The notes under the pieces were generated by a model. That model ran no database searches and was not told the origin of the DNA. It saw nothing but the letters and a program-made list of their open reading frames with translations. From positions 1-41,465 of the forward strand of contig JAZNXQ010000256.1 in NCBI GenBank assembly GCA_045593945.1: a stretch of 41,465 bases of DNA. Reading direction: 5' to 3'. Positions 1 through 41,465 of this stretch are shown piece after piece. Position 1 is the stretch's first letter. Each line of letters starts with the position of its first letter. The stretch comes from Lachnospiraceae bacterium (GTDB lineage Bacteria > Bacillota > Clostridia > Lachnospirales > Lachnospiraceae). Made by a program: the position numbers and the translations under genes.

Positions 1-6
1 ATTTGC

Positions 7-45
7 GGCAGAATCGGTGAAAACCGAGTTCTGCCGTGCGTTTTT
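7..45 (+). terminator. Rho-independent terminator of the gene upstream of the window
   Basis: Hairpin ggcagaatcgg / ccga(g)ttctgcc with loop tgaaaa. A T5 run follows 5 nt downstream. Confidence 0.5.
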
Positions 46-77
46 AAGACAAAAAATGGCGAAAATAAAAAAATAAG

Positions 78-107
78 TTGACTTTGCTTATAGTACTATG
101 GTATAGT
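78..107 (+). promoter_or_regulatory. Putative sigma-A promoter for rpmG-secE-nusG
   Basis: TTGACT (78-83), 18-nt spacer, TATAGT (102-107) preceded by TGG (extended -10 like). Confidence 0.4.
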
Positions 108-186
108 ATACGGGCAAGAGATTGGAAGGGTCTTTTTTTTATGCCAAAAAAGAAGACCAAAATATGAAAAAGTGGAGGTGGAAGTT

Positions 187-336
187 GTGCGAACAAAGAT
201 AACATTGGCTTGTACAGAATGTAAGCAGCGTAATTACAACACAACGAAGGATAAGAAAACTCATCCGGACAGAATGGAAACAAAGAAGTACTGCAGATTC
301 TGTAAGACGCACACTATGCACAAAGAAACGAAGTAA
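187..336 (+). CDS. rpmG: 50S ribosomal protein L33
   Basis: GTG start 8 nt after GGAGG (174-178). Translation is [49 protein letters not shown], with two CxxC pairs typical of L33. Sits just upstream of secE-nusG. Absent from the ORF track (49 aa). Confidence 0.9.
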
Positions 337-363
337 TTACAATTTAGCAAAGGAGAGATATTT

Positions 364-570
364 ATGGCAGACAATACCGTGAATGTTGAGAAGGCTCCGA
401 AGAAGAGCTGGTGGAAAGGCTTAAAAGCCGAGTTTAAAAAGATTATCTGGCCGGATAAGAAGACTTTAACCAGAGAGACGATTGCAGTTGTAATTTTATC
501 CGTTGTTATGTGCGTGATAATTTTCGTAGTTGACGCGGTTATCAAATTCGGACTTGATGCAATTTTATAA
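364..570 (+). CDS. secE: Preprotein translocase subunit SecE
   Basis: 68 aa with a basic N-terminus (KKSWWKGLKAEFKKIIWP) followed by a single TM helix. Canonical position between rpmG and nusG. Confidence 0.9.
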   Translation: MADNTVNVEKAPKKSWWKGLKAEFKKIIWPDKKTLTRETIAVVILSVVMCVIIFVVDAVIKFGLDAIL

Positions 571-590
571 TTAAGGGCAAAGGTGATTAT

Positions 591-1112
591 ATGTCAGAAG
601 CAAAATGGTATGTAGTTCATACTTATTCCGGTTATGAGAACAAGGTAAAAGCAAATATCGAGAAAACCATCGAGAACCGTAAGCTTCAGGATCAGATTCT
701 TGAGGTGTCAGTTCCGATGCAGGATGTAGTCGAATTGAAGAACGGCGTTAAGAAACAAGCGCAGAAGAAACTGTTTCCGGGCTATGTTCTGGTAAACATG
801 TTCATGAATGATGACACTTGGTACGTTGTGCGTAATACCAGAGGTGTTACGGGCTTTGTAGGACCGGGATCCAAACCTGTTCCCTTAACAGATGCAGAGA
901 TGAAGTACTTAGGAATTCAGGGCGGTGCCGGTGAGGTACTCGTGGATTTCGAGGTTGGCGATGCAGTAACGGTTACATCAGGTGCTTGGGAGGATACAGT
1001 CGGAGTTATCAAGAGTATCAACCAGGGTAAACAGAGCGTGATAATTCATGTTGACATGTTCGGTCGTGAAACACCGGTAGAAATAAGTTTCACAGATATC
1101 AAGAAGATGTAA
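591..1112 (+). CDS. nusG: Transcription termination/antitermination factor NusG
   Basis: KWYVVHTYSGYENKV NGN-domain start and a C-terminal KOW (GDAVTVTSGAWEDTVGVI). Confidence 0.95.
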   Translation: MSEAKWYVVHTYSGYENKVKANIEKTIENRKLQDQILEVSVPMQDVVELKNGVKKQAQKKLFPGYVLVNMFMNDDTWYVVRNTRGVTGFVGPGSKPVPLTDAEMKYLGIQGGAGEVLVDFEVGDAVTVTSGAWEDTVGVIKSINQGKQSVIIHVDMFGRETPVEISFTDIKKM

Positions 1113-1201
1113 GCTTCGGATTTTCGGAGCGTGGGAGTCAAGCAAGATGCGGCTTTGTGACGCAAAGACGCTAATACCACATTTATTTAGGAGGTGCCGA
1201 A

Positions 1202-1627
1202 ATGGCTAAGAAAGTATCAGGATATATTAAATTACAGATCCCTGCCGGCAAGGCAACACCGGCTCCGCCGGTTGGTCCTGCATTGGGACAGCACGGTGTA
1301 AACATTGTACAGTTTACAAAAGAATTTAACGCAAGAACAGCAGATCAGGATGGAATGATTATTCCGGTTGTTATTACAGTTTATGCTGACAGAAGCTTCA
1401 GCTTTATAACAAAGACTCCGCCTGCTGCAGTATTATTAAAGAAGGCTTGTAAGATTCAGTCAGGTTCAGGTGTTCCGAACAAGACTAAGGTAGCAAGCAT
1501 TTCCAAAGCAGAACTTCAGAAAATTGCTGAGCTTAAGATGCCTGATTTAAATGCAGCATCTGTAGAGGCTGCTATGAGCATGATCGCAGGTACAGCAAGA
1601 AGTATGGGAATCACTGTAGTAGACTGA
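1202..1627 (+). CDS. rplK: 50S ribosomal protein L11
   Basis: [35 protein letters not shown] is a hallmark L11 N-terminus. Confidence 0.97.
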
Positions 1628-1699
1628 TAACGGTTTTTAGAACCATTTATTACGTGGGAGACCATTAAGGTCGAATATAATACCACTAGGAGGTTAATC

Positions 1700-2395
1700 A
1701 TGAAAAGAGGAAAAAGATATTTAGAGTTAGCAAAGAAATTTGATCGTGCTAATCTTTATGATGTAGCTGAAGCAATCTCTATCGTAAAGCAGAATGCATC
1801 AGCAAAATTTGATGAAACAATTGAAGCTCATATCAGAACAGGTTGTGACGGACGTCACGCTGACCAGCAGATCCGTGGTGCTGTTGTATTGCCTCATGGA
1901 ACAGGTAAGCAGGTTAGAGTATTGGTTTTCGCTAAGGGTGCTAAGGCTGACGAAGCATTGGCAGCTGGTGCAGAATTCGTAGGTGGCGAGGAGTTAATTC
2001 CGAAGATTCAGAACGAGAACTGGTTTGAGTTTGATGTTGTAGTTGCTACACCGGATATGATGGGTGTTGTAGGTCGTTTAGGACGTGTACTCGGACCGAA
2101 GGGATTAATGCCGAACCCTAAGGCTGGTACAGTTACAATGGACGTTACAAAGGCCGTTAACGATATCAAAGCCGGTAAAATCGAGTACAGACTTGACAAA
2201 ACCAATATTATTCACGTTCCGCTTGGCAAGGCTTCTTTCTCAGAGGAGCAGATTGCGGACAACTTCCAGACTCTTATCGATGCAATCAATAAGGCAAAAC
2301 CCGCTGCTGTTAAGGGTGCTTACTTAAAGAGCGTTATCCTTACATCAACAATGGGCCCCGGAGTTCGTTTGAACGTTACAAAACTTACAAACTAA
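1700..2395 (+). CDS. rplA: 50S ribosomal protein L1
   Basis: 231 aa with the L1 motifs [12 protein letters not shown] and [29 protein letters not shown]. Confidence 0.97.
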
Positions 2396-2409
2396 TTTCA
2401 GGAAATTGG

Positions 2410-2438
2410 TTGACATTATATATAATTAATGCTATAAT
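2410..2438 (+). promoter_or_regulatory. Sigma-A promoter of the rplJ-rplL unit
   Basis: TTGACA (2410-2415), 17-nt spacer, TATAAT (2433-2438). Exact consensus. Confidence 0.7.
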
Positions 2439-2444
2439 GCAGAA

Positions 2445-2575
2445 TTGTGAATTGCCCAAGACAGTAGGTGCTTGATAAAAGCGTAAAGGTAACACGCCTA
2501 CCGAGGTAATGTAAGATCTTTTTAGAGCTTATAAGCCTATGCTGTTTTGGACAGGATAGGCTTTTCTGTTTATAT
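2445..2575 (+). promoter_or_regulatory. Ribosomal protein L10 leader (autoregulatory 5' UTR with attenuator hairpin)
   Basis: About 180-nt UTR between the consensus promoter and rplJ. It has a stem gtaggtg/cgcctac enclosing aaagcgtaa, which resembles the 23S rRNA GTPase-centre segment. A terminator-like hairpin agcctatgctgt/acaggataggct follows (2533-2563), then tttctgttt. The layout matches the Firmicutes L10 leader class. Confidence 0.6.
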
Positions 2576-2624
2576 AGCAAAGCCTTGTGTCTAACACATT
2601 AAATTTTAAGGAGGTGTATCGAAC

Positions 2625-3116
2625 ATGGCAAAGGTTGAAATTAAGAAACCGATCGTAGATGAGATCAAAGAGTTATTGAAAGACGCTCAGGCAGCAGTAA
2701 TCGTTGATTACCGTGGTTTGACTGTAGAAGAAGATACTAAACTTCGTAACAACTTAAGAAAAGAAGGCGTTACTTACAAGGTATACAAGAACACAATGAT
2801 CCGTTTCGCAATCGAGGGAACAGAGTTCGAAGCTTTAGGAAAACATCTTGAAGGACCTACAGCTTTGGCAGTTTCTAAAGAAGATGCTACTGCTCCGGCA
2901 AGAATCCTTTTTAACTTCTCTAAGGAAGCTAAGGCTCTTGAACTTAAGGCAGGAGTTGTTGACGGAACATACTATGACGAGAAGGGTATTCAGGCTATCG
3001 CAAACGTTCCTTCAAAGGAAGTATTGCTTTCCAAGTTGCTTGGAAGCTTGCAGTCACCTATCGCGAACTTTGCACGCGTTATCAAGCAGGTTGCAGAGAA
3101 GCAGGAGAACGCATAA
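2625..3116 (+). CDS. rplJ: 50S ribosomal protein L10
   Basis: 163 aa. Shows the L10-typical AAVIVDYRGLTVEE and sits upstream of rplL. Confidence 0.95.
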   Translation: MAKVEIKKPIVDEIKELLKDAQAAVIVDYRGLTVEEDTKLRNNLRKEGVTYKVYKNTMIRFAIEGTEFEALGKHLEGPTALAVSKEDATAPARILFNFSKEAKALELKAGVVDGTYYDEKGIQAIANVPSKEVLLSKLLGSLQSPIANFARVIKQVAEKQENA

Positions 3117-3222
3117 GTTTTCATACCGCGGCAGCTTGACAGCCGCATTTACGGGAATGTAGTTCCCACATTATAAAATAACAAACAATAAAAATTAAAA
3201 CATATTTATGGAGGTAAATAAA

Positions 3223-3600
3223 ATGGCTAAATTAACAACAGCAGAATTTATCGAAGCTATCAAAGAGCTTACAGTATTAGAGTTAAATGACTTAGTAAAA
3301 GCATGTGAAGAGGAGTTTGGTGTATCAGCAGCAGCAGGTGTTGTAGTTGCAGCAGCAGGTGCTGGCGCAGCAGCAGAGGCTGAAGAGAAGACAGAGTTCG
3401 ACGTAGAGCTTACAGAAGTAGGTCCTAACAAGGTTAAGGTTATCAAGGTAGTTCGTGAAGCTACAGGTTTAGGCCTCAAGGAAGCTAAGGACGTAGTTGA
3501 TGGTGCTCCTTCAATGCTTAAGCAGGGCATCAGCAAGGAAGAGGCTGAGGCTCTTAAGGCTAGCTTAGAAGCAGAAGGCGCTAAGATTACATTAAAATAG
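3223..3600 (+). CDS. rplL: 50S ribosomal protein L7/L12
   Basis: [34 protein letters not shown], an Ala-rich hinge, and a C-terminal [19 protein letters not shown]. The ATG at 3223 lies 8 nt after GGAGG. The track start at 3208 overlaps that RBS. Confidence 0.95.
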
Positions 3601-3630
3601 TATATTATAGCGACTGATAATTTAACAAAT

Positions 3631-3669
3631 GGAGCTCCGTCAAGTTTACTTGTAACGGAGCTTTTATTT
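3631..3669 (+). terminator. Terminator after rplL (probably leaky)
   Basis: Stem ggagctccgt / acggagcttt with a 14-nt loop and a cttttattt tail. The RBS of the next gene follows directly. Confidence 0.65.
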
Positions 3670-3685
3670 GTAAGGAGGCTCTGTA

Positions 3686-4483
3686 ATGAACAACATCAGG
3701 GATTTTTTATACGACAACGAAAACAAAAACCTCAAGGCAAACTATCATACCCATACCAAACGTTGTATGCATGCCGGCGGTACAGACAGAGAGTATGTTG
3801 AAGCTGCAATTGAAGCCGGTTTTAAGATTCTCGGTTTTTCGGACCATACACCGCAAGCATATACTGATTTTGTATCGCGTATGAGAATGACAATGTCGCA
3901 ACTTGAGGAATACGTTGATTCGATTCTTGCACTTAAGAAAGAATATCAAAGTGACATTAAGATACTTCTCGGACTTGAGACGGAGTACTTTCCGGAACTT
4001 TTTGATGAATTGCTTCGTGAAACAGATAATTATCCTTTTGATTATATGATAATGGGGCAACATTGGCTTTATGGAGAAAGGCCCGAGACTGTTTCTACAA
4101 AGCCGAGAACAGACGAAGAATTCCTTAAGAATTATGTTGAACAGGTACTTGAGGGAATGAGGACAGGGTGTTTTTCATATCTTGCACATCCTGATGTTGT
4201 TAATTTTGTGGGAGATGTTGCTGTTTATAAAAAGCACATGACACATCTTGCGCAGGAAATGAAGAAAATGCGCATTCCGCTTGAAATAAATGCACTTGGT
4301 TTTATCGATAACAGGTTTTATCCGAATAAGGCATTTCTTGAGGTTGTATCAGAGGTGGGGAATGATTGTGTAATCGGAGTTGATGCACATGCTCCGAAGA
4401 TGTTGCTTGATGAAAACAGGAGACAAGGTTGTCTGGACCTCGCTAAAAAGCATAATATAAATGTACTTAACCGTATTGTGTAA
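3686..4483 (+). CDS. PHP-domain phosphoesterase, HisJ-family histidinol-phosphatase-like
   Basis: NYHTHTKRCMHAGG start, FSDH, LAHPD and GVDAH motifs are characteristic of PHP/HisJ metal-binding sites. Confidence 0.75.
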   Translation: MNNIRDFLYDNENKNLKANYHTHTKRCMHAGGTDREYVEAAIEAGFKILGFSDHTPQAYTDFVSRMRMTMSQLEEYVDSILALKKEYQSDIKILLGLETEYFPELFDELLRETDNYPFDYMIMGQHWLYGERPETVSTKPRTDEEFLKNYVEQVLEGMRTGCFSYLAHPDVVNFVGDVAVYKKHMTHLAQEMKKMRIPLEINALGFIDNRFYPNKAFLEVVSEVGNDCVIGVDAHAPKMLLDENRRQGCLDLAKKHNINVLNRIV

Positions 4484-4502
4484 AAACACAACACGGTTTT
4501 TT
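4471..4502 (+). terminator. Rho-independent terminator overlapping the PHP gene stop
   Basis: ccgtattgtg / cacaacacgg stem (9 of 10 bp) followed by T6. Confidence 0.6.
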
Positions 4503-4548
4503 GCATTTTATTCAAAATATAAAATGTGAAATATATCCAAAATTTTGG

Positions 4549-4577
4549 TTGACATGCTTTTTTATTTGTGGTATCAT
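4549..4577 (+). promoter_or_regulatory. Sigma-A promoter for rpoB-rpoC
   Basis: TTGACA (4549-4554), 17-nt spacer, TATCAT (4572-4577). TG lies 3-4 nt upstream of the -10. Confidence 0.6.
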
Positions 4578-4669
4578 GAAAAATGCACTATTGTGGTGTA
4601 ATAGGTCTATCTATGCGCAAAAATGGGCATAAAGATAGGTTTTTATAAAAAAATCAAGGGGTGACGCCA

Positions 4670-7600
4670 ATGGAGAAAAACAGAATACGTCCGGTGAAAA
4701 CAGGCAAGAGTATGCGTATGAGCTATGCGAGACAGGAAGATGTTCTCGATATGCCGAATCTTATTGAGATTCAGAAGGACTCTTACCAGTGGTTTTTGGA
4801 CGAAGGCCTCAAAGAAGTATTTGAAGATATCTCACCTATCGCTGATTACAGTGATCATTTGAGATTGGAATTTGTGGATTTTGTTTTATGCGAAGACGAC
4901 GTAAAGTATACGATCGAAGAGTGTAAGGAAAGAGATGCGACTTATGCAGCTCCGCTTAAGGTGAAGGTAAGACTTTACAACAAGGATAAAGACGAAATCA
5001 ACGAGCATGAAATATTTATGGGTGATTTGCCGCTTATGACAGCTACAGGCACATTTGTTATTAATGGTGCAGAGCGAGTTATCGTAAGCCAGTTGGTTCG
5101 TTCCCCCGGTATCTATTATGGTATCGCACATGATAAGATTGGTAAGACATTGTATTCATGCACGGTTATTCCTAACAGAGGTGCGTGGCTTGAGTATGAG
5201 ACAGACTCTAACGATGTTTTCTATGTAAGAGTTGACCGTACAAGAAAGGTTCCGATTACAGTGCTTATCCGTGCACTCGGTTACGGAACCAAGAATGAGA
5301 TTTTAGAGATTTTCGGTGAGGAGCCTAAGCTTCTTGCAAGCTTTAACAAGGAGCCTTCAGATGTAAATGACAGCTATGAAGGTGGTCTTTTAGAGCTTTA
5401 CCGTAAAATACGTCCCGGTGAGCCGTTGTCTGTTGATAGTGCAGAGAGCTTACTTACAGCGATGTTCTTCGATCCCAGAAGATACGACCTCGCTAAGGTT
5501 GGACGTTATAAATTCAACAAAAAGCTTCATCTTAAGAACAGAATTAAGGGTCATAAGCTTGCTGAGGATGTTATTGATGAGACAACAGGCGAAGTTATTG
5601 CTGAAGCAGGAGTTGAGGTATCCAGAGAATTGGCAACGAAGATTCAGAATGCTGCCGTTAAGTTCGTATGGATTGAAACAGAGGAGAGAAAGGTAAAAGT
5701 TCTTTCCAATATGATGGTTGATTTAAGAGAGTATGTTGACTGCAACCCGAGAGAGCTCGGCATTACAGAAGATGTATTCTATCCCGTGCTTGCAGGTATT
5801 CTTGAAGAGTGTGGCGATGATAAGGAAGCGCTTCTTGAAGCTATTAAGCGTGATGCGGCTGACCTTGTTCCGAAGCATATTACAAAGGAAGATATTTTGG
5901 CTTCCATTTCATATAACATGAACCTTGAGTATGGTATCGGCAGTTCAGATGATATCGACCACTTGGGTAACAGAAGAATCCGTGCGGTTGGTGAGCTTTT
6001 ACAGAACCAGTACAGAATCGGTCTTTCACGTATGGAGAGAGTTGTTCGTGAGAGAATGACAACACAGGATTTGGACGGTGTATCACCGCAGTCACTTATT
6101 AATATTAAGCCTGTTACTGCAGCTGTTAAGGAGTTCTTTGGAAGTTCACAGCTTTCACAGTTCATGGACCAGAATAACCCTCTTGGTGAGCTTACTCATA
6201 AGAGACGTCTTTCTGCATTGGGACCGGGCGGTCTTTCAAGAGATCGTGCAGGTTTCGAGGTTCGAGACGTTCACTATACTCACTACGGAAGAATGTGTCC
6301 CATTGAGACACCCGAAGGTCCTAATATCGGTTTGATTAACTCTCTTGCATGCTTCGCAAGAATTAATGAATACGGATTTATCGAGGCACCTTATCGTAAG
6401 GTTGACAAGAGCGATCCTAAGAACCCTGTTGTTACAGATGAAGTAGTATATCTTACAGCTGATGAAGAGGATAACTACATTGTAGCACAGGCTAACGAAC
6501 CGCTTGATGAGCAGGGACATTTTGTTCGTGCTTCAGTATCAGGTCGTTATAAGGAAGAAACATCACAGTTTGATAAGGCTAAGATTGATTTGATGGACGT
6601 TTCACCTAAGATGGTATTCTCAGTTGCTACATCCATGATTCCTTTCCTTGAGAACGATGATGCTAACCGTGCACTCATGGGATCTAACATGCAGCGTCAG
6701 GCTGTTCCGCTTATGACAACAGAGGCTCCCGTTATCGGTACAGGTATCGAAGCAAAGGCTGCTGTTGACTCAGGTATTTGTGTTGTTGCTAAGAAGGCAG
6801 CTACAGTTGAGCGTTCAACATCCAAGGAAATCGTACTTCGTTATGACGAGGACGGTTCTAAGGAGACATATAAATTAATCAAGTTTTCACGTAGTAACCA
6901 GTCTAACTGCTACAACCAGAAGCCTATCGTATTTAAGGGCGAGCATGTTGAAGCCGGACAGGTAATCGCTGACGGTGCTTCAACAGCGAAGGGTGAGATC
7001 GCACTCGGTAAGAACCCTCTTATCGGTTTCATGACATGGGAAGGTTATAACTACGAGGATGCTGTTCTTTTGAGTGAAAGACTTGTACAGGATGATGTTT
7101 ACACATCAATCCATATTGAAGAGTACGAAGCAGAAGCACGTGATACTAAGCTCGGACCGGAAGAGATTACAAGAGATGTTCCGGGTGTTGGTGAAGATGC
7201 GCTTAAGGATCTCGATGAGAGAGGTATTATCCGTATCGGTGCAGAAGTTCGTGCGGGAGATATTCTTGTTGGTAAGGTAACTCCTAAGGGAGAGACAGAG
7301 CTTACAGCTGAAGAGAGACTCCTTAGAGCTATCTTTGGTGAGAAAGCAAGAGAAGTAAGAGATACGTCACTTAAGGTACCTCACGGTGAATACGGTATCG
7401 TTGTAGATGCTAAGGTATTTACAAGAGAGAATGGCGATGAGATGTCACCGGGAGTTAACCAGACAGTTCGTATATATATTGCACAGAAGAGAAAGATTTC
7501 CGTTGGTGATAAGATGGCCGGCCGTCACGGTAACAAGGGTGTTGTTTCCCGTATTTTACCTGTAGAAGATATGCCGTTCCTTCCTAACGGAAGACCGCTC

Positions 7601-8524
7601 GATATCGTTCTTAATCCTTTGGGCGTTCCTTCTCGTATGAATATCGGACAGGTACTTGAGATTCACTTGAGTCTTGCTGCCAAGGCACTCGGATTCAATA
7701 TTGCAACACCTGTATTCGATGGTGCAAATGAGTATGATATCATGGATACACTCGATTTGGCTAATGATTATGTTAATCTTGAGTGGGATGAGTTCAAGGC
7801 AAAATATCAGGAGTCATTGTTACCTGAAGTTATGGAATATTTGGAAGAGAACCTTGACCACAGAGAGTTGTGGAAGGGTGTTCCGATTTCAAGAGACGGT
7901 AAGGTAAGACTTCGTGACGGTCGTACAGGTGAGTATTTTGACAGCCCTGTTACAATCGGACACATGCATTATCTTAAGCTTCATCACCTTGTTGATGATA
8001 AGATTCATGCACGTTCTACAGGTCCTTACTCACTCGTAACACAACAGCCTCTCGGCGGTAAAGCGCAGTTCGGTGGACAGCGTTTCGGTGAGATGGAGGT
8101 TTGGGCACTTGAGGCATATGGTGCTTCTTACACCTTGCAGGAGATTCTCACAGTTAAGTCTGATGATGTTGTCGGACGTGTTAAGACATATGAGGCAATT
8201 ATCAAAGGCGACAATATACCTGAGTCAGGTATTCCGGAATCATTTAAGGTATTACTCAAGGAGTTACAGTCACTTGCACTTGATGTAAGAGTTCTTCGTG
8301 AGGATGAGACAGAAGTTGAAATCATGGAAAGTGTTGATTACACAAGCGGTGATATTCACAAGATGATTCAGGGTGAGAATTACAGTGAGGAAAGAGAATC
8401 ATTTGGTGCATACGGCTACCAGGAGCAGGTTTTTGAAGATGAAGAACTTGTTTCTGTGGAAGAAGAAGTGTACGAAGATGACAGCTACTACGGATTTGAC
8501 GATGGTATGTCAGATGATGAATAA
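4670..8524 (+). CDS. rpoB: DNA-directed RNA polymerase subunit beta
   Basis: About 1284 aa with all beta hallmarks ([56 protein letters not shown]). The ATG at 4670 follows AAGGGGTGA. The track GTG at 4661 lies inside that RBS. Confidence 0.97.
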
Positions 8525-8558
8525 AAATAATCGTTTAGTATAGAAGGGAGTGTCATTC

Positions 8559-11500
8559 ATGCCGGATACAATAACAAACGAGGCATACGAGCCGATGACA
8601 TTTGATAAAATTAAAATCGGACTTGCTTCACCGGAAAAAATCCTCCAGTGGTCCAGAGGAGAGGTTTTAAAGCCTGAAACAATTAACTACAGAACACTTA
8701 AACCTGAGAAGGACGGTTTGTTCTGTGAAAAAATATTCGGACCCAGCAAGGATTGGGAATGTCATTGTGGTAAATATAAAAAGATTCGCTATAAAGGTGT
8801 TATTTGTGATCGTTGTGGCGTAGAAGTAACAAAGGCAAATGTAAGACGTGAACGTATGGGTCACATTAAACTTGCCGCTCCTGTATCTCATATTTGGTAT
8901 TTTAAGGGCATTCCGAGCCGTATGGGACTTATCCTTGATTTGTCTCCCAGAGTGCTTGAGAAGGTACTTTACTTTGCTTCTTATATAGTACTTGATTCAG
9001 GTAATACAGACTTGGAATACAAGAAGGTTTTATCTGATAAGGAATACAGAGATGCTGTTGAAAAGTGGGGAGCTAATGCTTTCCGCGTAGGTATGGGTGC
9101 AGAGGCTATTAAAGAGCTTTTACAGGCAATAGATCTTGAGAAGGACGCAGAAGAACTTAAGAAGGGTCTTAGAGAGTCTTCAGGACAGAAGCGCGCAAGA
9201 ATTATCAAGAGACTTGAGGTTGTTGAAGCATTCCGTACTTCAGGTAACAGACCTGAATGGATGATTCTTGATGTTGTTCCGGTTATTCCGCCGGATATCC
9301 GCCCTATGGTTCAGCTTGATGGTGGACGTTTTGCAACATCAGACCTTAACGATTTGTACAGAAGAATTATCAATCGTAACAATCGTCTTGCAAGACTTCT
9401 TGATCTTGGTGCACCTGAGATTATTGTTCGTAATGAGAAGAGAATGCTTCAGGAAGCAGTAGATGCTCTTGTAGATAATGGCAGAAGAGGCCGTCCTGTT
9501 ACAGGACCCGGTAACCGTGCACTTAAGTCACTTTCAGACATGCTTAAAGGTAAGCAGGGACGTTTCCGTCAGAACCTTCTCGGTAAGCGTGTTGACTACT
9601 CAGGACGTTCAGTTATCGTAGTAGGACCGGAACTTAAGATTTATCAGTGTGGTCTCCCTAAGGAGATGGCTATTGAGCTTTTCAAACCTTTTGTTATGAA
9701 AGAGCTTGTTGCTAACGGAACAGCTCATAATATAAAGAGTGCAAAGAAGATGGTTGAGCGTCTTCAGAGCGAAGTATGGGACGTATTAGAGGAGGTTATC
9801 AAAGAACATCCTGTAATGCTTAATCGTGCTCCTACACTTCACAGACTTGGTATCCAGGCTTTTGAGCCGATACTTGTAGAAGGTAAGGCAATCAAGCTTC
9901 ATCCGCTTGTTTGTACAGCCTTTAACGCCGATTTCGATGGTGACCAGATGGCTGTACATTTACCGCTTTCAGTTGAAGCACAGGCAGAGTGTAGATTCCT
10001 CTTGCTTTCACCTAACAACTTGCTTAAACCTTCAGATGGTGCGCCTGTTGCCGTTCCTTCACAGGATATGGTTCTTGGTATTTACTATCTTACAATGGAG
10101 CGTATGGTTGACCATTATGCTGACGAAGAGCTTCGTGCAAAGCTTTGGGATACAGAGAGTTACGAATCTGAAGATGCAGTAATGGAAGCAGTAGCTGCAG
10201 GTAAGATTGCTAAAGATACGATCGTAAAGGTTAAAGCAAACAATTACAAGGAATTGGGAAGAGAAGTTCTTTGTTCAGCTGACGAATTGTTCGGAAAGTA
10301 CTTCCACAATCCTAATACTGCAATGCTTGCATATGAGAATGGAGAGATTACTCTTCACCAGAGAATTACGGTTCGCCGTACAGGCGTTAATGCTAATGGT
10401 GAGGCTATTTCAAGCATTATCCGTACAACTCTCGGTATGTTAATTTTCAACGAAATCATTCCTCAGGATCTTGGTTTTGTAGATCGTTCGGACGAGAAGA
10501 ATGCTTTGGCACTCGAAGTTGATTTCCATGTTGGAAAGAAGCAGCTTAAGAAGATTCTTGAGAAGGTTATTAATACACATGGCGCAACAAAGACAGCAGA
10601 AGTACTTGATGATATCAAGGCTATGGGTTACCGTTATTCAACACGTGCAGCCATGACTGTATCAATTTCCGATATGACGGTTCCTCCGAAGAAGAAAGAG
10701 ATTATTGCTGAAGCAGAGAAAACTGTAGAGAAGATTACTAAGAACTTCCGCAGAGGTCTTATTACAGAAGAGGGACGTTACAAAGAAGTTATCGAGACAT
10801 GGAAGAATGCCGATGATGAAATTACAGACGCACTTCTTTCGGGACTTGACAAATATAATAACATTTACATGATGGCTGACTCAGGTGCCCGTGGTTCTGA
10901 CAAGCAGATTAAGCAGCTTGCAGGTATGCGTGGTTTGATGGCTGATACAACAGGTCGTACAATCGAGTTGCCCATCAAGTCAAACTTCCGTGAAGGTCTT
11001 GACGTTTTGGAATACTTTATTTCAGCACATGGTGCTCGTAAGGGTCTTTCTGATACAGCTCTTCGTACAGCCGATTCAGGTTACCTTACAAGACGTCTTG
11101 TAGACGTTTCGCAGGAGCTTATTATCCGTGAGGTTGACTGTTGCGAGAGCAGAGGAGAGATTCCGGGTATGGTAGTTTCAGCGTTTATGGACGGTGCAGA
11201 GACTATCGAGAGCCTTGAGGACAGAATCCGTGGCAGATATGCATGCGAGACAATAACAGATCCTAAGACAGGTGATGTTATCGTTAAGGCAAATCATATG
11301 ATTACACCTAAGCGTGCTGCTGCGATTATCAAGACAGGTACAGAGAGTGTTAAGATTCGTACAATTCTTACATGTAAGTCACATGTGGGTGTTTGTGCTA
11401 AGTGTTACGGTGCTAACATGGCTACAGGTCAGCCTGTGCAGGTTGGTGAGGCAGTAGGTATTATCGCTGCTCAGTCTATCGGTGAGCCCGGTACACAGCT

Positions 11501-12407
11501 TACGATGCGTACTTTCCATACAGGTGGTGTTGCCGGTGACGATATTACACAGGGTCTTCCCCGTGTTGAGGAGCTTTTTGAGGCAAGAAAGCCTAAGGGA
11601 CTTGCAATTATCGCTGAATTTGGTGGCGTAGCTACAATCAAAGACACCAAGAAGAAGCGTGAAGTTATTATTACTGATAATGAGACAGGCAATTCCAAGA
11701 CTTATCTGATTCCTTACGGTTCCAGAATTAAGATTCAGGATGGCCAGGTTCTCGAAGCAGGTGATGAGCTTACAGAAGGTAGTGTTAATCCTCATGATAT
11801 CCTTAAGATTAAGGGTGTTCGTGCAGTTCAGGATTACATGTTACGTGAAGTTCAGCGTGTATATCGTCTGCAGGGTGTTGAAATCAACGATAAGCATATC
11901 GAGGTTATCGTTCGTCAGATGCTTAAGAAAGTTAAAGTAGAGGACGGCGGAGACAGCGAATACTTACCGGGTGTTTCAATTGACGTATTGGATTACAACG
12001 AGACAAATGAGAGACTTGAAGCAGAAGGTCTTAAGCCTATTGATGGTAAGCAGGTAATGCTTGGTATTACAAAGGCTTCACTTGCTACAAGTTCATTCTT
12101 GTCAGCTGCATCATTCCAGGAGACAACAAAAGTTCTTACGGAGGCAGCAATCAATGGTAAGATTGACCCGCTCGTTGGTCTTAAGGAGAACGTAATTATA
12201 GGTAAGCTTATTCCTGCAGGTACAGGTATGAAGCGTTATCGTTCAGTTAAACTCGATACTGATAATCAGTTAATTCCTACAGAAGATGAAGAGACATTTT
12301 ATGAGAATCAGGATTCAGAAATTGCTGATATCGAAGATGTAATTGCTGATATGCAGGATGATGAAGATGATATCGAAGTTATGGACGAAGAAGTAACAGA
12401 AGAATAA
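8559..12407 (+). CDS. rpoC: DNA-directed RNA polymerase subunit beta'
   Basis: Zn-finger [23 protein letters not shown], catalytic [12 protein letters not shown], and trigger-loop and bridge-helix motifs. The ATG at 8559 lies 8 nt after GAAGGGAG. Confidence 0.97.
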
Positions 12408-12426
12408 TTATATTTTTCACATAAAG

Positions 12427-12461
12427 CAGAGAGGACTGAAATAGTTCTCTCTGTTTTGTTT
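12427..12461 (+). terminator. Terminator of the rpoBC operon
   Basis: cagagagga / ttctctctg stem, 9-nt loop, ttttgttt tail. Confidence 0.75.
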
Positions 12462-12558
12462 AAAAAGTAATATGATATATCAAAAAAATACATTGTTAAG
12501 TCCTAAGAAATATGGCATAATTATAAATGTTGTGACTAATATTTAAGGAGGCGAAGAA

Positions 12559-14676
12559 ATGAAGGAAAATATCAGACATTTGATTGATGATTTGAATGGT
12601 AATCTGGAAGAATATTCACCGATTCCTTTTTGGTTCATAAATGATAAGTTGACAAAGGAAGAACTCAGAAGACAACTTGAAGACTTTAAAAGTAAGGGTG
12701 TAGACGGTGTTGTACTTCACCCCAGAATAGGTATTCCGAGAGAGCTTAAATATTTGTCAGAAGAATATTTTGATTTGATTGTACATACAGTTAAATCTGC
12801 CGCAGATCTTAATATGAAAGTGGTATTGTATGATGAGGGTATGTATCCGTCAGGTTCTGCCAACGGTGAAGTTGTAAGAAGCAATCCCGAATTTGCGGCA
12901 GTTGGTATTACGCTTGCGGATTCCGCGGATGATGGTGTTGTAATTGCCGGACCCAGAGATGGTAAATATATTGTAGAGAAACCTTGTGGAGGAACCATTA
13001 GGGGAATACATTTCGGACAGGACGACGGAGAGCCTGATGCACCTGCAGCAGCAGATATTCTTAATCTTGCGGCGGTGAAGAAATTTATTGAACTTACGCA
13101 TGAGAGATACTATGCGCATCTTAAGGAGTATTTCGGCAATACAGTTATTGGTTTTTTTACGGATGAGCCGAATGTTCTCGGGCGTAATGCGAGAGGCTTC
13201 TTTCCCTGGTCAAAAGGACTTCTTGTCGAGTTTGAGGCGGCAGGCGGTAATCCGGATGATTTATGGGCATTGTTTAATAGAGAACAGAATGAAGCGGTTA
13301 CATTTTACCGCGAGTTTATAAAACAGCGTTTGAATAATATTTACTATAAGAGTTTGTCTGATTGGTGCGCCGCTCATGACATAGCGCTTATGGGACATCC
13401 TGCAGAAAGTGCAGATATAGACGAAGAAAAATATTTTCACATTCCGGGACAGGATCTTGTGTTCCGTTGGGTATCACCTGAGAAAGGCGGGACTAAGGGC
13501 AGAGACAGCGTTATGGGTAAGTGTTCCTCGGATGCGGCAAGACATATGGGACGCAGAAGAAATTCCAATGAGTGCTTCGGTGTATGCGTGCGAGAGGGCA
13601 TTCCGTGGTATTTTACCGGAGAGGACATGAAGTGGTTTATTGATTGGCTGGGAGTGCGAGGAGTTAATCTTTTTATACCGCATGCGTTTTATTACAGTCT
13701 TACAGACAGACGTAAAGATGAGAGACCGCCGGATGTCGGACCGGGTAATATATGGTGGGAGCATTACAAGCTTTATTCCGACTACATGAAGAGAGTTTCG
13801 TATCTCATGACCGATTCTAAGAATGCTGCAAAGGTTGCTGTGCTCTGTGAGAGCGGCAGAATGCCGATTGAGGCTGTGGAACCTTTTTATGAGAATCAGG
13901 TAGAGTTTAATTATCTTCAGAAATGTATGCTTGACAAGTGTGAGATTCGTGACGGCAAGTTATGTATCGCCGACTATGAATATGATTATGTAATCGGTGA
14001 CGACGAGCTTGTGACTGAGATTAAACATATCAAAGATATTACGGAAATCAAGGCTTGTGACAGAGATTTATTAACAAAGAATCAATGTCCTGCACTTCGA
14101 GCAACGCATCTTTTAAAAAATGGCGTATCCATGTATTTTTTTGTGAATGAAGGATATGAGGCCATAGATGAGACACTGTCAATTCCCGGAACCGAGGGTG
14201 TAATTGAGTATGACTTGTGGACGGGTAAAGCGTATGCGACAGAGTTGCTTTCGGATGCAGACAGTGCTTTAGGAGAGAGAGTTTCACTTCACGTTAAGCT
14301 TGAACCCAGGGAGAGCAGGTTGCTTATCTGCGCTCCGGAAATATGTGCAGAGCTTGCAACATGCAAAGAAGCGAAGATAATCAGTCTTTCCGATAAAATC
14401 ACTCTTTTAGAAGATGATACAACACTTTATAAAAAGACTTATGTGGCTGAATATACTGCAGAAGAGATTACGGGTAATGAAGTTATAGAGGTTACTGCAG
14501 AAGAGATGGTTGAATGCTTCTGTAACGGCGAGTTTGCAGGTGTAAGCTTCTGGAATACACATCGATTTGAATGTGGAGAATTATTAAAACCGGGTATTAA
14601 TGAGATTAAATTCATAGTAACCGGCAACGTAGCTAACAGATATACAGAGCATAGAATTCCTTACGGAATAGAATAA
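12559..14676 (+). CDS. Putative cytoplasmic glycoside hydrolase-like protein (family not assigned)
   Basis: 705 aa with no signal peptide. The N-terminal pattern PIPFWFINDKLTKEEL...FKSKGVDGVVLHPRIGIP...YLSEEYF...KVVLYDEGMYPSGSANG is shared with poorly characterised glycosidase-like families, as recalled from memory. The C-terminus looks like a beta-sandwich. Confidence 0.45.
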   Translation: MKENIRHLIDDLNGNLEEYSPIPFWFINDKLTKEELRRQLEDFKSKGVDGVVLHPRIGIPRELKYLSEEYFDLIVHTVKSAADLNMKVVLYDEGMYPSGSANGEVVRSNPEFAAVGITLADSADDGVVIAGPRDGKYIVEKPCGGTIRGIHFGQDDGEPDAPAAADILNLAAVKKFIELTHERYYAHLKEYFGNTVIGFFTDEPNVLGRNARGFFPWSKGLLVEFEAAGGNPDDLWALFNREQNEAVTFYREFIKQRLNNIYYKSLSDWCAAHDIALMGHPAESADIDEEKYFHIPGQDLVFRWVSPEKGGTKGRDSVMGKCSSDAARHMGRRRNSNECFGVCVREGIPWYFTGEDMKWFIDWLGVRGVNLFIPHAFYYSLTDRRKDERPPDVGPGNIWWEHYKLYSDYMKRVSYLMTDSKNAAKVAVLCESGRMPIEAVEPFYENQVEFNYLQKCMLDKCEIRDGKLCIADYEYDYVIGDDELVTEIKHIKDITEIKACDRDLLTKNQCPALRATHLLKNGVSMYFFVNEGYEAIDETLSIPGTEGVIEYDLWTGKAYATELLSDADSALGERVSLHVKLEPRESRLLICAPEICAELATCKEAKIISLSDKITLLEDDTTLYKKTYVAEYTAEEITGNEVIEVTAEEMVECFCNGEFAGVSFWNTHRFECGELLKPGINEIKFIVTGNVANRYTEHRIPYGIE

Positions 14677-14678
14677 AA

Positions 14679-14726
14679 CAAAAAAGGGCTGTTGCAAAGT
14701 TTAACTGCAACAGCCCGATTTTTATT
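14679..14726. terminator. Bidirectional terminator between convergent genes
   Basis: gggctgttgca / tgcaacagccc perfect 11-bp stem, flanked by an A-run upstream and a T-run downstream. Confidence 0.75.
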
Positions 14727-15342
14727 TGTTCTTATAGTAGAAAATTGCAAGCTGTGTCCTATCACGAAGCTCCAATTTTTCAAGAATAGTACTTATGTAG
14801 TTACGTACGGTTCCTTCGCTTAAGAAAAGTTCGCCGGAGATTTCTTTGTTGCTTAAGCCGTCTGCAACAAGCGTGATAATATCAATTTCACGTTCTGTGA
14901 GGTCATACTTTTCCATGGAAGAATATTTGTCCCACTGCATCTCGGGGAGCTTGGCGATAATTTCATCACCGAATACACGCTGACCGCTTTCTACGGCCTT
15001 AATGGCAGGGATGATACTGTCGAAGTTCTGCTTGAGAAGATAGCCTTTTGCACCGATTTTGAGAGCTTTAATAATGTATTCATTGTCCGCAAAAGTAGTG
15101 AGATACAGGATGCGGGCATCAGGATATTTAAGCAAAATCTTCTCGCCTGCATCTACGCCGGTCATGCCGCCCATTCTGATATCCATAAGCATGAGGTCGG
15201 GCTTGAGTGCGGAATATGCTTCGATAGCTTCCTCGCCGCTGTTGCAAATTTTTATTACATTAAAATCAGGAGTACTCTCTAAAATAGTTTTGAGGGCACT
15301 GCAGACCAGTTTGTCGTCGTCAACTAAAACAATGTTCATCAT
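14722..15342 (-). CDS. NarL/LuxR-family two-component response regulator
   Basis: Receiver domain (VLVDDD ... LMDIRMGGMTG) plus a C-terminal LuxR HTH (LTEREIDIITLVADGLSNKEISGELFLSEGTVRNYIS). Confidence 0.9.
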   Translation of the reverse strand: MMNIVLVDDDKLVCSALKTILESTPDFNVIKICNSGEEAIEAYSALKPDLMLMDIRMGGMTGVDAGEKILLKYPDARILYLTTFADNEYIIKALKIGAKGYLLKQNFDSIIPAIKAVESGQRVFGDEIIAKLPEMQWDKYSSMEKYDLTEREIDIITLVADGLSNKEISGELFLSEGTVRNYISTILEKLELRDRTQLAIFYYKNK

Positions 15343-15369
15343 TTGTTCTCCTTTGTGTCTGTGTTTGAT

Positions 15370-16476
15370 TTAAGTATTTGGGGAAGTTCCCGAAGATGCA
15401 GCCTCGCTTTTAGGTATTGTAATGTAAATCATAAAGCCTTCGGAACGGTCAATGTGAAAATGTCCGTCGAGAGCCTCAATACGTTCTCTGATACTGTTGA
15501 TTCCCATCCCGGAATCATCTTTCGAGGCATTTGTTAAAAAAAACTGCTTGCCGTTATCATGTATTTTTATCTCATACTCTTTGAGATTCTCTGCAAAGGA
15601 AAGCGTAACAAGCGTAGCAGATGAATGTTTCATGACGTTGGAAAGCGCTTCCTTTGTTATTGAAATCAGCGAATATTTTGTCCGCATTGAAAAATCATGT
15701 TCTATATTGTAATGAAGCTCTGTTTCGCAGAAGGTAAAGTTGTGACAGAGCTCTTTTAATTTCGATTCTAAGTCAAGAGAGTCTTCATGAATATTATGTA
15801 TGCTGGCACGAATATTGTCCATACCGGTTGAGAGAGTGTCTTTGACGGTTGTCAGCGCCTCTTTTGTGGTGTCGTCCTTGCAGATTGCAAGAAGTGCACC
15901 AATCTGTAAAAGTGAACTGGAAATTAAATGGCCTACGGTATCGTGAATATCTCTTGCGATACGGTTGCGCTCGTCAAGAGTGGCGTTTTTGATTTCATAG
16001 TCCTGTTTTTCAAGAAGGTCGCGGTTGCGGGCTCTGAGGCGTTTTGTCATGGCAACAAGAGAGTCACGCATGTTTGTATATTCGCGCTGTGCTTCCTCAA
16101 GTTTTAAGGTACGCTTCCTTAGAAAATATGAAAGAAGCGTAAGAGCAAGTATATAAAAAATTGAAAGTAGCGGATATGAAAGTGCAACCATTACGAGGTT
16201 CGCAATTCCGAGGATGAGCATTGCCTTGTAGGGTGCACATATTAAATCGTAACTAATTACGGGAAAAAGAAAAAATGCACCGGGATAAAAGAAACAAAGT
16301 ACGGAATAAACAAGGTAGGATATAATATTTACACTTTCTTGATTAAAACAGGTTATAAGTGAACTGAAAAAGATGATAACAAGTATTGCGTATAGTGAAT
16401 CCAAAGAGAATGAAACCGACAGCAGGAAGATACTGCAACATATTAACAAAATTATGCGGTCATATAACTTTTCCAT
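15370..16476 (-). CDS. Intramembrane-sensing histidine kinase (HisKA_3 / HATPase_c)
   Basis: About 5 N-terminal TM helices with no obvious extracellular domain. H-box ERNRIARDIHDTVGH and a C-terminal ATPase domain (HDNGKQF, GMGINSIRERI). Confidence 0.85.
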   Translation of the reverse strand: MEKLYDRIILLICCSIFLLSVSFSLDSLYAILVIIFFSSLITCFNQESVNIISYLVYSVLCFFYPGAFFLFPVISYDLICAPYKAMLILGIANLVMVALSYPLLSIFYILALTLLSYFLRKRTLKLEEAQREYTNMRDSLVAMTKRLRARNRDLLEKQDYEIKNATLDERNRIARDIHDTVGHLISSSLLQIGALLAICKDDTTKEALTTVKDTLSTGMDNIRASIHNIHEDSLDLESKLKELCHNFTFCETELHYNIEHDFSMRTKYSLISITKEALSNVMKHSSATLVTLSFAENLKEYEIKIHDNGKQFFLTNASKDDSGMGINSIRERIEALDGHFHIDRSEGFMIYITIPKSEAASSGTSPNT

Positions 16477-16596
16477 GGTTTCTCCCTTCGTACAGTGTGT
16501 TTTATAATATTATATATTATCGGTATAAAAAAATAAAGTTGCATTTGTCATATATCATTGTGTATATATGATATTTTATGTAAAAGATTCGGCAAA

Positions 16597-16652
16597 ATAA
16601 AAGCAGTACATGTCGAATGGGTTAAATCGGTCCTGCATGTACTGCTTTGTGT
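16597..16652. terminator. Terminator downstream of the purine operon (bidirectional geometry)
   Basis: aagcagtacatg / catgtactgctt 12-bp stem (16601-16612 and 16636-16647), flanked by A-rich and T-rich runs. Confidence 0.65.
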
Positions 16653-16673
16653 TTGGTTTGATTTGTATAAAAA

Positions 16674-17387
16674 TTATACGTTCTTATTTACGATTTTAGT
16701 CTCATACTTACCTGTAGCGAGGTCAACGTATCTTACAAACAATGAAACCTTGTTATCAGCATTTAAGCTGTTCCAAAGGAGGTCTGTATATTCATTGATG
16801 TCATCACAAACATTAACAAGCTCGGGCTCGCCTGCAAAGCTCGGGAGCGGATTACCGTCTGTCATGTAAGTATGGATGAAACGGCCCTTTCCTGCGATAG
16901 GGTTAGAGTATGCAAATGTATAACGGTTGCAAGCTTCCGGATCACCGTCATCGCTCTTTAAGATTGACATTGAAAAATCGAAGTCACCCTTAGCAAACTC
17001 AAGTACACCTGAAATACGGGGTGTGTAGTTAGGACCGTCCGGCTCAAACTCTCTTGTACGGAGAGACTCTTCAAAAGTCTTACCTTCTTTCATAAGGTCG
17101 TAGATTGTATCTGTCTGGTCGCCGTTGGTTACGATTAACTTGTTGTCAAGTACGCGAACGGGAGCGTAGATAATTAAGCTCGGATCTGTAAGCTTTGAAG
17201 GGTCGAATGCCTGTGTACGGATACCTTCGCCGTCTTCGACAAATACTCTGTTACGGCTGTTTTCGCTTCTACCCATGATAAAATAAGCAGTTACGGCTTT
17301 TTTGCCGTCAGGTGTTCTACCGATGATGATTCCGCGGCCGGGATAAGAATTTTCTTTTAATGCTGTAGCTATATCTAACATTTTCAT
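16674..17387 (-). CDS. PurO-type (archaeal-like) IMP cyclohydrolase
   Basis: YPGRGIIIGRTPDGKKAVTAYFIMGRSENSRNRVF matches the IMP_cyclohyd family signature as I recall it. Lies directly downstream of an AICAR formyltransferase-only gene. Confidence 0.75.
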   Translation of the reverse strand: MKMLDIATALKENSYPGRGIIIGRTPDGKKAVTAYFIMGRSENSRNRVFVEDGEGIRTQAFDPSKLTDPSLIIYAPVRVLDNKLIVTNGDQTDTIYDLMKEGKTFEESLRTREFEPDGPNYTPRISGVLEFAKGDFDFSMSILKSDDGDPEACNRYTFAYSNPIAGKGRFIHTYMTDGNPLPSFAGEPELVNVCDDINEYTDLLWNSLNADNKVSLFVRYVDLATGKYETKIVNKNV

Positions 17388-17405
17388 GTTTTAATCTCCT
17401 TTGAA

Positions 17406-18578
17406 TTAGTGGTGGAATAAACGTACGCCTGTAAATGCCATTGCAATACCGTATTTGTTACATGTCTCGATTACATTGTCATCACGAACTGAACCGCCTG
17501 CCTCAGCAATATAAGCTACACCGCTTCTCTTAGCACGCTCGATATTATCGCCGAACGGGAAGAATGCGTCTGAACCGAGTGATACACCTGACATTGTTGC
17601 AAGCCAAGCCTTTTTCTCTTCTCTTGTAAGAATCTCTGGCTTCTCTGTGAAAATTGCTTCCCATGCGCCGTCTGCGAGTACGTCCTCGTAATCGTCTGAA
17701 ATATAAACGTCAATAGCATTGTCACGGTCGGGACGACGGATTTCCTCTTTGAAGGGAAGGTTAAGAACCTTCGGGTTCTGGCGGAGGAACCAGTTGTCTG
17801 CCTTATTGCCTGCGAGTCTTGTACAGTGGATACGTGACTGCTGACCTGCACCGATACCGATTGCCTGTCCGTCCTTAACGTAGCACACTGAGTTGGACTG
17901 TGTATATTTTAATGTAATCATAGAAATCATAAGGTCTATGATTGCATTCTCGGGAATATTCTTGTTCTCTGTTACGATGTTGTTAAACATCTCTTTTGTT
18001 ACCTGATAGTTGTTGCGGCCCTGTTCAAAAGTTACGCCGTAAACATCCTTTGTCTCGATTTCTTCGGGAACAAAGTTAGGATCCATCTTAATAACAACAT
18101 ATGTACCTTTTCTCTTGTTCTTGAGAATCTCAAGAGCTTTCTCTGAGTAAGAAGGTGCGATGATACCGTCTGATACCTCTCTTGCAAGGAAAGCAGCGGT
18201 CTGCTCGTCACATTCATCTGAAAGAGCAACAAAATCGCCGTATGAAGACATTCTGTCTGCACCGCGTGCGCGGATATATGCTGTAGCCATCGGTGAAAGC
18301 TCAATGCCTTCAACGAAGTATACTTTCTGTAAAGTCTCGTCAAGCGGAACTGCAACGGCAGCACCTGCAGGGCTTACATGCTTAAAAGATGCGGCTGCGG
18401 GAAGTCCTGTAGCTTCCTTAAGCTCTTTTACAAGTTGCCAGCTGTTAAATGCATCCAAAAGATTGATGTAGCCGGGACGGCCGTTCAAAATTTCGATAGG
18501 CAACTCGCCATTTTTCATGAAAATTCTTGCCGGTTTTTGATTGGGGTTACAACCATACTTTAATTCAAATTCTTTCAT
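17406..18578 (-). CDS. purH: AICAR formyltransferase (PurH C-terminal domain only, no MGS/IMPCH domain)
   Basis: MKEFELKYGCNPNQ, FKHVSPAGAAV, and a C-terminal FTGVRLFHH. The ATG at 18578 follows AGGAGA. The longer track ORF from 18629 has no RBS. Confidence 0.85.
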   Translation of the reverse strand: MKEFELKYGCNPNQKPARIFMKNGELPIEILNGRPGYINLLDAFNSWQLVKELKEATGLPAAASFKHVSPAGAAVAVPLDETLQKVYFVEGIELSPMATAYIRARGADRMSSYGDFVALSDECDEQTAAFLAREVSDGIIAPSYSEKALEILKNKRKGTYVVIKMDPNFVPEEIETKDVYGVTFEQGRNNYQVTKEMFNNIVTENKNIPENAIIDLMISMITLKYTQSNSVCYVKDGQAIGIGAGQQSRIHCTRLAGNKADNWFLRQNPKVLNLPFKEEIRRPDRDNAIDVYISDDYEDVLADGAWEAIFTEKPEILTREEKKAWLATMSGVSLGSDAFFPFGDNIERAKRSGVAYIAEAGGSVRDDNVIETCNKYGIAMAFTGVRLFHH

Positions 18579-18631
18579 ATGTTTTCTCCTTTTTGTGTTT
18601 TGTAGAACTCCCGTAAACTTGCTCGACATAC

Positions 18632-18730
18632 AAAAAAAGAGCCTGGTCTTCGGACTTCTACTGCCCAGACGGTCGGCTCATCAAAGTTATACTCCCTGTG
18701 GTCAATTCCACTTCCGTCAGTTGTATAACC
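18632..18730 (-). promoter_or_regulatory. ZTP (pfl-motif) riboswitch with intrinsic terminator expression platform
   Basis: The minus strand reads GGUUAUACAACUGACGGAAGUGGAAUUGACCACAGGGAGUAUAACU-UUGAUGA-GCCGACCGUCUGGGCAG. P1 is GGUUAUAC/GUAUAACU and P2 is GUGG/CCAC. The 3' module CCGACCGUCUGGGCA can pseudoknot with GACGG. A hairpin GUCUGG...CCAGGC plus U7 follows and overlaps the 3' module. Confidence 0.75.
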
Positions 18731-18736
18731 AAGGCT

Positions 18737-18765
18737 ATATTAACATTTTTTTAAAACATATTCAA
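18737..18765 (-). promoter_or_regulatory. Promoter of the ZTP-purH-purO unit
   Basis: Minus strand TTGAAT (18760-18765), 17-nt spacer, TAATAT (18737-18742). The predicted start site lies at the 5' edge of riboswitch P1. Confidence 0.5.
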
Positions 18766-18845
18766 GTCCTAAACTACGCATAATATTATTTTTTTGGACA
18801 TATGATAGAAAAGAATTTTCGAATTTATGTATATGGAGGGACGTC

Positions 18846-19838
18846 ATGGGAGAAAAAGATTTGATTGCGTTAGAGCAGTATGATATAGCAGTGTTACGTT
18901 CGTGGAAGGGTAGGGAAGCAATGCTTTGTGAGACGAACAAGGGATTAATGTTGCTTAAAGAATATACGGGGACCGAAGAGAAGCTTGAAGCGGAGGCGTG
19001 GCTTCTTAACAAACTTTCGGAACGCGGGGTAAAAACTGATTCGTATGTACGTAACAAAGAAGGTAAAATTGTGACAACGACAGCCGACAACAGAAGTTTT
19101 TATTTGAAGAACTGGCCGGGTGGAGACGAGGTAGATATAAAGAGTGCAGCGGGATGCTGCATTGCAGTAAAAATCCTGGCGGGATTACATACAAATATGG
19201 ATAAAATAGAAGTGCCGGAAGGGATTGTTTTTGCGCAAGGGCGTTTTTTGGGAGATGATATCCGCAGACATCACAAAGAACTGAAGCATGTCAGGAGGTT
19301 TATACGCTCTAAAAGGCGAAAAAGTGATTTCGAGCTTAAAGTATTGGAATGCTTTGATTTGTTTTATGATCAGGGAGAGAAAACAATTGAATATATGGAT
19401 GAAGATAATATAATTGAGGCCGGTGATGCAAGGCCTGATTTATATAAAAAGACTTTGTGTCATGGTAATTTTACTCAGCATAATATTCTTGTCGGGGACA
19501 GAGGCGTGTTTATCACTAATTTCGACAGAGTAGCATATAATAACAGAATGACAGATTTGTATCTTTTTATGCGCAAGTGCATGGAAAAACAGAATTGGAA
19601 TCCGGATTTGGGATTAAATATGCTTTTAGAATATAACAGAATCTGCCCGATGACAGTAGAAGAGAAAAAAATGTTATATATTATGTTTTTGTATCCTGAA
19701 AAATTCTGGAAAATAGTTAACCATTATTATAACGGCAATAAGTCATGGGTGTCGGAAAAAAGCATCGGTAAATTGCAGGTACTTATTGAGCTCGAAGAAA
19801 AAAGACAGAAATTTTTAAGTGAATTGCAGAGGTTGTAA
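18846..19838 (+). CDS. CotS-family spore-coat-protein-like kinase (APH/choline-kinase fold)
   Basis: 330 aa. Shows the catalytic-loop-like CHGNFTQHNILV and then NFDR, the pattern of CotS/aminoglycoside-phosphotransferase-fold proteins. Confidence 0.6.
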   Translation: MGEKDLIALEQYDIAVLRSWKGREAMLCETNKGLMLLKEYTGTEEKLEAEAWLLNKLSERGVKTDSYVRNKEGKIVTTTADNRSFYLKNWPGGDEVDIKSAAGCCIAVKILAGLHTNMDKIEVPEGIVFAQGRFLGDDIRRHHKELKHVRRFIRSKRRKSDFELKVLECFDLFYDQGEKTIEYMDEDNIIEAGDARPDLYKKTLCHGNFTQHNILVGDRGVFITNFDRVAYNNRMTDLYLFMRKCMEKQNWNPDLGLNMLLEYNRICPMTVEEKKMLYIMFLYPEKFWKIVNHYYNGNKSWVSEKSIGKLQVLIELEEKRQKFLSELQRL

Positions 19839-19919
19839 TTTCTTGATAAATTTGATATAATACACAGTGAGAAGCTTTAACAATCAGAATTGACTTAATG
19901 ATAAAAGGTTGGGATACGT

Positions 19920-21188
19920 ATGAGAACTGATGACGTTACGGCATTATTGTTATATGAAGATTTTATTGAACAGGCGGAATATGAGCATAAGAAGCATGAA
20001 GGCAAGAAGCTTGTTATGATAACAATGGATTTTAGCAACTTTAATTACATTAATAATATGTATGGTTATAAGGAAGGAGATAAGCTTCTTAAAAAGGTGG
20101 CTGATGAGTTCCTTCGTGGTTGTCGCGGTTTTTTATGCGGTTGCAGAATGTATTCCGATCACTTTGCAGCATTGTTTGAGCACGATAATCATAATGACTG
20201 GTTGCAGATGTTGACAGTCAATCGTGATGATTATTTGAAGGATACAAGAGAGAAGTTTACGGCATCATTTTTGCAGTTGTATATAGGTATTTATTTCTGG
20301 GAGCAAGGTATTTCTGTTAAGAAGGCCATTGATAAAGCAAACATAGCAAGGAAGATGGTCAAGGGCAATCATAGAGAGCCGGTTTGTGTATACTTACCTG
20401 AATATGAGAATAAATATTTCAAAGATGCGGAGATGATTGCTCTTCTTAAGAAATCTGTTGCGGATGATAATGTTGTTGTACTTCTTCAGCCCAAGATTTC
20501 ACTTGAGACGGGAGAAGTTATTGGCGCAGAGGCGCTTGCGAGATTAAGGGGCACAGATGGTAAAGTATATCTTCCGATGGATTTTATTCCGACCCTTGAA
20601 AGCGTAGGATATATTACGGCACTTGACAATGCGGTGCTTCGCAAGGTTGTAAAGCTTCTTCGCGAGTGGGAGGATAAAGGATACAAGCTTATTCCGATTT
20701 CTGTCAATTGGTCGTACCCGCATTTTTTGCATGACTCACTTGCTAAGGATTTGAAAGCTCTTGTTGACAGAGGCGGAGTTAACGCGAAGAATATTGAATT
20801 TGAGATAACAGAGAGAATGTTTACAACTGACCTGGATACAGTCATACCTATTCTTAAAGAGATGCGTGAAGAAGGCTTTGAGATAAGCGTTGATGATTTT
20901 GGTGCGGGATATTCATCATTTAATGTTATGGGAATTCTTCCCGTAGATACTATTAAGATTGATAAAGGTTTTTTGGATAGTTGTTTTAATAATGAACGTG
21001 GCAAACAGCTTATTCAGGGCGTTATTGATATTATCAAAAAGGTTAAGCTTCAGATGGTATGTGAAGGCGTTGAGACAAAGGAACAGGCTGATATGCTCAA
21101 GGAATTCGGTTGCGAGAACGTACAGGGATATTTGTATGATAAGCCGCTTCCGATTGAAGAATTTGAAAATAAATATTTAAAGAAGTAA
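19920..21188 (+). CDS. Degenerate GGDEF - EAL domain protein (likely c-di-GMP phosphodiesterase)
   Basis: The N-terminal half has DFSNFNYINNMYGYKEGDKLL but carries YSDHF where GGDEF is expected. The C-terminal half has EAL motifs (QPKISL..GAEALARL, EFEITE, DDFGAGYSS, KIDK, EGVE, QGY). Confidence 0.85.
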   Translation: MRTDDVTALLLYEDFIEQAEYEHKKHEGKKLVMITMDFSNFNYINNMYGYKEGDKLLKKVADEFLRGCRGFLCGCRMYSDHFAALFEHDNHNDWLQMLTVNRDDYLKDTREKFTASFLQLYIGIYFWEQGISVKKAIDKANIARKMVKGNHREPVCVYLPEYENKYFKDAEMIALLKKSVADDNVVVLLQPKISLETGEVIGAEALARLRGTDGKVYLPMDFIPTLESVGYITALDNAVLRKVVKLLREWEDKGYKLIPISVNWSYPHFLHDSLAKDLKALVDRGGVNAKNIEFEITERMFTTDLDTVIPILKEMREEGFEISVDDFGAGYSSFNVMGILPVDTIKIDKGFLDSCFNNERGKQLIQGVIDIIKKVKLQMVCEGVETKEQADMLKEFGCENVQGYLYDKPLPIEEFENKYLKK

Positions 21189-21206
21189 GATTTATCAGGA
21201 GGGAAC

Positions 21207-22046
21207 ATGATAGCTCTCGGAGAGAAACAGATTTTAGAAGTAGTAAAAGAGACGGATTTCGGAATTTATCTGTCGGACGGCAACGAAGAGGAGAGGGTGC
21301 TTCTTCCTAAGAAACAGGTGCCTGCGGGAATTGAAGCAGGAGACAGAATAGAAGTTTTTATATATCGTGATTCACAGGACAGACTTATTGCCACGACTAA
21401 TGAACCTCTTCTCACATTGGGGATGATTTCTAATCTTAAAGTAAAACAGGTTACGGGTATAGGTGCTTTCCTTGATTGGGGACTTGAGCGAGATTTGCTT
21501 TTGCCGTTTGGAGAACAGACGGTTAAGGTTAAGGAAGGCGATTTTTGTCCGGTAGCTCTCTATATTGATAAAAGCAACAGGCTTTGTGCAACGATGCGTA
21601 TATACGGAAGGCTTTCTGCAGAGTCTCCTTATAAGAAGGATGACAAGGTGCAGGGAGTTGTATACGATATTAAGGAGAATTTGGGAGTGTTTGTTGCGGT
21701 GGACAACCGTTATTTCGGCCTTGTACCTCCGCCCGAGGTTTATAAGAAATTCAATATCGGAGAAGTTGTTGAAGGACGTGTGCTTGAAGTGAGAAATGAC
21801 GGCAAGCTTAATTTAAGTCTCAGACAAAAGGCGTATATGCAGATGGATGATGATGCGGCCCTTCTTCTTAAGGAACTTGAGGGTAACGGAGGAATACTTC
21901 CTTTTAACGATAAGTCAGATCCGGAGCTTATTAAGCAGAAGTTTAACATGAGTAAGAATGCTTTCAAGAGAGCGGTCGGAAGACTTCTTAAGGAAGGCAG
22001 GATTGAATTGGGAGAAAGCAGTATTGTATTAAAGGGTAGGGAATAA
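21207..22046 (+). CDS. S1-domain RNA-binding protein, CvfB/YitL family
   Basis: Tandem S1-like repeats (VLLPKKQVP...IEVFIYRDSQDRLIATT; GLVPP...GRVLEVRNDGKLNLSLR) and a C-terminal winged-helix-like tail (FKRAVGRLLKEGRI). Confidence 0.75.
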   Translation: MIALGEKQILEVVKETDFGIYLSDGNEEERVLLPKKQVPAGIEAGDRIEVFIYRDSQDRLIATTNEPLLTLGMISNLKVKQVTGIGAFLDWGLERDLLLPFGEQTVKVKEGDFCPVALYIDKSNRLCATMRIYGRLSAESPYKKDDKVQGVVYDIKENLGVFVAVDNRYFGLVPPPEVYKKFNIGEVVEGRVLEVRNDGKLNLSLRQKAYMQMDDDAALLLKELEGNGGILPFNDKSDPELIKQKFNMSKNAFKRAVGRLLKEGRIELGESSIVLKGRE

Positions 22047-22048
22047 TA

Positions 22049-23035
22049 TTGAAACAGATTCGTAAAGCTAATTGGTTTTTGTTGTTTGTGATATGTGTTT
22101 TTATAGGAGGGTCTTTTGGGCTTGCATGGCTGTTTAAGAGGGTTGATGTTTCCTATAATCTTAGTGTTATGAGCGGGCAGATTCTGATTGGCTTTTGTTT
22201 GCTTATTTATCTGATAATTACGAAGACGAATCCGCTTAAGGAATTCAGAAGCAGAAGGCTCGGCATTGTAGACATTCTTCTTGTGGTGCTTCTTATGTTT
22301 TTGATGCTTCCCATGGTATATTTTATAAATTATATTTCAATGTTTTTTACGGAAAATACGACGGCAGCAACTATAGGTGGTATGGTGGACAATCCGTATT
22401 TTCTGAATCTGCTTATGCTTGCGGTAACACCGGCTATAGTGGAAGAACTTGTGTGCAGGGGAGTTTTGTTTCATGCTTATAAGAAGAAAAGTCTTTTCTG
22501 GGCAGTTTTATTGACGGCATTTGTTTTTGGGCTTCTCCATATGAATCTAAACCAGATGCTGTATGCAGGTGTTATAGGTATTGCATTTGCGGTTGCGGTT
22601 GAGGCTACCGGAAGTATATATTCATCAATGATTATGCATTTCATAATGAATAGTATATCTGTTACGGCACTCGCTTTTCTAAAGTTTGTGAAGAATTTGG
22701 GGCTTTATCCTGAAGAAATGTTCGAGATGGATATGCAGCAGGTACAGGTGGGTACAGAATTTGCCGTGTCACCTGTGGTAACAGTAGTGCTCGTTTTGGT
22801 TGCGTTTATGGTTGTTGTGGCTTCTACGGCACTTGCGGTCGGTGTGATTATACTTCTTGCCAAGCGCAGCGGCCGAACAGAGAATCTTAAGGCTATGTTT
22901 AAAAAGGGTTCAAGATCAAAGGGACAAAATTTGCAACAGTTGCAGGCACAGTTGGAAGAAACGGAAGAACGGATAATGGATATTCCGTTTAAACTGGCAG
23001 TGGTCATAGCATTGGTAGTAATGATTTGGTTATAA
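22049..23035 (+). CDS. CPBP-family (CAAX-like) intramembrane metalloprotease
   Basis: Polytopic membrane protein with EELVCRG and FGLLH motifs plus HFIMN. TTG start 2 nt after the upstream stop, so the start is uncertain. Confidence 0.7.
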   Translation: MKQIRKANWFLLFVICVFIGGSFGLAWLFKRVDVSYNLSVMSGQILIGFCLLIYLIITKTNPLKEFRSRRLGIVDILLVVLLMFLMLPMVYFINYISMFFTENTTAATIGGMVDNPYFLNLLMLAVTPAIVEELVCRGVLFHAYKKKSLFWAVLLTAFVFGLLHMNLNQMLYAGVIGIAFAVAVEATGSIYSSMIMHFIMNSISVTALAFLKFVKNLGLYPEEMFEMDMQQVQVGTEFAVSPVVTVVLVLVAFMVVVASTALAVGVIILLAKRSGRTENLKAMFKKGSRSKGQNLQQLQAQLEETEERIMDIPFKLAVVIALVVMIWL

Positions 23036-23040
23036 TATAA

Positions 23041-23066
23041 CAGGCGCGGAAAACCGCGCCTGCTTT
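23041..23066. terminator. Shared terminator hairpin between convergent genes
   Basis: caggcgcgg-aaaa-ccgcgcctg GC-rich 9-bp stem with weak T-tracts on both sides. Confidence 0.55.
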
Positions 23067-23080
23067 GCCCTTTATGGGAA

Positions 23081-23266
23081 CTATACAGATATATCAATAT
23101 TCTGTCCGATATGAGGTGTAACGGACTGCTCCATCATTTTGCGGAGACCTTCTGAATTGACCTCCATATCCTCCATTGCCATTTTGCAAAGGGCAAAACT
23201 AACATCTGTTAAGAGGTTGCTTGTGCTCATCGATGTAGATAAAGCAGCAATATCAATTCCTTCCAT
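23081..23266 (-). CDS. YjfB-like putative motility protein (small, 61 aa)
   Basis: IDIAALSTSMS...MAMEDMEVNSEGLRKMMEQSVTPHIGQNIDISV resembles the YjfB family pattern (DIAALSMSMSQ ... GxxLDIxA). Strong RBS AAGGAGG. Confidence 0.65.
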   Translation of the reverse strand: MEGIDIAALSTSMSTSNLLTDVSFALCKMAMEDMEVNSEGLRKMMEQSVTPHIGQNIDISV

Positions 23267-23463
23267 AACAATACCTCCTTACATTAGTTTTCACTTTATA
23301 TATCGGTATATTTTAACAAAAACTTAATGGCATTTATACAAAATAACTAAAACGCAAAAAAAGAATTTGGTTATTTGGCATATGGCTTTTTGGACTTGTT
23401 TAGTGTATCATATCTTTAGCTAATATTATAAGTATTAATTGAACTAATTAGGAGGAAAATGAG

Positions 23464-24576
23464 ATGGCAAGTTTATCACTCAAGAATATTACAAAGGTAT
23501 ATCCTAACGGTTTCGTAGCTGTTAAGGAATTTAATCTTGAAGTAGCTGACAAGGAGTTCATCATCTTTGTAGGACCTTCAGGATGCGGTAAGTCTTCAAC
23601 ACTTCGTATGATCGCTGGTTTGGAAGAGATCAGCTCAGGTGAGCTTTGGATCGGCGACAAGTTAATGAACGACGTTGAGCCTAAGGATAGAGATATCGCG
23701 ATGGTATTCCAGAACTACGCACTTTATCCTCATATGTCAGTTTATGACAACATGGCATTTGGTTTGAAGTTAAGAAAAACTCCCAAGGATCAGATTGACA
23801 AGTTAGTACATGAAGCAGCTAAGATCCTTGATATCGAGCATTTGTTAGATCGTAAGCCGAAGGCTTTGTCAGGTGGTCAGAGACAGCGTGTTGCCATGGG
23901 CCGTGCTATCGTTCGTGATCCTAAGGTATTCCTTATGGATGAGCCGCTTTCAAACTTGGATGCTAAGTTGCGTGTACAGATGCGTATTGAGATTTCTAAG
24001 TTACATCAGAGACTTGAGTCTACGATTATCTACGTAACACATGACCAGACAGAGGCTATGACACTTGGTACAAGAATCGTTGTTATGAAAGACGGTTTAA
24101 TCATGCAGTGTGATTCACCTCAGAACCTTTACGATAAGCCTCAGAACCTTTTCGTAGCACAGTTCATCGGTTCACCTCAGATGAATACAATCGATGCTGA
24201 AGTTGCTCAGGAAGGCTCAGAAGTTACTCTTTCATTCGGTGGCAATTCAATTAAGCTTCCGGAAGCTAAGGCTAAGAAGTTAATCGAAGGCGGTTATGTT
24301 GGTAAGACAGTTGTTCTCGGTATTCGTCCTGAGGATGTTCATGATGATGAGATGTTCATTTCTTCATCACAGGATAGCGTAATCGAAGCTACAATCCGTG
24401 TATACGAGTTACTTGGTGCAGAAGTTTACTTATACTTCGATATCGAGCAGTACAACTGGACAGCTCGTGTTAACCCTCGTACAACAGCAAGACCCGGAGA
24501 TACAATTAAGATGGCTCTTGATTTATCTAAGGTTCATGTTTTCGATAAGGAAACACAGCAGGTTATTACAAACTAG
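23464..24576 (+). CDS. Sugar ABC importer ATPase, MsmK/MsmX/MalK type (orphan)
   Basis: Walker A GPSGCGKSS, LSGGQRQR and FLMDEPLSNLD, plus a C-terminal TOBE-like regulatory domain. No permease or binding-protein genes are adjacent. Confidence 0.9.
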   Translation: MASLSLKNITKVYPNGFVAVKEFNLEVADKEFIIFVGPSGCGKSSTLRMIAGLEEISSGELWIGDKLMNDVEPKDRDIAMVFQNYALYPHMSVYDNMAFGLKLRKTPKDQIDKLVHEAAKILDIEHLLDRKPKALSGGQRQRVAMGRAIVRDPKVFLMDEPLSNLDAKLRVQMRIEISKLHQRLESTIIYVTHDQTEAMTLGTRIVVMKDGLIMQCDSPQNLYDKPQNLFVAQFIGSPQMNTIDAEVAQEGSEVTLSFGGNSIKLPEAKAKKLIEGGYVGKTVVLGIRPEDVHDDEMFISSSQDSVIEATIRVYELLGAEVYLYFDIEQYNWTARVNPRTTARPGDTIKMALDLSKVHVFDKETQQVITN

Positions 24577-24601
24577 TTTGTGAAAATTTTATGAAATTTT
24601 C

Positions 24602-24640
24602 GGGGAAATGCATAATAGTATGTATTTCCCCCTTTTATTT
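24602..24640 (+). terminator. Terminator after the ABC ATPase gene
   Basis: ggggaaatgca / tgtatttcccc stem followed by cttttatttt. Confidence 0.7.
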
Positions 24641-24729
24641 TGTTTGAATTTGGTTTAATATAGTATATAGGATTATTATATCCATTTCTTTATTAAGATA
24701 AAATTATATCAGTAAAAGGGGATAGGCAG

Positions 24730-25818
24730 ATGATTGCAAATCAGATATTACAAAATACAATAGAAGGCCTTAAGGCGATTACAAGAGTTGATTTATGTGT
24801 AATAGATGCGGAAGGTCTTATACTTGCAACAACATTTCAGGGAGTTGAAGAGCATAAGGAAGCGGTAATGGCTTTCGCAGGTTCTGCAGCGGATAGCCAG
24901 GTTATGCAGGGATGCCAGTATTTTAAAGTTTTTGATGAGCGCCAGCTTGAGTATATTTTGCTTGCAAAAGGTACGGCTGAAGATGTTTATATGATTGGTA
25001 AGATGGCAGCTTTTCAGATACATAATCTGCTTATCGCATACAAGGAGAGATTTGATAAGGATAACTTTATCAAGAACCTTTTGCTTGACAACTTACTTCT
25101 TGTTGATATTTATAACAGAGCGAAGAAGCTTCATATTGATACAGATGTAAGACGTGCGGTATTTATCCTTGAGACAAAATATGAGAAAGATAATAATGCG
25201 CTTGAGACAGTTAGAAGTCTTTTTATCGGTAAGAATAAAGATTTCATCACTGCGGTAGACGAGAGGAATATTATTATTGTTAAAGAACTTAAGGCTAATG
25301 AAGGATATGAAGATCTTGAGAAGACTGCACATGTCGTTGTAGATATGCTTAATACAGAGGCTATGACACAGGTATATGCAGCATACGGTACAATTGTTAA
25401 CGATATCAAAGAAGTATCCCGTTCATACAAGGAAGCTAAGATGGCACTTGATGTAGGAAGGATTTTCTACAGTACCAAGACTGTTGTGGCATATAACAAT
25501 CTCGGAATCGGACGACTTATTTACCAGTTACCGTTGCCGCTTTGTAAAATGTTTATTAAAGAGATATTTGACGGTATTTCACCTGATGATTTCGATGAAG
25601 AGACATTGTCAACAATTAATAAATTCTTTGAGAACAGTCTTAATGTTTCTGAGACTTCAAGACAGCTTTACATTCATCGTAATACGCTTGTATACCGTCT
25701 TGACAAGATTCAGAAGACAACAGGTCTGGATCTTAGGGTATTTGAGGATGCAATTACATTCAAGATTGCACTTATGGTTGTTAAATACATGAAGTACATG
25801 GAGAATTTTGAGCACTAA
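24730..25818 (+). CDS. PucR/CdaR-family transcriptional regulator
   Basis: C-terminal PucR-type HTH (NVSETSRQLYIHRNTLVYRLDKIQKTTGLDLR) and an N-terminal putative sensor region. Confidence 0.75.
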   Translation: MIANQILQNTIEGLKAITRVDLCVIDAEGLILATTFQGVEEHKEAVMAFAGSAADSQVMQGCQYFKVFDERQLEYILLAKGTAEDVYMIGKMAAFQIHNLLIAYKERFDKDNFIKNLLLDNLLLVDIYNRAKKLHIDTDVRRAVFILETKYEKDNNALETVRSLFIGKNKDFITAVDERNIIIVKELKANEGYEDLEKTAHVVVDMLNTEAMTQVYAAYGTIVNDIKEVSRSYKEAKMALDVGRIFYSTKTVVAYNNLGIGRLIYQLPLPLCKMFIKEIFDGISPDDFDEETLSTINKFFENSLNVSETSRQLYIHRNTLVYRLDKIQKTTGLDLRVFEDAITFKIALMVVKYMKYMENFEH

Positions 25819-25836
25819 TTCTTTGGAGATATATAA

Positions 25837-26520
25837 ATGATTGTTTTTGAAAATGTAGTAAAAACGTATGAGACCGGAACATCGGCGCTCAACGGAGTAA
25901 GTTTTAAGATTAATAATGGTGAGTTTGTTTTTATTGTGGGTAACAGCGGCTCGGGCAAATCTACAATAATTAAACTGCTTACCAAGGAACTTGATGCGAC
26001 AAGCGGTAAGATTGTTGTCAATAATAAGGTGCTTGGAAGACTCAGAAGAAAGAACATTTCCAAGTATAGAAGAGGAATAGGAATTGTTTTTCAGGATTTC
26101 AGGCTTCTTAAAGACAGGAATGTTTATGAGAATGTTGCATTTGCACAGAGAGTAATCGGCTCACCTATGAGAAAGCTTAAAAGGCAGGTTCCTGCCATGC
26201 TTTCGCTCGTAGGACTTGCTGAGAAGTATAAGTCGAACCCGGCACAATTATCAGGCGGAGAACAGCAGAGAGTTGCTCTTGCAAGAGCACTTGTGAATAA
26301 TCCGTCTATTTTGCTTGCGGACGAGCCTACAGGTAATCTTGATCCGAAGAATTCATGGGAGATTATGAAGCTTTTGGAGGAGATTAACAAAAGAGGTACT
26401 ACCGTAATTGTGGTTACTCATAATAAGGAAATCGTTGACGCCATGAAAAAGCGTGTAATTACGATGCACAAGGGTAATTTGATAGGCGATGAAAGAAGAG
26501 GCGGATACTATGAGGATTAG
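25837..26520 (+). CDS. ftsE: Cell-division ABC ATPase FtsE
   Basis: 227 aa with GNSGSGKST, LSGGEQQRVALARA and LLADEPTGNLD, immediately followed by ftsX. Confidence 0.92.
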   Translation: MIVFENVVKTYETGTSALNGVSFKINNGEFVFIVGNSGSGKSTIIKLLTKELDATSGKIVVNNKVLGRLRRKNISKYRRGIGIVFQDFRLLKDRNVYENVAFAQRVIGSPMRKLKRQVPAMLSLVGLAEKYKSNPAQLSGGEQQRVALARALVNNPSILLADEPTGNLDPKNSWEIMKLLEEINKRGTTVIVVTHNKEIVDAMKKRVITMHKGNLIGDERRGGYYED

Positions 26521-27418
26521 TACATTTTTTTATTGTTTCCGTCAGGGAATAAAGAACCTTTTTAAAAATAAGTTATTTACGCTTGCGTCCATCAGTACAA
26601 TGACTGCGTGTATTTTCCTTTTCGGAATGTTCTATGCGATAGTTGTTAATGTTCAGGCTATGCTTGACAATGCAGAGTCCAATGTCTGTATTACAGTGTT
26701 CTTTGACGAAGGGATGACAGAGGATGAGATAAAGGTACTTGGCGATAAGATAGGTAATTTGGAAGTAGTTGCAAAGATGGAATATACATCTCCTGAAGAA
26801 GCGTGGGAGAAATTTAAGGTAGAATATCTTAAGGGTCATGAGGAACTTGCTGATGCTTTTGCAGACGATAATCCTCTTGCGGACTCAGCTTCTTATACTA
26901 TATATCTTAAAGATGTATCCATGCAGAAGGATTTGGTGAATTATCTTCGTACAACGGAGGGCATTCGCCAGGTAAATGAGTCGGAAGTGCTTGCGGAAAG
27001 TTTTTCCGGTTTTGGAAAGCTTGTGGCGTATGTTTCGGCAGGTATAATTATTATCTTGTTTGCAGTATCGATTTTCCTTATCAGTAATACGGTTACTGTC
27101 GGAATTACGGTCCGCAAGGAAGAGATTTATATTATGAAAATTATAGGAGCGACGGACTTTTTTGTACGTTTCCCTTTTATTGTGGAAGGAATTATAATAG
27201 GACTTCTTGGTGCGGCGATTCCGCTCGGAATTATTTACTATGTTTATAATTATGTGGTGGAGTATGTCGTGGAGACATTTGCGATTTTGTCGGGGATTAT
27301 GGATTTTGTAAGTATTGATGTTATTTATAAATCATTACTTCCTGTAGGTCTGATTCTCGGTATAGGTATCGGTTTCCTCGGAAGTAGTGTTACAGTCAGA
27401 AAGCATATTAAGGTTTAA
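26510..27418 (+). CDS. ftsX: Cell-division permease-like protein FtsX
   Basis: MRISTFFYCFRQGIKNLFKNKLFTLASI start, an extracellular loop domain and three C-terminal TM helices. The ATG at 26510 overlaps the ftsE stop by 11 nt. The track start at 26489 is less likely. Confidence 0.88.
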   Translation: MRISTFFYCFRQGIKNLFKNKLFTLASISTMTACIFLFGMFYAIVVNVQAMLDNAESNVCITVFFDEGMTEDEIKVLGDKIGNLEVVAKMEYTSPEEAWEKFKVEYLKGHEELADAFADDNPLADSASYTIYLKDVSMQKDLVNYLRTTEGIRQVNESEVLAESFSGFGKLVAYVSAGIIIILFAVSIFLISNTVTVGITVRKEEIYIMKIIGATDFFVRFPFIVEGIIIGLLGAAIPLGIIYYVYNYVVEYVVETFAILSGIMDFVSIDVIYKSLLPVGLILGIGIGFLGSSVTVRKHIKV

Positions 27419-27429
27419 GGAGGTAGTCT

Positions 27430-28623
27430 ATGTCCGGTAGAATTAAAAGATGTGTCGCAAGACTTCTTATGGCTATGATGTGTGTTTCTTGCGCACTTCC
27501 TGTATATGCAGCAACAACCAAGGATAAAATTAATAACAAAAAGGACCAGATTGCCAATCTTGAATCGGAGCGTAAGGCACTTGAAGCCAAGATTGCTCAG
27601 CTTAAAAAGGACCAGAAGAATATAATGGCATATATAGAGCTTTTGGATGTTGAACTTAACGGTATATCCGATAAGCTTATCGGGCTTGAAGATGAGAAGG
27701 TAGTTCTCGAAGGAGATATTGCCACGACGGAAGAGAATCTTGCAAGCGCAGAGGATACAGAGGCTAATCAGTATGCATCCATGAAGCTTCGTATTAAGTA
27801 TATGTATGAAAATGGTAACGAGAATTTCCTTGACTTGCTTTTAAGTTCTGATAATATGGAAGATTTCCTGAATAAAGCGGAATATGTTGAGAAGATTGCG
27901 GAGTATGACCGTAATATGCTTGATTTGTATGCCAAGACGAGAGAAGACATTGCAGCTTATAAGGAACAGCTTCTTGATGAAAAGACAGAGCTGGAGCTTC
28001 TTATTGAGCTTACGGAAGCAGAGTATTCCAATATGGAGTTGCTGATTGCTTCGAAAGAAGCGGAACTGAATAAGTACGATGCCAATATTGCTGATAATGA
28101 AGCACTACAGGAAGAACTTGATGCCGAGTGGGACGATATGAACGATGACCTCAAGGCTTTAGAGGAGCAACTCAAAAAAGAGGAAGAAGAAGCTAAGAGG
28201 AAAAAGGTAATATATGACGGAGGGCAGTTTATATGGCCGCTCAAGAATAATTTTAAGGTTACCTCAAAATACGGATACAGAACACATCCCGTAACTGGAA
28301 AGAAATATTCTTTCCATAATGGAATGGATATAGGAGCTTCTTCAGGTACGCCTATTTTGTCTGCATATAAAGGTGTAGTGGCTACAGTTGCTTACACCTC
28401 GCTTGCAGGTAATTATATTATGATTAATCACGGTAGCGGTTTGTATACGGTATATATGCATTGTTCAAAGATTATTGCGAAGCAGGGACAGACTGTTAAA
28501 CAGGGGGATACTATCGCACTTGTTGGTTCTACAGGCAGGTCAACGGCACCGCATTTGCATTTTAGTGTAAGACTTAACGGAGAATATGTAAATCCCGGTC
28601 CGTATATAGGTTATAATAAGTAA
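27430..28623 (+). CDS. Coiled-coil M23 (LytM) peptidoglycan endopeptidase, EnvC/PcsB-like FtsEX partner candidate
   Basis: Signal peptide or anchor, about 230 aa of heptad-rich coiled coil, then an M23 domain with intact HNGMD and HLHF metal ligands. Confidence 0.85.
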   Translation: MSGRIKRCVARLLMAMMCVSCALPVYAATTKDKINNKKDQIANLESERKALEAKIAQLKKDQKNIMAYIELLDVELNGISDKLIGLEDEKVVLEGDIATTEENLASAEDTEANQYASMKLRIKYMYENGNENFLDLLLSSDNMEDFLNKAEYVEKIAEYDRNMLDLYAKTREDIAAYKEQLLDEKTELELLIELTEAEYSNMELLIASKEAELNKYDANIADNEALQEELDAEWDDMNDDLKALEEQLKKEEEEAKRKKVIYDGGQFIWPLKNNFKVTSKYGYRTHPVTGKKYSFHNGMDIGASSGTPILSAYKGVVATVAYTSLAGNYIMINHGSGLYTVYMHCSKIIAKQGQTVKQGDTIALVGSTGRSTAPHLHFSVRLNGEYVNPGPYIGYNK

Positions 28624-28637
28624 TAAAGGAGACAGCA

Positions 28638-29918
28638 ATGGAAGAGAAAAAGGGTTTTGGCAAAGGCCTTTTGATAGGCATTGTCGGAGGAGCCTTAGGT
28701 ATGTTTATTATGGCTGTGGCAGTTATAATAATAAGCATGAATAGTATTGGTAAGAGTATAGGGGACGGAACTCTTTTTATAGAAGGTGCAGAAGGCCCGA
28801 ATGGTGGCGTGATGTATGAGCTTACCGAGACTGAGGATTTTGTAATTTCCAAAATCGGGTATATCATGGCTATGATAGACAGCGAGTTCTATTTTGAATA
28901 TGATAAGGAAAAGGCGTTGGACGGAATATATTACGGAGTACTTGATTCTTTGGGAGATGTCTATTCAACGTATTACAGTAAAGAAGAGTTTGATGACTTG
29001 ATGGAAACAACGCAGGGTGTATATTACGGAATCGGCGTCAAAGTTTCACAGAGTTATGCTACAGGAATTATTACCGTGGCTAAGGTATTTGAAGGAGCAC
29101 CGGCATTTGAGGCGGGAATGCTTCCGGGCGATATTCTTGTGGCAGTTAATGATGAAGATATAAGCGGTATGGATTTGAATATTGTTGTCACGATGATTAA
29201 GAGTGAAGAGGAAGGTTCTACTGTTAAAATTACCGTTCAAAGAGATGGTAAACTTGTTGATATGGATGTAGAGCGCCGTAAGGTAGAATACCCGGCTGTT
29301 GAGTATGAGATGCTTGACAATAATATAGGTTATTTACAACTTGTGGAGTTTGATACGGTATCCGTGAAACAGTTTGAAGCAGCCCTTAAGGATTTGAACT
29401 CACAGGGAATGGAAGGAATAGTATTCGACCTTCGTGATAACCCGGGAGGAACTCTTGATTCGGTTGTGGGAATACTTGATATGATTTTGCCGGAGTGTAC
29501 GATTATTTACACAGAAGACAAGGATGGTAAAGTTGGTGAAAAACATGTGTCTGATGCAGAAACTATTTTAAATGTGCCGGCGGTAGTTCTTGTTAACGGC
29601 AACAGTGCAAGTGCGGCAGAGGTTTTTGCAGGGGATGTACAGGATATGGGTGTTGCAACTCTTGTTGGAACTACGACATTTGGTAAAGGTATTGTTCAGC
29701 AGGTTTATCCCATTGGAGACGGAACAGCGGTTAAGCTTACTCAGTCTAGTTACTTTACAAGTGCGGGACGTAATATTCATGGGGACGGAATCGAACCTGA
29801 TGTCTATGTTGAACTTGATGAGGAGCTTCTTGGTAAGGTTGTTATCGAAAAGGAAGAAGATAACCAGCTTCAGAAGGCTTTGGAAGTTCTTGGAGAGAAG
29901 ATTGAAGCAGCACAGTAG
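28638..29918 (+). CDS. S41 C-terminal processing protease (Ctp) with PDZ domain
   Basis: N-terminal TM anchor, PDZ (GAPAFEAGMLPGDILVAVND), the S41 core RDNPGG, and NGNSASAAEVFAG...TFGKG (Ser/Lys dyad context). Confidence 0.88.
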   Translation: MEEKKGFGKGLLIGIVGGALGMFIMAVAVIIISMNSIGKSIGDGTLFIEGAEGPNGGVMYELTETEDFVISKIGYIMAMIDSEFYFEYDKEKALDGIYYGVLDSLGDVYSTYYSKEEFDDLMETTQGVYYGIGVKVSQSYATGIITVAKVFEGAPAFEAGMLPGDILVAVNDEDISGMDLNIVVTMIKSEEEGSTVKITVQRDGKLVDMDVERRKVEYPAVEYEMLDNNIGYLQLVEFDTVSVKQFEAALKDLNSQGMEGIVFDLRDNPGGTLDSVVGILDMILPECTIIYTEDKDGKVGEKHVSDAETILNVPAVVLVNGNSASAAEVFAGDVQDMGVATLVGTTTFGKGIVQQVYPIGDGTAVKLTQSSYFTSAGRNIHGDGIEPDVYVELDEELLGKVVIEKEEDNQLQKALEVLGEKIEAAQ

Positions 29919-29950
29919 TATAATTACACCGATATACGGAGGATTATGGT

Positions 29951-31345
29951 GTGAAAAAGTTAAGATTCTATTTTGCATTATTTGCAGGAAAAATAATATA
30001 TCTTACAGAGAAGGCGTTGCACAAAAATGCAACGTTTTTTCCGGGTAGTATGGCAGTTAAGCTATGTCCCGATATTTTAAAATATTTTGATAAGCCGAAG
30101 CAGATAATCTGCATAACAGGTACTAACGGCAAGACAACCGTTACCAATATGCTTATAAGCTTTTACGAGAAAAAGGGTTACAGTATCGTGCATAATAGTT
30201 ATGGCTCCAATGTAGCGGGCGGGATTGTAACTTCTTTTTTGAAAGATTCTACTTTTACAGGCAAGTGCAAAAAAGATATAGCGATTCTTGAAGTGGATGA
30301 GAAGAGTAGCAGACTTGTGTTCCCTTATATGGAGCCGGATTGGCTCATTTGTACCAATCTTTTCAGAGATTCCATTAAGCGTAATGCTCATACGGAGTAT
30401 ATCGCGGGGATTTTGGACAAATACATTCCCAAGAAGACAAAACTTGTTGTTAATGCTGATGATTTAATCAGCAGCAGACTTGCAGAGGGTAATGAGCGCT
30501 TGTATTTCGGAATAGAGAAGCAGGAGAGCGAGTCGGGTAAGAACGACAGTCTCATAAGAGATATCAGCATTTGCCCGGAATGTGATACAAAGCTTGAGTT
30601 CGATTTTGTCAGATATCATCATATCGGACAGGCACATTGTCCTAAGTGCGGTTTTGCATCCGCTAAAAGCGATTATACAGTCACAGAAATCAAATACGAT
30701 GAAAATGTTGTTGCCATATCAGAAAAGGGCAGAATCGAGCGATATGAGCTTCTGTCGGGCAATATAGTTAATATATATAACCAGGTTGCCTGTGTGGCAT
30801 TACTTAAAGAGCTTGGTTTCAGCTCGGATGATATTAAGACATATCTTACCAAGGATAGTATTGTAGCATCGCGTTTTTCTGTCGTAGAGGCAGGATGTGT
30901 AAGAATTATGACACAGCTTTCTAAGGGAAAGAATTCCATTGCCTGTTCAAGGGCGCTTGATTTTATTAATCATTTCAATTCAAAGGCCAAGGCAGTTTTT
31001 CTTATGGTTGATGATTTGTATGAGGAAAAAGAAGGTTCCGAGAATACCTGTTGGTTGTATGATGCAGATTTCGAGTATCTTGCGCAGGATGAGGTTAAAC
31101 GTGTAGTTGTTGCAGGTGCGAGACATCTTGACCATAAGCTGAGACTTTTGATGGCGGGTGTACCGGAGGACAGAATCGTATGTGTGCTTGAGGAAAAGGA
31201 CGCGGTTGCGCCGCTTGTAGAAGCAGCAAAAGAACTCGGCGTAGATTCTATGTTTATATTACATGAAGTATTCGGATACCAAAGAGCTAATCAGGTAAGA
31301 GAATGCGTTAAGGAAAGGTTGGTGTCAGAGAATGCTTCGAATTGA
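29951..31345 (+). CDS. murT: Mur-ligase-family MurT (lipid II isoglutaminyl synthase ligase subunit homolog)
   Basis: P-loop ITGTNGKTT, NLFRD, a four-Cys ribbon CPECDTKLEFDFVRYHHIGQAHCPKCGF and a C-terminal WLYDADF (DUF1727-like). GTG start. Overlaps the next gene by 14 nt. Confidence 0.8.
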   Translation: MKKLRFYFALFAGKIIYLTEKALHKNATFFPGSMAVKLCPDILKYFDKPKQIICITGTNGKTTVTNMLISFYEKKGYSIVHNSYGSNVAGGIVTSFLKDSTFTGKCKKDIAILEVDEKSSRLVFPYMEPDWLICTNLFRDSIKRNAHTEYIAGILDKYIPKKTKLVVNADDLISSRLAEGNERLYFGIEKQESESGKNDSLIRDISICPECDTKLEFDFVRYHHIGQAHCPKCGFASAKSDYTVTEIKYDENVVAISEKGRIERYELLSGNIVNIYNQVACVALLKELGFSSDDIKTYLTKDSIVASRFSVVEAGCVRIMTQLSKGKNSIACSRALDFINHFNSKAKAVFLMVDDLYEEKEGSENTCWLYDADFEYLAQDEVKRVVVAGARHLDHKLRLLMAGVPEDRIVCVLEEKDAVAPLVEAAKELGVDSMFILHEVFGYQRANQVRECVKERLVSENASN

Positions 31346-32039
31346 AGTACTTTTTCCGGAGGTTTGTAACTTATACGGAGATATGGGCAATATCCAGTAT
31401 TTAAAATACTGTTATCCTGATGCCGAGTTTATTGAGACGGCACTTACCGAGACACCGGCATTTGCTACGTCCAAAGTGGATATGATATATCTTGGTTCAA
31501 TGACTGAAAGGCTTCAGGAAAAGGTTGTTGCCAAACTTAGCGAATATAAGGCCGAGTTTTCGGCATGTATAGATGACGGAACGGTTATATTGTTTACCGG
31601 CAATGCATATGAGCTTATGGGGGCGCATATAGAGGATGACGGCCGTAAAATACCTTGTCTTGGCTTCTTTGATTATTATGCCAAGCGAGATATGATGAAT
31701 CGTCATTTTAGCATAATCCTTGCTGAATTTGAGGGTATGGAGCTCGTTGGTTTTAAGGATCAGTTTACCATGTCCTATAATAATTCTGATGACACAGCTT
31801 TTATGAAAATTGTAAAAGGAGAGGGTTGGCATGACGGTGCCGCATTTGAAGGTGTGCGCAAAAATAACTTTTTTGGAACATACCTCCTCGGACCGTTTCT
31901 TATAATGAATCCGGGCTTTACCAAATATTTGATGAAGTTATTGGGAGACAATGAGCCGCAACTTGCTTTTGATGAAGCTATTACCGCGGCATATGAGAAA
32001 AGATTATATGAGTTTAAGACAAAATCAGTAATAAAATAA
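31332..32039 (+). CDS. gatD: GatD-like CobB/CobQ-type amidotransferase partner of MurT (apparently lacking catalytic Cys and His)
   Basis: N-terminal FPEVCNLYGDMGNIQYL and C-terminal GTYLLGPFLIMNP align to the GatD family. The nucleophile position reads TGNAYELMG rather than xCGGYQxxG. Confidence 0.75.
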   Translation: MLRIEVLFPEVCNLYGDMGNIQYLKYCYPDAEFIETALTETPAFATSKVDMIYLGSMTERLQEKVVAKLSEYKAEFSACIDDGTVILFTGNAYELMGAHIEDDGRKIPCLGFFDYYAKRDMMNRHFSIILAEFEGMELVGFKDQFTMSYNNSDDTAFMKIVKGEGWHDGAAFEGVRKNNFFGTYLLGPFLIMNPGFTKYLMKLLGDNEPQLAFDEAITAAYEKRLYEFKTKSVIK

Positions 32040-32041
32040 TG

Positions 32042-32072
32042 AAAGGCAGTTCATATCGAACTGCCTTTTGCT
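32042..32072. terminator. Bidirectional terminator between gatD and the bactofilin gene
   Basis: aaaggcagttc-atatc-gaactgcctttt perfect stem, with A and T flanks. Confidence 0.7.
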
Positions 32073-32083
32073 TTGCAAAAATA

Positions 32084-32461
32084 TTAATCTAAATATTCGC
32101 TGGAAGCTGACTGCGGAGAACGCATCGTACATGTTCCGTTGAGTATTGCGCCTTCATCTGCTATGAGGTTACCGCAAATAATACTTCCCTGAATGTTGCC
32201 GCTATGCGCAAGTTGGATGGTCTGCATGATGTCAAGGTTGCCTTCTACGATTCCGCAAACATATGCAAATTCAGCAGAAATATTACCTTTAACATAACCT
32301 GTTCCACCTATAACAATGCTTGAAGAACATTCAATGTCTCCAACAAATTTACCTGTAATTTTGATGGGTTCGGTGCTTTTTAAAAGTGCTACGGATAATT
32401 CGGTAGCATCACCGATAATTGTTCCGGGTTTGTCAAAATTGGGTTTCTTGATTTTTTTCAT
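32084..32461 (-). CDS. Bactofilin (polymer-forming cytoskeletal protein, DUF583)
   Basis: 125 aa of repetitive beta-helix pattern (ITGKFVGDIECSSSIVIGGTGYVKGNISAEFAYVCGIVEGNLDIMQTIQLAHSGNIQGSIICGNLIADEGAILNG). Confidence 0.85.
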   Translation of the reverse strand: MKKIKKPNFDKPGTIIGDATELSVALLKSTEPIKITGKFVGDIECSSSIVIGGTGYVKGNISAEFAYVCGIVEGNLDIMQTIQLAHSGNIQGSIICGNLIADEGAILNGTCTMRSPQSASSEYLD

Positions 32462-32478
32462 GTAATAATCCTCGTAAA

Positions 32479-33540
32479 TTAATCTAAATAATCAGCGGGG
32501 TCAACTTTCTCACCATTAACTAAGACTTCGTAGTGAAGATGTACGGCAGTACTTCTTCCTGTTCGTCCTGCAAGAGCAATGCAATCACCCTTGGAAACGG
32601 TCTCACCTTTTTTGAATAAAAGCTTCGTGCAATGTGCATATCGTGTAGAATATCCATAACCATGGTCGATTACGATGGTATAACCATAACCGGTTACGTA
32701 ACCGGAAGAAATAACTGTTCCGGAGGCTGTAGCATACAATTCCTGCTTGTACTTGGCAGCAAAATCAATTCCGTAGTGGAATTCTTTGCCTTTGCCGGTA
32801 ATGGGATTGGTTCTGTAGCCGTAAGGACAGGTTATTCTTGAGTCCTTAATAGGCCAGCCACTCGGTACAGATTCTATGTAAGGTACGTAAACATCAGTCA
32901 TCTCGGCTAAGGTGTTCATCGCCTGATAGTTCTCATCTAAAACAGTCTCTAATGAATTGAGCAATGATAAAATATCAGCATACTGTTTATCAAAGTCATC
33001 CAATGCCGACAAATAAGTGCTCGAGCTGCTTGATGAAGATAAAGGTGAAGATGAATTACCTACATCATAAGGGGTCTTACTTGCAGTAGTGTCTGAAGAG
33101 TAAATCTCGTCGGGAGCTTCGTTAAGCTTCTCGTAAATTGAATCACGTATTGCTTCAAGATTCTCAATCTTACTGAGTATCTCCTGAGTCTGACCCTCAA
33201 GTATATTAAGTTGTGCTTCTTTTTCTTCAATTGAACCGAGTAACTCATTAATGATAATATTCTTCTCAGACAATACGGCTTCAACAGAGGATTTCTCGGC
33301 TTCAACAAGCTTCTTCTGGTCCTGTACATATGAGATGTTCTGTTCCAAAGTATTAACGCGGTTCGTAAAGTTAGTATACACTGAACCAATGTAAAATCCG
33401 GCCACCAAAAGAAGTACCATAAATAATGGGAATATTACTTTGGGAATACGGAAATTTCTGCCTGAAGAAGAAGTTCTCGTAGTAACCATAAGTGATATGT
33501 AGCGGTCGGACTTAACGGAGTGTATCTTTGGCTTACGCAT
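32479..33540 (-). CDS. Membrane-anchored coiled-coil M23 (LytM) endopeptidase
   Basis: TM helix (VIFPLFMVLLLVAGFYIG), coiled coil, a Ser-rich linker, and an M23 domain with FHYGID and HLHYEV. The ATG at 33540 is preferred because a predicted promoter -10 (33606-33611) places the start site at or below the TTG at 33600. Confidence 0.8.
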   Translation of the reverse strand: MRKPKIHSVKSDRYISLMVTTRTSSSGRNFRIPKVIFPLFMVLLLVAGFYIGSVYTNFTNRVNTLEQNISYVQDQKKLVEAEKSSVEAVLSEKNIIINELLGSIEEKEAQLNILEGQTQEILSKIENLEAIRDSIYEKLNEAPDEIYSSDTTASKTPYDVGNSSSPLSSSSSSSTYLSALDDFDKQYADILSLLNSLETVLDENYQAMNTLAEMTDVYVPYIESVPSGWPIKDSRITCPYGYRTNPITGKGKEFHYGIDFAAKYKQELYATASGTVISSGYVTGYGYTIVIDHGYGYSTRYAHCTKLLFKKGETVSKGDCIALAGRTGRSTAVHLHYEVLVNGEKVDPADYLD

Positions 33541-33605
33541 TGAAACACACGCCTTTCCGTTTTCTAGTATTAATTTCCTATATCGTGATATAAGAGGCAA
33601 ACTCT

Positions 33606-33634
33606 ATTATAATAAAATATGACGGGAAAAGCAA
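33606..33634 (-). promoter_or_regulatory. Putative promoter of the M23-bactofilin operon
   Basis: Minus strand TTGCTT (33629-33634), 17-nt spacer, TATAAT (33606-33611). Confidence 0.5.
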
Positions 33635-33671
33635 GGGTAAAATTACTTTTTTTGGTCAAATTTACATATGG

Positions 33672-33716
33672 AAAAATGCACCACAAACATCATGTGTAAC
33701 ATTTGTGGTGCATTTT
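33672..33716 (-). terminator. Terminator after the ABC exporter gene
   Basis: aaaaatgcaccacaaa ... tttgtggtgcatttt: a 13-bp stem with a 14-nt loop and flanking A/T runs, starting 2 nt past the stop codon. Confidence 0.65.
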
Positions 33717-33717
33717 G

Positions 33718-35496
33718 TTATCCGTGTATTAAATCATTGATTTCATTCGTGCCTAAAAGCCTGCATTGCTTATTGCTTATGCTGTAAACTCTTGTACAAA
33801 TATTAAGGACTGTGGGCCTGTGGGTTGTAACGATGGTAGTTCTCGGATATTGGTCATCCATAATATTTTTGAGAACCTGTCGTTCGGTCATAATATCAAG
33901 TGCCGAGGTGGCCTCATCAAGAAGAAGAATTGGTGAGCGCCTGAGTAAAGCTCTTGCGATGGAAAGACGTTGTGCCTGACCTTCGGAAAAACCGCCGCCA
34001 CGTTCTTTGATTTCGGTATTGATGCCATCAGGAAGTTTTTCAACAAAATTCCAAGCACAGGCAATCTTTAATGCCTCTATGATTTCTTCATCAGAAGCAT
34101 CTTCTTTTACGTTACGCATGTTGTCAGCAATTGTTCCGGAAAACATAGTGTTGCCTTGCGGAACATATGCAAAAAGCTGACGGGTGGATGCTGTCAGATC
34201 CATGCAGGGTTTGCCGTTTTCAGGTGTACCGTCTCCTGCACATATGAAACCTGCTCCTTCTTTTGCGCGGATAATTGATAGAATAAGTCGTAACATGGTC
34301 GTTTTGCCTTCGCCTGACGGACCGACAAGCGCAATCACTTCATGCGGGTGGGCATCGAAGGTTGCATTTTCAAAAACCTCTGTACCTGTTGCGTATGTAT
34401 ATGCGGCATTGCGGATGCTAAGGCCGATACCGACATTTTTATTGTTCTCAAAGAATTGCGCTACGTCGTCTTTTTGCGAGTAGTCTTCTTTGGGGAGAGA
34501 GAGAATACCCATTAGACGTTTGGCGGCATTTGTGAGCATTATTGTATTGGGAATAAAACTAATTAAATTATCTACGGATGAACTGAGTGTAGCTGAGAGT
34601 GCCAAAAACATTGTCATGGCACCGTATGTAATATCACCGTTCCAAACCTTATAAATTCCCCAACCGTAAGAGGAATATGTTACAAGTAAAGAAACTAGAG
34701 TAAGCACAAAACTGTTTAAAATTGAAGCTCGTTGATATTTCATACGAACATCGCTGTATTGCTTTTGTAAAATACGAAGTCTGTTTGAATAAAGTGGAAT
34801 CATATCAAAAGCTTTTACGGTATGTATATTAGAGAATGTTTCCTGGTTAAAGGTCGACAATTTTGTCCCGAGGGTCATGCTTTGCATATTATCTTTACGC
34901 ATTTTCTTAAGAGAAGCTTTGGATGCATAGATGCTTAAGGGAATGCTTATAAGAGCAAATATAGCAAAGGAAGCATCGTTGTACAAAACCATAATGAGCG
35001 CTGAAAAAAAGCGAAACAGATAAATTATAAGATTGGGAAGCATATTAAGTATTCCTGATGAAATATAACTTGCATCTCCGTTCCATCTGACAAGCAAATC
35101 GCCTGAATGAAATCTTGATAAAGATTCCCAGTCGGTTATAAGTATCTCGTCAAAAATCTGAGCCTTAATGTTATTATCGATTTTTATACTTATTCTGGTG
35201 GAAATATAATTAGAAATCTGGGTTATCAAAGTGCTGCCCAGTGTCATTCCAATCATTGCACAAAAAGTTGAAATAAGTTTGCCGGTATTATGCCCTGTTA
35301 TAATATCTACAAGGTCTCTTGAGACTAGGCTTCCGAGCAAGGTTATTAGCGTGCTTGAAAGTCCTAGGAGTGTATAAATACCGATAAAAAGATAGTATTT
35401 CTTTGCGTATTTATAAATCCATACAAGTTGAGAATATATTTCCTTGAGGCGTCCTTGCTTAATTCGAGTGATATAATGTTTGAGTTTTGATAACAT
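33718..35496 (-). CDS. ABC exporter, fused permease + ATPase (type I exporter; no C39 peptidase domain)
   Basis: 592 aa. Six predicted TM helices are followed by an NBD with GPSGEGKTT, FSEGQAQRLSIARA and ILLLDEATSALD. RBS GGAGGA. Confidence 0.88.
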   Translation of the reverse strand: MLSKLKHYITRIKQGRLKEIYSQLVWIYKYAKKYYLFIGIYTLLGLSSTLITLLGSLVSRDLVDIITGHNTGKLISTFCAMIGMTLGSTLITQISNYISTRISIKIDNNIKAQIFDEILITDWESLSRFHSGDLLVRWNGDASYISSGILNMLPNLIIYLFRFFSALIMVLYNDASFAIFALISIPLSIYASKASLKKMRKDNMQSMTLGTKLSTFNQETFSNIHTVKAFDMIPLYSNRLRILQKQYSDVRMKYQRASILNSFVLTLVSLLVTYSSYGWGIYKVWNGDITYGAMTMFLALSATLSSSVDNLISFIPNTIMLTNAAKRLMGILSLPKEDYSQKDDVAQFFENNKNVGIGLSIRNAAYTYATGTEVFENATFDAHPHEVIALVGPSGEGKTTMLRLILSIIRAKEGAGFICAGDGTPENGKPCMDLTASTRQLFAYVPQGNTMFSGTIADNMRNVKEDASDEEIIEALKIACAWNFVEKLPDGINTEIKERGGGFSEGQAQRLSIARALLRRSPILLLDEATSALDIMTERQVLKNIMDDQYPRTTIVTTHRPTVLNICTRVYSISNKQCRLLGTNEINDLIHG

Positions 35497-35513
35497 ATCT
35501 TATCCTCCGATAG

Positions 35514-35543
35514 AAAAATGCACCACTACCATAGTGGTGCATT
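35514..35543 (-). terminator. Intra-operon (attenuating) terminator between the 165-aa gene and the ABC exporter
   Basis: The minus strand reads aatgcaccactatggtagtggtgcattttt: a 10-11-bp stem, 4-nt loop and T5. The exporter RBS follows immediately. Confidence 0.65.
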
Positions 35544-35569
35544 AAAAATTATATCATGATATTGACTAT

Positions 35570-36067
35570 TTAGCTACAAAAATAACATTCAAGTTCGCAA
35601 TAATATTTGGTTGCATTATCTGCACCGATTGCACCATGCAATGGATTGCCGGCTGCATCATATGTAGGTGTGGAAGTAACTATCTCAAAATTAAAACCAA
35701 TATTATCATTGGCATTAAAGTGATTATTACGGGTTAAAGAAAACAATCGGGAATTATAATTAGTAATAATACAACCGCTTGCATTTTTTACTTCTACAAT
35801 ATCGAAATTTGTTTTAATAAATATAACAAGTGATTCGCCACTATGATTGCCATTGTGTTCGGCAAAGACATGACATACGGAGTGTCCGCCGTTGTTATGT
35901 CCGGTCCAAGTAAATTTCCAATTTACCCAACATTTCTGATCTTCATAAGCGGGAGGTGTCTCCGGCTGACCGGGATTCGGTGAAGAACCACTTCCTGCAT
36001 AAATTGCTTCTTTTGTATCATTAATATCAAGATCTAATATTTCTGCATAAAATTTATTTTCGCTCAT
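35570..36067 (-). CDS. Hypothetical 165-aa Cys/His-rich protein with leader-peptide-like N-terminus (candidate substrate/precursor)
   Basis: The ATG at 36067 lies 8 nt after AGGAGAG; the track GTG at 36076 abuts that RBS. The N-terminus MSENKFYAEILDLDINDTKEAIYAGSG is acidic and is not a Sec signal. A Pro/Gly linker follows, then a His-rich beta-type domain and a C-terminal CELECYFCS. Confidence 0.6.
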   Translation of the reverse strand: MSENKFYAEILDLDINDTKEAIYAGSGSSPNPGQPETPPAYEDQKCWVNWKFTWTGHNNGGHSVCHVFAEHNGNHSGESLVIFIKTNFDIVEVKNASGCIITNYNSRLFSLTRNNHFNANDNIGFNFEIVTSTPTYDAAGNPLHGAIGADNATKYYCELECYFCS

Positions 36068-36099
36068 TACAAACACTCTCCTAGTCTAATTATATCTGC

Positions 36100-36128
36100 A
36101 TTATAAGATTTTGCCTGTTACCTGTCAA
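36100..36128 (-). promoter_or_regulatory. Consensus sigma-A promoter dedicated to the 165-aa gene
   Basis: Minus strand TTGACA (36123-36128), exactly 17 nt, TATAAT (36100-36105), in the 88-nt gap after the upstream gene. Confidence 0.65.
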
Positions 36129-36155
36129 GGCTATCGACATTTTCTAACATAATTG

Positions 36156-37316
36156 TTAGCTTTTGTCTATGTATGAATCAATTACATTCCGTATATAAAA
36201 TACTGCGGTTTCGGTTGGAATTGCGTTAAAACGGCATACAAGTATATCGGGGTAAACTAAGTTTATAATATTAAAAATAGTTTCCTGCATATCATATGTC
36301 CATGAAGGAGAAATATTCCTGTGTAAAAGATAGAGAAGTTTCTGCTCATCTGTGAGAGATACAAATTCATTATCTTTTCCTTGCTGTAAAAGAATAATTC
36401 CGCCCAAAGGATAAGAAAATGTAGTGGATATTCCGGAAGTTCCGCACCATGGAATTCCATGGATCACAGGTGAGTTATCATTTATATCGATTAAGTTTAC
36501 GTCACCATTTAAGATAGGAATATTCAAAACAGAGTTCCATAGGTCAGTGTGGGTTGACTTGCCGACACCGGATGCTGCCGAAAACAGCCATGCATTATCT
36601 CTGTAAAGTATTGAAGCAGAATGTATGGCAAACATATTGTGAAGCCCGGCAAAGTATAGGAAAAGAATTTGCATAACTGAGAAGCTTTCCTGTTTACACT
36701 CTTCAGTCTGAGAATGTTTGCAAAGAATGGTGGCTTCTTTGCCGTCATGGCTTAAGTGTGCTTCCGTAATATATTTGAAAGCTGGAAATAATAAGCAATA
36801 TCCGGAGGTATTCTCAAGAATACAAAGCTCTTTGTTTTGTAAAATTAATTTGCCATTCTTGTTATATGGCTGCGTTTTGGTTTGTATGGAAATGCTTTGT
36901 GTAAGTTCAGATTCAAAAGAATCATCTGTTGTCTCAAATGCAAATAGTTTGTCGGAAAAACATTCTCTGTCGCCATATAATTTAATAAACAAACCAGCTA
37001 TCTTGAGGACTGCGCAAGGCGAGTCGTGCATGTCATAATCTTCGGGTAATAAAAGTTTTTGGTGGCGGAGTGCCGCAACAAATTTATGAATTGAATCTGC
37101 AATGTTGTCATAATCTTCTTTGGGACAATTATGTTCAGTTATATAAAGCGTTACCAATTCCTCTTCTGAAGAAACTGTTTCTAGTGCGTTCCACAAGAAC
37201 AGGCTGGTGTCATTCAAACGCAAATCATGCCCAAAGTCTGCTAATGCCTGCCCAAATGCAATCAGATAAGGCGTTCCGGATATAAATTTAAGTTGATAAT
37301 GGGGATTACGCTTCAT
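36156..37316 (-). CDS. PqqD-like (RRE) domain fused to an HPr-kinase-C-like P-loop domain
   Basis: Residues about 1-92 fit the PqqD pattern (LRLNDTSLFLWNALETVSSEEELVTLYITEH...IHKFVAALRHQKLLL). Residues about 225-330 carry HSASILYRDNAWLFSAASGVGKSTHTDLW...NGDVNLID, resembling HprK-C / RiPP-associated HprK-related kinases. The start is ATG 37316 or GTG 37325. Confidence 0.65.
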   Translation of the reverse strand: MKRNPHYQLKFISGTPYLIAFGQALADFGHDLRLNDTSLFLWNALETVSSEEELVTLYITEHNCPKEDYDNIADSIHKFVAALRHQKLLLPEDYDMHDSPCAVLKIAGLFIKLYGDRECFSDKLFAFETTDDSFESELTQSISIQTKTQPYNKNGKLILQNKELCILENTSGYCLLFPAFKYITEAHLSHDGKEATILCKHSQTEECKQESFSVMQILFLYFAGLHNMFAIHSASILYRDNAWLFSAASGVGKSTHTDLWNSVLNIPILNGDVNLIDINDNSPVIHGIPWCGTSGISTTFSYPLGGIILLQQGKDNEFVSLTDEQKLLYLLHRNISPSWTYDMQETIFNIINLVYPDILVCRFNAIPTETAVFYIRNVIDSYIDKS

Positions 37317-37361
37317 TGGTATCACCGCTTTCTGCTTTATTGAATGACAATTCTTAATTAT

Positions 37362-37390
37362 ATTATACTATTTTTTTATAATTAAGGCAA
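37362..37390 (-). promoter_or_regulatory. Putative promoter of the PqqD-kinase cassette
   Basis: Minus strand TTGCCT (37385-37390), 17-nt spacer, TATAAT (37362-37367). Confidence 0.5.
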
Positions 37391-37524
37391 CCTATAATAC
37401 GCGAGGGATTATGGGAAACACTAATTTACCACAATAAATATCTATAAAAAATCTCGTATTATTTTTTTTTGATTTATGGGAAAATAATTATAATCGGAGA
37501 TTTTCTACATAAACGGAGGAAATT

Positions 37525-39873
37525 ATGAAAATTACAGGGACTATACCTTACGAATATAAGAACGCACCGATTCCGGGTGGGGGCTATGTGACGGGACTCA
37601 TTTATCATAGGAAGCAGCCGGGAATTCTTTATGCAAGAACCGATATAGGCGGTACCTACAGATTTAATAATGAAGAGCAGAAATGGGAGAGTCTGATTAA
37701 CCATGTAACGATGGAAGATTTGTCGGAAACGTATCCTATTGCATTGGCACTTGATGATAAGTGTCCTGAGAGACTTTACATAGCGAGTGGTATTACTGAG
37801 AACGGTTATGGCGTGTTAAGTATATCCGAAGATTTTGGAGAAACTTTTACATATAAGAGGATTCCTGCAACTGTTCACGGGAATATGAGCGGTCGCGGAA
37901 CGGGCTACAGACTTGTGGTTGATAATAACGACAGTAATACACTATATTTCGCAAGCCAGAAGAATGGTCTTTTAAAAAGTGCAGACCGTGGAGACACATG
38001 GACAAAACTTGATATAGACGAGGATTATATGACTTTTGTATGGGTGTCGGAAGATTCTAAGACGATTGTTGCGGGAACGGCAGGTTATATAACAAGGATT
38101 GATGACGGTTTGAGAGGGCATAGCCTGTATGTTTCCTATGACGGCGGTGAGAGTTTTGAAAAGCTTATGCAGCCTGAAAATGTAATTATTGAAGACAGTA
38201 AAATGAACGGCCTTGTGGCTTCGCGCTATGACTATGACGGAAAATATCTGTACGTGACAATGCAGTCCACGGGACGTTGGAATTACATTGTTGATATGGG
38301 TTACAGTTGTGATACGGGAGATACTCTTGGCGGCAAGGTTTTGCGTTATAGATTTAAGGACGGTATAATCACGGGATATGACGATATTACTCCGGATGGA
38401 GAAGGAAGACTTACCACAAAGTATCTTAATTACGGTTTCGGAGGAGTCTGCTCCTGTCCTGCTAAACCGGGACTTCTTGTGTGTTCTACACTGTGTAAAG
38501 AAAAAGAATCGCCGGAGTGTATATATATTTCTGAGGATTACGGTAACAGTTGGCGAATCAGTTTAAGAGGTTTGGATGAAGGAGACATATACTTCAGAAC
38601 CTCTTACATGCAGCCAAAGTATAATGCAGGAGAGAGTCTTCTTCACTGGCTTAGTGATGTTAAGATAGATCCATTTAATCCAAACAAGCTTTGGTTTAAT
38701 TCAGGAACGGGAGTTTTTACGACTGATGAGCTTCTCTCGGAGCATCCGAAGTACCACGATTATTGTGACGGTATAGAGGAAACAGTGCATCTTAATGTTT
38801 ATGCTCCGCTTGCAGGAGAGGTAAAGCTTGTGGACATTGTTGGTGACTTGGGAGGTTTTGCGTTTAGGGATTTGACAAAACCTTGCGACAATTCATTTGA
38901 CGATAAGGACGGTAACCGTTACATAACCTGTATCAATGCGGATATGTCGGATGCAGACAGTAACCTTGCGATTGTTACGGCAAGAGGTAACTGGAAAGGG
39001 AAGACAAAGGGCGGTCTGATTAGAACCAGGGATAATTTTAAGACCTTTGAAAGAATTCCAATGCCTTTTGGAATAAATGATAAAATTGATACAGCACTTA
39101 AATTCATTGAGCACCCCAATGTTAATCCGGGCTGGGTTGCCATGTCACCTGACGGGCAGAATATTGTCTGGTCGATTGCGGATATGATAAGACTTCCGGC
39201 GGATATGGTTATTGTAAGCGGGGATGCAGGTAAGAGCTTTAAACAGGCTGAGATTTTTAACATTTGCGAAAGTAAGGTTACGACCGGATTTTTTAAAGTA
39301 TTTTCAGACCGGATTGATAATGATGTCTTTTATGGTTTTGACGGAGAAGGACATATATATGTAAGCTTGGACGGCGGCTTTTCGTATTATGAGAAGCAGG
39401 TGTGCGCAAGGAACCGTGCAGGTGTGTCAATCGATTTTCCGAAGAGTGATTTCGGGTATATTGATACGGCCAATAAAACAGAAGTCAGAGGCGTATCGGG
39501 TGTAAAAGGCTGCTTTTATATGGCACTCGGTAGGGGCGGTTTGTGGAAGCTTGAGTTTAATAAGGAACAGGATAAGTTCGATGCGATAAGGCTTTCAGAG
39601 GATAAGGAAGAGTGTTATTGCATGGGAATAGGTCTCGGCGCAAAAGACGGTAATTATATAAGTGCTACAAAAGCAATTTATTTTTGCGGAATTGTTGACG
39701 GTAAGTATGGTTTTTACAGAACTTTTGACGAGGGTGAGACCTGCGAAAGAATCAACACTGATAAGCAGATGTTCGGTCAGATTATAAGTATTGATGCTGA
39801 TAAGAGAGCGTTCGGACGGTTTTTTCTGGCGTCCGGCTCAAGAGGTGTGTTATTCGGGTGTGAGAGTGAGTGA
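37525..39873 (+). CDS. GH74-family xyloglucanase / oligoxyloglucan hydrolase-like protein (no signal peptide)
   Basis: N-terminal YEYKNAPIPGGGYVTGLIYHRKQPGILYARTDIGGTYRF is GH74-typical. Multiple Asp-box/BNR repeats are present (SEDFGETF, SADRGDTW, SYDGGESF, SEDYGNSW, SGDAGKSF, SLDGGFSY). Confidence 0.8.
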   Translation: MKITGTIPYEYKNAPIPGGGYVTGLIYHRKQPGILYARTDIGGTYRFNNEEQKWESLINHVTMEDLSETYPIALALDDKCPERLYIASGITENGYGVLSISEDFGETFTYKRIPATVHGNMSGRGTGYRLVVDNNDSNTLYFASQKNGLLKSADRGDTWTKLDIDEDYMTFVWVSEDSKTIVAGTAGYITRIDDGLRGHSLYVSYDGGESFEKLMQPENVIIEDSKMNGLVASRYDYDGKYLYVTMQSTGRWNYIVDMGYSCDTGDTLGGKVLRYRFKDGIITGYDDITPDGEGRLTTKYLNYGFGGVCSCPAKPGLLVCSTLCKEKESPECIYISEDYGNSWRISLRGLDEGDIYFRTSYMQPKYNAGESLLHWLSDVKIDPFNPNKLWFNSGTGVFTTDELLSEHPKYHDYCDGIEETVHLNVYAPLAGEVKLVDIVGDLGGFAFRDLTKPCDNSFDDKDGNRYITCINADMSDADSNLAIVTARGNWKGKTKGGLIRTRDNFKTFERIPMPFGINDKIDTALKFIEHPNVNPGWVAMSPDGQNIVWSIADMIRLPADMVIVSGDAGKSFKQAEIFNICESKVTTGFFKVFSDRIDNDVFYGFDGEGHIYVSLDGGFSYYEKQVCARNRAGVSIDFPKSDFGYIDTANKTEVRGVSGVKGCFYMALGRGGLWKLEFNKEQDKFDAIRLSEDKEECYCMGIGLGAKDGNYISATKAIYFCGIVDGKYGFYRTFDEGETCERINTDKQMFGQIISIDADKRAFGRFFLASGSRGVLFGCESE

Positions 39874-39937
39874 ATTTGCGAAGCAAATTTGCTCGGAAAC
39901 GCAGTTTCCCATAGAGTGAGTGAATTTGCGAAGCAAA
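39864..39937 (+). repeat. 25-nt direct repeat (two copies, 49-nt period) spanning the GH74 stop codon
   Basis: agagtgagtgaatttgcgaagcaaa occurs at 39864-39888 and again at 39913-39937. Each copy contains the small palindrome tttgc-gaa-gcaaa. Confidence 0.85.
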
Positions 39938-39951
39938 GTTAGGAGGCAATT

Positions 39952-41465
39952 ATGAATATACAGATAGAGAATAACAAAATAATAATAGGCAACGGCAAGC
40001 AGACACTTTGGTTGGAGCCGTGGGGATATAATTCTTTTCGTGTCCGTATGACGGGTGAGGCTGTTATGGATGGTAATGACTGGGCGCTTACGGAAAAGGT
40101 TGAGGAATGTATACCGGAGATAACAGTAGAAGAAATTGACACTACGGACCCGTGGTATGCATCAGAGGAATACTCCAAATATCATCAGACAGGTAAGGTC
40201 TACACTGTAAAGAATGGTAAGATAACGGCAAAAATCAGTCCGGAAGGATGGATTAGCTACTACAATCAGAGGGGCGAGCTTTTGACGGAAGAATACTGGC
40301 GTAACCGTAACCGTATCAACCGTTACTGCGTGCCGATTCGAATTGATGCAAGGGAGCTTAAGCCGATTCAGGGAAGCACGGATTTTGAGCTGACTATGAG
40401 GTTTGAGGCATTTGATGACGAGAAGATTTTCGGAATGGGTCAGTATCAGGAAAAGCACATGGACAAAAAGGGTGCAACACTTGAACTTGCTCACCGTAAC
40501 AGCCAGGCAAGTGTTCCTTTTATGATTTCAAGCAGAGGCTATGGTTTCTTTTGGAATAATCCTGCTATAGGTACGGCAACCTTTGCAACCAATAAGACGG
40601 AATGGTATGCAAAGAGCACTAAGAAATTGGATTATTTTATTACTGCAGGGGATACGCCTTTTGAGATAGAGGAACAGTATTCAGCGGCAACAGGAAGAAC
40701 TCCCATGATGCCGGAGTATGGCCTCGGATACTGGCAGTGTAAGCTTCGTTACCGCACGCAGGATGAGATACTTGCGGTTGCGCGTGAGCATAAGAGAAGA
40801 GGGCTCCCGATGGACGCAATCGTGGTGGATTTTTTTCACTGGACAATGCAGGGAGACTTTAAGTTTGAGCCGAGAGATTGGCCCGATCCTGAGGCAATGG
40901 TTAAGGAACTTAAGGAGCTGGGCATTGAGACGGTTGTGTCTGTATGGCCGACTATCGATGAGCGAAGCGAAAACTTCGGAGAGATGAACGATAAGGGTTA
41001 CCTTGTGACACCTGACAGAGGTATGGCTTATCACATGTCATGGATGGGCAATACTGTATTTTATGATGCGACACATCCCGGCGCTCAGAAGTTTGTTTGG
41101 GAGAAATGCAAGGAGAATTATTATAAAAAAGGTATTAGATGTTTTTGGCTGGATGAGGCGGAGCCGGAGTACGGACCGTATGATTTTGACAATTACAGAT
41201 ATTATGCAGGACCGGCGCTTCAGTGCACGAATACATACCCTGTAGGCTATGCAAAAGGCTTTTATGACGGTCTTAAGGCAGAAGGTGAGACAGAGATTTT
41301 AAGTCTTGTGCGCTGTGCATGGGCAGGAAGCCAGAAATATGGTGTGCTCACATGGTCGGGAGATATTCATTCGTCTTTCAGAGCGATGAGAGAGCAGCTT
41401 CAGGCGGGACTTAATATGTGTGTTGCAGGTATTCCGTGGTGGACTTCGGATATAGGCGGTTTCCT
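39952..41465 (+). CDS. GH31 alpha-xylosidase-like glycosidase (3' end outside the window)
   Basis: My own translation of frame +1 from the ATG at 39952 (AGGAGG 6 nt upstream) is open to the window end. It reads MNIQIENNK...GMGQYQEKH...FWLDEAEPE...WSGDIHSSF...WWTSDIGGF, the canonical GH31 catalytic-region motifs. It is not in the ORF track because no stop is reached. Confidence 0.85.
   Translation, partial: MNIQIENNKIIIGNGKQTLWLEPWGYNSFRVRMTGEAVMDGNDWALTEKVEECIPEITVEEIDTTDPWYASEEYSKYHQTGKVYTVKNGKITAKISPEGWISYYNQRGELLTEEYWRNRNRINRYCVPIRIDARELKPIQGSTDFELTMRFEAFDDEKIFGMGQYQEKHMDKKGATLELAHRNSQASVPFMISSRGYGFFWNNPAIGTATFATNKTEWYAKSTKKLDYFITAGDTPFEIEEQYSAATGRTPMMPEYGLGYWQCKLRYRTQDEILAVAREHKRRGLPMDAIVVDFFHWTMQGDFKFEPRDWPDPEAMVKELKELGIETVVSVWPTIDERSENFGEMNDKGYLVTPDRGMAYHMSWMGNTVFYDATHPGAQKFVWEKCKENYYKKGIRCFWLDEAEPEYGPYDFDNYRYYAGPALQCTNTYPVGYAKGFYDGLKAEGETEILSLVRCAWAGSQKYGVLTWSGDIHSSFRAMREQLQAGLNMCVAGIPWWTSDIGGF

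Follow-up and report, generated by a model that had tools for sequence, protein, structure and literature searches.

What does a RiPP recognition element (RRE) recognise when it is fused to a kinase-like domain, and what becomes of its substrate? This question is raised by a cassette borne by a gut Lachnospiraceae-type bacterium, found on the 41,465-nt stretch of DNA analysed here (the window). It comprises three co-directional genes, confirmed as ORFs on the window sequence, for an RRE-kinase fusion, a leader-bearing precursor and an ABC exporter; all of them, and all the features described below, lie on the minus strand. The original prediction of an RRE-guided, RiPP-style modification and export of a protein-sized substrate agrees with the synteny of the three genes, the modularity of the leader and the existence of lpp homologs. 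Its architecture, in turn, is not unmatched as had been thought, because the cassette falls in or next to the LPP (“linear polyphosphorylated peptide”) family, which Popov et al. were the first to describe, in Nat Commun in May 2026 (PMC13381572), and the experimentally characterised lpp cluster of Paenibacillus alginolyticus (locus L010) contains a homolog of each component. We therefore read the cassette, with a probability of roughly two thirds, as a pared-down version of the LPP RiPP pathway in which domains are fused. To judge from sequence, the fusion probably phosphorylates a single serine of a small folded protein, which the ABC pump would export.

The RRE-kinase fusion

The fusion gene (36156..37316, stop codon included), identified as an ORF and by homology, encodes 386 aa with an LppB-like and an LppK-like domain, and belongs to a family without a name that comprises 678 clusters at 50 % identity. 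All homologs use the start codon corresponding to the ATG at 37316, the GTG at 37325 being an alternative. Residues 1-95 (37032..37316) form a PqqD-type RRE, as indicated by Pfam, by hhalign and by a profile search against solved structures. The PqqD assignment is clearer in the homologs (27-44 bits) than in the window protein itself, whose 23.0 bits lie just under the Pfam threshold of 23.4. Among solved structures the profile best matches LppB (9x8z_B, E 0.0065), TbiB1 and PbaB1, the hhalign comparison with LppB reaches 90.4 % (E 1.4e-6), and an Asn is conserved at the position of LppB N33.

Residues 100-386 (36159..37019) constitute a kinase module of the HprK/PEPCK fold (hhalign, Foldseek), in which a P-loop domain follows a beta-rich N-subdomain. 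The motifs HSAS…SGVGKST…NGD on which the kinase assignment was based are present, including the Walker-A P-loop S249-G-V-G-K-S-T255 read from the sequence (36552..36572). No variation occurs in the P-loop, His and Asp motifs among 49 homologs of the fusion, and the invariant residues of the module are H232, S233, S235, G250, G252, K253, H256, N270, G271, D272, N274, P289-W-C-G292, R333 and W339. The HprK-C-like character stands at the level of structure, with an AlphaFold2 model (pLDDT 90.9) that matches ATP-PEPCK and HprK/P structures in Foldseek (E 5e-6 to 1e-4, PEPCK ranked above HprK/P), but not at that of Pfam, where Hpr_kinase_C gives no match. The suggested models TIGR04352 and TIGR04355 are likewise below threshold, as is ScmC, and none of the Pfam or NCBIfam kinase models matches the fusion at threshold. 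The domain is LppK-like instead: hhalign aligns residues 228-374 with residues 114-259 of the validated kinase LppK over the whole catalytic domain (98.5 %, E 1.8e-15), and the fusion-family HMM gives 35-61 bits for LppK homologs vs 16-18 bits for the lasso-cluster kinases of the same loci.

Is the domain, then, a protein kinase at all? Its role could instead lie in phosphorylating or adenylating something other than a protein, in phosphorylase activity, or in spending ATP so that the cargo is held or unfolded for export, and the RRE would then only deliver that cargo. The sub-threshold kinase models, the ranking of PEPCK ahead of HprK/P and the metal-binding “capping” motif (N-G-D in the fusion, S-D-E in LppK, D-D in PsmK), which contains Asp and is unlike those of LppK, PsmK and HprK, would be compatible with such roles, and the export of a folded domain could require a holdase. 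Nonetheless, LppK itself lacks a Pfam match, so that absent Pfam matches say little about the fusion, and the strong profile-profile match to LppK, the invariance of the His and of the P-loop Lys, and an invariant Ser in the precursor where an LppK target would lie make a non-protein substrate or a holdase role improbable.

The precursor: a modular leader and a folded core

The LppA-like precursor gene (35570..36067, stop codon included; ORF, homology) encodes 165 aa, is preceded by a ribosome-binding site (AGGAG, 7 nt upstream) and contains, as originally quoted, the motifs ILDLDI…AGSG…CELECYFCS. Conservation and AlphaFold2 disorder (pLDDT <50) delimit a leader of residues 1-27, MSENKFYAEILDLDINDTKEAIYAGSG (35987..36067). 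Its anchor, F6-x-x-E9-x-L11, is a degenerate form of the YxxPx[VL] motif of the family, and its conserved end is E20-x-x-Y23-A-G-S26-G27, with E20, Y23, S26 and G27 unvarying throughout the superfamily. The family consensus (M-K-N-Y-E-K-P-V-V-L…E-G-V-Y-A-A-S-G) parallels the LPP leader motif YxxPxVLxHQxIxFETxxS; the leader, taken at first for lantibiotic-like, is of the lasso/LPP [Y/F]xxPx[L/V] type. It is also modular, with at least four unrelated cores behind one leader. LppB D70 hydrogen-bonds the leader Tyr (PMC13381572), and the equivalent RRE residue is Asp in 5/6 pairs with a Tyr leader vs 1/7 with a Phe leader, a co-variation drawn from 13 RRE-leader pairs that are phylogenetically non-independent.

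The only invariant Ser of the precursor is Ser26 (codon 35990..35992), conserved in 36/36 (A5) and 43/43 (A3) family members. Counted from the aromatic anchor it lies 19-20 residues downstream, against 18 in LppA for the phosphorylated Ser3. By this conservation and position, Ser26 is the predicted phospho-acceptor, in parallel to LppA Ser3. Phosphorylation of a C-terminal Ser, as occurs in lasso peptides and had been evoked for this cassette, is unlikely because the C-terminal residue of the precursor is not conserved.

Behind a Pro-rich linker (residues 28-45), residues 46-165 (35573..35932; AlphaFold2, Foldseek) make up the core, for which a folded beta-rich domain had been anticipated: AlphaFold2 predicts an eight-strand beta-sandwich of 120 aa with pLDDT >90 throughout. 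It carries the conserved His/Cys-rich motif WTGHNNGGHSVCHV.A.H..HSG and the terminal cysteines C46, C157 and C164. A Pfam sequence search of the core gave no match, and its best Foldseek matches are CBM2 modules, namely 6qfs (E 5e-4, TMt 0.6), then 3ndy and 2rtt.

Exporter, promoters and hairpins

The third gene (33718..35496) encodes an MsbA/LppD-like half-transporter ABC exporter of 592 aa (Pfam, homology; 28 % identity to LppD, E 1e-50), with ABC_membrane at residues 39-308 and ABC_tran at 376-531. The start of ABC_membrane at residue 39 leaves no space for a C39 peptidase domain, in line with the absence of that domain first noted.

As to expression, the promoter proposed upstream of the fusion gene (37362..37390, TTGCCT-17-TATAAT) is a 10/12 match to the sigma-70 consensus and, as a consensus match only, belongs to a class whose number in the region does not exceed that of shuffles. 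Two further signals had been overlooked. Directly upstream of the precursor gene, and dedicated to it, lies a perfect sigma-70 consensus match (36100..36128, TTGACA-17-TATAAT); in the loci L006, L001 and L009 the same intergenic spot has TTGACA as -35 box with a -10-like hexamer behind it, and L008 has TTGACG. Between the precursor and ABC genes, folding reveals a hairpin with a 12-bp stem and a U-run (35517..35543, -16.9 kcal/mol), likely a partial terminator or attenuator. Every compact locus (L001, L002, L006-L009) carries its arms, GCACCAC…GTGGTGC, unchanged, the extended and Bacilli loci do not have them, and they recur in the intrinsic terminator 3' of the ABC gene (33672..33716), which stands as predicted (-24.5 kcal/mol, z = -5.85, followed by UUUUU).

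Such an operon-like layout, where the structural gene has a strong promoter of its own and is followed by an attenuator hairpin and an ABC exporter, also recalls a bacteriocin system, in which the 165-aa protein would be a toxin, the ABC protein would serve export and self-protection, and the RRE-kinase would be mainly a leader-binding secretion chaperone or activator, the key feature being killing by the core rather than phosphorylation. Hypervariable cores behind a constant leader, one to three precursor genes per locus, a patchy distribution and varied genomic contexts are typical of, or in keeping with, conflict systems, and the authors of the LPP study themselves noted an evolutionary dynamism typical of conflict genes (PMC13381572). 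Against this, an immunity gene is absent, LPPs, paeninodin and pseudomycoidin have no known antimicrobial activity, the core resembles carbohydrate-binding beta-sandwiches rather than known toxins, and the invariant kinase motifs favour an enzyme over a pure chaperone. A bacteriocin thus appears an unlikely identity for the precursor.

Neighbourhood, selection and composition

The fusion, precursor and ABC genes occur together in five different genomic contexts, as expected from the original prediction. More distant relatives provided 23 metagenome loci with good flanking sequence, of which all 23 have the ABC gene, 22 a leader-bearing precursor, 21 a peptidase and 16 an NTP-transferase. These extended Lachnospiraceae relatives encode an LppS-like, SipW-like signal peptidase (30 % identity, E 7e-10) and an LppN-like PF14907 NTP-transferase, and Stealth/Wzx-like capsule genes adjoin some of their loci. 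Neither the window nor four other compact loci contain a SpI-like peptidase, a PF14907 gene or an RRE as a separate gene.

Could the compact cassette therefore be the remnant of a full LPP-type cluster that lost its protease and NTP-transferase and whose product no longer functions? Besides these absences, the loss of the Tyr and Pro anchor residues from the window leader would fit decay. However, at least five contexts and ~40 sequence clusters (47-98 % identity) preserve the full set of three intact ORFs, and each gene is under purifying selection, with dN/dS values of 0.10 for the fusion (vs the L006 ortholog), 0.16 for the precursor and 0.06 for the ABC gene. Moreover, catalytic residues are invariant, promoter and hairpin are kept across the compact loci, and the gain of a Pro-rich linker and a longer core in the compact subclade suggests adaptation over decay, which makes a defunct remnant very improbable.

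Regarding its origin, the reported GC dip is real (fusion 0.372, precursor 0.355, ABC 0.391, vs 0.406 for the window, 0.433 for rpoB and 0.424 for the GH74-like gene) but had been overstated: the window has other 1-kb stretches with GC just as low (0.346-0.348), and GC3 is out of line in the precursor gene only. Composition is thus a weak argument for horizontal acquisition, whereas the variety of genomic contexts does suggest mobility of the cassette.

A possible LPP-type pathway

Taken as a fused-domain LPP variant, the cassette might work as follows. The strong promoter of the precursor gene would drive the 165-aa protein, and the hairpin after it would dampen read-through into the ABC gene. 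The ~27-residue leader would dock as a beta-strand on the RRE of the 386-aa enzyme, and the tethered LppK-like P-loop kinase would move one or more phosphates from ATP onto Ser26, within E-x-x-Y-A-G-S-G, the invariant stretch where the leader gives way to the core. The MsbA-like ABC homodimer would then export the linker and the beta-sandwich. Given that the subclade lacks the SipW-like peptidase and PF14907, the leader would be retained or cut off by a protease encoded elsewhere, and phosphate-linked glycosylation is not expected.

Several observations speak against this reading. The window leader has F-Y-A-E, without the Tyr hydroxyl and the Pro of YxxP, both important in LppA-LppB binding (PMC13381572); the window RRE is just under the PqqD threshold, the capping motif is unlike that of LppK or PsmK, the conserved Ser is 1-2 residues farther from the anchor than in LppA, and a folded 120-aa domain may not pass through an MsbA-like exporter. 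In the published LPP system, furthermore, the unphosphorylated precursor was cleaved poorly, and cleavage required the RRE and LppS (PMC13381572); the window cassette has no peptidase, and the end-point of its pathway may therefore differ.

Comparison with known systems

The fusion shares with HprK/P the fold of the catalytic domain (Foldseek E 2.5e-5 to 1e-4, TM ~0.5 on target) and the layout of the catalytic motifs, with a His ahead of the P-loop and an Asp after it, but it matches neither Hpr_kinase_C nor Hpr_kinase_N of Pfam, has ~13 % identity, and differs in substrate and genomic context. SynChlorMet ScmC/ScmD (TIGR04249/TIGR04248) belong to the same HprK/PEPCK P-loop fold group, and many fusion homologs are annotated, in precomputed Pfam data, as PF27840 (“ScmC”) plus PqqD, so that the fusion is formally of ScmD-like plus ScmC-like architecture. 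The NCBIfam scores are far under threshold (ScmC 13-19 bits, cut-off 125; ScmD 17 bits, cut-off 100), the radical-SAM/SPASM partner genes are absent from the cassette, and ScmC has no known function.

The lasso clusters of paeninodin and pseudomycoidin (PadeK/PsmK, PsmN; PMC6993621) resemble the fusion family in having a B1-type PqqD RRE that recognises a YxxP-type leader, an HprK-fold kinase that (poly)phosphorylates a precursor Ser, a PF14907 NTP-transferase and an ABC exporter. Unlike them, the window cassette has neither lasso cyclase (C) nor B2 protease, and lasso kinases, which target a C-terminal Ser, score below LppK homologs with the fusion HMM.

The closest counterpart is the lpp cluster of P. 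alginolyticus DSM 5050, with the order lppA-K-B-S-D-N, in which LppK polyphosphorylates Ser3 of the LppA core (PMC13381572). Both have an LppK-like kinase, a PqqD-type RRE, an MsbA-like exporter and a precursor that begins with a conserved [Y/F]xxPx[V/L] leader, keeps a Ser close to where leader and core meet, and varies in its C-terminal part, the SipW-like peptidase and PF14907 NTP-transferase being shared by the extended Lachnospiraceae relatives. The differences are in part those of gene content, since the window RRE is fused N-terminally to the kinase whereas lpp has discrete genes in the order K-B, and the window subclade is devoid of LppS, LppN, a discrete RRE, a neighbouring lasso cluster and a capsule locus. 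In the precursor, the leader ends in EGVYAGSG rather than the FET|AQS of LppA, and a predicted 120-aa beta-sandwich after a Pro-rich linker takes the place of the ~45-aa, low-complexity LppA core, rich in Gly, Asn and Pro. Lachnospiraceae account for only two entries in the published data, each with a discrete RRE and neither within the cluster studied (PMC13381572). Finally, the hosts differ as well, the LPP systems residing in soil Bacilli and the fusion in gut Lachnospiraceae (Clostridia).

Organization of the cassette and its regulatory signals

The original prediction described three minus-strand ORFs, and all of them, together with every motif it quoted from their products, are found in the window. 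They encode a 386-aa protein in which a PqqD-type RiPP recognition element (RRE) is fused to a kinase-like domain (36156-37316, with the ATG at 37316 as the start common to all homologs), a 165-aa putative precursor preceded by an AGGAG ribosome-binding site (35570-36067), and a 592-aa ABC transporter (33718-35496). The promoter proposed for the minus strand at 37390-37362 corresponds to a promoter-like site that matches the consensus in 10 of 12 positions, short of the full consensus. A perfect sigma-70 promoter (12/12, TTGACA-17-TATAAT), overlooked at that time, lies on the same strand at 36128-36100, directly before the precursor gene and inside the 79-nt gap that separates it from the fusion gene, and its TTGACA -35 box keeps the same position in three loci of relatives with the same compact gene set (L006, L001 and L009). 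Equally overlooked was a hairpin of 12 bp with a U-run at 35543-35517 (minus strand), between the precursor and ABC genes, while the terminator proposed after the ABC gene at 33672-33716 is borne out by a hairpin of -24.5 kcal/mol (z = -5.9) followed by a U-run. A structural gene with its own promoter and a hairpin behind it is the classic layout for over-expression relative to the exporter.

Both hairpins of the window are built from the same GCACCAC…GTGGTGC arms. Between the precursor and ABC genes, these arms and the T-run are invariant in every compact locus (L001 9811-9830, L006 7126-7146, L008 7791-7811 and L009 7782-7801), in spite of the divergence of the flanking intergenic DNA. An unvarying stem offers no covariation in favour of a purely structural role, and the conserved palindrome could also be a protein-binding or an RNA-processing site; a search of the cassette against Rfam gave no known RNA family for it. 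The Rfam matches in the window are unrelated to the cassette, namely a ribosomal protein L10 leader (2437-2576, plus strand, 64 bits) and a ZMP/ZTP riboswitch (18656-18734, minus strand, 55.5 bits).

Immediately downstream of the cassette, at 32084-33600 on the minus strand, there are genes for an M23 peptidase whose N-terminal region is a long coiled coil and for a bactofilin. This pair also follows the cassette in L006 (9130-10569) and L007, whereas the upstream neighbour differs, being a GH74-like/Sortilin-Vps10 protein in the window and a GH3 enzyme in L006 and L007, so that the insertion point is bracketed in these relatives. Further on, at 29951-32039 (plus strand), a MurT-like gene (Mur ligase middle domain and MurT_C) is followed by an overlapping gene for a CobQ-type glutamine amidotransferase, a pair that looks like the MurT/GatD pair for lipid II amidation. 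A PADLOC search for anti-phage defence returned generic ABC-ATPase matches only. As for composition, the GC dip reported for the cassette is present (0.372, 0.355 and 0.391 in the fusion, precursor and ABC genes, against 0.406 in the window and 0.433 in rpoB), but it is smaller than first given and not unique in the window. Horizontal transfer was rejected as a deduction from composition, because the dip amounts to only 2-5 points and is matched elsewhere in the window, and because the GC3 of the fusion and ABC genes falls inside the rpoB/rpoC range; that of the precursor gene (35570-36067) is very low (0.235, compared with 0.34-0.40 in its neighbours and rpoB/rpoC).

The fusion enzyme and its relationship to the LPP machinery

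Linear polyphosphorylated peptides (LPPs) were first described from soil-dwelling Bacilli (Popov et al., Nat Commun 2026; PMC13381572). In their clusters, the precursor LppA (35-200 aa) has an N-terminal YxxPxVLxHQxIxFETxxS and a variable C-terminus, the HprK-like kinase LppK places up to four phosphates on the core Ser3, LppB is a discrete PqqD RRE (PDB 9x8z), LppS is an LppB-dependent, SipW-like leader peptidase that served to discover the family, LppD is an MsbA-like exporter and LppN a PF14907 NTP-transferase (PMC13381572). These clusters often lie within capsule loci and beside paeninodin-type lasso clusters, and the surrounding capsule genes obscure the end product (PMC13381572).

The description of the 386-aa protein as a fusion of PqqD and an HprK-like domain is correct at the level of the fold: its AlphaFold2 model (pLDDT 90.9) has ATP-dependent PEPCK and HPr kinase/phosphorylase as best structural matches (E 5e-6 to 1e-4). 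The Pfam PqqD model reaches 23.0 bits on residues 35-92, just under its threshold of 23.4, while homologs of the fusion score 27-44 bits. Apart from this sub-threshold PqqD, searches of Pfam and NCBIfam returned no match for the fusion or the precursor, with Hpr_kinase_C (PF07475), TIGR04352/TIGR04355 and ScmC all missing above cut-off. Searching the solved structures with single protein sequences gave no match, and a profile search retrieved RREs only, with LppB (9x8z_B) as the best one for the N-terminal domain.

The genes of the reference lpp locus, from Paenibacillus alginolyticus DSM 5050 (L010), were read and compared directly with the window. The profile of the fusion aligns with LppK (L010:9144-9926) at 98.5 % in hhalign (E 1.8e-15) over 142 columns, relating residues 228-374 to LppK 114-259, and with LppB at 90.4 % (E 1.4e-6). 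In a scan with the fusion-family HMM of all ORFs from 28 LPP loci of Bacilli, LppK homologs score 35-61 bits, whereas the kinases of the lasso clusters a few kilobases off reach only 16-18 bits; for LppB homologs the top score is 35 bits, and for PbaB1 homologs it does not exceed 22. The likeness of the window ABC transporter to LppD (28 % identity over 490 residues, E 1e-50; MsbA_rel as best NCBIfam model) is weakly discriminating, for ABC exporters as a class are equally similar. In the relatives, the L003 peptidase resembles LppS (30 % identity, E 7e-10), and the L005 NTP-transferase resembles LppN (25 % identity, E 3e-5), both of the latter matching PF14907.

A P-loop domain retained in a non-kinase role would be compatible with the missing Hpr_kinase_C match, but its absence is no argument against kinase function, given that the validated LppK also lacks any Pfam match. 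The LppK alignment covers the region where, in an alignment of 49 homologs, H232-S-x-S, G250-x-G-K253-S-T-H256, N270-G-D272-x-N, P-W-C-G-T-S, R333 and W339 are invariant, and a non-kinase role fits the evidence as a whole less well. LppK (L010 9144-9929) and LppS (L010 10164-10640) were both searched against Pfam with no match, which means that standard domain annotation overlooks the pathway.

A portable leader in front of unrelated cores

A profile search with both types of precursor, that of the compact loci and that of more distant relatives, collected at least 499 proteins of 126-176 aa whose consensus start is M-K-N-Y-E-K-P-V-V-L-V-N-E-E-L-A-E-G-V-Y-A-A-S-G. Throughout this superfamily only E20, Y23, S26, G27, H71, N87, N118 and G124 are invariant. 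In the window leader the anchor, a YxxPx[VL]-type motif in the family, is degenerate (F6-Y-A-E9-I-L11), having lost the Tyr hydroxyl and the Pro as in its closest relatives, and the end E20…Y23-A-G-S26-G27 is intact. On the side of the enzyme, the RRE retains the Asn by which LppB fixes the kink of the leader. Moreover, D70 of LppB forms a hydrogen bond with the leader Tyr (PMC13381572), and its equivalent is Asp in five of six pairs whose leader has Tyr and in one of seven whose leader has Phe; the pairs are few and related, and this co-variation is suggestive of a direct contact as supporting evidence only.

The leader ending in EGVY[A/L]ASG was found on 64 ORFs of 61-151 aa, whose cores fall into four mutually unrelated classes. 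In the metagenome loci with relatives of the fusion (L038-L117; for example, L054 11030-12357 and L080 11136-12354), these are a CYTVTA…HQTP…RIQV beta-sandwich, a QGTLNVTY…WGTNGGKG domain, a Cys-rich KYMNG…FGC.GCP class and a short Cys-rich class, all four being free of Pfam domains. A leader that stays constant while the cores are unrelated is the mark of a tag for recognition and processing, and it also agrees with the description of LPPs. The Ser of "…ASG" is the only one invariant family-wide and is located 19-20 residues past the aromatic anchor, a spacing close to the 18 residues that separate the phosphorylated Ser3 of LppA from its anchor (PMC13381572); its invariance and position make S26 the probable phosphorylated residue. 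A C-terminal Ser as kinase target, proposed by analogy with lasso peptides, is rejected, because the last residue varies among S, G, C, N, R, T and F in the compact family, and in the extended one it is His.

Regarding the core, 42 proteins are close homologs of the window precursor; none bears a name or a Pfam domain, and many share contigs with homologs of the fusion. The parts conserved among them are the leader, a variable Pro-rich linker and a domain that is rich in His and Cys and has cysteines at its two ends. The AlphaFold2 model has residues 1-35 disordered and residues 46-165 folded into an eight-strand beta-sandwich with pLDDT above 90. Its best Foldseek matches are CBM2 cellulose-/chitin-binding modules, modest ones (E 5e-4; TM 0.4 by query and 0.6 by target) that amount to a likeness of fold; with no match to Pfam CBM_2, membership of that family was rejected. 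The His/Cys cluster spans residues 56-77 (about nt 35837-35902), with the pattern WTGHNNGGHSVCHV.A.H..HSG, to which C46, C157 and C164 are added. H71 is invariant in the whole superfamily, H57 and H62 are so in the compact family and H75 nearly so, while the extended-type cores end in C-N-x-x-C-x-Q-H. Such conservation hints at a metal site or at disulfides.

Compact and extended loci

These three genes recur, in unchanged order, in five different genomic contexts: the window, L006/L007, L001/L002, L008 and L009. More distant homologs of the fusion (about 40 % identity) occupy larger clusters, in which a divergently transcribed S24/S26 peptidase (SipW/archaeal type) accompanies the fusion, the ABC transporter, a precursor of some 140 aa that shares the leader, and a PF14907 NTP-transferase; two of these extended clusters also contain a Wzx-like membrane protein and a Stealth protein. 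Relatives of the fusion were further located in 80 metagenome loci, mostly from human gut, 23 of them with enough flanking DNA. Within these 23, the ABC transporter is present in all, a leader-bearing precursor in 22 (1-3 copies), an SpI-like peptidase in 21 and the NTP-transferase in 16. Besides the fused RRE, a discrete one of about 90 aa adjoins the peptidase or the NTP-transferase in at least 14 of the 80 loci, and it lies between the two in L044 (11608-13599), L051, L058, L072, L075-L078, L087 and others. The coexistence of a fused and a discrete RRE in the extended clusters suggests one RRE per enzyme.

None of this additional block was detected in the compact loci. Searches by tblastn with three Lachnospiraceae queries gave no LppS-like peptidase in the 41-kb window, L001, L006, L008 or L009 (a copy may lie elsewhere in the genome), there was no tblastn match to the LppN-type PF14907 NTP-transferase in the window or the compact loci, and no discrete RRE gene was found in the window or the four other compact loci. 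The joint absence of the three makes the block behave as a separable module. The same absence could be taken to mean that the cassette is a decaying remnant, but the dN/dS values against the L006 orthologs (fusion 0.10, precursor 0.16, ABC gene 0.06) speak against decay, and a remnant fits the evidence less well than an intact three-gene form. The fusion family comprises 678 representative clusters at 50 % identity (E ≤ 1e-30), nearly all of the best 150 being full-length (378-420 aa), and on contigs of metagenomes it has at least 569 confirmed stretches.

Proposed mechanism and significance

In the most likely mechanism, drawn by analogy with LPPs and with paeninodin/pseudomycoidin, the leader would dock on the RRE, the tethered LppK-like domain would (poly)phosphorylate Ser26, and a homodimer of the ABC transporter would export a product consisting of the linker and the beta-sandwich; the leader might be kept, or cut by a protease whose gene lies elsewhere. 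What the product does would likewise follow these precedents. More broadly, gut Lachnospiraceae may apply RiPP logic to whole small proteins: an RRE joined to an LppK-like kinase would read a portable leader (about 24 residues), and many unrelated folded domains (60-150 aa, at least four core families) would receive an N-proximal (poly)phospho-serine and leave through a dedicated ABC exporter. This would represent a widespread, Sec-independent coupling of modification and secretion, with a three-gene form that dispenses with leader removal and a phosphate that is perhaps a handle for attachment to surface polysaccharides or for metal or glycan binding. To this broader reading, which is tentative, we give roughly three chances in ten.

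The LPP-type machinery has in gut Lachnospiraceae a large unnamed family that combines recognition element and kinase in one protein and whose predicted substrates are small folded proteins instead of short peptides. Its genes are now labelled "PqqD family protein" or "hypothetical protein", so that the finding brings to light a large family of gut bacteria that lacked annotation, and supplies a working one for it. The version in the window, reduced to enzyme, substrate and pump, is smaller than any other form seen, which makes it a clean system for asking if RRE-guided Ser polyphosphorylation extends to a folded domain, if the leader has to come off and what the phosphate does, three questions that the capsule genes around the LPP clusters kept their authors from answering.

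Comparison with known systems

With HPr kinase/phosphorylase the fusion shares only the fold, and the models of the HprK-related kinases stay below cut-off (HprK_rel_A 12-20 bits and HprK_rel_B 11 bits, both against a cut-off of 200; PF07475, no match). On homologs of the fusion, the SynChlorMet models score 13-19 bits (ScmC) and 17 bits (ScmD), where the cut-offs are 125 and 100, respectively; the window fusion has no NCBIfam match, no locus examined contains a radical-SAM gene, and the precomputed matches to PF27840 "ScmC" were graded weak or faint. A literature search on ScmC/SynChlorMet found only unrelated acronyms. The Asn-synthetase-like macrolactam cyclase (C) and the transglutaminase-like B2 protease of lasso clusters are absent from the cassette genes and their immediate neighbours; by contrast, the cyclase is evident in L010 at 13668-15608.

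A bacteriocin export system would account for an exporter next to a leader-bearing gene, and the leader had been likened to those of lantibiotics. However, the leader is of the YxxP type, and the exporter, as originally claimed, lacks a C39 domain: its ABC_membrane domain starts at residue 39, which leaves no space for the peptidase, and alignments to peptidase-containing ABC models enter these only at about position 140-170 of the model. A lantibiotic-like leader with C39 processing is rejected on these grounds, a bacteriocin export system fits the evidence less well, and, judging from its sequence features, the cassette is not one of the C39/GG-leader bacteriocin-lanthipeptide export systems.

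The RiPP-style reading was essentially right, in the light of synteny, leader modularity and the LPP homologies, but the cassette, which had not been matched to any described system, can now be set beside the LPP family, as its components are homologous to those of L010. The window kinase is homologous to LppK, the exporter is MsbA-like, and the family leader (Y-E-K-P-V-V-L…E-G-V-Y-A-A-S-G) precedes a variable C-terminal part. Unlike LPP clusters, where the RRE (LppB) is discrete, the window has it joined N-terminally to the kinase; no such fusion is mentioned in the LPP paper, either in its text or in its supplementary tables, and the two Lachnospiraceae entries in its tables both have discrete RREs and both lie outside the cluster studied (PMC13381572). 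The compact subclade also differs in lacking LppS, LppN and a discrete RRE, the window core is a folded domain of 120 aa behind a Pro-rich linker instead of the Gly/Asn/Pro-rich core of about 45 aa in LppA, and the host belongs to the Clostridia, whereas published LPPs come from Bacilli. On the basis of these homologies, the cassette is best placed with the known LPP family and is not categorically new; what is new in the window variant is the fused RRE-kinase, the lack of protease and NTP-transferase, the protein-sized folded core and the Clostridia host.

Follow-up and report, generated by a model that had tools for sequence, protein, structure and literature searches.

A leader-bearing beta-sandwich protein as probable precursor of a three-gene, LPP-related cassette in Lachnospiraceae

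The 165-aa protein encoded on the minus strand at positions 35570..36067 of the window (i.e., the whole stretch of 41,465 nucleotides analysed here) is probably the precursor of a compact, RiPP-like three-gene cassette, a relative of the systems for linear polyphosphorylated peptides (LPPs). The suggested mechanism assumes that the leader motif, FYAEIL in the window copy, would bind to the N-terminal RRE of the adjacent 386-389 aa protein, whose HprK/PEPCK-fold kinase domain would phosphorylate a nearby serine, possibly more than once, with Ser26 at the leader/linker junction being the best candidate. The product would be carried out by the 592-aa MsbA-like exporter, independently of Sec and probably before folding of the beta-sandwich, whereby the leader may remain on the product or be cut off by a protease encoded elsewhere, as this cassette subtype encodes neither a dedicated leader peptidase nor an NTP-transferase. 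With a consensus promoter of its own before the substrate gene and a leaky, conserved terminator after it, the substrate would be over-produced relative to enzyme and pump. Of this picture, the gene order with its synteny, the domain folds, the conserved motifs and the homology to LPP components are observed, while binding of the leader, phosphorylation and its position, export and the biological role are inferred. A more far-reaching version is put forward tentatively: here RiPP logic would be applied to a whole protein, with the RRE-fused kinase adding a (poly)phosphate tag to a serine upstream of the 13-kDa sandwich, followed by Sec-independent ABC secretion that involves no leader peptidase. 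If true, this would be a previously undescribed module for protein phospho-tagging and secretion, widespread in gut and rumen Lachnospiraceae, the product of which might be a phosphate-anchored cell-surface or matrix protein.

Gene neighbourhood and kinship to the LPP systems

The cassette is built from the RRE-kinase, substrate and ABC exporter genes, in this order and on one strand, and was identified in the window and, amid flanks that are otherwise unrelated, in another 14 loci. Members of the substrate family always locate between the RRE-kinase and the MsbA-like exporter, and this co-occurrence of the three genes strengthens the original prediction, which had the protein down as a candidate substrate, and makes it the likely substrate of the adjacent enzyme and exporter. 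The hosts are Lachnospiraceae from gut and rumen, including the cultured strain Lachnospiraceae bacterium YSD2013, which bears a cassette of the window's subtype and hence makes the hypothesis directly testable.

The substrate reading frame is real and comprises 165 aa from its ATG plus the stop codon. An alternative GTG, 9 nt upstream of the ATG, would yield 168 aa; the ATG is preferred because the GTG overlaps the ribosome-binding site GGAGAG (36076..36081, minus strand, 8 nt upstream of the ATG, as read from the sequence) and because 33 of 33 homologues start at the ATG-equivalent methionine. These homologues (n = 33) are 159-180 aa long and share 50-98% identity with the window protein, 65 clusters were obtained at the 50% level, and alignment of the substrate with its homologues revealed 30 invariant columns; judged by this conservation, the gene is more than a chance ORF. 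Searches of the 165-aa protein against Pfam, NCBIfam, PHROGs and PADLOC gave no match apart from a chance one to Omp_AT (E 0.08), and the PDB sequence search returned nothing meaningful. The substrates are annotated as 'hypothetical' and the family possesses neither a Pfam nor an NCBIfam model, and as a consequence they were probably missed by RiPP genome mining keyed on short peptides or known tailoring enzymes.

The exporter gene (33718..35496, minus strand) encodes 592 aa with transmembrane and nucleotide-binding domains, identified by the Pfam models ABC_membrane, beginning at residue 39, and ABC_tran. Its best NCBIfam match is MsbA_rel (E 2e-70), which lies below the cutoff of this model. 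As was originally described, the substrate carries no Sec or Tat signal, its N-terminus being acidic instead of hydrophobic. We know of no direct precedent for a protein of ~13 kDa being moved through an MsbA/McjD-type half-transporter, a point that counts against the proposed mechanism, and the cassette allows asking whether such an exporter can carry protein-sized cargo.

The closest known system to the cassette is that of the LPP clusters of Bacilli, which comprise LppA, LppK, LppB, LppS, LppD and LppN (Popov et al., Nat Commun 2026, PMC13381572). These clusters encode an HprK-like kinase (LppK), an RRE (LppB), a SipW-like peptidase (LppS), an MsbA-like pump and an NTP-transferase, and the family was discovered by way of its leader peptidase, an archaeal-type (SipW-like) signal peptidase I (PMC13381572). 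LPP precursors are 35-200 aa long, with the leader YxxPxVLxHQxIxFETxxS followed by variable C-terminal parts (PMC13381572). The cassette shares with them an HprK-like kinase, here at the level of fold, a PqqD-type RRE and an MsbA-like ABC exporter, and in neither is there a lasso cyclase. Both also possess a leader motif of the type aromatic-x-x-Pro-x-hydrophobic with a conserved serine about 18-21 residues downstream of it.

Further LPP components are found in cassette relatives, which were grouped into three types. Type A, the window subtype, consists of the three genes and carries neither LppS nor LppN: a search with an HMM of LppS plus five homologues gave no LppS-type peptidase at E <= 10, either in the window or in Type A loci (within 8 kb), and a phmmer search with the LppN-like protein of locus L008 as query found no PF14907 NTP-transferase there at E <= 1e-5. 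The four Type B loci (L007-L010) add an LppS homologue (28% identity, E 4e-12) in which the catalytic Ser, His and Asp are aligned, and three of them (L008-L010) also possess the PF14907 NTP-transferase, confirmed by Pfam for the gene of L008, while L007 ends in a cut PF14907 gene. In the Type C locus, L019, a discrete RRE of 93 aa, a kinase of 303 aa and an LppS-like peptidase were identified next to a substrate with the motif HNSGSHSE. The lack of peptidase and NTP-transferase in Type A counts against the reading of the window protein as an LPP-related precursor. An M23 peptidase encoded in the window (32479-33600) was considered as leader peptidase and rejected, as it is not conserved beside the cassette in other loci.

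Besides these missing genes, several features set the cassette apart from the LPP clusters. Its RRE is fused to the kinase, whereas that of the LPP clusters is a discrete protein; its core is a folded beta-sandwich of 120 aa and not a Gly/Asn/Pro-rich peptide; it resides in Lachnospiraceae (Clostridia) and not in Bacilli; and it is not embedded in capsule loci. The motifs EGVYA and HNSGSHS are absent from the supplementary sequence tables of PMC13381572. Most likely, the cassette is an undescribed LPP relative whose cargo is a whole folded beta-sandwich instead of a short peptide. The definition of LPPs dates from 2026 only and is based on Bacilli; the cassette carries the same logic of leader, RRE, HprK-type kinase and ABC exporter into anaerobic Clostridia, in a stripped-down three-gene form with the kinase physically joined to the recognition domain and with a foldable, conserved core. 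It therewith offers a simpler system for asking what leader-directed serine polyphosphorylation does and whether leader removal is needed.

The RRE-kinase fusion

The neighbour of the substrate gene (36156..37325, minus strand) is an ORF of 389 aa, the start of which is probably M4 at position 37316, giving 386 aa; the fusion proteins beside members of the substrate family are 386-391 aa long, and the RRE-kinase fusion family comprises 1364 clusters at 90% identity. In agreement with the original prediction of an HprK-like neighbour, an RRE (PqqD) domain and a P-loop domain of HprK/PEPCK fold were found. The RRE, a PqqD-like winged-helix domain, spans residues 8-95 (37041..37304, minus strand) and was identified by Pfam, profile search and hhalign. 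Here, the Pfam PqqD match (E 1e-4, 23.0 bits) falls just under the cutoff of 23.4, the RRE profile matches TbiB1 (a lasso B1 protein), LppB (9x8z) and PbaB1 (9x90) with E values of 0.009-0.035, and hhalign pairs the domain with LppB at a probability of 90% (E 1.7e-6). Homologues of the fusion protein carry precomputed Pfam matches to ScmC and PqqD, and a search of the literature on ScmC/PqqD or SynChlorMet found nothing relevant.

The kinase domain contains the P-loop S252-G-V-G-K-S-T258 (36552..36572, minus strand), with H235 and the motif N273-G-D275 nearby, and H235, the P-loop in the form SGxGK(S/T) and N-G-D275 were found invariant across 50 diverse homologues. The AF2 model of the fusion protein has a mean pLDDT of 92, and its Foldseek search against the PDB gave 58 matches with E <= 0.001, whereby each of the 50 listed is an ATP-dependent PEPCK or HprK/P (best E 2e-5). 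At the level of sequence, no HprK match was obtained for the kinase domain from Pfam, NCBIfam (HprK-related models included) or the PDB, and a profile of the kinase domain only, run against PDB sequences, did not recover HprK but only the generic P-loop of EngC. For this reason the kinase assignment rests on fold and on motif reading, and the missing sequence match is a further point that counts against the LPP-related reading.

HprK/P is a serine kinase with a protein substrate. The kinase domain resembles this enzyme, which acts on Ser46 of HPr, in its PEPCK-like P-loop fold (Foldseek E 2e-5 to 1e-4) and in what we take to be shared catalytic hallmarks, i.e., a Walker A motif of the SGxGKS type with a histidine before and an aspartate after it. 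It differs in showing no sequence-level match, in the additional N-terminal RRE, which implies substrate capture via a leader, and in its context, which is secretion and not carbon catabolite control.

The alternative that fares best, although still unlikely, dispenses with covalent modification. According to it, the RRE/P-loop protein would be an ATP-dependent chaperone or gatekeeper that recognises the leader and passes the unfolded protein on to the exporter, and the cassette would represent a dedicated apparatus for secreting a beta-sandwich protein independently of Sec. This would fit a minimal set of three genes without peptidase and NTP-transferase, a leader that is always present on the domain and a substrate gene with a strong promoter of its own. 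However, the HprK-type His, P-loop Lys and Asp are invariant across the 50 diverse homologues, homologous systems made of the same parts phosphorylate their substrate, and an invariant Ser-Gly locates to the position of the LPP phosphosite, all of which argues against this alternative.

The beta-sandwich domain

AF2 modelling yielded a disordered leader, a linker and a folded domain, which fits the flexible Pro/Gly linker SSPNPGQPETPPAYEDQK that had been described at the outset and is present. Residues 1-35 are disordered in the model, and residues 46-165 (35573..35932, minus strand) form a confident beta-sandwich of eight strands, with block-mean pLDDT values of 83-95 across residues 41-165. 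The Pro/Gly/Thr-rich linker between leader and domain (residues 28-45, 35933..35986, minus strand) is variable in both length and sequence and has low pLDDT.

Within the domain a conserved hairpin was identified, W54-x-G-H57-N-N-G-G-H62-S63. The five histidines that had been pointed out within HNNGGHSVCHVFAEHNGNH are present in the sequence; among the histidines, H57, H62 and H71 do not vary across the family and H75 hardly does. Six cysteines (46, 65, 100, 157, 161 and 164) were counted, as predicted, three of which reside in the terminal CELECYFCS with serine as last residue. Cys65 and Cys157 are invariant in the family and Cys46 and Cys164 nearly invariant, but Cys161 is not conserved; the complete CxxxCxxC-Ser tail, although present in the window, turned out to be specific to the window's own subclade.

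The suggestion of a CBM-like beta-sandwich gained weak support at the level of fold, with CBM2 domains as top Foldseek matches (E about 1e-3, best 8e-4; 10-16% identity; TM 0.58 when normalised to the target and 0.39-0.41 when normalised to the query), and none from Pfam, a scan of which with the 165-aa protein found no CBM match. Like the CBM2 domains of C. fimi Cex (CBD) and Streptomyces Chi18aC (ChBD), the domain is a beta-sandwich of about 100-120 residues with Cys near both ends and Trp on the first strand; unlike them, it has no Pfam CBM_2 match, is never joined to a glycoside hydrolase and possesses the distinctive HNxGxHS hairpin. A phage or spore structural protein is not supported, as Foldseek against viral structures gave no convincing family, its matches being spread over uncharacterised proteins and domains associated with chitinases. 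Large proteins with many repeats (P0179, P0190, P0206, P0208, P0210 and P0212) matched profile positions 45-105 and were set aside as resemblance in fold or composition, because those scanned bear generic Ig-like repeats (BppU_IgG, Big_13).

These properties bear on a second alternative, in which the His/Cys-rich sandwich would be an extracellular metal- or carbohydrate-binding protein, e.g., one that scavenges metal or an adhesin for cell walls or glycans, with kinase and pump as mere accessories. The conservation of its histidines and cysteines, the top fold matches to cellulose- and chitin-binding domains and the pattern H-x(3-6)-H-x(0-1)-S, shared by 78 of the 92 superfamily proteins, speak in its favour. 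Against it stand the weakness of the fold similarity, the missing CBM match and the finding that the surroundings of the cassette contain no conserved genes for metal uptake or glycan utilisation. As a replacement for the LPP-related precursor this reading is rather improbable, but in itself it is compatible with such a precursor.

Leader, candidate phosphoacceptors and expression signals

The leader (residues 1-27, 35987..36067, minus strand), defined by the alignment and by its disorder in the AF2 model, reads MSENKFYAEILDLDINDTKEAIYAGSG, as had been described, and is present on every copy of the beta-sandwich domain in the family. Its C-terminal half, D17..E20-x-x-Y23-A-G-S26-G27, is invariant or nearly so across the family, and the column of residue 21 is Gly in 90% of sequences and Ala in the window copy. 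According to its motifs, the N-terminus is a leader of lasso/LPP type with the consensus [F/Y]xxPx[LIV] ... E-G-V-Y-A-x-S-G. In a superfamily set of at least 92 divergent proteins of 130-180 aa, 85 of 92 carry [F/Y]xxPx[LIVMFA], with Pro in 74 and Glu in 7 of them. The window version, FYAEIL (residues 6-11, 36035..36052, minus strand), belongs to these seven: it retains the aromatic and hydrophobic positions and has Glu in place of Pro. Among the 85 motif-bearing sequences, Ser-Gly follows 19-21 residues after the leader aromatic in 83, as compared to 18 residues in LppA, and Glu precedes the serine by 6 residues in 77.

For the LPP family, the RRE-binding leader motif was defined as [Y/W]xxPx[L/V/I/F/A], and the substitutions P-13A and Y-16A in LppA were found to weaken RRE binding (PMC13381572). 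Core Ser3 of LppA, which resides 18 residues past the leader Tyr, is polyphosphorylated by LppK (PMC13381572). By analogy to this residue, Ser26 (codon 35990..35992, minus strand), which is invariant and closes the leader together with the likewise invariant Gly27, is the best candidate and a better predicted phosphoacceptor than the terminal serine; a second conserved serine, S63 of the HxxxxHS hairpin, may be an alternative target. Departures from the LPP leader count against the LPP-related reading: the window copy has Phe where LppA has Tyr and Glu where the family has Pro, and the cassette consensus ...EGVYAxSG is unlike the ...FETxxS of LPP precursors.

The C-terminal serine had been proposed as phosphoacceptor on the model of paeninodin; in paeninodin and pseudomycoidin an HprK-superfamily kinase modifies the C-terminal serine of the precursor. 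The cassette resembles these lasso systems in combining a precursor that bears a leader, an HprK-superfamily kinase that would act on it, a PqqD-type RRE (B1) and an ABC exporter, in the leader motif [Y/W]xxPxL and in the PF14907 nucleotidyltransferase of cassette relatives, and the window protein does end in serine next to a neighbour of HprK-like fold. A reading in which the kinase phosphorylates Ser165 and the CxxxCxxC-Ser tail is a functional motif is nevertheless very unlikely. Of 34 close homologues, 16 end in Ser and the rest in G, R, N, C or T, while in the superfamily the last position is essentially random; since the serine is not conserved, it is no plausible family-wide phosphoacceptor. 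Moreover, Cys161 varies, the C-terminus forms the last strand of the modelled sandwich, the LPP phosphosite locates directly after the leader and not at the C-terminus, and the substrate core, a predicted beta-sandwich, has about six times the length of a lasso core. Neither a macrolactam cyclase (C) nor a B2 cysteine peptidase was identified in the cassette, the window flanks (Pfam) or the conserved loci, and the identity as a lasso peptide was rejected on these grounds.

Least tenable of all is a lanthipeptide or double-glycine (class II) bacteriocin that would be cleaved by its transporter after GS/SG and modified at Cys, Ser or Thr of its core, the original prediction having likened the leader to those of lanthipeptides: the acidic leader ending in A-G-S-G, the cysteines and the adjacent ABC exporter would suit it, but the Pfam scan of the 592-aa exporter found no Peptidase_C39 domain, which rejects a double-glycine/PCAT mechanism, and a lanthipeptide is rejected since LanB, LanC, LanM and LanKC have no match among the window ORFs scanned against Pfam or the genes listed in the conserved loci and since the FNLD-like, i.e., (D/N)-L-D, box, the I-L-D-L-D segment, is not conserved in homologues, where the motif is of the lasso/LPP [F/Y]xxP type and the core a folded domain of 120 aa.

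Expression signals of the substrate gene were identified on both of its sides. In the intergenic region between kinase and substrate genes a sigma-70 promoter, TTGACA-17-TATAAT (36100..36128, minus strand), matches the consensus at 12 of 12 positions and is dedicated to the substrate gene; other Type A loci possess a promoter-like site at the same place with 9-11 of 12 matches. Between the substrate stop codon and the exporter ribosome-binding site resides a hairpin with a 12-bp stem followed by TTTTCT (35517..35543, minus strand; minimum free energy -20.8 kcal/mol, z-score -3.0). The core of its stem, GCACCACT/AGTGGTGC, is kept in all Type A loci, and the hairpin is interpreted as a leaky terminator or attenuator. 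The kinase gene is likewise preceded by a promoter-like site, TTGCCT-17-TATAAT (37362..37390, minus strand), with 10 of 12 matches.

Predicted substrate gene, leader and fold

The open reading frame originally proposed for the 165-aa substrate was confirmed at positions 35570-36067 of the minus strand, starting from an ATG that lies 8 nt downstream of a ribosome-binding site read from the sequence as GGAGAG. An alternative GTG start is located 9 nt upstream of this ATG and overlaps the GGAGAG site; the Met equivalent to the ATG is the first residue in every homologue aligned. A search of 5.8 billion proteins identified 33 homologues of 159-180 aa (50-98% identity), all annotated as unnamed or 'hypothetical', and the alignment of this conserved family holds thirty invariant columns, while the substrate profile matched 65 clusters in a search of 1.84 billion cluster representatives. 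The gene is real and under selection. The compositional features described earlier stood as well, namely the acidic N-terminus of 27 residues, the Pro/Gly linker, five His within 19 residues, six Cys (three among the last nine residues), the terminal Ser and the lack of a Sec- or Tat-like hydrophobic N-terminus.

The reading of the N-terminus as a lanthipeptide-like leader was not borne out, as the 'I-L-D-L-D' box is variable. An alignment of 60 divergent members over their 34 N-terminal residues revealed the common N-terminus M-K-x-[F/Y]-x-x-P-x-[LIV]-x(4-5)-[D/E]-x-x-E-G-[V/I]-Y-A-x-S-G, and the subsequent scan of 92 superfamily members identified [F/Y]xxPx[LIVMFA] in 85 of them, with a Ser-Gly 19-21 residues past the aromatic residue in 83 of these 85 and a Glu six residues ahead of this Ser in 77. 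The conserved motif is classed as the RRE-binding type of lasso peptides and linear polyphosphorylated peptides (LPP). The cores following the common leader are very divergent, and as one leader precedes such different cores it behaves as a RiPP leader. The motif's Pro is replaced by Glu (FYAEIL; E9, codon 36041-36043) in the window's subclade, which comprises the window copy and the homologous proteins P0001-P0005 and P0013; Glu occupies this position in 7 of the 85 members. The equivalent exchange P-13A in the LPP precursor LppA weakens RRE binding (PMC13381572).

The AF2 model of the substrate (34-sequence alignment, mean pLDDT 79.6) consists of three parts: residues 1-35 with pLDDT <50, the linker, and an eight-strand beta-sandwich, with a block-mean pLDDT of 83-95 between about residue 41 and the C-terminus. 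Conservation within the C-terminal half of the leader concerns D17, E20, Y23, A24, G25, S26 and G27 together with the G21 column, which is Ala in the window copy, whereby E20, S26 and G27 are invariant among the homologues. The first hairpin of the sandwich is likewise conserved (W54-x-G56-H57-N-N-G60-x-H62-S63-V-C65), as are H71, H75, C157 and C164, and the HxxxxHS hairpin containing S63 was found in 78 of the 92 superfamily members. The C-terminal CxxxCxxC-Ser turned out not to be a family feature, since C161 is variable and the terminal Ser is present in only 16 of 34 sequences. The proposed CBM-like fold could be retained: CBM2 modules were the top Foldseek PDB matches, i.e., the C. fimi Cex CBD (6qfs, 1exg), 3ndy_E and 2rtt, the Chi18aC chitin-binding domain; however, these similarities are weak (E 8e-4 to 2e-2, target-normalised TM ~0.58, 10-16% identity), and searches of Pfam, NCBIfam, PHROGs, PADLOC and PDB sequences returned no match for the substrate. 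The viral structure library yielded nothing convincing for the model. The conserved His and Cys residues together with the CBM2-like fold weakly suggest metal or glycan binding. Giant multi-repeat proteins of 514-3887 aa (P0179, P0190, P0206, P0208, P0210, P0212) match positions 45-105 of the substrate-family profile in 3-7 repeats, with Pfam assigning BppU_IgG to P0179, P0190 and P0212 and Big_13 to P0210; these matches probably reflect a generic Ig-like beta-sandwich resemblance.

RRE-kinase, exporter and cassette types

The RRE-kinase gene (36156-37325; 389 aa, or 386 aa from the probable start M4) and the exporter gene (33718-35496; 592 aa, ABC_membrane and ABC_tran) share the minus strand with the substrate gene. 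The N-terminal PqqD/RRE domain of the kinase was detected by Pfam with E 1e-4, fractionally below the gathering score, and its profile matches the lasso B1 protein TbiB1, LppB (9x8z) and PbaB1 (9x90) with E 0.009-0.035. Comparison of the AF2 model (mean pLDDT 92.4) with the PDB gave 58 matches with E <= 0.001 (best E 2e-5; target-normalised TM 0.53 for 1jb1), and all 50 matches listed are ATP-dependent PEP carboxykinases or HPr kinase/phosphorylases. Profile and family-model searches revealed no sequence-level match to HprK. Among 50 diverse homologues, H235, the P-loop S-G-x-G-K-(S/T) and N273-G-D275 are invariant, an arrangement of H235, P-loop and D275 that corresponds to the His, Walker A and Asp layout of HprK/P. 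The homologues bear precomputed Pfam matches to PF27840 (ScmC) and PqqD, and this family is far larger than that of the substrate (1364 versus 33 clusters). For the exporter, 'MsbA_rel' was the best NCBIfam match and no C39 peptidase domain was found by Pfam.

The 165-aa protein is the likely substrate of its two neighbours, kinase and exporter, as supported by the recurrence of this trio (Type A) in 14 other loci with mutually unrelated flanks. These loci stem from MAGs of animal-gut and rumen origin assigned to Lachnospiraceae and Acetatifactor, and from a single cultured strain, Lachnospiraceae bacterium YSD2013. More distant RRE-kinase family members reside in two other layouts. Type B (loci L007-L010) combines a divergent peptidase of 148-170 aa, an RRE-kinase fusion, an exporter in convergent orientation and a protein of 140 aa that bears the leader but no linker, so that the leader (...EGVYAASG) is directly followed by D/E-C-Y/W-T; a PF14907 NTP-transferase gene is present in L008-L010, and just a cut PF14907 gene is found where locus L007 ends. 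Type C (L019, L020) encodes a discrete 93-aa RRE, a 303-aa kinase, a 155-aa substrate, an exporter and a 163-aa peptidase. The peptidase of these related cassettes matches best archaeal-type/SipW signal peptidase I models (E 2e-8, below threshold). On the far side of the Type B peptidase, L007 (1887-3437) and L009 (376-1932) carry a gene whose ~517-aa product has a transglutaminase core, and also MCP-signal genes, L009 additionally encoding a FliB_C-domain protein.

Adjoining the window cassette, a divergently transcribed plus-strand gene (37525-39873) encodes a protein of 782 aa containing BNR/Asp-box and Sortilin-Vps10 repeats, from its domains at a guess a beta-propeller glycosidase. A cell-envelope gene cluster (27430-33600) follows downstream and comprises two peptidases of the M23 family (27430-28623 and 32479-33600), a PDZ-containing C-terminal processing peptidase of family S41, a bactofilin and a MurT-like ligase; the 235-aa ORF after the ligase (31332-32039) may, going by gene order, be GatD. 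Neither the 782-aa protein nor the envelope genes are conserved with the cassette in other loci.

Relation to linear polyphosphorylated peptides

LPPs were defined in Bacilli (Popov et al., Nat Commun 2026, PMC13381572), where the precursor LppA (35-200 aa, with the leader YxxPxVLxHQxIxFETxxS and a C-terminal part that varies) is encoded alongside an HprK-like kinase (LppK), a discrete RRE (LppB), a SipW-like leader peptidase (LppS), an MsbA-like pump and an NTP-transferase (LppN). LppK transfers up to four phosphates to core Ser3, located 18 residues past the leader Tyr, and LppS cuts after T-1, for which it requires LppB (PMC13381572). Links to LPP emerge when components are compared directly: LppS shares 28% identity with the Type B peptidase (E 4e-12) with catalytic Ser, His and Asp aligned, LppB matches the RRE profile (hhalign probability 90%, E 1.7e-6), and 'YARPMVL' of LppA is nearly identical to 'YVRPMAL' of a Type B substrate. 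Types B and C together provide a link between the cassette of the window and the LPP clusters of the literature. Three LPP features are missing from the window system, i.e., the discrete RRE, LppS (no match in Type A loci including the window, even at E <= 10) and LppN (no match in the same loci). The LPP dataset contains only two Lachnospiraceae peptidases, which fall into minor clusters of the network and are each accompanied by a discrete RRE but no kinase, and the substrate family's motifs are absent from its supplementary tables (PMC13381572). The literature search revealed no further paper on LPPs or HprK-like RiPP kinases of such type. The window system is best regarded as a variant of LPP, a kind of system defined only recently.

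The leader-linker-domain layout, the RRE and HprK-fold enzyme, the exporter, the conserved trio and the homology to LPP components are directly established. The comparison predicts that recognition and the kinase step almost certainly work in an LPP-like manner: the leader would dock on the RRE fused to the kinase, whose kinase domain would phosphorylate the invariant Ser26, which corresponds in position to LppA Ser3. S63 within the HxxxxHS hairpin is a possible alternative target. The product, expected to be phosphorylated without further decoration, would be carried out by the ABC pump; as Type A loci possess neither LppS nor LppN, the leader may stay attached or be cut by an unlinked enzyme.

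Regulatory elements

A perfect promoter (TTGACA-17-TATAAT, 12/12 sigma-70 consensus; 36128 to 36100, minus strand) separates the kinase from the substrate gene, and a second, weaker promoter-like site precedes the kinase gene (37362-37390). Between the substrate stop codon and the exporter ribosome-binding site, a terminator-like 12-bp hairpin with T-run was identified (35543 to 35517, minus strand; minimum free energy -20.8 kcal/mol, z-score -3.0). This order of promoter, substrate gene and hairpin is the classic arrangement for overexpressing the precursor in RiPP operons. Both elements recur in the other Type A loci, and the stem sequence is shared by all of them, with the hairpin located in L001 (8541-8560), L003 (8520-8540), L006 (8510-8529), L011 (7497-7517), L015 (8516-8536), L016 (8488-8508), L017 (1879-1899) and L018 (8462-8482). 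The stem core GCACCACT/AGTGGTGC is kept even where substrates or flanking proteins are only 36% identical, and the variant GCATCACT of L012 and L013 still pairs via G-U. It is unusual for a terminator stem to be preserved in its sequence, which may point to a regulatory RNA or a protein-binding element.

Follow-up and report, generated by a model that had tools for sequence, protein, structure and literature searches.

A gene in a 41,465-nucleotide contig of a Lachnospiraceae bacterium (the window, i.e., the whole stretch of DNA that was analyzed) appears to join a PqqD-like RiPP recognition element (RRE) to an HPr-kinase-like domain in one polypeptide, which raises the question of what such a protein does and on which substrate it acts. 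Catalogued RRE fusions involve cyclodehydratases, radical-SAM enzymes, lasso B proteins, and others. An earlier note on this DNA held that the RRE and HprK-like kinases are separate proteins in the known RiPP clusters. The searchable literature agrees: in the LPP (linear polyphosphorylated peptide) clusters of Bacilli the RRE is called “discrete” (Popov et al., Nat Commun 2026, PMC13381572), and RRE-Finder makes no mention of kinases. No description of an RRE–kinase fusion was found in the searchable literature, and the fusion is apparently an undescribed, stripped-down version of the LPP pathway in gut bacteria.

The coordinates of the gene and of the features discussed below are collected in table 1. 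A GTG codon lies upstream in frame at 37325 and would add three amino acids to the protein, and the ATG was taken as the start of the 386-residue fusion because the homologues begin with MKRNP. A survey of the databases for the same architecture showed that the fusion of an RRE to a P-loop unit is common: clustering at 90% identity leaves at least 943 groups of proteins of the same length, from at least 362 species-level genomes, nearly all of them Lachnospiraceae and mostly from gut and rumen. Hundreds of the homologues keep both domains at full length and the fusion is therefore not an artifact. Domain, fold, and family evidence together bear out the proposal that a single polypeptide combines an RRE with an HprK/PEPCK-fold P-loop unit. 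The AlphaFold2 (AF2) model of the protein has a mean pLDDT of 91.9, and an alignment of 64 relatives shows that the window protein retains every family-invariant residue. A scan of the cassette and its surroundings against Rfam identified no RNA element.

Table 1. Features of the fusion gene and its neighbors, in positions of the window.
Feature	Position	Strand	Description and basis
RRE–kinase-like fusion gene	36156..37316	(-)	386 aa, ATG start, stop codon 36156-36158 (ORF list)
Promoter-like site 5' of fusion gene	37362..37390	(-)	TTGCCT-17-TATAAT, 10/12; consensus match only
RRE, PqqD-like winged-helix, residues 1-92	37041..37316	(-)	Pfam PqqD, solved-RRE profile matches, AF2 secondary structure
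Beta-rich N-lobe of kinase-like unit, residues ~100-226	36639..37019	(-)	AF2 and ScmC / HprK_rel_A model positions
P-loop (HprK/PEPCK-fold) lobe, residues 227-386	36159..36638	(-)	Foldseek, invariant columns, hhalign
Walker A codons ASGVGKST, residues 248-255	36552..36575	(-)	Direct translation
Sigma-70 consensus promoter before precursor gene	36100..36128	(-)	TTGACA-17-TATAAT, 12/12, consensus scan
Precursor-like protein gene, 165 aa	35570..36067	(-)	Directly downstream of fusion gene throughout window clade
Leader region MSENKFYAEILDLDINDTKEAIYAGSG, residues 1-27	35987..36067	(-)	Precursor alignment, leader census over 64 loci
Ser26 codon, predicted phospho-acceptor	35990..35992	(-)	Invariant in 34/34 precursor sequences
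Terminator-like hairpin, precursor/exporter gap	35517..35543	(-)	12-bp stem then T run; predicted by scan and sequence
MsbA-like ABC exporter gene, 592 aa, without C39 peptidase domain	33718..35496	(-)	Pfam ABC_membrane and ABC_tran, NCBIfam MsbA-related

The reading of the N-terminal ~90 residues as PqqD-like is confirmed for residues 1–92. Scored alone, residues 32–89 of the window protein reach 23.0 bits against the Pfam PqqD model (PF05402, E = 1e-4), which is marginal and just below the gathering score of 23.4, but the model is matched by all 64 aligned relatives (best E = 1.6e-12, several at 37–44 bits). A search of the PDB with the single sequence of the fusion protein gave only noise. 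The family profile matched several solved RREs, with LppB (9x8z, E = 0.002), the RRE of the LPP pathway, as the top match, followed by TbiB1 (5v1u, E = 0.009), and also PbaB1 (9x90) and TfuB1 (6jx3). The AF2 model places two strands (residues 7–12 and 15–20) before four helices (24–28, 36–44, 51–61, and 66–85), and the residue that corresponds to LppB N33, N35, is shared by the window protein and 63 of the 64 relatives.

[quoted passage not shown] The loci of the fusion relatives have a corresponding gene content. Among 87 loci, an ABC exporter was identified next to the fusion gene in 81, an archaeal-type signal peptidase in 66 (located divergently upstream, with weak matches to TIGR02228 and SipW), and an NTP_transf_5 protein in 46; at least 64 of the loci encode precursors with the leader. 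The window itself encodes the RRE, the kinase-like unit, and an MsbA-like exporter together, and the genes of the fusion and of the exporter form one operon. The likeness to the LPP clusters lies in gene set, RRE, and leader. In contrast to the LPP pathway with its separate proteins, RRE and kinase-like unit share a single chain here, the hosts are Lachnospiraceae (Clostridia) and not Bacilli, and the cores of the precursors are mostly predicted folded domains of 100–140 amino acids.

The clade to which the window belongs differs further. Its cassette consists of three genes, encoding the fusion, a 165-residue precursor, and the exporter, which are intact and syntenic over a monophyletic clade with 41–83% protein identity. 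The 41-kb window has neither a leader peptidase (SpI or SipW-like) nor an NTP-transferase, and none turned up in the 9 kb on either side of the loci in the clade; the clade has lost both genes and its end product should differ from LPPs because of their absence. The genes for an M23 peptidase and a bactofilin located 3' of the exporter gene were rejected as cluster members, as the M23 gene is adjacent in only two of the 87 loci and the two resemble a housekeeping pair.

The kinase-like unit has two lobes and spans residues ~100–386. The earlier note had described residues about 95–225 as a linker of ~130 amino acids with no recognizable motifs, and this description does not hold: the region is a confidently folded beta-rich lobe (pLDDT 84–97, strands across residues 102–199) with a helix at 205–224 and is part of the kinase-like unit. 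In the alignments with the NCBIfam models, ScmC positions 125–245 correspond to residues 227–342 and HprK_rel_A positions 86–149 to residues 217–281; the preceding ~85–125 model positions thus fall on residues ~95–225, which are therefore read as the N-lobe of an ScmC- or HprK-related kinase A-like protein. The family-level matches are weak (HprK_rel_A in 51, ScmC in 34, ScmD in 25, and PqqD_rel_X in 6 of the 64 relatives), the best scores of ~20 bits being below the cut-offs of 125 (ScmC, TIGR04249) and 200 (HprK_rel_A, TIGR04352), and the window protein alone matches no NCBIfam model at E ≤ 1. Precomputed matches to Pfam PF27840 (ScmC) exist for many relatives, including one at 83% identity, and one of these matches is labelled “ScmC (weak).” On these sequence comparisons ScmC and HprK-related kinase A are the nearest families of the kinase-like unit.

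The relation to HprK/P itself is one of fold. Foldseek searches with the AF2 model, one of the checks suggested earlier, returned HprK/P (1kkl, 1kkm, 1jb1, 1ko7, 1knx, and 3tqf) and ATP-dependent PEPCK as the top PDB matches with E about 1e-5, and the P-loop lies exactly where it had been placed, at about 36552–36575. The designation of the domain as HprK-like stands for the predicted fold, but the sequence likeness to HprK/P is confined to the P-loop. None of the 64 relatives matches Pfam Hpr_kinase_C (PF07475) at E ≤ 1, and sequence membership in HprK/P was rejected by an hhalign comparison with four catalytic domains (sequences taken from PDB alignments), which aligned only 18 P-loop columns with a probability of 18.6%. 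The N-terminal domain differs as well, and nothing connects the protein with HPr or with carbon catabolite control; it is fused to an RRE and clustered with leader-bearing precursors. A canonical hprK gene that could serve as an internal reference was sought in the 87 loci and found in none of them. The family alignment shows invariant residues in the P-loop lobe (among them H232, S233, G250, G252, K253, N270-G271-D272, G287xPWCGxS294, and R333). H232 precedes K253 by 21 residues and D272 follows it by 19, comparable to HprK/P with a His 21 residues before and a DD 17–18 after the Lys; the His and Asp of the fusion may be equivalent to the catalytic His and Asp of HprK/P, a correspondence drawn by spacing only.

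The HprK/PEPCK fold supports both ATP- and PPi-dependent phosphotransfer and also phosphorolysis, as in HprK/P. The fold would thus be compatible with a different nucleotide chemistry on the precursor, i.e., adenylylation or nucleotidylation, PPi-dependent transfer, or phosphorolysis in place of a simple ATP-dependent phosphorylation of serine, and this possibility gains from the extreme sequence divergence from HprK/P and from the invariant Cys291 within GxPWCGTS, which has no counterpart in the PDB HprK/P sequences compared. It is quite unlikely, since the characterized RiPP-associated members of the fold, the lasso kinases and LppK, are all Ser O-phosphotransferases and since the relatives have a separate NTP_transf_5 enzyme that covers nucleotidyl or glycosyl transfer.

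The candidate substrate is the 165-residue protein that the earlier note had proposed for activity assays; it is encoded directly downstream of the fusion gene and has 33 homologues. A disordered leader and a Pro-rich linker (residues 1 to ~40; pLDDT <50 for residues 1–35) precede an all-beta core (~45–165, pLDDT about 90). The fold of the core shows weak matches to CBM2-like domains (E ~1e-3, TM 0.4–0.6), which are a hint only; a match of the protein to Omp_AT (E = 0.086) was discarded as noise, and NCBIfam and Pfam searches with seven precursors of differing core types returned nothing meaningful. Across the family, 82 precursors in 64 loci (1–4 per locus) share the leader MKxYEKPVVLxNEELAEGVYAASG in front of several unrelated cores. 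As in the LPP leader, the YxxPxVL motif is followed by a serine at nearly equal spacing: counted from the aromatic position in the motif that the RRE binds, the serine comes 19–21 residues later in the precursor family and 18 in LppA. Its invariance and position make Ser26 of the window precursor the putative phospho-acceptor.

Leader-guided phosphotransfer, which the earlier note had predicted, is the best-supported reading of the function of the fusion. It is favored because the gene neighborhood of the wider family reproduces the LPP pathway and because the precursors carry a YxxPxVL...S-type leader. With a probability of roughly 60%, nature has fused here an RRE of the lasso/LPP type with a P-loop phosphotransferase that is HprK-related and ScmC-like, and the system is a Lachnospiraceae version of the LPP system in fused form, in which Ser26 is phosphorylated under the guidance of the leader before export. 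The RRE would capture the disordered N-terminal leader of the 165-residue protein. The EGIYAGSG-type segment (EAIYAGSG in the window), whose distance from the binding motif is fixed, would thereby be held in the active site of the adjoining kinase-like unit. With ATP as the donor, this unit would then place at least one phosphate on Ser26, and the modified protein would leave the cell through the co-transcribed MsbA-like ABC transporter. Against this model stands the predicted folded beta-sandwich core of ~120 amino acids, which is unusual for a RiPP substrate.

The same arrangement of binding domain, substrate, and exporter could serve secretion alone, with an RRE that binds the leader and a P-loop that uses ATP only to hand the unfolded 165-residue protein to the exporter, without covalent modification. 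Relatives are named “PqqD family peptide modification chaperone” in NCBI and UniRef, the window clade has no peptidase or further tailoring enzyme besides fusion, substrate, and exporter, and a literature search on ScmC/SynChlorMet and HprK-related kinases found nothing relevant and no demonstrated activity for ScmC-type proteins. Such a chaperone or adaptor role is nevertheless unlikely: the invariant triad of His, Walker A Lys, and Asp together with NGDxN, GxPWCGTS, and R333 resembles a catalytic site and not a nucleotide switch, the predicted fold is that of a phosphotransferase, the spacing between the RRE-binding motif and an invariant serine is fixed, and the equivalent component of the LPP gene set is a proven Ser kinase (PMC13381572).

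Phosphorylation by related proteins is also described for lasso peptides. The tailoring kinases PadeK and ThcoK (paeninodin-type) and PsmK (pseudomycoidin) belong to the HprK superfamily and phosphorylate, in some cases polyphosphorylate, a serine of the linear precursor, and their clusters often include a nucleotidyltransferase, a discrete PqqD-type B1 protein, and an ABC exporter. The lasso kinases are separate proteins that act on a C-terminal serine, whereas the proposed acceptor here would lie at the leader–core junction; they also adjoin a lasso cyclase and a B2 protease, both of which are absent among the window ORFs scanned. The families nearest to the two halves of the fusion, ScmC/ScmD of the SynChlorMet cassette (TIGR04249/TIGR04248) and HprK-related kinase A/PqqD_rel_X (TIGR04352/TIGR04353), are usually encoded side by side as separate proteins, in contrast to the fusion. 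Their systems have radical-SAM/SPASM or GRASP partners, and no radical-SAM, SPASM, or ATP-grasp genes were found among the window ORFs scanned. The searchable papers demonstrate an activity for none of these families.

PqqD-like and HprK-related genes are thus neighbors in the ScmC/ScmD, HprK-rel-A, lasso, and LPP systems, and the fusion provides “Rosetta stone” evidence that the two proteins work as a unit. It also widens the range of the LPP pathway, known from about 80 genomes of Bacilli, by at least 362 species-level genomes, mostly of gut and rumen Lachnospiraceae, in which the substrates are largely protein-sized and several unrelated cores stand under one leader. The three-gene subtype (enzyme, substrate, and exporter) is a minimal and easily reconstituted system that can serve as a model for substrate positioning by an RRE and for the role of phosphorylation. 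A more specific proposal for this clade, which is improbable at present, is that the leader is never removed and that the phosphorylated tail of a small CBM2-like protein with a beta-sandwich fold licenses export by a dedicated MsbA-like transporter; if true, small proteins would be secreted here without a signal peptide and under the control of phosphorylation, and, more widely, hundreds of gut Lachnospiraceae species would tag and export families of folded proteins of 100–140 amino acids, in place of peptides, by RiPP-type leader recognition.

Within the window clade the recognition of the leader may have changed. The leader of the window precursor carries a degenerate FxxE (FYAE) in place of YxxP and keeps the EGIYAGSG-type motif. 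In LppB, N33 and D70 contact a [Y/W]xxP leader, with D70 binding its Tyr; the position equivalent to D70, an Asp in most relatives, is Ser75 in the window RRE. As the YxxP motif has lost both Tyr and Pro and the RRE Asp is replaced by Ser, the RRE of this clade may bind its leader less tightly or in another way. An Asp at this position and a YxxP leader occur together in 51 loci; the covariation between Asp in the RRE and Tyr in the leader is suggestive and not clean, with a Thr accompanying YxxP in five loci. The two substitutions and the absence of the SpI and NTP-transferase genes would also fit a decaying remnant, i.e., a fusion that no longer acts on the neighboring protein. Decay is very unlikely given that the three genes are intact and syntenic at 41–83% protein identity, that all family-invariant residues are kept in the window protein, and that Ser26 and the leader outside the YxxP site show conservation. 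The precursor gene, in addition, retains a perfect promoter consensus and an AGGAG ribosome-binding site ahead of its ATG at 36067. A promoter of its own and a downstream hairpin, as seen here, are common for strongly expressed structural genes of peptide operons.

The minus-strand ORF at 36156-37316 encodes a 386-aa protein that joins a PqqD-like RiPP recognition element (RRE) to an HprK-like P-loop unit, and its ATG start is favoured over a GTG three codons upstream because homologues open with MKRNP. For the single protein the Pfam PqqD match at residues 32-89 is marginal (E 1e-4, 23.0 bits vs a gathering score of 23.4); all 64 aligned relatives match PqqD (top E 1.6e-12), and the family profile retrieved the solved RREs LppB (9x8z, E 0.002), TbiB1 (5v1u), PbaB1 (9x90) and TfuB1 (6jx3) from the PDB. 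Weak N-terminal matches among the relatives, far under the cut-offs, were to ScmD, lasso PqqD chaperones and PqqD_rel_X. An AlphaFold2 model built from 64 sequences (mean pLDDT 91.9, with every segment at 50 or above) has its best PDB folds in the catalytic domains of HPr kinase/phosphorylases (HprK/P) and in ATP-dependent PEP carboxykinases (E ~1e-5). The PqqD matches and this predicted fold establish that the architecture is real and that the RRE and HprK-like assignments of the earlier note hold; the P-loop (ASGVGKST, residues 248-255) falls exactly at 36552-36575, where that note had placed it.

The 130-aa connector without motifs that had been described at residues ~95-225 instead folds, in the model, into a beta-rich lobe and then a long helix (pLDDT 84-97). 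In the relatives, positions 125-245 of the ScmC model (292 positions) align with residues 227-342, and positions 86-149 of the HprK-related kinase A model (280 positions) with residues 217-281; the 85-125 pre-P-loop model positions of these free-standing families therefore fall on residues ~95-225. The protein is an RRE (1-92) followed by a complete two-lobed ScmC/HprK-related unit (~100-386). By sequence, this unit is only remotely kinase-like. Pfam Hpr_kinase_C matched none of the 64 aligned relatives, the closest families by sequence, with weak matches far below the cut-offs, were HprK-related kinase A (51/64) and ScmC (34/64), and many relatives are labelled PF27840 "ScmC" in precomputed Pfam annotation. 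A profile-profile comparison with four HprK/P catalytic-domain sequences taken from the PDB alignments aligned 18 P-loop columns (probability 18.6%). A different nucleotide-dependent chemistry, which such remoteness would favour, is distinctly unlikely. In the register set by the P-loop, invariant H232 precedes the Walker Lys by 21 residues, the same spacing as the conserved His of HprK/P, and invariant D272 follows this Lys by 19 residues vs a DD pair at +17/+18 in HprK/P. Together with the invariant NGDxN, GxPWCGxS and R333, these residues argue for a working rather than a degenerate active site.

At least 943 clusters at 90% identity share the architecture, nearly all of them full length at ~380-395 aa (680 representatives at 50% identity, E < 1e-30), and their database names do not go beyond "PqqD family protein" or "peptide modification chaperone". 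That the fusion acts as a non-covalent chaperone, or as an adaptor for export, is rather unlikely; the invariant motifs speak against this reading. Relatives occur in at least 362 species-representative genomes; among the best 80, which come from gut and rumen, almost every one belongs to the Lachnospiraceae (Acetatifactor, Lachnoclostridium, Eubacterium, Blautia and others). The fusion has a wide distribution in this important microbiome family. Lachnospiraceae-like cassettes at a few loci (L028, L038 and L043) in metagenome-assembled genomes of one study (NALB_7961) labelled Muribaculum or Gastranaerophilales probably reflect binning errors and not true taxonomic spread.

Synteny was conserved in a census of 87 fusion loci. 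An MsbA-like ABC exporter adjoins the fusion gene in 81; in 66, a divergent upstream gene encodes a small Ser protease with a weak match to archaeal-type signal peptidase I and SipW, and 46 have an NTP_transf_5 gene. At least 64 loci hold 82 genes, up to four per locus, for 66-174-aa proteins with the common and strikingly conserved N-terminus MKxYEKPVVLxNEELAEGVYAASG, behind which the cores belong to several unrelated families. Loci L042, L058, L083, L027, L030, L041 and others have between two and four precursor genes, whose leaders are almost identical, and at least four unrelated core families occur among them (DCWT..VQDWNGSHHVFE; DCYTV..HQTPE.GR..Y.IQ; KCDS.YM.GVWQAPDYS; GN.YKVNTY.V). No Pfam or NCBIfam model matched the core families of the related loci.

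The same set of genes makes up the clusters for linear polyphosphorylated peptides (LPPs), described in May 2026, which encode a SipW-like peptidase (LppS), a discrete RRE (LppB), an HprK-like kinase (LppK), an NTP-transferase (LppN) and an MsbA-like exporter (LppD) (PMC13381572). LPP precursors of 35-200 aa carry the leader YxxPxVLxHQxIxFETxxS, whose YxxP is bound by N33 and D70 of LppB; LppK adds up to four phosphates to core Ser3, and LppS cuts after T-1, with LppB required (PMC13381572). The Lachnospiraceae leader shares YxxPxVL, and its Ser lies 19 residues after the leader Tyr vs 18 in LppA. The N33 equivalent is kept in 63/64 relatives, and that of D70 in 51 loci with a YxxP leader. HprK-type phosphorylation in RiPP pathways is already known, and the fusion system belongs there, specifically among LPP-like clusters. 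In contrast to LPP systems, RRE and enzyme form one polypeptide, the hosts are Lachnospiraceae of gut and rumen and number in the hundreds, the substrates are for the most part as large as proteins, and in one clade the system is pared to a minimum of three genes, with neither peptidase nor transferase. RRE and kinase had been said to be separate in known RiPP clusters, which agrees with the discrete RRE of the LPP main text and with RRE-Finder, where kinases are unmentioned. The LPP main text mentions neither Lachnospiraceae, Clostridia nor a natural RRE-kinase fusion, and within the searchable literature "HprK" and "RRE" in the RiPP sense occur together only there (PMC13381572). As far as searchable main-text literature shows, the fusion is undescribed; it would be little surprise to RiPP specialists because adjacent-gene precedents exist.

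The best-supported reading (probability about 0.6) is RRE-guided Ser phosphorylation followed by export, the chemistry, acceptor site and leader fate being inferred from analogy to LppK and LppB. The leader would be bound by the RRE, the attached HprK-related unit would phosphorylate, perhaps more than once, the invariant Ser where leader and core meet, and the product would be secreted through the ABC exporter. In most relatives the SipW-like peptidase would then remove the leader and the NTP-transferase may decorate the phosphate, steps that would be absent from the window clade. The system offers a compact means to ask what LPP-type phosphorylation is for.

The window and loci L001-L003 and L007-L012 form a monophyletic group in a neighbour-joining tree of the fusion proteins (41-56% identity to the window protein; metagenomic relatives up to 83%). 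Their operon is simpler and co-directional (fusion, ~165-aa protein, exporter), with no peptidase or NTP-transferase gene within 9 kb in the clade or in the 41-kb window. The peptidase was most likely lost, since the sister locus L053 retains it with a 165-like precursor. That the window cassette is a decaying remnant is very improbable. The window precursor gene has its own predicted promoter (perfect TTGACA-17-TATAAT) and an AGGAG site, and a strong hairpin precedes the exporter gene. Promoter and hairpin together suggest a much higher level of transcription for the precursor gene than for the genes beside it. Structural genes with strong expression typically show this arrangement.

The 165-aa precursor has only 33 homologues. 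The family leader is conserved (MKxF[I/E][A/T]PxL...EG[V/I]YAGSG; MSENKFYAEILDLDINDTKEAIYAGSG in the window), with Ser26 of YAGSG invariant, and a Pro-rich spacer that varies in length separates it from the core. The YxxP-type motif reads FYAE (Pro to Glu, with Phe as the aromatic) in the window and its closest relatives, and the window RRE has Ser at the position of the Tyr-binding Asp of LppB. The first 35 residues are predicted to be disordered; the conserved core (residues ~45-165) is predicted to be all-beta (pLDDT ~90), with four Cys, several His and Trp, a W/H-rich motif (CWxNWxCTWTGHNNGGHSVC) and weak fold matches to CBM2-type carbohydrate-binding (cellulose-/chitin-binding) modules. 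Several glycoside-hydrolase-like proteins are encoded nearby, at 12559-14676, at 37525-39873 and from 39951 up to the end of the window.

Features of the window around and within the three-gene cassette
Feature	Position	Strand	Remarks
Ribosomal protein L10 leader	2437-2576	+	RF00557; inside nusG-rplKAJL-rpoBC region, ordinary
ZMP/ZTP riboswitch	18656-18734	-	Rfam RF01750, 55.5 bits; upstream of AICARFT/IMPCHase (purH-like) gene 17406-18629
Cell-division/cell-wall block	25837-32039	+	FtsE, FtsX, PcsB-like coiled-coil M23 peptidase, S41/PDZ protease, MurT, GatD-like amidotransferase
Bactofilin gene (125 aa), directly downstream of coiled-coil M23 peptidase (373 aa)	32084-33600	-	right after exporter gene
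12-bp hairpin and T run	35517-35543	-	between precursor and exporter genes
Sigma-70 consensus promoter, 12/12	36100-36128	-	consensus match; fusion-precursor intergenic region
16-nt direct repeat GAATTTGCGAAGCAAA, two copies	39871-39950	+	short intergenic region before gene starting ~39951, running off window end

The genes around the cassette are chromosomal housekeeping genes (nusG-rplKAJL-rpoBC, ftsEX, murT/gatD, bactofilin and M23 peptidase). The bactofilin and M23 peptidase genes probably form a module of their own for cell shape or the cell wall, since an M23 peptidase adjoins the cassette in only 2/87 loci. A ZMP/ZTP riboswitch before an AICARFT/IMPCHase gene is a known and expected arrangement, and the 16-nt repeat may be an operator.
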